From positions 1 through 41,344 of the forward strand of contig JAUYUF010000085.1 in the NCBI GenBank assembly GCA_030694835.1: 41,344 nt of DNA. The letters are read 5' to 3'. A program made the position numbers and the translations under genes. The DNA is from Flavobacteriaceae bacterium (GTDB lineage Bacteria; Bacteroidota; Bacteroidia; Flavobacteriales; Flavobacteriaceae). The notes under the pieces are model-generated. The model had not been told where the DNA came from. It ran no database searches and saw only the letters and a list, made by a program, of their open reading frames with translations. Below are positions 1-41,344 of the stretch, piece by piece; position 1 is the stretch's first letter, and every line of letters begins with the position of its first letter.

Positions 1-1289
1 CCCGTTTCTACATCAATAATATAAATATCTCGTTTTGAAGGATAATCCCACGTTGATTCAATTAAATAAGGATTACTTGAAATTCCTAATATATATCGGC
101 TATTATTATCTTTTGTAGTAATTACATTTTCAAAAAAATCATCTTGAAGTATCGTAATTTGTTCTTTTTCTATATCATAAACTGACAAATACGATTTTGA
201 TCTACTTCTTTTAATGTTAAATTCTTGTTCTGACTGAATTAATTTATCATTCCAAGACCAAACAGAAACTTCTCCTAATTCATCTTTTAATAAAGTGGTG
301 TCACTATCAAATTTCTTAGTAATTAACTGCGTAAAAAAGAATAATTTTTTTCCATTATCAGAAAAATAAGGCGCTTTAAAAGTGCTCGTTTTATATCCAC
401 TTTTTAATTGTTGAAAAGAAGTATCAACCACTTTTTTAAGTAAATTATTACTCCAATAAAATAAATCGAACTTTAAAGAATCTTTCTTAATACTATCTTT
501 TGCTGATAAAAAAGCAATTTTTTGACCATCTTTTGAAGATCCAAACTGACTGAATTTTATTTTGTTGTGATCTAAAAGTGTTAATTTTTTATCCTCTAAA
601 GAATATTTATACAAAGCTTGTTTCTTTTTAAGGGTATCAATTCCTTTACTAACTAATAAAGCCTTTTCGTTTTCTATAAAACTATAGTTTTTAATTAAAA
701 AAAGCGTGTCATTGGTTTTAGTTTTCAAATTCTTAACTAATAAATAATCATCTTCAAATTTCAATGATTTTTGTTTTGTGCTAGTAGTGTCTTTTTTTGA
801 TTTTTCTTTTGCAACACTTACTTCTTTTAGTTTTTGAACAGCAACAAAATTACCATACTTTTCTGGCGACTTAAAATCTTTAATTTTTAAAATAGAATCA
901 GTAATTTGATGTTTTTTTACATCATATACATAAAAAGAATTTCTCTCCTTTTTATCTTTTTTTACTTTATCTTTTCTTTCTTTTCTATCAGTTTCAAAAG
1001 AAGGTTTTTGTTGAAAAAAAACAAAATTCTCATCAAAGTCAATTTTCGGATTAATACCTCTGTCTAACTTAAAATAAGTTTTTGATTTTGTGTTATATAC
1101 TTCAACATAAGGATTTGCAAAAGGTGTAATCGGTTCTACCTCATATACAATGACACCGCCTTTTTCAGATAATTGAGTCTCGCCCATTTTCATCCATCGA
1201 TCATAATCATCATGAGTGATAACTTTTTTCTGAGCAATTGATACGATTGATAAAAAAGATACAATTAATAAAATAATATGTTTTTTCAT
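1..1289 (-). CDS. Secreted protein, N-terminal part only (C-terminus lies beyond the window start); probably the beta-propeller region of an S9/prolyl-oligopeptidase-family peptidase
   Basis: Manual reverse-complement translation from ATG at 1289-1287 gives MKKHIILLIVSFLSIVSIAQKKVITHDDYDRWMKM... This is a signal peptide, and the frame stays open to base 3 (...ESTWDYPSKRDIYIIDVETG). It is absent from the ORF track because it runs off the edge. The catalytic domain is not in the window, so the family call rests only on resemblance to S9 N-terminal propellers. Confidence 0.5.
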   Translation of the reverse strand, partial: MKKHIILLIVSFLSIVSIAQKKVITHDDYDRWMKMGETQLSEKGGVIVYEVEPITPFANPYVEVYNTKSKTYFKLDRGINPKIDFDENFVFFQQKPSFETDRKERKDKVKKDKKERNSFYVYDVKKHQITDSILKIKDFKSPEKYGNFVAVQKLKEVSVAKEKSKKDTTSTKQKSLKFEDDYLLVKNLKTKTNDTLFLIKNYSFIENEKALLVSKGIDTLKKKQALYKYSLEDKKLTLLDHNKIKFSQFGSSKDGQKIAFLSAKDSIKKDSLKFDLFYWSNNLLKKVVDTSFQQLKSGYKTSTFKAPYFSDNGKKLFFFTQLITKKFDSDTTLLKDELGEVSVWSWNDKLIQSEQEFNIKRSRSKSYLSVYDIEKEQITILQDDFFENVITTKDNNSRYILGISSNPYLIESTWDYPSKRDIYIIDVET

Positions 1290-1291
1290 AC

Positions 1292-1834
1292 TTACTGATT
1301 TTTTAATTTTTGAATGATTTGAGTGTCTTTATTTTTTTTGATTTCAACTACTTTATTTACTTCATCATTTGGTATTACTATTGATAAAACATAATGTTCA
1401 ATTTTAAGTGCTCCATTTTTGTTTGATAAAACCCCAGATCCTCGGCAAACTCCCATCCATGTTTCTAATAACTCATCAAACCAAACAATATCTCCTTTTG
1501 AATTGAAATAGACGTTGCGTTCTAAAGCTTTAAAATCCCAGGTTTTCTTTTTATCAAAATGAGGTTTTGAAAAATCTTTAAATTGTTGAAGCGTCCAATT
1601 TTCTTTTGCATCAGTACCAATAAAAATAGAATTTGAAGACATTTTTCCAAAATAGGCTTCAAAATCATAATTAGCTACATCTCTATGCCATTGATCTAAA
1701 AAACTGTTTACTTTATTTCTTTCTGAAAAATACGAATAGGATTGATTTTGTTTTGAGTTATCTTCGGTGTTTCCTACAAAAACAAAACAACTCGAAAACA
1801 ATAATGGAATGAACAATAAGTAAAGTTTTTTCAT
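1292..1834 (-). CDS. NTF2-like (SnoaL/DUF4440-type) lipoprotein
   Basis: 180-aa ORF with a lipoprotein signal (LLFSSC). Size and pattern fit nuclear-transport-factor-2 family proteins. It lies 2 nt from the downstream gene start. Confidence 0.55.
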   Translation of the reverse strand: MKKLYLLFIPLLFSSCFVFVGNTEDNSKQNQSYSYFSERNKVNSFLDQWHRDVANYDFEAYFGKMSSNSIFIGTDAKENWTLQQFKDFSKPHFDKKKTWDFKALERNVYFNSKGDIVWFDELLETWMGVCRGSGVLSNKNGALKIEHYVLSIVIPNDEVNKVVEIKKNKDTQIIQKLKNQ

Positions 1835-1844
1835 TATATAGATT

Positions 1845-2435
1845 TTATTGTTGTTTTTTAATTTTATTCAATTTTTGTGGTGGAATTTTAACTTCCTTTG
1901 GTATAGAATCAATTAAAACTTTAGGTGTTTGAAATTGTACATCAACATTTTTTTCATTTATATTCATTAAATAAACCTGATTAATTTTTGTAATAATAGA
2001 TTCATATGCATAAATAATATTTTCAATTTTATTTTCTATTTCATCTTGTGTAATGGTGCTTATTGAACTCATATCTAAAAGTCTCAAAGATTCATTATAA
2101 AGAATATTGAATCTTGCTTTTACATCTGGTCTATTAATTTTGTCGATTGTAATACTGTCTTTTAACCTAACTAAAACCTCATTTAAATCTGCAGAATTTA
2201 ATTTAATTTCTTCAGGATTAGAATTATAAAATCGATCCATAATTTTTTCAAACTCTTCAAAATATTTGAGATCAAGAATTTCTTTTCGTGCATCATCACT
2301 TAGAAAAATAGTTTTGGTGTGAGTTTTTTGAACTACAGAAATAGTATCTTTCTTTACTTTATCATCAACTGTTTTTGGGTTTTGGTTACAACTATATAAA
2401 AGTACTACTCCAATAAAAATCAATTGTTTAATCAT
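1845..2435 (-). CDS. Hypothetical lipoprotein
   Basis: 196-aa ORF with a lipobox (VLLYSC). No recognisable catalytic motif. Confidence 0.6.
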   Translation of the reverse strand: MIKQLIFIGVVLLYSCNQNPKTVDDKVKKDTISVVQKTHTKTIFLSDDARKEILDLKYFEEFEKIMDRFYNSNPEEIKLNSADLNEVLVRLKDSITIDKINRPDVKARFNILYNESLRLLDMSSISTITQDEIENKIENIIYAYESIITKINQVYLMNINEKNVDVQFQTPKVLIDSIPKEVKIPPQKLNKIKKQQ

Positions 2436-2573
2436 CTAAATTGTATTTTGGATAAAAATACTAAATCAATTTAAATATTATGTTAAAAATAAGTTAGGAT
2501 TTTAATTATTTCCGATTCTATTTTAATGACTTATTTATGCTGATTTTCTGAATGTATTGACAATATATTTTAA

Positions 2574-2581
2574 TAAATTTG
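2574..2581 (+). promoter_or_regulatory. Bacteroidota sigma-A -7 box (TAAATTTG)
   Basis: Exact match to the TAnnTTTG consensus, 29 nt upstream of the ATG at 2610. Confidence 0.45.
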
Positions 2582-2609
2582 CTACACTATTAAAACTAAA
2601 ATAATCACC

Positions 2610-3551
2610 ATGAGTGAAAAAATATTAATTATAGGTTCGTGTGGTCAAATTGGCACCGAATTAACCATAAAATTGCGAGAACTTTACGGAAAAGATAATG
2701 TTGTTGCAGCTGATATTAACTCCGGAAGTAATGAATTAATGTATTCTGGTCCTTTTGAAATTTTAGATGCCACCAAAAAAGATGATGTCAAAAAGATTCT
2801 TAAAAAATATAAGATTACAGATGTTTATTTAATGGCGGCAATGTTATCTGCCGTTGGAGAAAAATTCCCTGAAAAAGCTTGGAATCTTAACATGAATTCA
2901 TTGCTAATTGTGTTAGATTTGGCAAAAGACGGATTCATTAAAAAAGTATTTTGGCCAAGTTCAATGGCTGCTTTCGGTCCAACTTCTCCAAAAATTGATA
3001 CTCCACAAATGACAATTATGGAACCTTCAACCGTATATGGAATCAGCAAACTAGCTGGTGAACGTTGGTGCGAATATTATCATCAAAAATTTGGAGTTGA
3101 TGTAAGAAGTATTCGTTATCCTGGTATTATCAGTTGGAAAACTAAACCAGGAGGAGGAACAACAGATTATGCTATAGATATATTTTACAAAGCTGTTTCT
3201 CATGAAAATTACACTTGTTTCTTATCTGAAAATACCCGTTTACCTATGATGTATATGGAAGATGCTATAAAAGCTACGGTAGATATTATGCAAGCAGATA
3301 GTTCAAAAATTAAAGTTCGATCATCATACAATTTATCGGCTATTGATTTTACACCAGCTGAAGTCTATGAAGAAATAAAAAAACATTATCCAGATTTTAA
3401 AGTAACTTATGCTCCAGATTTTAGACAAGCAATTGCCGATAGTTGGCCTCAAAGAATTGATGATTCTGTTGCAAGAAAAGATTGGGGATGGAATCATTCA
3501 TTTGACTTGAAAAAAATGTCGGATGATATGATTAAAAATCTTGCTAATTAA
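2610..3551 (+). CDS. tdh: NAD-dependent epimerase/dehydratase family protein, L-threonine 3-dehydrogenase type
   Basis: N-terminal Rossmann motif IIGSCGQIG and SDR YxxxK (YGISK). The 313-aa length matches the extended-SDR threonine dehydrogenases of Flavobacteria. Confidence 0.75.
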   Translation: MSEKILIIGSCGQIGTELTIKLRELYGKDNVVAADINSGSNELMYSGPFEILDATKKDDVKKILKKYKITDVYLMAAMLSAVGEKFPEKAWNLNMNSLLIVLDLAKDGFIKKVFWPSSMAAFGPTSPKIDTPQMTIMEPSTVYGISKLAGERWCEYYHQKFGVDVRSIRYPGIISWKTKPGGGTTDYAIDIFYKAVSHENYTCFLSENTRLPMMYMEDAIKATVDIMQADSSKIKVRSSYNLSAIDFTPAEVYEEIKKHYPDFKVTYAPDFRQAIADSWPQRIDDSVARKDWGWNHSFDLKKMSDDMIKNLAN

Positions 3552-3565
3552 TTCGATTAACCACT

Positions 3566-3610
3566 GAAAATCATAGTTTATTATTATTAATAACTATGAT
3601 TTTCTTTTTA
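3566..3610 (+). terminator. Rho-independent terminator
   Basis: Perfect 13-bp stem gaaaatcatagtt (3566-3578) / aactatgattttc (3592-3604), followed by TTTTT. Confidence 0.85.
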
Positions 3611-3618
3611 ATAAAACT

Positions 3619-4221
3619 ATGAAAAAAATTATCCAACAAAGTTTACAAAAAGGAATTGATTATATTACTTATCGTCAGTTAATTACTGATTTATTAAAAG
3701 AAGGAAAATCTACTGGAACAACTGAAAATCCAGAATATTTTCAGTTTAGCGAACTGAATAACAGTAGAATGAATCGATTGGATAAAACCATCAAGATTTT
3801 AGAATCACATCAAAATCAATTACAAAATCTCTCCAAAAAAATTACTTTTTTGACAATTTCTGAAGGTTGGTGTGGTGATGCTGCTCAAATTGTACCTGTA
3901 TTAAATAAATTAGCAAACAGCAGTGATAACATCGATTTAAAAATAGTGATTCGTGATGAAAATCCTGAGCTGATGGATTTATTTTTAACCAATGGAAACA
4001 GAGCTGTTCCAATGTTATTAATCATAGATTCTGAAACCAATGAATTTATTAGCAAATGGGGACCAAGACCTCAAATTGCTAGTCAAATGGTAATAGATTA
4101 TAAAACACTACACGGAGTCATTGACGAAAATTTTAAAATTCAATTACAAAATTGGTATAATGCTGACAAAGGAATTGAAATTCAAAATGAAGTGATGAAG
4201 CTTATGCAACCATCTTTATAA
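3619..4221 (+). CDS. Thioredoxin-fold family protein
   Basis: 200-aa ORF with a WCGD motif in a thioredoxin-like context (TISEGWCGDAAQIVP). Confidence 0.65.
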   Translation: MKKIIQQSLQKGIDYITYRQLITDLLKEGKSTGTTENPEYFQFSELNNSRMNRLDKTIKILESHQNQLQNLSKKITFLTISEGWCGDAAQIVPVLNKLANSSDNIDLKIVIRDENPELMDLFLTNGNRAVPMLLIIDSETNEFISKWGPRPQIASQMVIDYKTLHGVIDENFKIQLQNWYNADKGIEIQNEVMKLMQPSL

Positions 4222-4231
4222 AGATTTTTGT

Positions 4232-4930
4232 TTAACTTTCTAAATTAATTTGTTGAAGAAAATCATCTAAACTTAACGCATTTTCAACTGAAAATTCTCC
4301 AATTTTTGTGCGTCTTAATGCAGAAAGATGTGAACCTGTATTCATTGCTTTTCCAAAATCGTTGGCTATGGAGCGGATATAAGTTCCCTTACTGCATTTA
4401 ATTCTGAAATCAATTAAAGGTAGGTCAATTTTGGTAATTTCAAATTGGTGAACCGTAACTTTTCTCGATTCCATTTCAATCGATTCGCCTTTTCGAGCGC
4501 TGTCATAAGCGCGTTTTCCATCCTTTTGAATGGCTGAAAAAATGGGTGGAACTTGGTTAATTTCGCCTAAAAATTGTTGTACCGTTTCTTTGATTAATTG
4601 GTCGGTTACATGAGCGTAATCAAAATGTTGATCAAAATCGGTTTCTAAATCGTAACTGGGAGTTGTGTTTCCCAACTTAATTGTTCCGGTATATTCTTTA
4701 AACAATCCTTGGTATTCATCAATTTTTTTGGTGAATTTTCCGGTACAAATAATTAGTAATCCGGTGGCTAAAGGATCTAAAGTTCCGGCATGTCCCACTT
4801 TAATTTTCTTTAAATCAAACTTTCTTTTAATGGCCGATCGCATTCTATTTACTACTTGAAAAGAGGTCCAATGCAAGGGTTTGTCAATCAGTAAAGCTTG
4901 ACCTTCAACTATAGTTTCCAATAAAATCAT
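4232..4930 (-). CDS. truB: tRNA pseudouridine(55) synthase
   Basis: GHAGTLDPLATGLL catalytic Asp motif. 232 aa. Confidence 0.95.
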   Translation of the reverse strand: MILLETIVEGQALLIDKPLHWTSFQVVNRMRSAIKRKFDLKKIKVGHAGTLDPLATGLLIICTGKFTKKIDEYQGLFKEYTGTIKLGNTTPSYDLETDFDQHFDYAHVTDQLIKETVQQFLGEINQVPPIFSAIQKDGKRAYDSARKGESIEMESRKVTVHQFEITKIDLPLIDFRIKCSKGTYIRSIANDFGKAMNTGSHLSALRRTKIGEFSVENALSLDDFLQQINLES

Positions 4931-5728
4931 TTAAATAATTGATAAAGGGTATATGAAAAAATGAATAAATAATAAGGCTATACCAACTATAATGCGGTAA
5001 TAACCAAAGATTTTAAATCCGTGTTTAGTTAAGTAATCTATAAAAGATTTAATGGCAATCATTGCCACCACAAAAGCGATTATATTTCCAATAATTAAAA
5101 TATTAAACTGTTGAGAAGTGAGTTCAAATCCGTTGTTAAAATATTCGTATAATTTAAGGCAAGTTGCACCTAACATTGTTGGAATTGCTAGAAAAAAAGA
5201 AAACTCAGCTGCTGCTCGTCTGCATAATTTTTGGCTCATTCCACCTACAATTGTTGCTCCACTTCGCGAAACTCCAGGAATCATGGCAATAGTTTGAAAA
5301 AATCCAATTTTTAATGCTGTACTATAAGAAACATTAGTATTGGTAATTGTTTCTTCGGTATCTGGAAACCAATTATCAACTTTTAAAAGTATGAATCCGC
5401 CTAAAACCAAAGAAATGGCAACGGTAACCGGACTTTCAAGCAAATCATTAATTACATCATTTAAAAGTAATCCTAAAATTACGGCGGGAATAAAAGCTAC
5501 TAAGAGTTTAAAATAAAAATCAAAAGTTTGAAAAAAGCGTTTCCAATACAAAATGATTACAGAAAAAATAGCGCCTAACTGAATTACAATAATGAATAAT
5601 TTAGTAAAATCGTCTTGAGCAATTTTCATAAATGAGGAAGCAATAATCATGTGACCAGTTGAAGAAATTGGTAGAAATTCGGTTATTCCTTCAATAATGG
5701 CAATAATAATTGCTTGTAAATAACTCAT
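4931..5728 (-). CDS. uppP: Undecaprenyl-diphosphate phosphatase
   Basis: N-terminal EGITEFLPISSTGH motif and a polytopic membrane protein. Directly abuts truB. Confidence 0.95.
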   Translation of the reverse strand: MSYLQAIIIAIIEGITEFLPISSTGHMIIASSFMKIAQDDFTKLFIIVIQLGAIFSVIILYWKRFFQTFDFYFKLLVAFIPAVILGLLLNDVINDLLESPVTVAISLVLGGFILLKVDNWFPDTEETITNTNVSYSTALKIGFFQTIAMIPGVSRSGATIVGGMSQKLCRRAAAEFSFFLAIPTMLGATCLKLYEYFNNGFELTSQQFNILIIGNIIAFVVAMIAIKSFIDYLTKHGFKIFGYYRIIVGIALLFIHFFIYPLSII

Positions 5729-5731
5729 TAA

Positions 5732-5986
5732 TTACTTTTTAGGATTGGTAAAAATGGCGTAAATTTCAATAGCAAAACCTATTAAAATTAAAGTTGGTGC
5801 TAAACGGATTCTCCTAAAATTATACATCGCTTCATTAAAAACTTTTGGATCATCGCTTCCGCCACCTGCCATTAAAATAAATCCAACAGCAATAAAAAGG
5901 ATTCCAATAATCATGATCAGGTAATTCTTTTTGCCAAATAAAAAGTTGGTTTCTGGAGTCGTTTTCTGATTTGAATCGTTTTTCAT
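5732..5986 (-). CDS. DUF3098 small membrane protein
   Basis: 84 aa with two TM segments. It sits in the conserved Bacteroidota position between ftsX and uppP. Confidence 0.8.
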   Translation of the reverse strand: MKNDSNQKTTPETNFLFGKKNYLIMIIGILFIAVGFILMAGGGSDDPKVFNEAMYNFRRIRLAPTLILIGFAIEIYAIFTNPKK

Positions 5987-5987
5987 T

Positions 5988-6866
5988 TTAGTAATATAAT
6001 TCGTCGGTTCGTAAATTTAAAAAGCGTTGTGTTGCAAAAAAAGTACTTAAAGCTGTTATTAAAATACCAAGGATAATTGTTCCCGTAAAAAGTGTAATCA
6101 AAATACCATAATCTTTTAATAAGAGAAGTTCAGGTAAATATTTGTCAATATAAATGACTACTATTAATACAGCAATATTTGAAATTACTGCTCCAATTAT
6201 ACCCAATTTTACACTTTGTTTGATAAATGGAATGCTAATAAAGCTTCTGGTTGCTCCAACTAATTGCATTGTTTTAATGATAAATCTCTTCGAGTAGATT
6301 GATAACCTAATAGAATTATTGATGAGTACTACAGCCATAAAAGTTAAAACTCCGCTCACAACCAAAACCCAAAAACTAACTTTCTGAATGTTTTGTGTTA
6401 AAAGTGTTATGAGTGGTTTATCGTAAGAAACTTCTTCTACAACTCGGTTTTTTAAGAGTTGTTTTTCTATTTTATCAATTTTTTCTGGAGCAACAAAATC
6501 AGCATTGAGCACAATATCAATGGCATCTTTTAGCGGATTTTTACCTAAGAATTTTAAAAAATCTTCTCCAATATCTTTACTAAACTCTTCAGCGGCAGCA
6601 TCACGAGAAACAAAAGTCATCGTTTTTGTATAGGCTGCTTTTTCAACTTCTTTTTTAAAAGCTTCTACTTCAGAATCTATTGCTATATCTTTAAAGTAAA
6701 CAGTTACAACAATTTGCTCTTTAAAGTGATCGGTTATTTTTTTGGTTTTTAATACTAATAATCCTAAAATTCCAACTAAAAAAAGAATCAAAGCAATACT
6801 AACAACTACCGAAAAGTAGGAAGATCTCAGTTTTCTTTTTTGATATTTTTCAAAAGATGTAGTCAT
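5988..6866 (-). CDS. ftsX: Cell division protein FtsX-like permease
   Basis: 292 aa. One N-terminal TM, a periplasmic loop and three C-terminal TMs, which is FtsX topology. Confidence 0.85.
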   Translation of the reverse strand: MTTSFEKYQKRKLRSSYFSVVVSIALILFLVGILGLLVLKTKKITDHFKEQIVVTVYFKDIAIDSEVEAFKKEVEKAAYTKTMTFVSRDAAAEEFSKDIGEDFLKFLGKNPLKDAIDIVLNADFVAPEKIDKIEKQLLKNRVVEEVSYDKPLITLLTQNIQKVSFWVLVVSGVLTFMAVVLINNSIRLSIYSKRFIIKTMQLVGATRSFISIPFIKQSVKLGIIGAVISNIAVLIVVIYIDKYLPELLLLKDYGILITLFTGTIILGILITALSTFFATQRFLNLRTDELYY

Positions 6867-6943
6867 TGATTATTCTAAATTATAGGTTGCAAGATACAAT
6901 ATAATTCTACTTTGAAATATAGAAACAATTTGATTTTTAGCTT

Positions 6944-7348
6944 TTATACTGAAATTTCCTGACAGAGTTCTATCAACACTCCGTTGGTTGACTTTGGATG
7001 TAAAAATACAATCAATTTATTATCAGCTCCTTTTTTAGGCGTTTCATTTAAAACCACAAAACCTTCACTTTTTAATCGAGTTACTTCAGCAAATATATCA
7101 TCCACCGCAAAAGCAATATGATGAATTCCTTCTCCTTTTTTTTCAATAAATTTAGCGATCGGACTATTATCATTAGTGGCTTCTAACAATTCTATTTTAT
7201 TCGGACCGCTCTTAAAAAATGAAGTATTAACACCTTCACTTTCTACACTTTCAATCTTATATGGAGGTGTGCCAAATAGCTTAGTATAAAGTTCATTGGC
7301 TGTTTCTAAATTTTTAACTGCAATACCGATATGTTCTATTTTATGCAT
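6944..7348 (-). CDS. mce: Methylmalonyl-CoA epimerase (VOC family)
   Basis: 134 aa. IEHIGIAV ... GIHHIAF ... LIEL pattern typical of the glyoxalase-fold epimerase. Confidence 0.85.
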   Translation of the reverse strand: MHKIEHIGIAVKNLETANELYTKLFGTPPYKIESVESEGVNTSFFKSGPNKIELLEATNDNSPIAKFIEKKGEGIHHIAFAVDDIFAEVTRLKSEGFVVLNETPKKGADNKLIVFLHPKSTNGVLIELCQEISV

Positions 7349-7366
7349 AAATTAAGAGCTTTACCA

Positions 7367-7374
7367 CAAAAATA
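7367..7374 (-). promoter_or_regulatory. -7 box TATTTTTG for mce
   Basis: The reverse complement of caaaaata matches TAnnTTTG. It ends 18 nt upstream of the mce start at 7348. Confidence 0.4.
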
Positions 7375-7413
7375 AACATTCTTTGAATACAAATTATAAT
7401 GTAACTTTGCATT

Positions 7414-7806
7414 ATGGAAACAAATAGACAGAAAAAAATTGCAGGATCCATTCAGCAAGATCTTGCTGAAATCCTCCAAAAAGATGCCAATGACTTTCAT
7501 TTAAAGGTAATTATATCGGTTACGAAAGTGGATATTACAAGCGATTTATCGATTGCGAAAGTATATGTGAGTATTTTCCCTACCACAAATAGAGATCAAA
7601 TTTTTAAAGATATTGCTGAAAATGCTCAAAAATATAAACATATATTAGCTCAAAAAACGCGTCATCAGTTGCGTACAGTGCCAAATTTGTATTTTTATAA
7701 TGATGATTCTTTAGATTATATTGACGGAATTGAAAAAGCATTGCGCGGTGATGGAGAAAATCCAATTAAAAATCCTGAACTTTTACCAAAACGTAAAAAA
7801 ATATAG
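7414..7806 (+). CDS. rbfA: Ribosome-binding factor A
   Basis: 130 aa with the RbfA-type N-terminus (RQKKIAGSIQQDLAEIL). Confidence 0.9.
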   Translation: METNRQKKIAGSIQQDLAEILQKDANDFHLKVIISVTKVDITSDLSIAKVYVSIFPTTNRDQIFKDIAENAQKYKHILAQKTRHQLRTVPNLYFYNDDSLDYIDGIEKALRGDGENPIKNPELLPKRKKI

Positions 7807-9011
7807 TGAACTTTCCGTTTTACATCGCTAAACGATATTTGTTTTCAAAAAGTAGTAACAATACTATTAACATCATCACATTTATCGCTTTTTTAGGAGT
7901 TGTAATAGGAACTTTATCACTATTTATAGTTCTTTCTGGTTTTTCTGGACTCAAAACATTCAGTGTTTCTTTTTTAAATATTTCTGATCCAGATTTAAAA
8001 ATTACATCCACCGAAGGTAAAACTTTTCAGTTTTCAGATGAAATCAAAAATATTTTAGATGAAGCCAAAGGAATTACTTCTTACACAAAAGTAATTGAAG
8101 AACGCGCTTTTTTTAGCTATCACAACAGAGAAATTGTTGCTTTTATAAAAGGTGTAGATAGTAATTACTTAACTGTAAATAAAATCGACACTGCTTTAAT
8201 TGCCGGAAATTGGCTTCAATCATCTATTGAAAATGATGCAGTTGTTGGAAATGGAATTTCTTACAAATTATCACTAGGAGTTTATGATTTTTTAGAACCT
8301 TTAAAAATTTATGTACCAAAACCTGGATTAGGTTATATTGATGATCCTCGAGAAGGATTTAAAATGATTCAAACTCAAAATAATGGTATTTATGCCTTAA
8401 CAGAAGATATCGATAATAAATATGTTTTTACTGACATCAAAATTGCCCAAAATCTTCTTTCTTATGCTGATGACCAAATATCTGGAGTTGAAATAAAAGT
8501 AAGGTCTGATGAATTTATACCACAGGTTCAGAATAATTTAGAAAAAACTCTTGGAGCAAACTTTAAAATTGAAACACGCGAACAACTCAATTCATTGTTT
8601 TATAAAATGCTGAATACAGAAAATTTAGTGTTGTATTTTATTTTCACCTTGGTTTTAATCATTGCACTTTTTAATGTTATAGGTGCAATTATTATGATGA
8701 TTCTTGATAAAAAAGAAAATATAAAAACATTTTCTAATCTCGGAGTTACCATTTCAGAAATTAGACAAATATTTATATTACATGGATTTTTATTAACTCT
8801 TTTCGGATTATTTATCGGTTTAATTATTGGAAGTATTTTAATTTATTTACAAACAGAATTTCAACTTTTTATGATTACTAAAACCTTAGCATATCCAGTT
8901 GAATTCACTTTTATAAATCTTGGAATTGTAATAATAACCATTACAGTTTTAGGATTTCTAGCATCACTTATTGCTAGCAGTAGGATTTCAGCAAAAGTAA
9001 TTAATCAATAA
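7806..9011 (+). CDS. FtsX/LolE-like ABC transporter permease
   Basis: 401 aa. GTG start overlaps the rbfA stop by 1 nt (TAGTG). The N-terminus FYIAKRYLFSK is typical of the LolC/E family. One TM, a large loop and three TMs. Confidence 0.85.
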   Translation: MNFPFYIAKRYLFSKSSNNTINIITFIAFLGVVIGTLSLFIVLSGFSGLKTFSVSFLNISDPDLKITSTEGKTFQFSDEIKNILDEAKGITSYTKVIEERAFFSYHNREIVAFIKGVDSNYLTVNKIDTALIAGNWLQSSIENDAVVGNGISYKLSLGVYDFLEPLKIYVPKPGLGYIDDPREGFKMIQTQNNGIYALTEDIDNKYVFTDIKIAQNLLSYADDQISGVEIKVRSDEFIPQVQNNLEKTLGANFKIETREQLNSLFYKMLNTENLVLYFIFTLVLIIALFNVIGAIIMMILDKKENIKTFSNLGVTISEIRQIFILHGFLLTLFGLFIGLIIGSILIYLQTEFQLFMITKTLAYPVEFTFINLGIVIITITVLGFLASLIASSRISAKVINQ

Positions 9012-9993
9012 TTTTATCGCTATACTGAAATAAAATTTCATCAAATATTTTTTGAACAGTTTCAAAATCATCAGCAGTTACCAATTTTAATCGATGTTCT
9101 TTAAAGTGTGAAATTCCTTTAAAATAATTAGTGTAATGACGTCTAGTTTCTAACAGACCTAATCTTTCACCTTTCCAATCCATAGCCATTTCCAAATGTT
9201 TTTTTGCCACTGCTACACGTTCCTCTATAGATGGTTGTTCAAGATGTTTACCTGTTTCAAAAAAGTGTTTTATTTCTCTAAAAATCCAAGGATAACCAAT
9301 CGCTGCGCGTCCAATCATAGCGCCGTCTAATCCGTATTCATCTCTCATGGATTGCGCTCTTTCGGGCGAATCAACATCGCCATTACCAAAAATGGGAATA
9401 TGCATTCTTGGATTATTTTTTACCTCGGCAATCGGTTTCCAATTAGCCAATCCTTTATACATTTGATTACGGGTTCTGCCATGAATAGATAAAGCTTGAA
9501 TACCGGCATCTTGCAAAAGTTCTGCAACCCTTACAATTTCGATGGATTGTTCATCCCAACCCAAACGTGTTTTTACGGTAATGGGCAAGGAAGTATGTTT
9601 TACCATGGCTTCGGAGAGTTTTACCATGAGCGGAATATCTTTTAAAATTCCGGCGCCGGCGCCTTTACAAACTACTTTACTAACCGGGCATCCAAAATTG
9701 ATATCGATAAAATCGGGTTTAGATTGTTCAACGATTTCAACCGTTCTCAACATCGATTCCAAATTGGCACCGAATATTTGAATTCCAACCGGACGCTCTT
9801 TTTCGTAAATATCGAGTTTTACTTTGCTTTTGGCGGCATCGCGTATGAGTCCTTCGGAGGAGATAAACTCGGTATAAACCACATCAGCGCCCAATTCCTT
9901 ACAAATTGCTCTAAACGGCGGGTCGCTTACATCTTCCATCGGAGCCAATAATAGTGGGAATTTTCCTAAATCGATATTTCCAATCTTTGCCAT
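9001..9993 (-). CDS. dusB: tRNA dihydrouridine synthase B
   Basis: LLLAPMEDVSDPPFR, INFGCP and a catalytic Cys context. 330 aa. Confidence 0.95.
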   Translation of the reverse strand: MAKIGNIDLGKFPLLLAPMEDVSDPPFRAICKELGADVVYTEFISSEGLIRDAAKSKVKLDIYEKERPVGIQIFGANLESMLRTVEIVEQSKPDFIDINFGCPVSKVVCKGAGAGILKDIPLMVKLSEAMVKHTSLPITVKTRLGWDEQSIEIVRVAELLQDAGIQALSIHGRTRNQMYKGLANWKPIAEVKNNPRMHIPIFGNGDVDSPERAQSMRDEYGLDGAMIGRAAIGYPWIFREIKHFFETGKHLEQPSIEERVAVAKKHLEMAMDWKGERLGLLETRRHYTNYFKGISHFKEHRLKLVTADDFETVQKIFDEILFQYSDKIID

Positions 9994-10012
9994 TTCATTT
10001 ACGTTTTCATTG

Positions 10013-10020
10013 CAAAGTTA
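10013..10020 (-). promoter_or_regulatory. -7 box TAACTTTG for dusB
   Basis: The reverse complement of caaagtta matches TAnnTTTG. It ends 19 nt upstream of the dusB ATG at 9993. Confidence 0.45.
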
Positions 10021-10033
10021 GGATATTTTGGAG

Positions 10034-12724
10034 TTAAAATCGGTATTCCATTTTTAACAACAGGTGTCTTGGTAGTATTCTATATTCAGATTTTGAAATA
10101 CTGATGTCTGAAATTGAATAATTTTTAAACGTTGTAGTATTGAAAAGATTATTGCCAGAAAGCGAAAAAGTTAGTTTGTTTTCTTTAACAGTATATCTTG
10201 CTTCTAAATCAAGAAAATTATAAGTATTGTTATTCCTATCCAAACTTCCAAAAAAGTAGCGTTCCGTTTGGAATTTAATGTCTAATTTGTCGCTAAAAAT
10301 AAAAAACAAATCCAAGAATGACATATTATTGGTAAATGAATGGGTGCTACTTGTTTTGATTTCATTAAAGTTCCATTTTGATCCGATATGATAATTAAAA
10401 ACACCTTTAAAACCAGAACGAAGTTCAAGGCCATAATTGATACTATTACTTTTAACTTCTCTTAAATGAGCATTATTTACGCTGTTTTTATAATTAGATT
10501 TTGTTGCATCCAAAGTTATTTTTAAGTTCGTTGATACTGATTTAAAATAGCGGTCAATGTTTGATGAAAAAGTAATGGATTCTCTGTCTTTAATAATAAT
10601 TTTTTCAGATTGTGAGTAATTTTGAGAAATAGTGCTGTTGGTGCTGAAAAAATCGTGATTTTTGTTATACATCAAAAAGGCAGTAGCAAAAAACTTCTGT
10701 CCCCAACTCCCCAACGAATAATTTAAAAGTATGGTAGAAGCGTCAGTTTGATTGAATGTCCCTGTTCCTTTACTAAACGACCTAAACCCGGTTAAAATGT
10801 ACTGATTGTGCACTTCTAAAATTGAAGCATTGGTAGTATTATACGAATATGAGGTGCTTAATTTATTTGTTTTATTAATTTCCCATACTATACCTACTTT
10901 TGGATTCACAAAAAATGGAAGTTGGGTTTGCTTATTCTCCATTGTTTCTAATTGATTATATAATTGATGTAAATCCAATTGACTGAAGAAAGTGTATTTT
11001 TTAAATTTATAGCGATATTTCGTATTCAAGTATATATCATTTACATGATAACTTATCTTATTTTGATAGCCCAAAGGTTGTGAAATAATTGCTTCATTCT
11101 CTTTCAACTGAAAATCAGAAATTAAATCATCTGTCCTATATTGATTCCCCATTTGAAATTCAAACAAACTTCCATTAGTTTTTTTGTTCATTAAATGCGC
11201 ATCAAAACCTACAAATTGCATTTTATTTTCACTGGTTTGAACAGTATTATTTGCATTTTCTGTAAATAAATCAGAAAATAAAAATTGATTAACCGAATAA
11301 TTCTGAGGTGTTTTTTCGTTGATGTATCTACCTGTTAATAAAATTACTTTATTGTCTTTAAACTTGTTTGTAATAACTAATTTTTGGTCAAAAAGCTGGT
11401 TGTTGCTTTTTTGTTTTTCGTTAAGCAAATCTCCGTTAAAAGTTAAATCGCTTCTGTTTTCTTCGTTAGTCGAATTAAATTTCCCAGTGTATTCTATAGT
11501 TTTAGTTTTCGAAATATCATAAGTAAAATCTATTTTACCAAACCCCGTTATTTTTTTCTTACGTAAAATAAAATCTTCTGTATTTTCAAATGAAGTATTT
11601 CTAACAATAAATGATTGAAAACTGTTTCTGTAAAAATCGTTTTCATCCCAATTAAAAAATCCTAAGGTTTTCATTTTTACTTTTTCTGAAAGTGTAAAAA
11701 TAGCATTTAATGACAGTAATTCTGCATTATTAAAAAGCACTCTTTTTTGTTTTAAATTTGGAACATAAGTACCTAAATCAAGTAAGTTAAACGCATTTTG
11801 ATTATCACCAATACTAGCGGGTTCATTCCATCGAAAGGGTCTGATTAGTTGATTAATATCTCCTATGGCGTCTTTGCCCACATTGTTTAAATTGGCAAGA
11901 AAATAGTATTTGTTTTTCTTTCCAAAATTCATCAAATTACTTTTTAATTCATATCTTTTTTCAGAAACCAAATCATGTGCGGCAGAAAAATTACCAAACC
12001 ATTGCCGTTTAGCTTCTTCTTTCAATTTAAGATTTAATGCTACTTTATCGCTATTTTCAATACCTTTTAAATGTTTGTTATTAGAATAACGTTGCAATAG
12101 TTCTACTTTATCTATGGAATGCGCTGGCATATTTTTGGTGAGTAATTTGTATCCTTTTTCAAAAAAATCATCACCATCAATCATTACTTTTTCAACTTCT
12201 TGGTTGCCCACTTTAATGGTACCATCATTTGAAACATTGAGTCCGGGAATTCTCCTAAGTAAATCTTCTACTACTTGTTCATTGCCAATGGCAAATGAAT
12301 GAGCATTAAAAACTATGGTGTCTTTTTTAATGGTTATGGGTCTTTCTGCATTAACGATGACTTCTTTAAGTGCTACTGGTTGATAGTTTAAAACTGCATT
12401 TTGTACAATTTGCTGCTTTTCATCTATAATTTCAATAGGAACTGTGGTGGTTTTGTATGATAAGCCCGTAAAGTGCAATAAAAATTTCCCTTTTTTGGTT
12501 GTTTTAAGCAAAAAATTTCCGCTATTATCTGAGTAGGCAAACGCTACAACACTTTGGCTGTTTTCGGGTTTTAGGATAATATTGGCAAAAGAAATGGGTT
12601 GGTTATTTTCATCTTTGATAGTGCCAGAAACGGTAGTTTGGGCAACTAAATATTTGGATGCCAATAAAATAAATAAAACTATAAAATGATTGTATTTCAA
12701 TATCAAAAGAGATTTTATTAGCAT
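10034..12724 (-). CDS. Outer-membrane beta-barrel protein with N-terminal CarboxypepD_reg-like domain (TonB-dependent-receptor-like)
   Basis: Signal peptide, a Ig-like TVSGTIKDENNQPISFANIIL domain and a plug-like region (IPGLNVSNDGTIKVGNQEV). A long beta-rich region ends in the terminal ...KMEYRF aromatic residue. The ATG at 12724 overlaps the upstream stop (TGATG). The track's TTG at 12727 is the alternative start. Confidence 0.8.
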   Translation of the reverse strand: MLIKSLLILKYNHFIVLFILLASKYLVAQTTVSGTIKDENNQPISFANIILKPENSQSVVAFAYSDNSGNFLLKTTKKGKFLLHFTGLSYKTTTVPIEIIDEKQQIVQNAVLNYQPVALKEVIVNAERPITIKKDTIVFNAHSFAIGNEQVVEDLLRRIPGLNVSNDGTIKVGNQEVEKVMIDGDDFFEKGYKLLTKNMPAHSIDKVELLQRYSNNKHLKGIENSDKVALNLKLKEEAKRQWFGNFSAAHDLVSEKRYELKSNLMNFGKKNKYYFLANLNNVGKDAIGDINQLIRPFRWNEPASIGDNQNAFNLLDLGTYVPNLKQKRVLFNNAELLSLNAIFTLSEKVKMKTLGFFNWDENDFYRNSFQSFIVRNTSFENTEDFILRKKKITGFGKIDFTYDISKTKTIEYTGKFNSTNEENRSDLTFNGDLLNEKQKSNNQLFDQKLVITNKFKDNKVILLTGRYINEKTPQNYSVNQFLFSDLFTENANNTVQTSENKMQFVGFDAHLMNKKTNGSLFEFQMGNQYRTDDLISDFQLKENEAIISQPLGYQNKISYHVNDIYLNTKYRYKFKKYTFFSQLDLHQLYNQLETMENKQTQLPFFVNPKVGIVWEINKTNKLSTSYSYNTTNASILEVHNQYILTGFRSFSKGTGTFNQTDASTILLNYSLGSWGQKFFATAFLMYNKNHDFFSTNSTISQNYSQSEKIIIKDRESITFSSNIDRYFKSVSTNLKITLDATKSNYKNSVNNAHLREVKSNSINYGLELRSGFKGVFNYHIGSKWNFNEIKTSSTHSFTNNMSFLDLFFIFSDKLDIKFQTERYFFGSLDRNNNTYNFLDLEARYTVKENKLTFSLSGNNLFNTTTFKNYSISDISISKSEYRILPRHLLLKMEYRF

Positions 12725-13476
12725 CAATTTTGTTTTTCATTTTCCAATTTAAACTCTTTTTCTAAAAATTCATCAACATTTATTTTTATTTCTACATCTC
12801 TTGGTAGCTTCGCTTTTAGTTTTGCTTTTAAATTTTCAACAAATTGTTTATTTTCTTCAACAGATTGTTTTTGTGTAATTATTCTATCATATTTATTTAA
12901 AATTCTATGGATTACTACAGGTTTGGTATGTTGATAATTAATTTTATCAAATGAAACATTAAGAAAACCATCCGTTGTTTTCAATTCTAGAATAATCCCT
13001 GGTAATCCTCCCATTTTAAGCGGCCCATTGTTAACTGGTATTTGGTCACAATACCAAGCAATGTAGTTTCTTCCTCTAAAATTAGTATGTGCTTTTGTTA
13101 ATGATAATTCATTTATTTTTTTGGTTTCCTCTGTAATTGTCCAATTTAAATTTGGAAAATCATCGTTAATTAATTTTACTTCCGTAGCAGATGCTTCTCT
13201 TGTAAGCAATTTGTTTTCTGAATGATTTTTATAAATTACAGAACCAATATCATCGGTAATATTGTAAATTAAATTAGTATATGAAGTAGTATCTATTTTA
13301 GTATGATTCCCAAATAGATAGATAGATTCATTATTGTCAAAAAATAAGGAAGCGTTGGTTATATGTCTTCCCATAGCCTGAGTATATTCAATTTTTACCC
13401 ACTTATTATCTTGAGAAGACACATTTGTATAACTAATGATTAAAAATACTACAATAAAATATTTCAGCGAACTCAT
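12724..13476 (-). CDS. GLPGLI family protein (TIGR01200-type)
   Basis: 250 aa with a signal peptide and the family signature as GGLPGIILE. Confidence 0.8.
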   Translation of the reverse strand: MSSLKYFIVVFLIISYTNVSSQDNKWVKIEYTQAMGRHITNASLFFDNNESIYLFGNHTKIDTTSYTNLIYNITDDIGSVIYKNHSENKLLTREASATEVKLINDDFPNLNWTITEETKKINELSLTKAHTNFRGRNYIAWYCDQIPVNNGPLKMGGLPGIILELKTTDGFLNVSFDKINYQHTKPVVIHRILNKYDRIITQKQSVEENKQFVENLKAKLKAKLPRDVEIKINVDEFLEKEFKLENEKQN

Positions 13477-13535
13477 GTTTGTAAATTTAAAATATTCTGC
13501 AGAGGGATTGATTTTATTCCATTTGCAAAAAATAT

Positions 13536-14309
13536 TTATTGTTTATTTTCAATTTTTTTGGAACAATCCTCACAATTATCTTTGAATTTTATTGGATTTG
13601 ATCCTTTTGGAGATCTTGAACTTAATACTTTTTCTAAATTTTCGATACGCTTATTAACTTTATTATCATAATCCTCAGCTGTTATAGATTTTGTAAAATC
13701 AATTGCTTTTATCTTATTATCAATATCATAAGTTGAGCTACCTACGTTAATTTCTTTTGCAAGAAAATAGATTAGGTAATTCTCTTCATAAGCTTCAAGA
13801 ATAAGTCCACCTAACCCATGAAGTTTGTGTGGCCCGTAAGGTATAGGTATTTCACTTGTAAACCAAGCTATATAGTTTTTGCCTCTAAAATTTGTAATTG
13901 CTTTTTGACATAAAAATTGATCTATTTTTTTTGTTTCATTTATTAAAGCCCATTTTAAAAAAGTCGAATCTTCTTTTATTAAGTATTCCTCATCACCATC
14001 AATAAGCCCAATAAACAATTCTTTATTCATATATCTATTTAGTATAAAATTAGGCAAACCAAAAACTTTTTCACTGTTTGAATGATATATAGTAGTTCCG
14101 TCATTAATTTTTTCAACACCGTTATTTCTTGAAAACCATTCATAGTATGAATTATTATTATCAAAAAATAAAATAGCTTCAAATGTTATCAAGCTAGGAT
14201 TTCTTTGAGTTTGTTCATATTTTATTTTGCCATAAAATTTCCCTTTTTGTGCTGTTATATTAAAACTTAGAAATAAGCCCATAAAAATAACTAACCCTAT
14301 TTTTTTCAT
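13536..14309 (-). CDS. GLPGLI family protein, divergent paralog
   Basis: 257 aa with a signal peptide. Shares the NFRGxNYIAW and HGLGGLILE blocks with the neighbouring paralog. Confidence 0.75.
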   Translation of the reverse strand: MKKIGLVIFMGLFLSFNITAQKGKFYGKIKYEQTQRNPSLITFEAILFFDNNNSYYEWFSRNNGVEKINDGTTIYHSNSEKVFGLPNFILNRYMNKELFIGLIDGDEEYLIKEDSTFLKWALINETKKIDQFLCQKAITNFRGKNYIAWFTSEIPIPYGPHKLHGLGGLILEAYEENYLIYFLAKEINVGSSTYDIDNKIKAIDFTKSITAEDYDNKVNKRIENLEKVLSSRSPKGSNPIKFKDNCEDCSKKIENKQ

Positions 14310-14325
14310 AAAATGTTATTTTAAA

Positions 14326-14356
14326 GCAATGCTCAACAATAATTGTCAAGCATTGC
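14326..14356 (-). promoter_or_regulatory. 31-nt near-perfect palindrome (attenuator/terminator or operator)
   Basis: gcaatgct (14326-14333) pairs with agcattgc (14349-14356), plus an inner 4-5 bp. It lies between the stop of the small ORF and the start of the first GLPGLI gene. Confidence 0.4.
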
Positions 14357-14376
14357 AATTCAATTTAAATGTTTTA

Positions 14377-14628
14377 TTATTCCGCAAGTACTATATACCT
14401 ACAATCAACTTCTTCCCAATCTGTGCATCTTTTATACTCATACCCTTCAGATCCGGTATATGTAGTACATTTTCTCGCATAACATGTATCAAGACCCATC
14501 TCATTTTGAATAATAATAAATTCGGTTGATTCAGTTGTATTTAAAACTTTTTTTTCAATATCAACATTAGCAAATGAATTTAAAGAAAATAGCATTACAA
14601 CAATTAAACTAATAATCAATTTTTTCAT
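14377..14628 (-). CDS. Small secreted cysteine-rich protein (83 aa precursor)
   Basis: Start placed at MKKLIISLIVVMLFSLNSFA, a classic signal peptide (AxA-like SFA/N). The mature part of about 63 aa carries C-x4-C-x13-C-x7-C. The 35 codons upstream in the track ORF read through a T14 tract and look non-coding. Confidence 0.6.
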   Translation of the reverse strand: MKKLIISLIVVMLFSLNSFANVDIEKKVLNTTESTEFIIIQNEMGLDTCYARKCTTYTGSEGYEYKRCTDWEEVDCRYIVLAE

Positions 14629-14818
14629 AATTTTTAAATTTTGTGTCAGAATAATTTTCCAACGGTTAAACAATTGGTTGCAATTTTTGGAATTCCGACA
14701 GCTAAACAAAAAAAAAAAAAACGAATTATGCAAAAGAATTTTACAAGCGTTATGATCTATCTAATGAACGCTTAATATTTGTAGTAATATGATAATGATA
14801 TATGAATATTATTTTAAT

Positions 14819-14995
14819 CCGTTGGGTGTAATTAGTTTTTGATAATAATTTTTTGTCAGTTCGAGTGATTTTCGATAGAAAATCTTATCGAAAACAAGAA
14901 AAATTTCATTTAAAACGGTTCTCGATACATTTTTTGTTCCGTTTTACTACACAAAAAACACTCGAACTGACATTTTTAATAATTACACCCAACGG
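14819..14995. repeat. 177-bp nested palindromic (MITE/REP-like) element
   Basis: Outer 16-bp perfect inverted repeat ccgttgggtgtaatta (14819-14834) / taattacacccaacgg (14980-14995). Inner 14-bp IR tgtcagttcgagtg (14854-14867) / cactcgaactgaca (14959-14972). Two internal hairpins: 14869-14877/14886-14894 and 14912-14918/14939-14945. Confidence 0.75.
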
Positions 14996-15074
14996 GTGAT
15001 TTTACAAATTTTGTATTTTTTTAAATTAGAAAAAATGCAGAAATCAAAAAAAACAGTTAATGAAAATTTATTGC

Positions 15075-15170
15075 TAATCGCATTTTTATATATATAAAAC
15101 AGAACGTAATCTATTATTTATATATAAATAGTAGAATATAATCGTATTTTTATATATTTGTATTCTATCT
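15075..15170 (+). repeat. Three tandem 32-bp phased direct repeats (iteron/operator-like)
   Basis: Units start at 15075, 15107 and 15139 with the core TAATCGCATTTTTATATATA / TAATCTATTATTTATATATA / TAATCGTATTTTTATATATT. Over the first 20 nt, identity to unit 1 is 16/20 for unit 2 and 18/20 for unit 3. The unit tails diverge. Confidence 0.7.
15153..15160 (+). promoter_or_regulatory. -7 box TATATTTG inside repeat unit 3
   Basis: Matches TAnnTTTG. It ends 33 nt upstream of the ATG at 15194. Confidence 0.45.
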
Positions 15171-15193
15171 GAACTGTTAAATTTATGTAAATT

Positions 15194-16336
15194 ATGCTTA
15201 ATGTTACAAGAAAACTCAAAGATAATCTGCTTGAAAAATGGGATTCGGGCAAGGTTCTGATCGTAATTGGACCGAGACAAGTTGGAAAAACAACGCTTAT
15301 AAAATCGCTTTGCGAAACAGAAGGGAATTATCTTTTTATTAATGGTGATGACCCTGAAGATAGGTTAATACTTGATAATGCAGGAGAAAACAAACTTCGT
15401 AATATCATCAGTAATCATAAAACCATTTTTTTTGATGAAGCCCAACGCATCAAAAATATCGGAATAATTCTCAAAATTATACACGATCAAATTAAAGGGA
15501 TTCGTATCGTAGTCAGCGGATCATCTGCCTTAGAAATTGCTAATGAAATCAATGAGCCATTAACGGGCAGAAAGTGGGAGTTTAATTTATTTCCGCTAAC
15601 CTATCAAGAACTTCAACATCATTATGGATATTTAAACAACGCCAAAAATCTTTCACGTTATTTAGTTTATGGTATGTACCCAGAGGTTATCACCCATTAT
15701 AAAGATGCCGAGAGTATTTTAAAACAATTAGCTGGAAGTTATCTTTATAAAGATTTATTACAATACCAAGGAATTCGTAAATCAGAAGTTTTAGATAAAT
15801 TATTATTGGCATTAGCTTTACAGCTTGGTTCAGAAGTTAATTATAATGAACTTTCAAGAACAATTGGGGTTGATAGAGCAACCGTAGAGCACTATATTTC
15901 TTTACTAGAAAAAGCATTTGTAGTTTTTAGGCTACCTCCTTTAAGTAGAAATATTCGCAATGAAATCAATACTTCTCGAAAAATCTATTTTTATGATAAC
16001 GGAATTAGAAACACTATTATCGGAAATTTTAAATCCATAGAATTCCGCCAAGACCTAGGTATTTTATGGGAAAACTTTATTATTTCTGAAAGGATAAAAC
16101 AATTAAACTACCACAAATGGCATGGTCGATATTATTTTTGGAGAACCTATCAGCAACAAGAGATTGATTGGATTGAAGAAATTGATGGCTCATTTGCTGC
16201 GTTTGAATTTAAGTGGAATGTTAAAAAATTAAGTAAAAAATTCCCGAAAACTTTTATAGATAATTATCCTATATCAAAAACTTTAGTGGTAACACCCGAT
16301 AATATCGATGAGTTTTTGAATCATTACATTTTGTAA
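15194..16336 (+). CDS. AAA-family ATPase with C-terminal DUF4143 (PD-(D/E)xK-like) domain
   Basis: Walker A GPRQVGKTT and Walker B IFFDEAQ. The C-terminal EIDWIEE...AFEFKW resembles a D...ExK nuclease motif. 380 aa, typical AAA_14+DUF4143 architecture. Confidence 0.8.
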   Translation: MLNVTRKLKDNLLEKWDSGKVLIVIGPRQVGKTTLIKSLCETEGNYLFINGDDPEDRLILDNAGENKLRNIISNHKTIFFDEAQRIKNIGIILKIIHDQIKGIRIVVSGSSALEIANEINEPLTGRKWEFNLFPLTYQELQHHYGYLNNAKNLSRYLVYGMYPEVITHYKDAESILKQLAGSYLYKDLLQYQGIRKSEVLDKLLLALALQLGSEVNYNELSRTIGVDRATVEHYISLLEKAFVVFRLPPLSRNIRNEINTSRKIYFYDNGIRNTIIGNFKSIEFRQDLGILWENFIISERIKQLNYHKWHGRYYFWRTYQQQEIDWIEEIDGSFAAFEFKWNVKKLSKKFPKTFIDNYPISKTLVVTPDNIDEFLNHYIL

Positions 16337-16380
16337 TTTCTTGTAAAAAATCAAATTTCAACATATTTGATAGAAAATTG

Positions 16381-16388
16381 TATTTTTG
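16381..16388 (+). promoter_or_regulatory. -7 box TATTTTTG
   Basis: Matches TAnnTTTG. It ends 27 nt upstream of the ATG at 16416. Confidence 0.4.
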
Positions 16389-16415
16389 GTAAATTCATCA
16401 ACTAAATAATAATTT

Positions 16416-17534
16416 ATGGAAAGATTTTTAGGAATTATTCTTTTTTTCTCGCTATTTTTTTGGGGATGTAAAACTCACAAAACTACAGAATCCAAAGTAG
16501 CTTATGACGGAAAATCAGGCGCTACCAAAATTGTAAATACACTTCATTATCCTCAAGAAAAAAATCTAAAAAACATTAAACAACTTACTTTTGGAGGAGA
16601 TAATGCTGAGGCTTACTGGAGTTTTGATAATCAATCAATCGTGTTTCAAGCGACTAATAAAGCTTGGAATATAAAATGCGACCAAATTTACACCATGCCA
16701 ATTACACAAGATTTAAGTAAAGGCGCAATTCCTCAATTAATTAGCAATGGTTTGGGAAGAACTACTTGTAGCTATTTTCTACCAGAAAACAAATCAATTG
16801 TATATTCTTCTACACATTTAGCAGATTATCAATGTCCACCAGTACCTAATAAAGAAGATTATGGTGGAAAATATGTGTGGCCAGTTTATGATTCCTTTGA
16901 TATTTTTACAGCCGATTTAAATGGAAATCAACTAAAACAATTAACCAATACTCCGGGTTATGATGCAGAGCCAACAGTATCTCCAAAAGGTGATAAAATT
17001 GTGTTTACTTCTATGCGTAGTGGCGATTTAGAATTATACACCATGAATATAGATGGAACTGATGTAAAACAAGTAACTAATGAATTAGGATATGATGGTG
17101 GTGCCTTCTTTTCGCCTGACGGAAGTAAACTTGTTTTCAGAACTTCCAGACCTAAAACTCCAGAAGAAATAAAAGAATACAAAGATTTGCTGGCTAAAGG
17201 ATTGGTACAACCAACCAATATGGAACTATATGTTTGCAATGTAGATGGAACCGAAATGCAAAAAATAACCAACTTAGGCAATGCTAATTGGGCTCCTTTT
17301 TTCCACCCAGCAGGTAAAAAACTTATTTTTTCAAGTAATCATAAAACCAAGCGAAGTTTTAATTTATTTATGATTAATCTAGATGGAACTGGATTAGAAC
17401 AAATCACCTATGATTCTGTTTTTGATGCCTTTCCAATGTTCTCTTTTGATGGTAAAAAACTTATTTTTTCATCCAACAGAAATAATAATGGAACATCTGA
17501 CACTAATTTGTTTATAGCAGACTGGGTAGATTAA
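16416..17534 (+). CDS. PD40/WD40-like beta-propeller repeat lipoprotein (TolB-like)
   Basis: Lipobox FFWGC. Repeated motifs of the type 'P.SPDG.K..F.S.R.G..(E|D)LY..N.DG'. Confidence 0.75.
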   Translation: MERFLGIILFFSLFFWGCKTHKTTESKVAYDGKSGATKIVNTLHYPQEKNLKNIKQLTFGGDNAEAYWSFDNQSIVFQATNKAWNIKCDQIYTMPITQDLSKGAIPQLISNGLGRTTCSYFLPENKSIVYSSTHLADYQCPPVPNKEDYGGKYVWPVYDSFDIFTADLNGNQLKQLTNTPGYDAEPTVSPKGDKIVFTSMRSGDLELYTMNIDGTDVKQVTNELGYDGGAFFSPDGSKLVFRTSRPKTPEEIKEYKDLLAKGLVQPTNMELYVCNVDGTEMQKITNLGNANWAPFFHPAGKKLIFSSNHKTKRSFNLFMINLDGTGLEQITYDSVFDAFPMFSFDGKKLIFSSNRNNNGTSDTNLFIADWVD

Positions 17535-17560
17535 CAAATATAAAAACATAACAATCAAAG

Positions 17561-17599
17561 GCTGAGGCGCTTAAAAAAGCATTTCAGCTTTATTTTTTT
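17561..17599 (+). terminator. Probable rho-independent terminator
   Basis: Imperfect stem gctga..gctt / aagc..tcagc followed by TTTATTTTTTT. Confidence 0.5.
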
Positions 17600-17629
17600 G
17601 ACTATCTTGCAGCCGATTTAAGATTGAAC

Positions 17630-19426
17630 ATGAAGAAAATACGAAATTTTTGCATTATTGCCCACATCGACCATGGTAAAAGTACTTTGGCCGATCGTTT
17701 ATTAGAATTTACAAACACCATTACTGATCGCGAAAAAAAAGATCAGTTACTCGATAGTATGGACTTGGAACGCGAACGTGGAATTACCATTAAAAGTCAC
17801 GCAATCCAAATGGAATACATCTATAAAGGTGAAAATTATATTTTAAACTTAATTGACACTCCAGGTCACGTTGATTTTTCTTACGAAGTTTCTCGATCTA
17901 TTGCAGCTTGTGAAGGTGCTTTATTAATTGTTGATGCTGCTCAAAGTATTCAGGCGCAAACTATTTCTAATCTTTATTTAGCGTTAGAAAATGATTTAGA
18001 AATCATCCCAATTTTAAATAAAATTGACTTACCAAGTGCCAATCCAGAAGAGGTTTCAGATGATATCGTAAATCTTTTGGGTTGTAAATTAGAAGACATC
18101 ATCCATGCTAGTGGAAAAACAGGGTTTGGTATAGAAGCCATTTTAGAAGCTATTATTGAGCGAGTTCCATCACCAAAAGGGAATGAGGACGAACCATTAC
18201 AAGCTTTAATTTTTGATTCTGTTTATAATCCTTTTAGAGGGATTGAAACCTATTTTAAAGTTTTAAATGGCGTCATCAAAAAAGGACAAAAAATTAAGTT
18301 TTTAGCAACAGGAAAAGAGTATTTTGCCGAAGAAGTTGGAACTTTAAAACTAACTCAGGTTAAAAAAGACGTTATAAAAGCTGGAGACGTAGGTTACCTA
18401 ATAAGTGGAATCAAAGTAGCAAAAGAGGTGAAAGTTGGAGATACAATAACCGATGCTTTAAATCCTACAACACAGCCAATTGCTGGTTTTGAAGATGTAA
18501 AGCCAATGGTTTTTGCTGGTATTTATCCAGTTGATACCGAAGATTACGAGGAACTTCGTAACTCGATGGAAAAACTTCAATTAAACGATGCTTCCTTAGT
18601 TTATCAAACAGAAAGTTCTGCAGCTTTAGGTTTTGGATTTCGTTGTGGATTCTTGGGAATGCTACACATGGAAATCATCCAAGAACGTTTAGAGCGCGAA
18701 TATGATATGACTGTAATCACTACAGTTCCCAACGTTTCGTACAATGCTTATATCAAAAAAGATCCAACAAAAGCAATTGTTGTAAACAACCCAACGGATT
18801 TGCCAGATCCGTCAAGAATTGATCGCGTAGAAGAACCTTTTATTAAAGCAACTATCATTACAAAATCAGAATTTGTAGGCAATGTTATGAGCTTGTGTAT
18901 AGAAAAACGCGGACTTATAAAAAACCAATCCTATTTAACTACCGAACGTGTTGAATTAATTTTTGAAATGCCTTTGGCTGAAATTGTTTTCGATTTTTAT
19001 GATCGATTAAAAACAGTTTCTAAAGGATATGCATCGTTTGATTATCATCCAATAGGAATGCGTCAATCCAATTTAGTAAAAGTAGATATTCTTTTAAATG
19101 CTCAAACAGTAGATGCGCTTTCATCATTAATGCATCAAGATAATGCCCAAAATATTGGGAAAAAAATGTGTGAAAAATTGAGACAATTAATTCCAAGACA
19201 GCAATTTGATATTCCAATTCAGGCTGCAATTGGAGCAAAAATTATTTCAAGAGAAACCATCAAAGCACTCCGTAAAGATGTTACTGCAAAATGTTATGGG
19301 GGAGATATTTCGAGAAAAAGAAAACTGTTAGAAAAACAGAAAAAAGGTAAAAAACGTATGAGAATGGTTGGAAATGTTGAAATTCCTCAAGAAGCGTTTA
19401 TGGCAGTTCTTAAGCTGAACGATTAG
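17630..19426 (+). CDS. lepA: Translation elongation factor 4
   Basis: [23 protein letters not shown]1 motif, DTPGHVDF and NKIDL. C-terminal LepA domain. ATG at 17630 is preferred over the TTG at 17624. Confidence 0.97.
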
Positions 19427-19438
19427 TAACTTAAGTTA

Positions 19439-19469
19439 CAAAAAAACACGCCAATCGGCGTGTTTTTTT
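19439..19469. terminator. Bidirectional rho-independent terminator between convergent lepA and fdx
   Basis: A-run, stem acacgcc (19446-19452), loop aatc, stem ggcgtgt (19457-19463), then T-run. Confidence 0.85.
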
Positions 19470-19496
19470 ATGTTATTTAACTCCAAAATTAGTTGA

Positions 19497-19850
19497 TTAT
19501 TCGTTGTATAACCAAGCTTTTTTAGATAATAATTGCGCTTCTGTTTCTTGATGATCTTCATCAAGTACACAACAATCAACTGGACATACAGAAGCACATT
19601 GAGGCTCATCATGAAACCCTTTACACTCAGTACATTTATCAGTGATAATGAAATAAAACTCATCAGATTTAGGTTCATTCATTGCTTCAGCATCTACCTC
19701 AGAACCATTACTTGGTATAGTAACCATTCCTTTTAATCCTGTGTTATCAGAGTACGCCCACTCTGCATCTGGTTCGTAAATTGCATTGTTTGGACATTCA
19801 GACACACAAGCATCACAATTAATACAGTCCTCAGTTATTTTAATAGCCAT
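19497..19850 (-). CDS. fdx: 2[4Fe-4S] ferredoxin with Alvin-type second cluster motif and long inter-motif insert
   Basis: C9-x2-C-x2-C-x3-CP and C73-x2-C-x8-C-x3-CP. 53 residues separate the two motifs. 117 aa. Confidence 0.9.
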   Translation of the reverse strand: MAIKITEDCINCDACVSECPNNAIYEPDAEWAYSDNTGLKGMVTIPSNGSEVDAEAMNEPKSDEFYFIITDKCTECKGFHDEPQCASVCPVDCCVLDEDHQETEAQLLSKKAWLYNE

Positions 19851-19882
19851 AATTATTAATTTAATGTTTTAAACTTATACAG

Positions 19883-19890
19883 CAAAGTTA
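19883..19890 (-). promoter_or_regulatory. -7 box TAACTTTG for fdx
   Basis: The reverse complement of caaagtta matches TAnnTTTG. It ends 32 nt upstream of the fdx ATG at 19850. Confidence 0.5.
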
Positions 19891-19912
19891 TAAATAATTA
19901 TTATTTATTGTT

Positions 19913-19920
19913 TAATTTTG
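19913..19920 (+). promoter_or_regulatory. -7 box TAATTTTG for korA
   Basis: Matches TAnnTTTG. It ends 34 nt upstream of the korA ATG at 19955. It lies back-to-back with the fdx box. Confidence 0.5.
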
Positions 19921-19954
19921 CTAAAAATTTTAAAAAAGTCTAATTCATATAATT

Positions 19955-21820
19955 ATGATTTCAAACGAAGATAATATTAAAGAACACTTTGCAAGGGAAA
20001 ATCATAAAATTGACACAGCTGTTATTCGGTTTGTAGGAGATTCTGGTGATGGAATGCAATTAACTGGAACTCAATTTTCTGATACCGCTGCATTATTCGG
20101 TAATGATGTAGCAACATTTCCCAATTATCCTGCAGAAATTCGTGCTCCTCAGGGCAGTTTGTATGGGGTTTCAGGCTTCCAAGTTCAATTTGGAAGTGTA
20201 GAAGTTAGCACTCCTGGTGACGAACTAGATTTATTAGTTGCCATGAATCCTGCTGGATTAAAAACAAATTTATTTGCTGTAAAAGCTGGAGGAACAATAA
20301 TTGTTGATACAGACGCATTTAATAAGAAGAACTTAGAAAAGGCTAAATACGAAACTAATCCTTTAGAAGATGACAGTTTAAACAACTATCGTGTTATTAA
20401 AGCAGACATTTCAGGTTTAACCCGTGAAAGTCTAAAAGATTTAGGTCTTGATAATAAAAGTATTTTACGTAGTAAAAATATGTTTACACTAGGAATGGTT
20501 TACTTTATGTACAACCGTTCTTTGGAACATTCTGAAAGCTTCTTAAATAAAAAATTTAAAAGTAAACCATTAATTGCTGAAGCAAATATTAAAGCTATAA
20601 GAACAGGGTTTTATTACGCAGAAACATTAGAATTAATGTCATCTACTTATATTGTAGAACCTGCTAAAATGGAAGCCGGAACTTATCGAGTTGTTATGGG
20701 TAACGATGCAACCGCATGGGGATTTATAGCTGCTGCTCAAAAAGCTGGTTTAGATTTATTTTTAGGTTCTTATCCTATTACGCCAGCAACAGACATATTA
20801 CACGAATTGGTTAAGCATCGTCATTTTGGGATTAAAACTTTCCAAGCTGAAGATGAAATAGCTGGTATAACATCTGCCATCGGAGCTTCATTTGCAGGAA
20901 GTTTAGCAATTACAACTACTTCTGGCCCAGGTCTAGCCTTAAAAGGTGAAGCTATCGGCTTAGCAATGATTGCTGAGTTGCCTTTAGTTATTGTTGATGT
21001 TCAACGTGGTGGTCCTTCAACAGGATTACCAACTAAAACAGAACAATCTGATTTATTACAAGCTATGTATGGTAGAAATGGAGAAAGTCCTGTGATTGTT
21101 ATTGCAGCGAGTACTCCAGCCAACTGTTTTGATTTTGCTTTTGAAGCCTCAAAATTGGCCTTAGAACATATGACACCAGTTATTTTATTAACTGATGGAT
21201 TTATTGCAAATGGTTCTGCACCTTGGAAAATAGTAAGTATAAATGACTTACCTGAGATAAAAACTAAACTTGTACCAAACGGAACAACTCATTACGACGC
21301 ATATGTTAGAGATGAAGATCGTTTAGCAAGAAGTTGGGCTATTCCTGGAACACCAGGTTTAGAGCACCGTATTGGTGGTTTAGAAAAAGACAAAGTAACA
21401 GGTTGCGTAAATCAAGGTCCTGAAAACCATGAATACATGTGTAATATAAGAGCTGAAAAAGTGAGACGTGTTGCTGACTTTATTCCAAATATTGAAGCAG
21501 AATATGCACAAGAAGGTGATTTATTAGTTGTTGGTTGGGGAGGTACTTTTGGAAACATTCATGCAGCTGTTAAAGAAATGGCTGATGCAGGATATAAAAT
21601 TGGGCATGCTCAATTTAACTACATCAATCCGTTGCCAAAAAATACTGCTGAATTATTTTCTAGATACAAAAAAGTTGTTGTTTGTGAATTGAACTTAGGT
21701 CAATTAGTTAAAATGTTTAGAAGTGAATTCAGTGATATTGAATTCTCACAATACAACAAAGTTCAAGGATTACCATTTACTAAATCAGAATTAACTCAAC
21801 ATTTTAAAGGGTTAATTTAA
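19955..21820 (+). CDS. korA: 2-oxoglutarate:ferredoxin oxidoreductase, alpha subunit (fused gamma+alpha domains)
   Basis: 621 aa. N-terminal gamma-like GDSGDGMQLTG motif, followed by the pyrimidine-binding alpha region (YPITPATDILHEL). Confidence 0.88.
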   Translation: MISNEDNIKEHFARENHKIDTAVIRFVGDSGDGMQLTGTQFSDTAALFGNDVATFPNYPAEIRAPQGSLYGVSGFQVQFGSVEVSTPGDELDLLVAMNPAGLKTNLFAVKAGGTIIVDTDAFNKKNLEKAKYETNPLEDDSLNNYRVIKADISGLTRESLKDLGLDNKSILRSKNMFTLGMVYFMYNRSLEHSESFLNKKFKSKPLIAEANIKAIRTGFYYAETLELMSSTYIVEPAKMEAGTYRVVMGNDATAWGFIAAAQKAGLDLFLGSYPITPATDILHELVKHRHFGIKTFQAEDEIAGITSAIGASFAGSLAITTTSGPGLALKGEAIGLAMIAELPLVIVDVQRGGPSTGLPTKTEQSDLLQAMYGRNGESPVIVIAASTPANCFDFAFEASKLALEHMTPVILLTDGFIANGSAPWKIVSINDLPEIKTKLVPNGTTHYDAYVRDEDRLARSWAIPGTPGLEHRIGGLEKDKVTGCVNQGPENHEYMCNIRAEKVRRVADFIPNIEAEYAQEGDLLVVGWGGTFGNIHAAVKEMADAGYKIGHAQFNYINPLPKNTAELFSRYKKVVVCELNLGQLVKMFRSEFSDIEFSQYNKVQGLPFTKSELTQHFKGLI

Positions 21821-21832
21821 ATATTGAAAATT

Positions 21833-22840
21833 ATGGAAAGTAACGTTAAATATACATTCAAAGATTTTGCATCTGATCAAGAAGTAAGATGGTGTCCAGG
21901 TTGTGATGACTATGTTGTTTTAAGAGCAATGCAAAAAGCATTACCAGAAATGGGTGTCAAAAAAGAAGATGTTGTATTTGTATCCGGTATTGGATGCTCT
22001 TCACGTTTTCCCTACTATATGGATGCCTATGGATTTCATGGAATTCATGGTAGAGCACCTGGAATTGCAACTGGAGTTAAATTAGCTAATCCAAATTTAA
22101 GTGTTTGGATTATGACTGGAGATGGAGATGCCATGGCAATTGGAGGAAATCACTTCATACATTTATTAAGAAGAAATATCGATTTAAACATCGTATTGTT
22201 TAATAATGAAATTTATGGTTTAACTAAAGGTCAGTTTTCACCAACTTCATTATTGGGTCAAAAAACTAAATCATCACCATACGGTAATACACAACCTCCT
22301 TTCAATGCAGGAGAATTAGCTATTGGTGCTCGTTCACGTTTTTATGCTAGAGTTCCTGGAAATGAGCCAAAAACTATGACAGATATCTTTATTCAGGCTG
22401 AGAGATTTAAAGGGACTTCATTAATTGAAATTCTGCAAAACTGCGTTATTTTTAATGATGGTTGTTTTACTCAATATACTGATAAAGAAGTAAAATCAGA
22501 CATGCAACTATTTTTAGAACATGGCAAACCTATGATTTTTGGAAAAGAAAGCAATAAAGGTATTGTTTTAAAAGGTTTAAAATTAGAAGTTGTAACGCTA
22601 GGTGAAAATGGAATAACAGAAAATGATTTGTTAATTCATGATGCTAAAGAAGATGACTCAACCTTACACCAAATGTTAATCAGACTTAAATATCCATTAG
22701 TAATGGGTATTGTTAGAAGTGTAGAAGAGATGGCTTTTGGCGAAAGAGAAAGAGAATTGACAGAAAAAATTAAGTTAAAATCTAATTTCACATCTGTAGA
22801 TGATTTATTCTTCTCGGGTGAAACATACGAAGTAAAGTAA
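21833..22840 (+). CDS. korB: 2-oxoglutarate:ferredoxin oxidoreductase, beta (TPP-binding) subunit
   Basis: WCPGCDDY cluster/TPP region and the GDGDAMAIGGNH TPP motif. ATG at 21833 is preferred over the TTG at 21824. Confidence 0.88.
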   Translation: MESNVKYTFKDFASDQEVRWCPGCDDYVVLRAMQKALPEMGVKKEDVVFVSGIGCSSRFPYYMDAYGFHGIHGRAPGIATGVKLANPNLSVWIMTGDGDAMAIGGNHFIHLLRRNIDLNIVLFNNEIYGLTKGQFSPTSLLGQKTKSSPYGNTQPPFNAGELAIGARSRFYARVPGNEPKTMTDIFIQAERFKGTSLIEILQNCVIFNDGCFTQYTDKEVKSDMQLFLEHGKPMIFGKESNKGIVLKGLKLEVVTLGENGITENDLLIHDAKEDDSTLHQMLIRLKYPLVMGIVRSVEEMAFGERERELTEKIKLKSNFTSVDDLFFSGETYEVK

Positions 22841-22902
22841 TGAGTAAACTCATTATTTTACTTCCCCCAATTATTTTCTTAAAATCCTTAAAATTTATTT
22901 AA

Positions 22903-23253
22903 ATGGGATCAGAAGCTCTTATAGTATTTTTATTATCTGGTGTTGCCTTAGTTGCCGGCGCCAATTTTTTATCTAATTTAATTTCACATAAGTCAGATAA
23001 TCCGAGTAAAAGAGAACCTTATGAGTGTGGTATGGAAACAATTGGACCTACTTGGGTTCAATTTAAAGTTGGGTACTATTTATTCGCTATCTTATTTCTC
23101 ATCTTTGATGTAGAGATAGCTTTTCTAGTGCCATGGGCCGTTGTTTTTAAAGAAGTCGGTCTAGTTGCTTTGGTTGAAATACTTATATTCTTATTAATTC
23201 TTGGTTTAGGATTAATCTATGCTTGGAAAAAACGCGCATTACGATGGGAATAG
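22903..23253 (+). CDS. nuoA: NADH-quinone oxidoreductase-like complex, subunit A
   Basis: 116 aa with 3 TM. YECG and FDVE motifs. Confidence 0.92.
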
Positions 23254-23801
23254 AAAAGAATGAATTAGTAAATGATTTCCCTGGACAAATAATCCCAGGT
23301 GGAAATGGTGGTAATATTACCATTACTACACTAGACAAAGTGATTAATTGGGGACGCTCCAACTCACTGTGGTCTCTTTATTTTGGAACTAGCTGTTGTG
23401 CAATTGAAATGATGCAAACAGGTGCAGCTCGTCATGATTACTCAAGATTTGGATTTGAAGTGGCACGTCCTTCTCCTAGACAAGCTGATTTAATTATCAT
23501 CGCTGGAACTATTGTTAATAAAATGGCTCCTGTTTTACGTCGTTTATACGACCAAATGGCAGAACCTAAATATGTAATTGCAATGGGAGCATGTGCCATT
23601 TCAGGTGGTCCATTTTACTACAATACATACTCTGTAGTAAAAGGTGCAGATCATGTAATTCCTGTTGATGTTTATGTTCCTGGATGTCCTCCAAGACCTG
23701 AAGCGCTACTAGAAGGAATGATGATGCTTCAAGAAAAAATTAGAACAGAAAGTATGAAACACAAGGTAAATCCTATTGATGGATTTGACCAAGGATTATA
23801 A
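23244..23801 (+). CDS. nuoB: Complex I subunit B (N2 cluster)
   Basis: SCCAIEM, GACA and PGCPPRPE cysteine motifs. ATG at 23244 overlaps the nuoA end by 10 nt. The track's TTG at 23223 is less likely. Confidence 0.93.
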
Positions 23802-23811
23802 AATAATAGGT

Positions 23812-24273
23812 ATGACAAATAGCGAATTACAAACTTTAATAAACTCCTGGAATTTTGAAGTAGAATTTTCTGAAGCTGAATCTCAGTTTTTAAACATTAC
23901 TGTTAAACCTGAAAATCTACATCAACTTGGCTTACAACTTAAATCAAACAAGGAAACTTCGTTTGATTTTCTGTTTTGTGTAACTGGAATGGATTGGGGA
24001 ACTGATCTTGGAGTTGTGTATCATTTAGAATCAACTACTCATAGACATCAAATTGTTGTTAAGGTTAAAACCTCAGATAGAGAAAACCCAACTTTTGATT
24101 CTGTTTGTGATATTTGGTATACAGCAGAATTCCACGAAATGGAAGTTTTTGATTTCTTTGGAATCAAATTCAACAATCATCCAAACTTGAAGCGTTTATT
24201 TATGCCGCTAGATTGGGTTGGTTATCCGTTGAGAAAAGATTATGTAGATGAGGTTAATATGGTTATAAAATAA
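23812..24273 (+). CDS. nuoC: Complex I subunit C
   Basis: The EFHEMEVFDFFGIKF and LRKDY motifs are typical of the 30-kDa subunit. ATG at 23812 is preferred over the TTG at 23776, which overlaps nuoB. Confidence 0.9.
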   Translation: MTNSELQTLINSWNFEVEFSEAESQFLNITVKPENLHQLGLQLKSNKETSFDFLFCVTGMDWGTDLGVVYHLESTTHRHQIVVKVKTSDRENPTFDSVCDIWYTAEFHEMEVFDFFGIKFNNHPNLKRLFMPLDWVGYPLRKDYVDEVNMVIK

Positions 24274-24280
24274 CAGATTA

Positions 24281-25402
24281 ATGACAACAACAATCGAAAC
24301 TAACACTTTTAAATCTGAAGAATACTTTATCAATATGGGGCCTCAACACCCTGCAACGCACGGTGTTTTACGTCTTTTATTAACAATTGATGGAGAGATT
24401 ATTAAGAATGTGGAACCTGATTTAGGGTACATCCACCGTTCTATAGAAAAAATGTGTGAGCGTGATAGCTATCAGCAAATCGTTCACCTTACAGATCGTA
24501 TGGACTATTTATCTTCTCATATTAATAATGAGGCAGTATGTTTAACTGTAGAAAATGCATTAGGACTTGAAATTCCTGAACGTGTAAAAGTTATCAGAAC
24601 TATTCTTGCTGAACTTACACGTTTAGCTTCACACCAATTATGGTGGGGCGTAATGGGAATGGACGTAGGTGCATTAACAACTTATTTTTATGGTTTTAGA
24701 GATCGCGAATTAATCAATGATATTTTTGAAGAAACTTGTGGTGCTCGTTTAACAATGAATTACAATATTCCAGGTGGTTTAATGTTTGATATCCACCCAA
24801 ATTTTGTAAAACGTACAAAAGATTTTATTGCTCATTTCAAAACTAAATTACCAGAATATGACACCTTATTAACTGGAAACGTAATTTTCCAAAAACGTAC
24901 TCAAGGTGTTGGTATTTTAACCAAAGAAGATGCCATTTCTTTCGGAACAACAGGGCCAGTAGCGCGTGCTTCAGGTTTTTCTTGTGATATAAGAAAACAT
25001 CATCCATATAGTGCTTATGACCGCGTTCAATTTAATGAAGCTATAAGTACCGTTGGAGATACATTTACGCGTTATCAAATGCGTATTCAAGAAATGTGGG
25101 AATCTATTTCTATTATTGATCAATTAATTGATAATATTCCTGATGGCGATTTTAAAGTAGCAACAAATGCTGTAATTAAATTACCAAAAGGAGAGTTTTA
25201 TCAAAAAGTAGAAACAGCTCGTGGTGAGTTAGGAGTATTTATCGTAAGTGATGGAAAGAAAAGTCCATATCGCATGAAATTCCGTTCACCAGGATTCTCA
25301 AATCTTTCAGCTTTGAAAAAAATGGCTGTAGGAAGTAAATTAGGAGATTTAGTAGCCATCATGGCGACTTTAGATATTGTTGTACCAGATATTGACAGAT
25401 AA
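24281..25402 (+). CDS. nuoD: Complex I subunit D
   Basis: [15 protein letters not shown] and GYIHRSIEK, ending in VVPDIDR (49-kDa subunit). Confidence 0.95.
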
Positions 25403-25406
25403 AATT

Positions 25407-26474
25407 ATGAATTTACCTTTAAGTATAACAAAAAATATCCACGATTGGCTTTTCGAATTAATGTCTGCACCAATAGCGGCAGTAGTAGAAATGGTATTAA
25501 TCGCGGTGGCATTCCTGGGATTCTTTGCATTAGCAGGATTGTTGTTAGTATATATGGAGCGTAGAATCGCTGCATTTTTTCAATTGCGTTTAGGCCCTAA
25601 CCGAGTTGGACCTCAAGGATTGTTTCAAACTATTGCCGATGCTTTAAAATTAGTATCAAAAGAGTTGGTAGTAATCGATAAAGCGGATAAATTTTTATAT
25701 AATTTGGCACCTTATTTTGTAATTGTAGCTTCTTTAATGGCACTTTCAGTATTACCTTTTTCACAAGAATTTCATGCTTTTGATATCAATATTGGGGTGT
25801 TTTTCTTGTTAGCAGTTTCATCAATTGGTGTAATTGGAATTCTTTTAGGAGGATGGGCTAGTAACAACAAATATGCTTTAATTGGCGCCATGCGAAGTGG
25901 TTTACAAACTATCAGTTATGAGCTTTCTGTTGGACTTTCAATTTTAACCATTGTTTTATTAGCAGGTTCATTACAGATTTCAGAAATAATAGCTGTACAA
26001 CAAAAAGGAGGTTGGTTTATCATCCAAGGTCATATTCCGGCATTTATTGCGTTTATGATTTTTATGATAGCCGGAACTGCTGAAACCAATAGAGCACCAT
26101 TCGATTTAGTAGAAGCTGAATCAGAACTTGGAGCAGGTTTCCATACAGAATACTCTGGGATGAAATTTGCTTATTTCTTTTTAGCTGAATTTATCAACAT
26201 GTTTATTATTGCCGCTATTGGAACTATTTTGTTCTTCGGAGGTTGGTTATCACCTTTTGGAATTACAGAATCTATTCCTTTATTGGGCGTTATGTGGTTT
26301 ATGTTAAAAGTACTTGGTTTAGTTTTCTTGATGATGTGGTTCCGTTGGACGTTTCCACGTTTAAGAGTTGACCAATTATTAACCTTAGAGTGGAAATATT
26401 TATTACCAATTAACTTATTCAATATAGTGTTTATGGCAGTTATTGTTTGGTTAGGTTTAACTATAAATTTTTAG
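25407..26474 (+). CDS. nuoH: Complex I subunit H
   Basis: The [28 protein letters not shown] and EAESEL motifs. ATG at 25407 lies 4 nt after the nuoD stop. Confidence 0.95.
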
Positions 26475-26477
26475 AGG

Positions 26478-26960
26478 ATGAGTTATTTTTCAGATATATA
26501 TAACGGTGTTAAAACTTTACTTACAGGAATGTCTGTAACAGGTAAGTATTTTTTCAATGCCCGTAAAGAAATCATCACGCAACAATTTCCAGATAATCGA
26601 GCTACCTTAAAAATGTTCGATCGTTTTAGAGGTGAAGTTGTGATGCCACATGATGAGAACAATGAACACCGTTGTACAGGTTGTCAGAAATGTGAATTAG
26701 CGTGTCCTAATGGAACAATTGAAATCATTTGGGATAGAGTTGTTGATGAAGAAACAGGAAAGAAAATAAAAGTAATTGATAAACATATTTATCATCTTTC
26801 TATGTGTACCATGTGTGGATTGTGTATAGAGGCTTGTCCTACAGATGCAATTAAATGGAGTCAAAACTTCAGCAATTCATCGTATGACAGAACTCAATTG
26901 ACAAAAGTGTTGAACAAACCAGGTTCTAAAATTATGCCTGGTGTAAAAGACAAAGAATAG
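26478..26960 (+). CDS. nuoI: Complex I subunit I (2x[4Fe-4S])
   Basis: CTGCQKCELACP and CTMCGLCIEACP. Confidence 0.93.
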   Translation: MSYFSDIYNGVKTLLTGMSVTGKYFFNARKEIITQQFPDNRATLKMFDRFRGEVVMPHDENNEHRCTGCQKCELACPNGTIEIIWDRVVDEETGKKIKVIDKHIYHLSMCTMCGLCIEACPTDAIKWSQNFSNSSYDRTQLTKVLNKPGSKIMPGVKDKE

Positions 26961-26961
26961 T

Positions 26962-27477
26962 ATGGAACAAATTATATTTTACATTTTATCACTTATAATG
27001 GTGGTGTTTGCAATTGCTTCCGTTACCAGTCGTATGATTTTAAGATCAGTAGTGTATCTTTTATTTGTACTTTGTGCAATTGCAGGATTTTATTTCTTGA
27101 TTGATTATAACTACCTAGCGGCTATACAATTAACTGTTTATGCTGGAGGTATAATTGTACTGTTTATTTTCTCAGTATTATTAATTCATCATATCGAATC
27201 TAAACTTGATGTTGCCTCTTTAGGTAGAAGAATTTTAGTTGGATTAGCAAGTTTAGTTGGTGCTGGATTAACACTTTCTGTAATTTGGGCGCACCCATTT
27301 ATAGTAGCTGAAAATAGCGCGAGATCTACTGAAGTAAGAGATATCGGATTAGGAATGTTAAGTTATGGCGATGGTGGATATATACTTCCTTTTGAAGTTA
27401 TCAGTATTCTGTTATTAGCAGCTATGATTGGAGCAATTATAGTAGCAAAAGGAACTCGTTTAACCATAAAAGACTAA
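26962..27477 (+). CDS. nuoJ: Complex I subunit J
   Basis: 171-aa membrane protein in the canonical operon position. YAGGIIVLFIF motif. Confidence 0.88.
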   Translation: MEQIIFYILSLIMVVFAIASVTSRMILRSVVYLLFVLCAIAGFYFLIDYNYLAAIQLTVYAGGIIVLFIFSVLLIHHIESKLDVASLGRRILVGLASLVGAGLTLSVIWAHPFIVAENSARSTEVRDIGLGMLSYGDGGYILPFEVISILLLAAMIGAIIVAKGTRLTIKD

Positions 27478-27481
27478 TCTA

Positions 27482-27799
27482 ATGATTCAAGGAGTATCTA
27501 TATATGAAATTTTAACCGTTACAACCTTATTATTCTTTATTGGAATTTATGGTTTTATAACGCGAAAAAACTTGATTTCAATTCTACTATCTGTTGAATT
27601 GATCTTAAATTCAGTGGCAATAAATTTTGTTGTAATCAACAAATATTTATACCCTGATATGTTACAAGGAGTTTATTTTTCTGTATTTATTATTGCAGTA
27701 GCAGCCGCAGAAACGGCATTGGCTATTTCAATTATCATCAATTTATACAGATTGGTAACATCCGTAGAAGTGAAAGCAACAGAAACTATGAAGTTTTAA
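27482..27799 (+). CDS. nuoK: Complex I subunit K
   Basis: 105 aa with 3 TM. SVELILNSV and AAAETALAISI motifs. Confidence 0.9.
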   Translation: MIQGVSIYEILTVTTLLFFIGIYGFITRKNLISILLSVELILNSVAINFVVINKYLYPDMLQGVYFSVFIIAVAAAETALAISIIINLYRLVTSVEVKATETMKF

Positions 27800-27810
27800 T
27801 ATTTTAGAAA

Positions 27811-29742
27811 ATGGATTTTACATATACAATATTAATACCATTAATTCCGCTAGCTGTTTTCTTAATCTTAGGAATCGGTTCCTTAAAAATTAAAGAAAAT
27901 GTTGCTGGAATTGTGGGAGTTGCAGGTTTACTAACTTCTACTATTTTATCATACTATACCGCTTTTCAATACTTTTTCAATGTTGGAAAAGTAAATGGTA
28001 TATATCAAACGTTTGTTGAACAAACTCGTTGGATGAACTTTACTGACACGCTCCATATCGATATGGGTGTTTTAATTGATCCTATTTCTGTAATGATGTT
28101 AGTAGTTGTTTCTACGATCTCATTAATGGTTCATTTATACAGTAGAGGTTATATGCACGGAGACCAAGGTTTCACCCGTTTCTTTGCGTATTTATCCTTA
28201 TTCTCATTCTCTATGTACGGGTTGGTATTAGCTACTAACTTATTCCAGATTTATATTTTCTGGGAATTAGTGGGAGTTTCATCATTCTTATTAATTGGAT
28301 ACTATTACACAAAACCATCAGCAGTAGCTGCTTCTAAAAAAGCATTTATCGTAACACGTTTTGCAGATTTTGGTTTCTTGATGGGAATTTTAATGATTGG
28401 TTATTACACTGGTACATTTGATTTTATGACCTTAAATAACCCAACTGCTTTACAAGATTTAACTTCACCAATTATGCAAAATGCTGGAATTACCTTTATG
28501 GGATTCTCGGTAATCACTACTGCATTAGTTTTGATTTTTGCAGGTGGTGCTGGTAAATCTGCGATGTTCCCATTGCACATTTGGTTACCAGATGCAATGG
28601 AAGGTCCAACACCTGTTTCTGCCTTAATTCACGCTGCAACCATGGTTGTAGCTGGAGTATATTTAGTAGCACGTTTATTTCCAATGTTCTATTTTGTTGA
28701 AGGTGGAATTGCACTTGAAGTAGTAGCTTATGTCGGAGGATTTTCATCCCTGATTGCTGCACTTATCGCTTTAACACAACACGATATTAAACGTGTTTTG
28801 GCCTTTTCAACCATGTCACAAATTGGTTATATGATGATGGCTTTAGGTATTTCTGGGTATGGAGATGTAGATGGTTTAGGTTTTACCGCTTCGATGTTCC
28901 ACTTATTTACCCACGCAATGTTTAAAGCATTATTATTCTTAGGCGCTGGTTCTGTTATTCATGCTGTTCATAGCAATGTTTTACAAGACATGGGTGGTTT
29001 AAGAAAATATATGCCTATTACCAATATTACATTCTTAATTGCAGCTTTAGCAATTGCTGGAGTTCCTCCATTTGCAGGTTTCTTCAGTAAAGATGAAATT
29101 TTAGCTGCTGCTTATGAAAGTAACCAGTTATTATTTTGGGTAGAATGGGTTGTAGCTGGATTAACTGCTTTCTACATGTTCCGTTTATACTTTGGAATTT
29201 TCTGGGGTAAAGACACGATTTACAAACACACGCCGCATGAATCACCATTATCAATGACATTACCTTTAATGTTCTTGGCAGTTGTTTCTGCTATTGCTGG
29301 TTTTGTTCCTTTCAGCCAGTTTATAAGTCCAGATTTAGTAGGTTATACCACACATATTCACATGAATATTGCTGCGATGTCAGTTGGTGTTGGTGTGTTA
29401 GGTATTGCGATTGCTTGGATTATGTACAAAAAAGAAACCAATATTGCTGATAAAATTTCATCAGCTTTCGGATTCTTATATCAATGGACTTTCAGAAAGT
29501 TCTATATCGATGAACTATACTTGTTCATTACGCGCGAAATCATCTTCAAACGCATTGCGCAACCATTTGCATGGTTTGATAAAAAAGTTGTTGATGGCAC
29601 CATGAATTTAATTGGAAACTCTACTGTAGATGCTTCTAAGAAAATTAAAGGATTGCAATCCGGTAAAGTACAAGATTATGCCTTTGCATTTATTTCAGGG
29701 GTTGTAATTATAGTAATGGTTTTTATTTATTTCATGAACTAA
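27811..29742 (+). CDS. nuoL: Complex I subunit L (antiporter-like)
   Basis: 643 aa. WELVGVSSFLLIGYY and HIWLPDAMEGPTPVSALIHAATMV. Confidence 0.95.
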   Translation: MDFTYTILIPLIPLAVFLILGIGSLKIKENVAGIVGVAGLLTSTILSYYTAFQYFFNVGKVNGIYQTFVEQTRWMNFTDTLHIDMGVLIDPISVMMLVVVSTISLMVHLYSRGYMHGDQGFTRFFAYLSLFSFSMYGLVLATNLFQIYIFWELVGVSSFLLIGYYYTKPSAVAASKKAFIVTRFADFGFLMGILMIGYYTGTFDFMTLNNPTALQDLTSPIMQNAGITFMGFSVITTALVLIFAGGAGKSAMFPLHIWLPDAMEGPTPVSALIHAATMVVAGVYLVARLFPMFYFVEGGIALEVVAYVGGFSSLIAALIALTQHDIKRVLAFSTMSQIGYMMMALGISGYGDVDGLGFTASMFHLFTHAMFKALLFLGAGSVIHAVHSNVLQDMGGLRKYMPITNITFLIAALAIAGVPPFAGFFSKDEILAAAYESNQLLFWVEWVVAGLTAFYMFRLYFGIFWGKDTIYKHTPHESPLSMTLPLMFLAVVSAIAGFVPFSQFISPDLVGYTTHIHMNIAAMSVGVGVLGIAIAWIMYKKETNIADKISSAFGFLYQWTFRKFYIDELYLFITREIIFKRIAQPFAWFDKKVVDGTMNLIGNSTVDASKKIKGLQSGKVQDYAFAFISGVVIIVMVFIYFMN

Positions 29743-29755
29743 CGTATTAAGAATT

Positions 29756-31240
29756 ATGGATATATTATCATTATTTGTTACGGTACCTGTTTTAACGATT
29801 TTGTTTTTAGCATTTACTAAAAACTTGCAACAGGTTCGTATAGTATCGCTCACAGGTATGCTTGTTCAATTAGGAATGGCTATCAACTTACTCTTCGCTT
29901 ATTTTAGAGAAAGAGCAGTTAATACAGATATTATGGTTTTCACCAAAGATTATGTTTGGTTCGAATCATTAAACATACATTACGCTATTGGAGTTGATGG
30001 AATTTCAGTAGCGTTGATTTTACTTACGTCAATCGTAGTATTGGCAGGGGTATTTATTTCATGGAAAGTTGCTGATTTATCTAAAGAATTTTTCATCTCA
30101 TTAATCGTATTAGCAACAGGAGTTTTTGGATTCTTTATTTCTCTCGATTTATTTACGATGTTCGTTTTTTATGAAATCGCGGTAATTCCGATGTATTTAT
30201 TGATTGGAATTTGGGGTTCTGGTCCAAAAGAATATTCAGCAATGAAATTAACGCTGATGTTAATGGGAGCTTCTGCCCTTTTATTGGTAGGAATTTTAGG
30301 AATTTACTTTAATTCTAACGCTGATGGTGGTGCATTAACTTTCAATATTTTAGAAATTGCACAAGTAAATATTCCTTTTGAAGCGCAACGTTTATTCTTC
30401 CCTTTAACATTTTTAGGGTTTGCTGTTTTGGGTGCTTTATTCCCTTTTCATACTTGGTCACCAGACGGTCACGCATCTGCCCCAACGGCTGTATCGATGT
30501 TACACGCAGGTGTATTAATGAAATTAGGTGGATATGGAATTTTTAGAGTTGCCATGTATTTATTGCCACTTGGAGCAATTGATTGGTCTACATTCTTCAT
30601 TGTATTATCTTCTTTCGGAGTAATTTATGGAGCATTAGCAGCATTACGTCAAAATGATTTAAAATACATCAACGCCTATTCTTCTGTGAGTCACTTAGGA
30701 ATGGTATTAGTTGCTTTATTGATGATGAATAAAACAGCCTGGAACGGAGCAATATTACAATCGCTTTCTCACGGATTTATGACAGCACTTTTCTTCGCCT
30801 TAATTGGGATGATTTACGAAAGAACACATACTAGAGATATTCAAAAATTAGGAGGTTTACTAAAAGTATTACCTTTTATTTCTGCCACATATGTTATTGC
30901 TGGATTAGCAAATTTAGGCTTACCTGGATTTAGTGGATTCGTTGCAGAGATGAACATCTTTGTTGGAGCTTTTGAAAACGCTGATTTATTCAGAAGAGTT
31001 GCTACTGTAGTAGTAGTTTCTGCGATTGTAGTAACAGCAGTTTACATTTTAAGAGTGGTGGGTATCATGTTAATGGGGCCTGTAAAAAATGAGGAATTTA
31101 ACAACTTACCAGCATCAACTTGGTTTGAACGTTACGGAGTGTATCTGTTATTAATTCCTATTGCAGGAATGGGTATAGCACCACTTTGGTTAAGCGATAT
31201 GATTTTAGAAAGTCTAACGCCGTTTATAGCAAGATTTTAA
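29756..31240 (+). CDS. nuoM: Complex I subunit M (antiporter-like)
   Basis: 494 aa. FVFYEIAVIPMYLLIGIWG and HTWSPDGHASAPTAVSMLHAGVLMKLG. Confidence 0.95.
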   Translation: MDILSLFVTVPVLTILFLAFTKNLQQVRIVSLTGMLVQLGMAINLLFAYFRERAVNTDIMVFTKDYVWFESLNIHYAIGVDGISVALILLTSIVVLAGVFISWKVADLSKEFFISLIVLATGVFGFFISLDLFTMFVFYEIAVIPMYLLIGIWGSGPKEYSAMKLTLMLMGASALLLVGILGIYFNSNADGGALTFNILEIAQVNIPFEAQRLFFPLTFLGFAVLGALFPFHTWSPDGHASAPTAVSMLHAGVLMKLGGYGIFRVAMYLLPLGAIDWSTFFIVLSSFGVIYGALAALRQNDLKYINAYSSVSHLGMVLVALLMMNKTAWNGAILQSLSHGFMTALFFALIGMIYERTHTRDIQKLGGLLKVLPFISATYVIAGLANLGLPGFSGFVAEMNIFVGAFENADLFRRVATVVVVSAIVVTAVYILRVVGIMLMGPVKNEEFNNLPASTWFERYGVYLLLIPIAGMGIAPLWLSDMILESLTPFIARF

Positions 31241-31262
31241 TAATATTAAAATATAGAAACTA

Positions 31263-32690
31263 ATGGATTTTAGTAGTTTATTATTAATGCGTCACGAATT
31301 TATTTTAACCGCTCTTCTATTATTGATGATTGTGGCTGAAATAGTTGTAAGTGAACAAAACAAGAAGAACTTAGTCAATTTTGGCGTACTTCTTTTTGCA
31401 ATCCATACGGCTATAGGTTTATTGCCACTAGCTGATGGAGTATTATTTGGCGGAATGTTTAAAACTACCGTTTTAACACACTTTTTCAAAAGTGTATTAA
31501 ATATTGGTGTGCTTATTTTATTATTGCAATCTGCTGATTGGTTACGTGATAAAGTGGTTAGTCAACAAAAAGCAACCGAATTTTTCATGTTGATTTTCTC
31601 ATCGTTATTGGGATTATATTTCATGATTTCTGCAGGAGATTTTTTAATGTTCTACATCGGTTTAGAATTATCAACATTACCTGTTGCAGCTTTAGCAGCA
31701 TATGAATCATTAAAACAAAAATCGAGCGAGTCTGGTATCAAATTAATATTATCTGCAGCTTTGGCCTCTGGTACTTCTTTATTTGGGATTACGATGATGT
31801 ATGCCACTTCAGGATCATTATTCTTTGATATGATGACTATCACAGCATCTAACTTAACCATATTAGGTTTCTTGATGTTCTTTGCTGGTTTAGCGTTTAA
31901 AATATCGTTAGCGCCATTCCATTTTTGGACTGCTGACGTTTACGAAGGAGCACCAATTAGTGTTGCATCATATTTATCTGTTATTTCAAAAGGTGCTGCT
32001 GCATTTGTATTGATGATTTTGTTGTTTACCTTGTTTAGACCTTTAGAAAGTATTTGGGTAAATTTAATGTACGGTGTTGCTTTATTAACCATGTTTATTG
32101 GTAACTTATTTGCAATTCGTCAACAAAATTTAAAACGATTCTTAGCGTTCTCATCGATTGCACAAGCAGGTTTTATCTTATTGGGTTTACTTTCAGTTGA
32201 TCAATTAGGAGCAACTACTGTAATTTACTTTATAATGATTTATGTATTTTCTAACCTAGGAGCTTTTGGTGTGGTACAAGCCATATCAAATCAAACTGGT
32301 AAAGAAAATATTGATGATTATGATGGTTTGTACAGAACGAATCCGAAATTAAGTTTAGTAATGTTATTGGCTTTATTCTCTTTAGCGGGAATACCTCCAG
32401 TAGCTGGTTTCTTTGGCAAAATTTTCTTATTTACAGCAGCTGCATCTCAAGGATATTATTTATTAGTATTTATTGGTGTTGTGAATGTAACCATTGCATT
32501 ATACTATTACTTATTGGTAGTAAGAGCCATGTTTTTACGCAAAAGTGAAAATGCGATTCCTTACTTTAAAAGTAAATGGATGATGAAATTAGGCTTGACT
32601 ATTACCGTACTTGGTATCTTAATTATAGGTATGTACAGTCCGCTGTACGAATACATATTTGAAATTAGTAACCTTATTTTTAAATCATAA
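31263..32690 (+). CDS. nuoN: Complex I subunit N (antiporter-like)
   Basis: 475 aa. FYIGLELSTLP and PFHFWTADVYEGAP. Confidence 0.93.
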   Translation: MDFSSLLLMRHEFILTALLLLMIVAEIVVSEQNKKNLVNFGVLLFAIHTAIGLLPLADGVLFGGMFKTTVLTHFFKSVLNIGVLILLLQSADWLRDKVVSQQKATEFFMLIFSSLLGLYFMISAGDFLMFYIGLELSTLPVAALAAYESLKQKSSESGIKLILSAALASGTSLFGITMMYATSGSLFFDMMTITASNLTILGFLMFFAGLAFKISLAPFHFWTADVYEGAPISVASYLSVISKGAAAFVLMILLFTLFRPLESIWVNLMYGVALLTMFIGNLFAIRQQNLKRFLAFSSIAQAGFILLGLLSVDQLGATTVIYFIMIYVFSNLGAFGVVQAISNQTGKENIDDYDGLYRTNPKLSLVMLLALFSLAGIPPVAGFFGKIFLFTAAASQGYYLLVFIGVVNVTIALYYYLLVVRAMFLRKSENAIPYFKSKWMMKLGLTITVLGILIIGMYSPLYEYIFEISNLIFKS

Positions 32691-32693
32691 CGT

Positions 32694-33020
32694 ATGGCAC
32701 TTTTAGGATCACATCAATTTGGAGATATAGACGGACAACGCGTTACTTATGTTGAAAAAGGAACTACTCAAGAACGTGTAGATTTTCTTACTAAGCTACT
32801 TAAACACAATAATTTTGAAGTTGTAATAGGTGAAGACAAACGCAAATCAGAAGAAGAACCTCAACTATATACGGTTGCAGTTACAGATATGGTTTTTAAT
32901 CCAACTGTTTGGGTATACCAACGCCGATTAAGAACATTAGATGGAAGAATTGTTTCTCCATCGTATTGGAATCAAGTAGATGAAGATACCAAACCTCAGT
33001 ATTGGGAATATATGAAGTAA
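32694..33020 (+). CDS. Unknown 108-aa soluble protein, translationally coupled to nuoN
   Basis: The ATG lies 3 nt after the nuoN stop, on the same strand, and a strong terminator follows. No TM segment, no Cys and no motif I recognise. Rich in Trp/Tyr (WVYQ, SYWNQ, PQYWEY). Confidence 0.7.
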   Translation: MALLGSHQFGDIDGQRVTYVEKGTTQERVDFLTKLLKHNNFEVVIGEDKRKSEEEPQLYTVAVTDMVFNPTVWVYQRRLRTLDGRIVSPSYWNQVDEDTKPQYWEYMK

Positions 33021-33039
33021 TTCATTTTAAATAATAAGA

Positions 33040-33066
33040 AAGCTGCCAAATGGTAGCTTTTTTTTA
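33040..33066. terminator. Bidirectional rho-independent terminator (end of the kor-nuo unit; also serves the convergent antiporter gene)
   Basis: Stem aagctgcc (33040-33047), loop aaat, stem ggtagctt (33052-33059, one G-U pair), then a T-run. Confidence 0.8.
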
Positions 33067-34893
33067 TAAATCAGTAATTTCTTTTCCTAGGTATATAAAT
33101 TTATAACCTTTCTGAACTTTTGAAGCATCTTTAAAAGAAGTAATAATATGTATAACACCAAAATTATCTTTAATAAATAATGGAATAGAATATTTTGCTT
33201 GATTAACTTTTTCTAAAACATTATTATAATGTTCTGCAGATTTTAAGTGAAGTTCATTTATAGTTGGATAATCGCGAGCAACTTCACTTAAATTAATAAA
33301 ATCATCTGTTTTAGAAAACAATACTTCAGATGTTACACCTTTAGGATCTTTCAATTCATCTGGACTGATAAGACGGAAAGTTCCGCTTTCTCCAAAATTA
33401 GCTCCAAACTTATCGATAGCAAATTTATTAACCTCATTACTACCTGAAAGTGCTAACAAATAACCTATATCATTTAATTCAATATTTTCAAATAAATCAT
33501 CTGAATAGATATTATCTTCAAAAGCTTCTAATTGTAATTCTTTTGCTTTATTAACTAAAATAGGATTACTATCAATTAAAACAACTCTTCTCCCTTGTTC
33601 TTGTAAGTATAAAGCAATTAATCTTGAAGCTTCAGAGGCGCCTATCATTAGAACTCCTGATGAATGCTTTAAAAAAACTCCTAAAAATTTAGAAACCATC
33701 CTGGCTGTAGTAGCATTTAATAAAACAGTTCCTAAAACTACCATAAAAACTAATGGAGTTATGTATTCTGCACCTTCCTTTCCTGCTAATACTAATTTTA
33801 AACCAAATAAAGAAGCAATACCAGCCGCTACAATACCACGAGGTCCTACCCAACTTATAAATACTTTTTCTCTAAAATTTAATTCAGATTTATTGGCACT
33901 TAGAAATACACCAATTGGTCGGATTAAAAATACTATGACAAAAAATAACAATAATATTTTGATGTTTAAAAGTAATTGTAAATCAGCTATGTTGATATTT
34001 GCCGCTAATAAAATAAACAACATGGATATCAATAAAATACTGATAGTTTCTTTAAAATAAATAATATCTTTTAGTTCAGCAACATTTTTATTACCGATAA
34101 CCATTCCCATAACCACTACTGTTAATAATCCAGAATCGTGCGAAATTAAATCTGAAATTACAAAAACCAATAAAACAGTTGCCAAAGTGATTAAATTCAT
34201 CAAATAATGAGGAATTAAATTCTTTTTTATAGCAAAATACAGAGCATATGCAGCAGCAAATCCCAATGTAAAACCAGCAAGTATAATCTTACCAAATTCT
34301 GTTAAGGCCTGTAATGTATATACTTCACCATTTCCTTGTCCTACATTAATAAATTCAAAAACTAATACTGCTATTAAAGCTCCAATAGGATCAATTAGAA
34401 TACTTTCCCATTTTAAAACTGTTGAAATTTCTTTTTTTAAAGGCAAGTTTCTCAATATTGGATTAATTACTGTTGGACCAGTTACAATTATCAAAGATGA
34501 AAACAAAAATGACATAGCCCAATTAAGACCAATAAAAAAATGTACGGCAATGGCAGCGCCTATAAAGGTTACAATAGATCCTACTGTAATTAGTTTAAAA
34601 ATTACAGGACCAACCTTTTTAATCTCACTTTTCTTCAGCGTCATACTTCCTTCAAAAAGAATTACACTTATTGCTAGTGATACAAAACTGAATAATTGAT
34701 CACTAGGGAAAAGACCATTTGTTCCATTCCACATAGGTTCAATCCATTTACTCCCATCATCTGAAATTAAAGTCGAAAATGGCCCTACCAATAAACCAAT
34801 TATTATAAGTGGTAAAATTGCAGGTAATTTAGACTTCCATGCAATCCATTGTGCAAATATTCCGAGAATCACAATACTGGAAAGTTCTAACAT
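33064..34893 (-). CDS. CPA1-family Na+(K+)/H+ antiporter with C-terminal RCK/TrkA-N-like domain
   Basis: 609 aa. About 12 TM N-terminal half (NhaP-like), then a soluble Rossmann-like segment (VLMIGASEASRLIALYLQEQGRRVVLID). Confidence 0.8.
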   Translation of the reverse strand: MLELSSIVILGIFAQWIAWKSKLPAILPLIIIGLLVGPFSTLISDDGSKWIEPMWNGTNGLFPSDQLFSFVSLAISVILFEGSMTLKKSEIKKVGPVIFKLITVGSIVTFIGAAIAVHFFIGLNWAMSFLFSSLIIVTGPTVINPILRNLPLKKEISTVLKWESILIDPIGALIAVLVFEFINVGQGNGEVYTLQALTEFGKIILAGFTLGFAAAYALYFAIKKNLIPHYLMNLITLATVLLVFVISDLISHDSGLLTVVVMGMVIGNKNVAELKDIIYFKETISILLISMLFILLAANINIADLQLLLNIKILLLFFVIVFLIRPIGVFLSANKSELNFREKVFISWVGPRGIVAAGIASLFGLKLVLAGKEGAEYITPLVFMVVLGTVLLNATTARMVSKFLGVFLKHSSGVLMIGASEASRLIALYLQEQGRRVVLIDSNPILVNKAKELQLEAFEDNIYSDDLFENIELNDIGYLLALSGSNEVNKFAIDKFGANFGESGTFRLISPDELKDPKGVTSEVLFSKTDDFINLSEVARDYPTINELHLKSAEHYNNVLEKVNQAKYSIPLFIKDNFGVIHIITSFKDASKVQKGYKFIYLGKEITDL

Positions 34894-35046
34894 AGCATGT
34901 ATAATTTCTTCTAATATAATTAATTAATTGTGATTATTGGTAACATATATAACTCATTAAAATTATTTGATTAAAAGTCTATAAAGAAAACGTTTTTTGC
35001 CTATATTTACTACAGTTTACAACTATAACTGACTCAACTTTATATC

Positions 35047-36321
35047 ATGAAATTAAAACAACTCAATGAAGATTGGACTTCTGTAGTAGTAGCTTCCACT
35101 CTTATTTTTGCCATTGTTGCTACAACATTTTTTCCTGAATTACCTAAATTTGGCCCTAAAGAAGGATGGACAGGATGGACTGTTCTTAGCACAGAAGTGT
35201 TTACTTCTGGTAACACAATTCGTTTATTACTCACTTTCCTCTATTTTTTATTATTTACAATTTTTGGTGGAGCGTTGATGGGAAAATCATTAAAATCAAT
35301 TTTTAAAGCATTCCCAATTATTTTTGTTCTTTCTATGGGAGCACAATTTATTGCTTCTAGTGGATCTATGAAGAATCTTGGTTTAGAAACAGTACTATTT
35401 TCCTTAATAATTGGATTAGTAATTAGTAATATTTTTAAAGTTCCAAGCTGGTTAAAATCAGGTATTCAAAGTGAATTTTACATCAAAATTGGATTAGTAA
35501 TGTTAGGAGCTTCGGTGCTTTTTTCAGAAATTATGAAAGCTGGATTTTATGGATTAATACAAGCAATTGTTGTTGTAGTTTCTGTATGGTACTTTGCTTA
35601 TTGGATTGCAAAAAAAATGAAAATTGATGAAGAACTTTCTATTATGATGGCAAGTGCAGTAAGTATTTGTGGTGTATCTGCAGCTATTGCAACTGCAGGT
35701 GCTATAAAAGGTGATAGTAAAAAATTAAGCTATGTCGTTTCTTTAGTTTTAATTGTAGCTATTCCAATGATGATTTTTATGCCACTTATTGCTCGTTGGT
35801 TAGGTTTAAGTGATGAAGTTACAGGTGCTTGGTTAGGTGGTACAATTGATACTACAGGAGCAGTAGTTGCTTCAGGTACAATTGCAGGTGATGTTGCTTT
35901 AAAATTTAGCACGATTATAAAATTTTCACAGAATATATTATTAGGTGTTGCAGCATTATTAATATCTATTTTTTGGACTTATAAACAAGTTGAAAAAAAT
36001 AAAGAAACTGAAAAACCTTCTTTAAAAGTTATTTGGGAACGTTTTCCTAAATTTGTTCTAGGATTTATAATTGTTTCATTAGCATTTTCTTTTATTGTTT
36101 CTCCTGAAACTGCAGAAGTTACTGGTAAAACCATTAAGAGCTATCAATCTTTATGGTTTAATTTAGCATTTATCTGTATCGGTTTAGAGACGAGGTTTAA
36201 AGATATAATTGAATTGGATAGAGGAAGACCATTAATGGCTTTCTTAACTGCCCAAGTGTTTAATATCTTTATAACATTAGCAGTAGCTTATATTTTGTTT
36301 GAAATGCTTTGGAATGGATAA
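35047..36321 (+). CDS. YeiH/UPF0324-family (putative sulfate exporter family) membrane transporter
   Basis: 424-aa polytopic membrane protein. The SAVSICGVSAAIATAGAI motif is typical of the family. Confidence 0.7.
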   Translation: MKLKQLNEDWTSVVVASTLIFAIVATTFFPELPKFGPKEGWTGWTVLSTEVFTSGNTIRLLLTFLYFLLFTIFGGALMGKSLKSIFKAFPIIFVLSMGAQFIASSGSMKNLGLETVLFSLIIGLVISNIFKVPSWLKSGIQSEFYIKIGLVMLGASVLFSEIMKAGFYGLIQAIVVVVSVWYFAYWIAKKMKIDEELSIMMASAVSICGVSAAIATAGAIKGDSKKLSYVVSLVLIVAIPMMIFMPLIARWLGLSDEVTGAWLGGTIDTTGAVVASGTIAGDVALKFSTIIKFSQNILLGVAALLISIFWTYKQVEKNKETEKPSLKVIWERFPKFVLGFIIVSLAFSFIVSPETAEVTGKTIKSYQSLWFNLAFICIGLETRFKDIIELDRGRPLMAFLTAQVFNIFITLAVAYILFEMLWNG

Positions 36322-36339
36322 ACTTCACATAATTTAAAC

Positions 36340-36370
36340 AAAAAACCACTTAGAATTTAAGTGGTTTTTT
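36340..36370. terminator. Bidirectional rho-independent terminator
   Basis: A-run, stem ccactta (36346-36352), loop gaatt, stem taagtgg (36358-36364), then T-run. Confidence 0.85.
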
Positions 36371-36384
36371 ATGTAATATTATTT

Positions 36385-36693
36385 TTATTTTCTTTCAATA
36401 AATAGTTTTTTATTTACGACGCCATCCGAAGTGTTAATTTGAACTATATAAACTCCGGTAGCAACACTAACAGGTAAAGAATTGTAACGATCATTAAATC
36501 CAGTATCCCAAGACTTAATTTTCTGACCTAAATAATTATATAAAACAACACCCGTTATATCTGTATCAAGAATTTTATTAATCTGGATTTCAGAAGCATC
36601 ATTGTTCATATAAGTTCTTATACCTTCTTCTAAAGATATCTCGGATATAGTTTTTAAACGAGGTTGGAATACTAATGCAAATAACCAAAACTT
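36385..36693 (-). pseudogene. Orphan T9SS C-terminal sorting domain (remnant of a larger secreted protein gene)
   Basis: The frame is open from the stop at 36694-36696 down to 36385 and encodes only a CTD-like beta-sandwich (...VVLYNYLGQKI...LPVSVATGVYIVQINTSDGVVNKKLFIERK). The only ATG is at 36609. There is no signal peptide and no passenger domain, and just 108 bp remain before the next gene. Confidence 0.6.
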
Positions 36694-36801
36694 CTAAACT
36701 AAACAATTATACAATATTATACTAAAAAGTTAGATTTTTTAAGGTTAGAAATCTTAAAAAAAGAAGTAAATTTATTAATCAGAAATGAAAATCAGACACA
36801 A

Positions 36802-37644
36802 ATGAAAAATACTGTAATTATAAAAGAGAGTGGAGACAAGGCTATTTTTAACAGTGATAAACTACGCGCTTCACTTCAAAAATCTGGTGCAACTGAATTA
36901 TCAATACAAATAATTATTAATGAAATTGAATCAATTCTATTTGATGGAATAACTACTAAAGAAATTTATAAAAGAGCCTTTGCTATTTTACGTAAACATT
37001 CTCGTCCTACAGCTTCTAGATACAAACTCAAAAAAGGGATTTTAGAGTTAGGACCATCAGGCTTTCCATTTGAAAAATTTGTTGGTGAATTATTAAAAAA
37101 TCAAGCTTACAAAGTCGAAGTTGGCGTTTTTGTGCAAGGGCTGTGTGTGAGGCATGAAGTGGATGTTATTGCAGAAAAAGATAACCAATATTTCATGATT
37201 GAATGTAAATTTCATAGTTCCTTCAATATGAAGTGCAATGTAAAAATTCCGTTATACATTCAATCTCGATTTTTGGATATCGAAAAACAACGAAACAAAC
37301 AAACGGTGAATGCAAATAAACTTCAACAAGGTTGGCTGTTAACCAATACTCAATTTACAACAGACGCCATTCAGTTTGGAGAATGTGTTGGATTAAAAAT
37401 GGTGAGTTGGGATTATCCAAAAGGAGAAAGTTTAAAAGATATAATCAGTAATTCTGGCTTATACCCCATTACATGTTTAAATACCATTACAAAAGCCGAA
37501 AAACAACAATTACTCGCCAAAGACATTGTGTTATGTAAACAATTATGTAAGTTCACCGAGGTTTTAAATCAGATGGGGATCTCCAAAACCCGAAAAAAAA
37601 ATATATTGGATGATGCACATGCGCTATGTAAAAGTATTTTATAA
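36802..37644 (+). CDS. ATP-cone domain fused to a PD-(D/E)xK (Mrr-like) restriction-endonuclease-fold domain
   Basis: The N-terminal ~90 aa resemble an ATP-cone (VIKESGDKAIFNSDKLRASLQKSG...ITTKEIYKRAF). The core is FEKFVGELLK...HEVDVIAEKDNQYFMIECKF (D at 37162-37164, E-C-K at 37201-37209). Confidence 0.7.
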   Translation: MKNTVIIKESGDKAIFNSDKLRASLQKSGATELSIQIIINEIESILFDGITTKEIYKRAFAILRKHSRPTASRYKLKKGILELGPSGFPFEKFVGELLKNQAYKVEVGVFVQGLCVRHEVDVIAEKDNQYFMIECKFHSSFNMKCNVKIPLYIQSRFLDIEKQRNKQTVNANKLQQGWLLTNTQFTTDAIQFGECVGLKMVSWDYPKGESLKDIISNSGLYPITCLNTITKAEKQQLLAKDIVLCKQLCKFTEVLNQMGISKTRKKNILDDAHALCKSIL

Positions 37645-37663
37645 TTACTAATTCTAAATAATT

Positions 37664-40165
37664 ATGATGAAACATAGCTATAAAATATCTGGAATGACTT
37701 GTAACGGTTGCAGAAGCAATGCTGAAAATACATTAAATAACATAAAAGGTGTATTAAAAGCTACTGTATATTTAGATGAAGGCAAAGCAGAAGTTGAAAT
37801 GGAAAAACATATTTCAACTGAAACTCTTCAGCAAGAATTTTTAAAAGCAGGATTGCATTATACTATTGAAATTCCTGGAAAAGAAAACAATCATGAAAAG
37901 CATTACCACAAATCTGAAATTATAAAAGATGGAAATGGAATTTTTTACTGTCCGATGCATTGCGAAGGTGAAAAAACATATGATAAAGCGGGCGATTGCC
38001 CTGTTTGTGGGATGGATTTACTAGAACAACAAAAATTAGTACAGGATATAAAATTTACCTGCCCAATGCATCCTGATATAGTGAAAGATATCCCAGGGTC
38101 TTGTCCTATTTGCGGTATGGATTTAATACCAATGAAACCTGACGAAAGTGCGGAACTAAAAACATATAAAGGCTTAGTTAATAAAATGAAAGTTGCGTTG
38201 CTTTTTTCAGTTCCGATTTTACTTATTGCCATGGCTGATATGCTGCCAAACAATCCTCTTTTAAAACTTTTATCACACTATAACTGGAATTGGGTTCAAT
38301 TCTTTTTATCTATTCCAGTGGTTTTTTATGCCTGTTGGATGTTTTATGAACGCGCCTGGAAATCAATTATCACTTGGAATTTAAACATGTTTACATTAAT
38401 TGGGATTGGCACAGGTGTTGCTTTTATTTTTAGCATCTTCGCTTTATTATTTCCTGATATTTTTCCAGAACAATTTAAAACAGCAAGTGGTACTGTATTC
38501 GTTTATTTTGAAGCGACTTCCGTTATTTTAACGTTGGTTTTATTGGGTCAATTATTAGAAGCCAGAGCACATAGTCAAACAAGTGGAGCTATTAAAGAAC
38601 TCTTAAAATTAGCACCAACCGAAGCCATGTTGGTAACTCCTGATGGAAAAGATCAAGTGATATCAATTCACGCTATTAAAAAAGGTGATTTATTACGAGT
38701 AAAACCAGGAGATAAAATACCAGTGGATGGAAAAATTACAGAAGGTAAGAGTCATATTGACGAATCTATGATTACAGGAGAACCGATTCCTGTTGATAAA
38801 CAAGTGGGAGATTTAGTAAGTTCAGGGACTATTAATGGAAATAAATCATTTGTAATGATAGCCGAAAAAGTAGGTTCAGAAACCTTGCTTTCACAAATAA
38901 TTCAAATGGTTAATAATGCCAGTAGATCAAAAGCTCCTATTCAAAAATTAGCAGATAAAATTTCTAAATACTTTGTGCCCATAGTTGTTTTTACCTCCAT
39001 TATCACCTTTATTGTTTGGGCTTATTTCGGACCCGAACCTGCCCTTGTTTTTGCTTTTGTAAACGCCATAGCTGTTTTAATTATAGCTTGTCCATGCGCC
39101 TTAGGATTGGCAACTCCCATGTCGGTCATGGTGGGTGTTGGAAAAGGGGCTTTGAACGGAATTTTAATAAAAAATGCTGAAGCGTTGGAAAATTTAAACA
39201 AAGTCAATGTGTTAATAACCGATAAAACCGGCACCATCACTGAAGGAAAACCATCGGTTGAAAAAGTAGTTGATTTATCGGGTAAGTCTGATGAAGTGTT
39301 GCTTCAATACATCGCTTCTGTAAATCACTATAGTGAACATCCATTAGCAGAAGCTGTTGTTAATTATAGTAATGATAAAAATATAACATTAATTGCGGTT
39401 AATGATTTTGAAGCCATTTCTGGGAAAGGCGTTATTGGAACCGTTAATTCCAAAAAAATTGCATTGGGAAATAAGAAGTTGATGGAACAAATAAAGGCAG
39501 TAATATCACAAGAAATTGATCTTAAAGTCATTAGTGAACAAAAACTAGGAAAAACAGTTTCTTATATTTCAGTTGACCAACAAGTGCTGGGTTATGTATG
39601 TATTACTGACGCCATCAAAAAAACCAGTAAAGAAGCAATTGCTTTATTACAACAACAAGGTATCGAAGTTATTATGTTAACCGGCGATAATGACAATACG
39701 GCCAAAGCTGTTGCTGCTGAATTAAACTTATCATCTTATAAAGCTGAATGTTTACCAGAAGATAAATTAAACATCATAAAAGCACTTCAAAAAGAAGGTA
39801 AAATTGTTGCCATGGCTGGTGATGGAATTAATGATGCCCCTGCATTAGCACAAGCTGATATCGGAATTGCTATGGGAACAGGTACTGATGTAGCTATAGA
39901 AAGTGCCGAAGTTACTTTGGTAAAAGGTGATTTATTGGGCATTGTAAAAGCTAAAAACTTAAGCACTCATGTAATGAAAAACATCAAACAAAATCTGTTT
40001 TTTGCATTTATCTATAATGTATTGGGAATCCCAATTGCTGCTGGTCTTTTATTTCCATTTTTCGGAATCTTACTTTCACCAATGATTGCCGCGACAGCTA
40101 TGAGTTTTAGTTCTGTTTCTGTGATTGCTAATTCGTTGCGGTTGAGAAATATTTCTTTAGAATAA
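37664..40165 (+). CDS. copA: Cu(I)/Ag(I)-exporting P1B-1-type ATPase
   Basis: HMA GMTCNGC, and two CPMH...CPxCGMDL heavy-metal-binding modules. TM CPC ([11 protein letters not shown]), DKTGTIT and [10 protein letters not shown]7 YN and TM8 P-x6-MSFSS signatures indicate Cu+ specificity. Confidence 0.93.
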
Positions 40166-40445
40166 TTCGAATGTTTCGGTTTGCTGTTATTTACGAAATT
40201 GCAACTGTATAATTCTGAAAAATAAAAAAAGACTTTATTAATTCTTCATCTGAAATGAATTATCACCTGTAAAATAGCAATCATAGTTTAATTACTTATA
40301 TATTTTTGCAATAAAATATAGCATTTGCTTTATAAAAAGTAATTTATTTTTATATTCGCATATCCCCTAGAAGTCTGCATTCATTTATAATCAATAATAA
40401 TGCATCTCTTAAAGGTATAAATTGATGTATAATTATTTGATATAA

Positions 40446-41344
40446 TGAAAAACATTGAGCTTAAATTATTGGCAATTGTAGTGTTGGTTGCTATTTTAGG
40501 ATTAGTTGGTTGGACAAGTAATTGGAGTGTCTTAACAAGTTTTTCAAAGAATTTTGTGCCTATAGCGCCTTTAGCCGCTGTATTGTTTATATTTACAAGT
40601 ATTACCTATTCTTCTTTATATTTAAAAAACAATAAATTAATAAAACTGCTGGCTTACCCTCTGTTAATTTTAACTTTATTCTTAGCATTATTTAACTTGG
40701 TTGATTTCTTTTTAATCCCTGGATGGGATTTTGAAAAGATCTTTTTTAGAAATCTATTTGGTGAAAAGGTATATGGTCATATGTCGCCAGTTGCCAGTTT
40801 ATTATTTATCACCTCTTCCTTTTTCGTTATTTTATTAAAAAAACTTAATGTAAAAATCTCTCAATTTATTCCTAAGACGCTCTTTTATATTCAACTTTCA
40901 ATTAGTACATTTTTTTTAATATCATATATTGAAAATATAAGTCAACTGTATAGTCATAGATGGATGGTCTTGTCTGCACCAACAGCTCTGTGCTTTTTTA
41001 TTTTAAGCATTGTTCATCTTTATAATATTAAATTTAATGTTTGGCCTTTTCAATATTTTTCAAAAACAGATATAACTAGCAGATTAATTAGAAAATTCTT
41101 ACCAACAATACTGTTATTTATAATATTTATAGAAACCCTAAATATTCATTATTTCTCTTATATAAATCACCTTTTTTCTCCAATTGTAATCTTATTAGTA
41201 ATTATTGTTTTTATTTATTTCTTGATTGTTACTATTTCTAAAAGTATTGGTCAAAACTTAGAAAAAATAAATCAAAATTTAATTGATAGTGAAGAACGCT
41301 ATAAAAGTGTTGTAGATATTTCTCCAAGTGGTATATTAATTCAC
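40446..41344 (+). CDS. Membrane sensor protein, N-terminal part (multi-TM sensing module followed by the start of a PAS domain; probably a histidine kinase)
   Basis: Manual translation from ATG 40446 gives MKNIELKLLAIVVLVAILG... It has about 8 hydrophobic segments, then EERYKSVVDISPSGILIH, which is typical of a PAS N-cap. It runs off the window end. Confidence 0.6.

Follow-up and report, generated by a model that had tools for sequence, protein, structure and literature searches.

A conserved ferredoxin, korAB and headless nuo gene cluster in Flavobacteriales, and its possible role as a ferredoxin-fed respiratory branch

The cluster described here may represent a conserved Flavobacteriales gene set for a low-potential respiratory branch, in which ferredoxin feeds a headless complex I; we give this reading a probability of about one half. 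In the window, the whole stretch of 41,344 nt that was analyzed, the order is fdx on the minus strand, a divergent promoter region, korA-korB, a spacer, nuoABCDHIJKLMN, orf108 and a strong terminator. The assignment as a ferredoxin:menaquinone oxidoreductase is well supported by genomic context, though not proven by it. Retention of the order in approximately 60 species is the best genomic clue yet to the electron source of the headless pump of the Bacteroidota.

NuoEFG form the NADH-oxidising module of complex I. The headless NUO of B. fragilis does not oxidize NADH (PMC7002350), and its function was still termed open in 2023 (PMC10542786). Both reports agree with the original prediction that the donor of headless Nuo in Bacteroidota is without biochemical demonstration. 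The usual proposal for the donor is ferredoxin (PMC11405475). The suggested ferredoxin:quinone activity gains from genomic context but loses its novelty, as it was proposed earlier for Prevotella copri and has been used in Phocaeicola models (PMC11405475, PMC10542786). A clade C complex I with 14 subunits occurs in some Bacteroidetes (PMC4453560). A literature search on any of these loci found no biochemical, transcriptomic or genetic work.

Gene content and layout

Genes were called from open reading frames (ORFs) with Pfam and NCBIfam profiles, and the predicted gene content and coordinates are correct (Table 1). The left boundary of the module is the terminator shared by lepA and fdx. The terminator after orf108, predicted at 33040-33066, was recovered by folding with a core stem of 12 bp and an eight-U run. 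It closes both the kor-nuo-orf108 unit and a convergent CPA2 antiporter gene (33064-34893, -).

Table 1. Features of the cluster, with positions in the window
Feature	Position	Strand	Evidence
Bidirectional intrinsic terminator, common to lepA (+) and fdx (-)	19440..19469	.	terminator scan; folding, -19.5 kcal/mol, z = -7.6
fdx, 117 aa	19497..19850	-	NCBIfam NF033683, 93.7 bits (cut-off 86)
Divergent control region, 104 bp	19851..19954	.	sequence and motif positions
korA	19955..21820	+	TIGR03710, 635.9 bits (cut-off 482.75); Pfam POR, POR_N, PFOR_II
korB, TPP-binding beta subunit	21824..22840	+	PF02775 (TPP_enzyme_C domain)
Small AU-rich hairpin across the korB stop codon, then UUAUUUUA	22837..22857	+	-7 kcal/mol, z = -4.6
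korB-nuoA spacer, 62 bp	22841..22902	+	no canonical -7 box
nuoA	22903..23253	+	PF00507
nuoB	23244..23801	+	PF01058; NF005012, 247.7 bits (cut-off 116)
nuoC	23812..24273	+	PF00329
nuoD	24281..25402	+	PF00346; NF004739, 441.8 bits (cut-off 360)
nuoH	25407..26474	+	PF00146
nuoI (2x[4Fe-4S])	26478..26960	+	Fer4 families
nuoJ	26962..27477	+	PF00499
nuoK	27482..27799	+	PF00420
nuoL	27811..29742	+	PF00662, PF00361
nuoM	29756..31240	+	PF00361
nuoN	31263..32690	+	PF00361
orf108	32694..33020	+	ORF; starts 3 nt past nuoN
Strong bidirectional intrinsic terminator	~33031..33067	.	-15.8 kcal/mol, z = -4.8

The fdx product is an Alvin/YfhL-type 2x[4Fe-4S] ferredoxin with CxxCxxCxxxCP and CxxCx8CxxxCP motifs, between which ~35 aa (residues ~27-61) are inserted. 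The nearest solved structures are 2FGO, 1BLU, 1RGV and 2ZVS. The third of these is presumably the Thauera aromatica ferredoxin, for which Dorner and Boll in 2002 reportedly found a two-subunit KorAB to be the in vivo reductant. KorA, in which a gamma and an alpha domain are fused, is the alpha subunit of a 2-oxoacid:ferredoxin oxidoreductase with two subunits, and KorB scores slightly below the cut-off of TIGR02177 (242.6 against 261.9 bits). The nearest solved structure to KorA is 6N2N (E = 4e-78), which we take to be the Magnetococcus 2-oxoglutarate:ferredoxin oxidoreductase. KorAB resembles enzymes of this specificity most, and 2-oxoglutarate is its proposed substrate.

The operon contains all 11 core nuo genes. 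Using the ATG starts read from the sequence for nuoB (23244), nuoC (23812) and nuoH (25407), the distances from nuoA to orf108 are -10, +10, +7, +4, +3, +1, +4, +11, +13, +22 and +3 nt, reproducing the predicted range; the negative value is the overlap of nuoB with nuoA. The interval between nuoD and nuoH holds no gene, and since nuoH begins 4 nt past nuoD there is no space for nuoEFG. Across 78 loci this distance is at most 719 nt and never leaves room for them. NuoI scores 87 bits against TIGR01971, under the cut-off of 113, and its sequence matches in the PDB include NuoI/TYKY chains; we infer that it is the point of electron entry when the N-module is absent. The best PDB sequence match of NuoD is NdhH of 6HUM, with a marginal lead over others, and Fpo-specific NCBIfam models score far under their cut-offs in the window.

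The twelfth gene of the operon, orf108, is conserved and uncharacterized. Its product is mildly acidic by our own residue count, and inspection indicates no predicted membrane segment. A search of the Pfam and NCBIfam profiles gave no match. There are 869 homologs in 184 clusters at 50% identity, and all those named by a source are “hypothetical protein”. Foldseek of the AF2 model (pLDDT 82) against the PDB returned nothing better than E = 0.2. The family is unannotated, and its fold is not recognizable. The gene follows nuoN in all 58 flavobacterial loci, and does so also in L082-L086 and L088 of the non-flavobacterial Bacteroidia sampled. The structure search showed no resemblance to known ferredoxin-docking subunits, which, together with the mild acidity, counts against the ferredoxin-fed reading.

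Conservation and variants among relatives

For comparison, 80 genomes of relatives were used; sequence places all of them in Flavobacteriales, and NuoD identity is at least 82%. Of 66 loci, 65 have korAB upstream of nuoA, and fdx is divergent from korA in 60 of 60. The outer neighbors vary, with lepA in only ~11 loci and the antiporter in ~6. The gene order exceeds chance, since 58-65 independent species-level genomes have it, with different genes on the flanks. The predicted physical linkage of fdx, kor and nuo is conserved across Flavobacteriales well beyond the neighboring genes. The 80 loci are phylogenetically coherent, and part of the synteny may reflect inheritance as opposed to selection.

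The adjacency of kor to the 11-gene nuo set, which the original prediction raised for Bacteroidota at large, holds in Flavobacteriales but not in the four other Bacteroidia loci sampled, where the 10 kb of sequence ahead of nuoA contained neither kor nor fdx. Mangrovibacterium and other Bacteroidia carry the 11 nuo genes and orf108 with no kor or fdx nearby, so KorAB cannot be the sole donor system for headless Nuo.

Two variants bear on the nature of the donor. The sole locus without korAB, L020, encodes a 1182-aa single-chain pyruvate:ferredoxin/flavodoxin oxidoreductase (PFOR) ~60 nt upstream of nuoA, and upstream of this operon lies TGATAAAAGTCA, a palindrome of the korA-promoter type. In L055, a complete rnf operon, encoding a ferredoxin:NAD+ oxidoreductase, sits between korB and nuoA. 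Independently of one another, the PFOR swap, the rnf insertion and the common operator link the headless complex to ferredoxin metabolism and to an enzyme of the 2-oxoacid:ferredoxin oxidoreductase type.

An ordinary NADH:quinone oxidoreductase, with NuoEFG or another input module encoded elsewhere and the vicinity of kor and fdx due only to co-regulation of the TCA cycle and respiration, is very improbable. Split arrangements do exist, and the absence of nuoEFG was seen at the nuo locus only. Against this, a 2-oxoacid:ferredoxin oxidoreductase, needless for an NADH enzyme, is kept upstream of nuoA despite the swap of type, and instead of nuoEFG the operon includes a conserved additional gene of its own, orf108. 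The equivalent B. fragilis operon, moreover, gives no NADH oxidation (PMC7002350).

Promoters and transcription

Both of the back-to-back TAnnTTTG boxes predicted in the 104-bp divergent region were located: TAACTTTG at 19883-19890 (-) is the -7 box of fdx, and TAATTTTG at 19913-19920 (+) is that of korA. The motif is not enriched in the AT-rich window (56 observed against 78 expected by chance), so these boxes carry weight only through where they lie and through being conserved in relatives. In L002-L004 the divergent region is nearly identical. The length of the korB-nuoA spacer was confirmed, and a scan of it for TAnnTTTG found none, as predicted; TTATTTTAC within it is a possible degenerate remnant of the -7 box of relatives. 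The hairpin at the end of korB has the same predicted fold in L002 and L004, not in L003, and may act as a weak attenuator or mRNA element.

A palindrome, TGAY-N4-RTCA, exactly 23 nt ahead of the -7 box, is common to the promoters of fdx, korA and nuoA in most relatives. The composite of palindrome, spacing and TAnnTTTG is found at 54/64 korA, 13/64 fdx and 16/47 nuoA promoters. When 2.78 Mb was searched on both strands, 85 of its 86 occurrences were at promoters of these three genes. This Crp/Fnr-like palindrome was sought in the divergent region of the window and is absent there, as it is from the window's own clade. The “hard-wired” single-operon transcription originally proposed fits this clade but does not extend to many relatives, in which nuoA is preceded by a canonical -7 box of its own and coupling is therefore co-regulation, not obligatory co-transcription.

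It could be argued that the genes are co-regulated neighbors only, members of one Crp/Fnr-like regulon in which KorAB and Fdx feed another acceptor and Nuo has a different donor, possibly via orf108. This is unlikely, though it agrees with the independent nuoA promoters and with the Bacteroidia that have nuo11 and orf108 away from kor and fdx, and the common operator proves co-regulation alone. The linkage nevertheless persists in ~60 species although both flanks are rearranged, and korAB is replaced at the same spot by another ferredoxin-reducing enzyme in L020. In addition, the korB-nuoA gap is at most 28 nt in 22 of 71 loci, which forces co-transcription.

Proposed electron path and comparison with known systems

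In the ferredoxin-fed reading, KorAB would convert 2-oxoglutarate to succinyl-CoA and CO2 and pass the electrons to the divergently encoded ferredoxin. This would reduce the 11-subunit complex, most plausibly at the NuoI clusters, from which electrons would travel via NuoB and NuoD to menaquinone, with protons pumped through NuoH, J, K, L, M and N. The orf108 product may be a twelfth component, either as a peripheral subunit or as a factor in assembling the exposed top of the Q-module. In the window's clade, a single transcript of ~13 kb, driven by the korA promoter (19913-19920), probably covers korA to orf108; in most relatives, fdx, korA and nuoA each have a promoter, with one activator site in common.

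The flow could also run in reverse, the proton-motive force driving electrons uphill from menaquinol to ferredoxin; KorAB would then be a synthase that makes 2-oxoglutarate by reductively carboxylating succinyl-CoA, and the ferredoxin would also supply other reactions that depend on it. The 6N2N enzyme nearest to KorA is presumably bidirectional and from a reverse-TCA organism, complex I is established to be reversible in principle, and the rnf inserted in L055 is likewise a reversible ferredoxin machine, often employed by aerobes for making reduced ferredoxin. We consider this direction quite unlikely. By our own estimate, moving an electron pair from menaquinol (~-74 mV) to a 2x[4Fe-4S] ferredoxin of the Alvin type (-450 mV or below) costs ~0.7-0.8 eV, at or past the supply of 4 H+ at normal proton-motive force. 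The PFOR of L020 is more naturally a catabolic donor, and the window holds no other reverse-TCA genes.

The ferredoxin-fed reading has several counterparts. An archaeal complex I homolog without the soluble input module has been proposed to oxidize ferredoxin directly (PMC4453560). The Fpo of Methanothrix (Methanosaeta), which lacks FpoF, is such a proposed ferredoxin-dependent homolog likewise missing the input module; unlike the window's complex, it is archaeal and has methanophenazine as acceptor. NDH-1 of cyanobacteria and chloroplasts, a ferredoxin:plastoquinone oxidoreductase, is also a complex I core without NuoEFG, and accepts ferredoxin electrons near NdhI. It docks a plant-type [2Fe-2S] ferredoxin via the oxygenic-specific NdhS, V and O and reduces plastoquinone, whereas orf108 has no structural likeness in the PDB, the window's ferredoxin is 2x[4Fe-4S] and its quinone would be menaquinone.

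In Thauera aromatica, the ferredoxin gene adjoins the KorAB genes. This KGOR system shares with the window a two-subunit KorAB and an Alvin/YfhL-type 2x[4Fe-4S] ferredoxin, but its ferredoxin feeds benzoyl-CoA reductase, not a respiratory complex, and lacks the insert of the window's Fdx. The Campylobacter jejuni operon keeps NuoG, with two substitute genes replacing nuoE and nuoF, unlike the gene-free nuoD-nuoH interval of the window; its carrier is a flavodoxin, and its OOR is a four-subunit enzyme encoded elsewhere. The logic matches, from 2-oxoglutarate oxidoreductase through a low-potential carrier to a complex I not using NADH. According to the passage of PMC10542786 that cites Weerakoon and Olson (2008), C. 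jejuni complex I is fed by flavodoxin from 2-oxoglutarate:acceptor oxidoreductase.

The headless Nuo of Bacteroides, Prevotella and Phocaeicola, of the class Bacteroidia, has the same NuoABCDHIJKLMN set and order without nuoEFG (PMC7002350, PMC10542786, PMC11405475). In B. fragilis, nuoC and nuoD are fused, and separate loci are given for the kor genes (PMC11304471). The operon of the window differs from these in its physical link to korAB and a ferredoxin gene; it also includes orf108.

Gene content and conservation of the module

The best-supported reading of the locus is a flow of electrons from KorAB through ferredoxin to a headless complex I (one without NuoEFG) and on to menaquinone. KorAB would oxidize 2-oxoglutarate and pass the electrons to the adjacent Alvin-type ferredoxin. 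This carrier would then be reoxidized at the NuoI subunit of the headless complex, with reduction of menaquinone and pumping of protons by the membrane arm.

ORF listing and family searches upheld the gene map originally predicted for the window and confirmed the linked fdx, KorAB, complex I and orf108 genes. The complete 11-subunit core (A, B, C, D, H, I, J, K, L, M and N) is identified in one cluster by Pfam, and NuoB and NuoD exceed the cut-offs of their NCBIfam models. With ATG starts taken at 23244, 23812 and 25407, the predicted intergenic spacing of −10 to +22 nt from nuoA to orf108 is reproduced.

Features of the window and of variant loci
Sequence	Feature	Position	Strand	Description
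Window	AAA_14/DUF4143 ATPase gene	15194-16336		Flanks the module region
Window	lepA	17624-19426		Ends at the following terminator
Window	Terminator	19440-19469		Strong, bidirectional
Window	fdx	19497-19850	-	117-aa ferredoxin (family search)
Window	-7 box	19883-19890	-	TAnnTTTG
Window	-7 box	19913-19920	+	TAnnTTTG
Window	korA			621 aa; starts after a 104-bp gap from fdx; POR, POR_N and PFOR_II domains
Window	korB			338 aa; TPP-binding
Window	Hairpin	22837-22857		8 bp; overlaps the korB stop codon
Window	nuoA, B, C, D, H, I, J, K, L, M, N			Begin 62 bp past korB; Pfam families per subunit
Window	orf108			108 aa; 3 nt past nuoN
Window	Terminator	~33031-33067		-15.8 kcal/mol; closes the kor-nuo-orf108 unit; common to the convergent antiporter gene
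Window	CPA2-type K+/H+ antiporter gene	33064-34893	-	TrkA_N domain; convergent with the nuo operon at its terminator
Window	YeiH-family transporter gene	35047-36321	+	Comes after the antiporter gene
Window	Mrr_cat restriction-endonuclease-like match	36802-37644		Weak match; flanks the module region
L020	Palindromes TGATAAAAGTCA and TGACATCTATCA	~1455-1495		korA-promoter type
L020	Hemerythrin-PFOR region	1676-5738		Contig DASWTL010000101.1
L051	ORF without Pfam match	8427-9917		496 aa; between nuoC and nuoD
L055	rnf insert	2845-8325	-	Uncultured Flavobacteriaceae genome

The ORF listing places no gene between nuoD and nuoH, which lie 4 nt apart in the window; the operon is therefore one without nuoEFG. 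The remainder of the window consists of unrelated housekeeping genes, and neither tRNA genes nor Rfam families were found in it. Completion of the complex by NuoEFG from elsewhere in the genome is improbable. The search covered the 41-kb window, with no nuoEFG seen among its remaining genes, and related loci of 21 kb, in 78 of which the nuoD-to-nuoH distance is no more than 719 nt. The antiporter gene adjoins orf108 in only ~6 related loci and therefore falls outside the module. The AAA_14/DUF4143 and Mrr_cat-like genes on either side may be mobile or defence-related.

Scanning genomes with NuoD yielded 80 species-level loci at an identity of at least 82%, to which one Muriicola locus was added. 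All 80 are Flavobacteriales by sequence and include Lutibacter, Yeosuana, Gaetbulibacter, Maribacter, Salegentibacter, Gramella, Eudoraea, Flavobacterium, Vicingus and Cryomorphaceae, among others. The records of three loci with a NuoD 83–85% identical to that of the window (L075, L078 and L020) bear the MAG names of Klebsiella pneumoniae, Lentimicrobium and Sphingobacteriaceae; such odd names on flavobacterial kor–nuo contigs are probably binning errors.

Of the 66 loci with sufficient flanking sequence, 65 have korA and korB ahead of nuoA. A divergent fdx precedes korA in 60 of 60 loci, and nuoN is followed by an orf108 homologue in 58 of 58 flavobacterial loci. Median protein identities between the window and these loci are ~64–85%. 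The outer flanks are variable (lepA is present in ~11 loci), and since the module genes are kept and the outer neighbours are not, the conserved unit runs exactly from fdx to orf108. Beyond this group, four loci of non-flavobacterial Bacteroidia (L085, L086, L087 and L088) encode a NuoD 64–68% identical to that of the window, and no kor or fdx genes occur in the 10 kb upstream of their nuoA. As this holds for all four non-flavobacterial loci with enough upstream DNA, the kor–fdx linkage is seen in flavobacterial loci only. The 11-gene nuo set with orf108 is more widespread than this linkage.

The sole locus without korAB, L020, carries, behind a hemerythrin gene, a gene for a 1182-aa single-chain pyruvate:ferredoxin/flavodoxin oxidoreductase (PFOR) that reads in the direction of nuoA and lies ~60 nt upstream of it. 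One ferredoxin-reducing 2-oxoacid oxidoreductase is thus swapped for another at one position. A second variant, L055, holds a whole rnf operon (an RseC-like gene and rnfBCDGEA) between korB and nuoA on the opposite strand; Rnf is a ferredoxin:NAD+ oxidoreductase. A reversed flow, with ferredoxin reduction powered by the proton-motive force, is a distinctly improbable reading. The L051 operon is otherwise compact around its additional ORF and has a longer NuoC of 198 aa, and gaps of ~2 kb, similar in size to the L051 insert, occur at the nuoC–nuoD position of L028, L031 and L046. The insertion in L024, considered as a second korAB pair, was resolved by Pfam into two unrelated ORFs.

Promoters and a candidate operator

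No TAnnTTTG box occurs in the korB–nuoA spacer of the window. The motif is found 56 times in this AT-rich window against 78 expected, and the boxes alone are therefore weak evidence. A sigma-70 promoter scan was uninformative, with 74 matches against 78 expected. The sole terminator-like feature within the kor–nuo–orf108 unit is the AU-rich hairpin at the korB stop codon (−7 kcal/mol, z = −4.6), which is followed by UUAUUUUA. The fold is predicted in two of the closest relatives of the window (L002 and L004), not in the third (L003), and may act as a weak attenuator between kor and nuo.

Among 71 loci, the korB–nuoA spacer measures 28 nt or less in 22, where co-transcription of kor and nuo is forced, and ~60–200 nt in most others. 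A canonical TAnnTTTG lies 18–38 nt ahead of the nuoA ATG in 28 loci; many relatives therefore have a nuo promoter of their own. At 83 promoters a palindrome, TGAY-N4-RTCA, precedes the −7 box by exactly 23 nt: 54 of 64 for korA, 13 of 64 for fdx and 16 of 47 for nuoA. At the fdx promoters that carry it, a single site sits between the two divergent −7 boxes. Examples in fdx–korA intergenic regions and korB–nuoA spacers are provided by L006, L017, L034 and L061. Since 85 of the 86 occurrences of the composite in 2.78 Mb (both strands of the loci) fall at korA, fdx or nuoA promoters, a Crp/Fnr-type activator probably uses the palindrome as its operator.

With the −7 element of Bacteroidetes, transcription starts ~7 nt downstream of the box centre. 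Class II Crp/Fnr promoters possess a 12-bp palindrome of the TGA-N6-TCA type centred ~41 nt upstream of the transcription start. Assuming this box-to-start distance, the centre of the palindrome would lie near −41, the class II position. In L020, palindromes of the korA-promoter type stand ahead of the hemerythrin–PFOR–nuo unit.

The palindrome is absent in the window (19851-19954 and 22841-22902) and in L002–L004, and this clade has lost it. These four loci share a compact control region of 104–115 bp with two −7 boxes 22 nt apart, and their korB–nuoA spacer contains TTATTTTAC in place of the canonical box. A single kor–nuo transcript, as originally predicted, is the simplest arrangement for this clade, whereas family-wide the coupling would run via a shared regulator. 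Such regulation is compatible with a scheme in which kor–fdx and nuo are co-regulated without direct electron transfer. That scheme is fairly improbable.

Identity of KorAB, the ferredoxin and orf108

KorA fuses the gamma (PF01558, POR), alpha (PF01855, POR_N) and domain II (PF17147) regions in one chain, KorB carries PF02775, and the delta ferredoxin subunit is absent, which matches the two-subunit architecture of the KorAB/OAFO superfamily. TIGR03710 scores 635.9 bits on KorA (cut-off 482.75) and TIGR02177 scores 242.6 bits on KorB, slightly below its cut-off of 261.9. The nearest solved structure is 6N2N (E = 4e-78), taken here to be the Magnetococcus 2-oxoglutarate:ferredoxin oxidoreductase; 5B46 and 5B48, which are two-subunit 2-oxoacid:ferredoxin oxidoreductases, match at E = 1e-37 to 1e-39. 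In the NCBIfam search, KorAB did not reach the cut-off of any equivalog model for 2-oxoglutarate specificity.

The ferredoxin scores 93.7 bits with the YfhL-family model NF033683 (cut-off 86), and its translation shows CxxCxxCxxxCP and CxxCx8CxxxCP, which place it in the Alvin/YfhL type with two [4Fe-4S] clusters; that type is marked by CxxCxxCxxxCP, CxxCx(7-9)CxxxCP and a C-terminal helix. Its alignment with the Alvin-type structures 2FGO, 1BLU, 1RGV and 2ZVS falls into two blocks on either side of a ~35-aa insert. This insert (residues ~27–61) lies between the cluster-binding motifs, and solved Alvin/YfhL ferredoxins are 80–85 aa in length. The whole protein is 66–89% identical among flavobacterial loci.

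The product of orf108 is matched by neither Pfam nor NCBIfam, a Pfam search of 29 family members likewise gave nothing credible, and its profile retrieved no PDB sequence with E < 0.2. By inspection, no membrane segment is predicted. The flavobacterial alignment has 40 of 108 columns invariant, and among 869 close homologues, each one with a source name is a “hypothetical protein”. In a library of 1.84 billion proteins the family forms 184 clusters at 50% identity, nearly all of them stand-alone proteins of 100–200 aa. Homologues of 35–48% identity directly follow nuoN in 11-gene nuo operons of non-flavobacterial Bacteroidia (L082, L083, L084, L085 from Mangrovibacterium lignilyticum, L086 and L088); none was found in the 278 nt downstream of nuoN in L087. 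The gene is thus a conserved twelfth member after nuoN in nearly every operon examined.

An AlphaFold2 model built from a more diverse 41-sequence alignment (pLDDT 82, pTM 0.70) has a beta-beta-alpha-beta-beta-alpha-alpha order; a first model from 30 close homologues was unusable (pLDDT 50). Its Foldseek matches in the PDB were PII/ACT-like and all insignificant (best E = 0.2, TM-score ~0.33). The protein is therefore unlike NdhS and any solved complex I subunit, and its candidacy as an NdhS-like or known accessory subunit was dropped. Its strict co-occurrence with nuoN suggests a role as a subunit, docking surface or assembly factor. A bolder joint claim is unlikely as a whole: that orf108 founds a Bacteroidia-specific family and provides headless complex I with its missing subunit for electron input or docking, that the flavobacterial fdx, korAB (or PFOR) and nuo11–orf108 genes form one Crp/Fnr-controlled regulon, and that this would give mostly aerobic bacteria a ferredoxin-respiring TCA branch in which each 2-oxoglutarate allows more energy to be conserved than it does via NADH.

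Relation to known systems

The donor of complex I without its N-module in Bacteroidota has been in question since at least 2011, and it bears on how much energy abundant bacteria of the sea, soil and gut can gain. The 11-subunit complex I of Bacteroidetes was already known (PMC3144371). Studies of the B. fragilis NUO reported no NADH oxidation and a donor that is “unknown” (PMC7002350). Ferredoxin has been proposed as the donor for Prevotella copri and used in Phocaeicola models (PMC11405475), and the function of headless Nuo was still called open in 2023 (PMC10542786). The interpretation first placed on the locus is partly supported: the comparative evidence strengthens it, its scope is narrower, and the idea is not original. 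No paper was found on the flavobacterial fdx–korAB–nuo11 cluster, its operator or the orf108 family, and the literature held nothing usable on a flavobacterial kor–nuo link or on nuoEFG in these taxa.

Gut Bacteroidia give no genomic hint to the donor. The Flavobacteriales do, as the donor-generating enzyme, carrier and pump are kept together, the operator is common to them, and the donor enzyme is exchangeable for another ferredoxin reducer. A vague ferredoxin proposal thereby becomes a defined hypothesis whose genes are named, and the group concerned has cultured genera, with members of Flavobacterium among them. The system is of interest for bioenergetics because it names testable components. 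If the hypothesis is confirmed, ferredoxin would enter respiration at a point that is overlooked when metabolic models judge complex I by NuoF alone.

NuoD affinity was rejected as a clue to the donor, since the PDB matches of NuoD to cyanobacterial, Thermus and mitochondrial enzymes (E = 1e-91 to 1e-87) do not discriminate between types. F420H2 dehydrogenase differs from the complex of the window, which stays below the cut-offs of the Fpo-specific models (FpoC, 80.6 bits and a cut-off of 220; FpoD, 316.6 and 600; FpoI, 53 and 180); no FpoF-like or FpoO-like gene was seen in the window. The Campylobacter-type Nuo keeps NuoG and has two genes replacing nuoE and nuoF between nuoD and nuoH, whereas the window has none there. 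The ferredoxin-dependent NDH-1 of cyanobacteria uses the docking subunits NdhS, NdhV and NdhO; the nuo operon of the window is without these, and its sole extra gene is orf108. For the donor side, the pairing of a two-subunit KorAB with an Alvin-type ferredoxin has a biochemical precedent in Thauera aromatica.

Follow-up and report, generated by a model that had tools for sequence, protein, structure and literature searches.

Which protein hands electrons to the 11-subunit, headless form of complex I in non-photosynthetic bacteria is a long-standing question (PMC3144371; PMC11238625; PMC6560451). Headless NDH-1 is known in Bacteroidota (PMC6560451; PMC11238625), and for enzymes of this type additional subunits of the cyanobacterial kind "are not excluded" (PMC11238625). 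The window analyzed here, a stretch of 41,344 nucleotides from a member of the Flavobacteriaceae (contig JAUYUF010000085.1), raises the question in a concrete form: its nuo operon is followed by a gene, here called gene X, whose product the preliminary description could assign to no family by eye and regarded as a candidate 12th subunit, donor-docking factor or assembly factor.

The nuo operon of the window (22903-32690, plus strand) consists of the 11 genes nuoA, B, C, D, H, I, J, K, L, M and N, all assigned by Pfam and NCBIfam matches, and has no nuoEFG; the order A-B-C-D-H-I-J-K-L-M-N was the same in all 27 relatives examined. Upstream of it, and likewise assigned with Pfam and NCBIfam, lie korAB (19955-22840), which encode a two-subunit 2-oxoacid:ferredoxin oxidoreductase, and a divergently oriented ferredoxin gene (19497-19850). 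The last core gene, nuoN (31263-32690, plus strand; Pfam Proton_antipo_M, E = 4.5e-64), ends with a TAA codon at 32688-32690, and the three bases CGT separate this stop from the ATG of gene X at 32694, giving the junction TAA-CGT-ATG (32688-32696, plus strand). Gene X (32694-33020, plus strand), for which we have an open reading frame with its translation, homologues and an AlphaFold2 model, comprises 108 codons. Ten bases past its stop codon begins a hairpin (33031-33067), flanked by an A-run before and a U-run after it, with a folding energy of -15.8 kcal/mol (z = -5.3; none of 200 shuffled sequences folded as well). A scan for consensus promoters and terminators did not list this hairpin, though folding shows it. 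A convergent K+/H+ antiporter gene (33064-34893, Pfam and NCBIfam) ends at 33064, and the hairpin is a probable two-way terminator that would close both the nuo-X unit and the antiporter gene. The view of gene X as the last cistron of the nuo unit, starting 3 nt after the nuoN stop and directly followed by a terminator, is thus borne out by the sequence read and the hairpin folded.

Read through, the translation also agrees with the earlier characterization of protein X as soluble, rich in aromatic and charged residues and free of cysteine, and hence of Fe-S clusters. It contains 17 acidic and 14 basic residues, many tryptophans, tyrosines and phenylalanines, no cysteine, and no obvious hydrophobic or membrane segment. 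Across the whole family there is at most one, non-conserved, cysteine and no invariant histidine, so no ligand motif of an Fe-S or redox-cofactor protein was found in X.

Gene X is far more than a chance open reading frame, because it has 869 homologues of 100 to 120 residues at E <= 1e-3 in a word-indexed search, and its identity across genera is on a par with that of NuoN (58-72% among Flavobacteriaceae genera for X and 64-74% for NuoN, i.e., about equal conservation). All 869 homologues are named "hypothetical protein" at source and carry no precomputed Pfam domain. When 1.84 billion cluster representatives were searched exhaustively with phmmer, 124 clusters matched X, 57 of them at E <= 1e-10. 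An alignment of 21 sequences, each from another genus, has 45 invariant columns, among them H7, F9-G10, R16-V17-T18, E21-K22, the stretch D65-M-V-F-N-P-T71, W73, R77, D83-G84, Y91-W92 and Y103. More distant members (26-45% identity) retain two conserved halves, residues 1-46 and 55-105, joined by a linker of variable length. This linker is short and acidic (EDKRKSEEEP) in the flavobacterial proteins and Pro/Ala/Lys/Glu-rich, with 15 to 40 residues, in those of Chitinophagaceae and "Chlorobiota" (L055, L056, L061, L148-L155).

The failure to place X by eye was upheld by every sequence search that we ran against known families. Neither Pfam (E <= 0.1) nor NCBIfam gave a match, and 61 aligned members had no Pfam family in common at E <= 1. 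A profile of X run against the sequences of PDB chains, including NDH-1 entries such as 6hum and 6khj, gave a best E of 0.49 and no Ndh chain, and the ESM Atlas returned unnamed Bacteroidota clusters only. By the Pfam and PDB profile searches, X does not belong to the NdhS family. Long Calx-beta and laminin-G proteins appeared among the weak sequence matches and were rejected as spurious repeat matches. In sequence, X fell outside all described families of accessory subunits that could be compared. X is a new, unnamed protein family, and the kind of role proposed for it is a known one.

The distribution of this family follows that of one type of nuo operon. In our sample of 201 Flavobacteriaceae genera, X was present in 23 genomes. 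A NuoD at least 70% identical to that of the window was found in 22 of these and in no other genome of the sample; the 23rd is an 83%-complete assembly in which X adjoins nuoN, and two genomes with only a distant NuoD (41-42%) are without X. The picture was the same in a sample of 401 Bacteroidota genomes, 345 of which have some NuoD: a NuoD at least 62% identical to that of the window occurs in 21, and X in 20 of those 21 and in none of the remaining genomes. In the largest family of that sample (87 genomes), which we take to be Bacteroidaceae, 84 genomes have a NuoD with 46-47% identity, and none of the 87 has X. Carriers include Aquimarina, Eudoraea, Lutibacter, Muriicola, Maribacter, Gaetbulibacter, Seonamhaeicola, Yeosuana, Robiginitalea and Salinimicrobium, many Chitinophagaceae metagenome-assembled genomes (MAGs) labelled Ferruginibacter or Sediminibacterium, and four "Chlorobiota" MAGs. 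The clade concerned, defined as 11-gene nuo operons with a NuoD at least 61% identical to that of the window, was found in Flavobacteriaceae, Chitinophagaceae, three further families and the "Chlorobiota" MAGs.

Within this clade the position of gene X is fixed. Scanning one genome per GTDB species yielded 343 loci with a profile of the flavobacterial proteins and more than 283 with a Chitinophagaceae member. Of the loci fetched, 80 and 84, respectively, 78 and 82 have nuoN as the immediate upstream neighbor of X, and the other four are cut by a contig end; every homologue with upstream sequence thus directly follows nuoN, and the spread independent of nuo that would have spoken against the preliminary description was not seen. 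Even members with 26-35% identity lie directly 3' of nuoN on the same strand. The gap between the two genes is 2-7 nt in 55 of 78 relatives, with a mode of 6. The gene downstream of X varies, and the antiporter gene is found there in only 11 of 80 loci. Gene X is therefore a real and conserved gene, strictly linked to one nuo clade, and, as an accessory subunit should be, it is encoded and co-distributed with the core subunits. The earlier proposal that X is tied to 11-subunit nuo operons stands insofar as X always follows nuoN and has to be narrowed insofar as X is confined to one clade of them: X is the mark of a single clade of the headless enzyme and not of the headless type at large.

A possible function was sought in the structure of the protein. 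An AlphaFold2 model built from 21 close homologues had a pLDDT of 45.8 and was discarded; a model built instead from an alignment of 61 diverse sequences, distant members included, reached a pLDDT of 85.4 and a pTM of 0.74. In this model, strands 8-12 and 15-24, a helix 26-38 and strands 43-47 and 59-63 form a beta-beta-alpha-beta-beta topology, to which short helices (70-75 and 89-92) are added, and the aromatic tail is less confident. Foldseek found no match to the model in the PDB at E <= 0.001. Its best row had E = 0.3, and among its weak top rows are domains of the ACT and PII types, with probabilities of 0.44-0.47 and E values of about 0.3. A VIA-align search covering 48,161 representative chains suggested the ring-building domain of EscJ/PrgK, which we rejected as a relative and take to share no more than a common arrangement, its best Z of 5.2 being below the Z of 7-8 that serves as a guide to noise. 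The best 50 rows of either search contained no subunit of complex I or NDH-1. NdhS has an SH3-like beta-barrel fold. We treat the predicted fold of X as a generic alpha/beta sandwich without identifiable relative.

Where such a protein might bind was addressed by complex prediction, a check that had been proposed together with the donor-docking idea. X, with its 61-row alignment, was modeled with NuoI, NuoD and NuoC, using alignments from X-bearing genomes. These three Q-module subunits were the only partners offered and were chosen because they are exposed where the N-module is missing. Three runs gave scores, which are the model's own confidence, of 0.73, 0.71 and 0.73, and three controls, in which X was swapped for either of two unrelated proteins or NuoD was swapped, gave 0.00. 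The three runs had at least 71% of their contacts in common, and the partner pLDDT was at least 80. In calibration, the mark was reached by 58 of the 80 complexes with a solved structure and by 2 of the 110 mismatched pairs, counts that hold only roughly for the X run with its own alignments and four chains. The score is not recall of a known structure, because no complex with an X-like protein has been solved. Tables of identity for each Nuo subunit singled out no partner of X.

The predicted complex has X at the top of the peripheral arm, bound to a hairpin of NuoI and to the tail of NuoC. The putative docking site on NuoI is a beta-hairpin between the two 4Fe-4S motifs (residues 79-109, codons at 26712-26804, plus strand), which was located by alignment and predicted contacts. 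The confident contacts of NuoI (79, 82-84, 101-102, 104, 106, 108-109, 138-139, 142 and 144) lie on the two strands of this hairpin between the CxxCxxCxxxCP motifs and in a C-terminal segment. A second predicted contact is the C-terminal tail of NuoC (residues 159-165, EVNMVIK, codons at 24250-24270, plus strand), of which residues 159-160 and 163-165, at the extreme C terminus, are confident contacts. On X itself, the confident contacts (3-7, 9, 16, 66-67, 69, 71-72, 75-78, 89-90, 93 and 95) are largely invariant residues.

Our preferred reading, which we would put at about 60%, is that X is a lineage-specific 12th, accessory subunit that is stably bound at this NuoI/NuoC site in the headless clade. 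X would be translated from the same mRNA as NuoN and would fold into a small alpha/beta domain with a tail rich in aromatic residues behind it, and its most conserved surface (H7, F9, R16 and the D-M-V-F-N-P-T motif) would pack against the tail of NuoC and both strands of the hairpin in NuoI. The predicted site is at the top of the peripheral arm, where 14-subunit enzymes carry the N-module. By holding the base of the hairpin, X may stabilize the exposed Fe-S subunit, and a hairpin held in this way may in turn shape the docking site for a soluble electron donor.

The suggestion of a hairpin-holding role is made because the equivalent hairpin of cyanobacterial NdhI binds ferredoxin and is propped by NdhV and NdhS. 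In the structure of cyanobacterial NDH-1L with ferredoxin, ferredoxin sits on the Lys-bearing NdhI hairpin and the C terminus of NdhH, and two lysines of the hairpin form bonds with it (PMC6992706). NdhV lies on the opposite side of the hairpin, which it "buttresses", and NdhS and NdhN also support NdhI without contacting ferredoxin (PMC6992706). Like NdhV and NdhS, X is a small soluble protein confined to a complex I relative without NuoEFG, and it is predicted to sit on NuoI, the counterpart of the NdhI on which those two subunits sit. The model places X on the hairpin that NdhV props in the cyanobacterial enzyme (NuoI residues 82-84 and 101-109), and any likeness to NdhV would be a functional one only. 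X differs from NdhV and NdhS in that it shows no sequence similarity to them in Pfam or among PDB sequences, that no Ndh subunit is found among its fold matches, that it is encoded inside the nuo operon and that it is predicted to touch the NuoC tail as well. The NdhS-like donor-docking role put forward in the preliminary description is therefore retained in one respect, a predicted NuoI/NuoC contact in the region of NdhS and NdhV, and abandoned in another, as kinship to NdhS in sequence was not found. By this analogy, X is best read as a non-homologous counterpart of NdhV and NdhS that would buttress a donor-docking hairpin. Of the ferredoxin-dependent relatives only this one has been solved, and the loop to which its ferredoxin binds is the site predicted for X.

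In the X clade, the NuoI hairpin has a lysine-rich tip, which reads GKKIK in the window and GKKKK in many relatives. By its resemblance to the cyanobacterial NdhI hairpin, this tip is itself a candidate for a donor site.

As to the donor, it is probably ferredoxin reduced by the linked KorAB; korAB are encoded next to nuo in several lineages. In Flavobacteriaceae and in two other families they immediately precede nuoA, and in the "Chlorobiota" MAGs they are adjacent but divergent. In Chitinophagaceae and in a family here called f16, korAB are not adjacent to nuo; genomes with unlinked korAB have a KorA orthologue elsewhere, whether or not they have X. A ferredoxin orthologue unlinked to nuo is present in Chitinophagaceae, and none was found in f16 with the ferredoxin of the window as query. 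That X affects donor docking at all is a proposal that we make tentatively, by analogy to the cyanobacterial enzyme. We are equally guarded about a bolder version, possible rather than probable, in which aerobic and microaerobic Bacteroidota have a ferredoxin:quinone oxidoreductase with X as its donor-gating subunit and X creates the ferredoxin site itself, as a non-homologous reinvention of NdhV and NdhS. The Lys-tipped hairpin clamped by X would then enable electron flow from 2-oxoglutarate through KorAB, ferredoxin and headless complex I to quinone, with conservation of energy. Many headless nuo operons lack X, and since such operons work without it, X is not essential for donor use in general.

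Evidence of a different kind comes from a lineage that appears to have lost the gene. Of the genomes of family f16, eight with a nuo operon of the X clade (NuoD 61-65%) were sampled; five of them, from four genera, carry X, and the three of genus g244 (L059, L162 and L163) gave no X even with a wide profile at E <= 1. This absence looks like one loss event. One of the genomes without X, G437, has a convergent carbonic anhydrase gene after nuoN, and a decayed copy of X was looked for after nuoN, in G437 as well as in the outgroup G425, and was not found.

The two predicted contact sites have changed in g244. The NuoI hairpin there falls 4 residues short of that in the sister genera with X. Among NuoI positions identical in the sisters, 5 of 8 contact positions are changed in at least two of the g244 genomes, against 12 of 93 other positions, an enrichment (one-sided Fisher p about 0.003, counted over positions) that reflects a single evolutionary event in three related and thus not independent genomes and that concerns a hairpin, a structure that tends to vary. 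The changes include D/H101 to L in all three genomes, I104 to H and H106 to E in two of the three, and M109 to C or S. The tail of NuoC reads N-[M/I/L]-[I/V] in all 22 readable sequences from 23 X-bearing loci (the tail was not recovered from L158), and N-T-P, N-P-P or N-P-T in g244. Two independent parts of the predicted interface have thus drifted in the lineage without X, which lends circumstantial support to the binding model. A caveat to this support is the outgroup G425, which is without X and has interface-like residues all the same.

The g244 genomes changed elsewhere as well. Twelve positions that are invariant in the 23 X-bearing loci are altered in g244. Six of these twelve are in the small membrane subunits NuoA, NuoJ and NuoK, that is, 6 of 69 invariant sites, compared with 6 of 691 elsewhere; the predicted binding of X to NuoI and NuoC leaves this unexpected excess unaccounted for.

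How firmly X would be held on the complex is a point on which these observations can be read in more than one way. X may be an assembly factor or chaperone that binds NuoI, and perhaps NuoC, transiently and is absent from the mature enzyme, for example by shielding the exposed Fe-S subunit or by guiding assembly of the Q-module. The linkage to nuoN and the predicted interface would suit a transient binder equally well, g244, which lost X, and G425, which lacks it, show that X is dispensable for the existence of the complex, and the cyanobacterial NdhS and NdhV are themselves loosely bound (PMC6992706). We nevertheless consider this unlikely, as the gap of 2-7 nt that separates X from nuoN in most genomes suggests that X is made in roughly equimolar amounts with a structural subunit, and as the changes at the NuoI and NuoC contacts after the loss of X suggest a lasting constraint on the surface of the mature enzyme, even if a transient partner could impose one too.

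If X is a stably bound subunit, as we favor, it may still have no say in electron transfer. The outgroup G425 (NuoD 58%) bears on this point: it lacks X and yet has kept interface-like residues in NuoI and NuoC together with the Lys-rich loop, so the loop does not need X. X might accordingly be a purely structural cap over the surface bared by the missing N-module, with no influence on the donor or on electron input. Besides the loop kept in G425, such a cap would be in keeping with predicted contacts that involve the tail of NuoC and the hairpin at its base rather than at its Lys-rich tip, and with the mildly acidic overall character of X, which is unlike a surface that attracts an acidic ferredoxin. 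In the ferredoxin-bound relative, though, subunits that do not contact ferredoxin tune its binding through the same hairpin, which makes a neutral cap distinctly unlikely; it is, moreover, a sub-case of the bound-subunit reading, from which it differs only in consequence.

That X acts off the complex altogether, as a small regulator, a ligand-binding (ACT- or PII-like) protein or a partner of KorAB or ferredoxin that rides on the nuo transcript, would agree with its generic beta-alpha-beta sandwich and the weak ACT-like and PII-like top matches but is very improbable, given that the linkage to nuoN persists across classes down to 26% identity whereas that to korAB comes and goes, that the scores of the complex runs stand against zero in every control, and that NuoI and NuoC diverged at the predicted interface once X was gone.

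Small soluble additions to complex I are known from other bacteria, and no match to X was found among those considered here. Nqo15 of Thermus and the supernumerary subunits of the NDUFS4, NDUFS6 and NDUFA12 type in Paracoccus are lineage-restricted add-ons of the hydrophilic arm of bacterial complex I. They occur on enzymes with an N-module, largely at the interface of that module, and have known folds and families, none of which X matches. In Campylobacter and Helicobacter, Cj1575c and Cj1574c replace nuoE and nuoF in a flavodoxin-fed complex I that retains NuoG, and their presumed role is to fit the enzyme to a protein donor of low potential that 2-oxoacid oxidoreductases reduce. Like X, these are small, unrelated proteins encoded within a nuo operon without the NADH-oxidizing subunits; unlike X, which follows nuoN in an operon without nuoG, they occupy the E/F position and NuoG is kept, and no similarity between them and X was detected. 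The headless NDH-1 of Bacteroides and Prevotella has the same 11 core genes and comes from the same phylum (PMC6560451; PMC11238625) but belongs to a different nuo clade.

These findings define an unnamed family as a marker of one clade of headless complex I, shared by many marine Flavobacteriaceae and by Chitinophagaceae of soil and freshwater. X offers a handle for tagging and purifying the complex and a target for deletion, with g244 as a natural control. Should the proposed role be true, X would represent a second, independently evolved way to dock a protein donor on complex I.

A few minor observations concern individual genomes. After nuoN, the outgroup G425 (L060:16338-16770) has a hairpin terminator and, on the opposite strand, two apparent tRNA genes that were recognized by eye from T-arm-like sequence. 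In two draft genomes, G558 (contigs C9 and C29) and G085 (contigs C167, C171 and C205), the nuo-X region is split over contigs, and short partial matches to X at contig ends are most likely assembly breaks and not extra copies. Many Bacteroidota genomes in the phylum sample have two or three NuoD homologues, which points to several complex I-type enzymes per genome, and Chitinophagaceae with the headless operon and X also have another, more distant NuoD.
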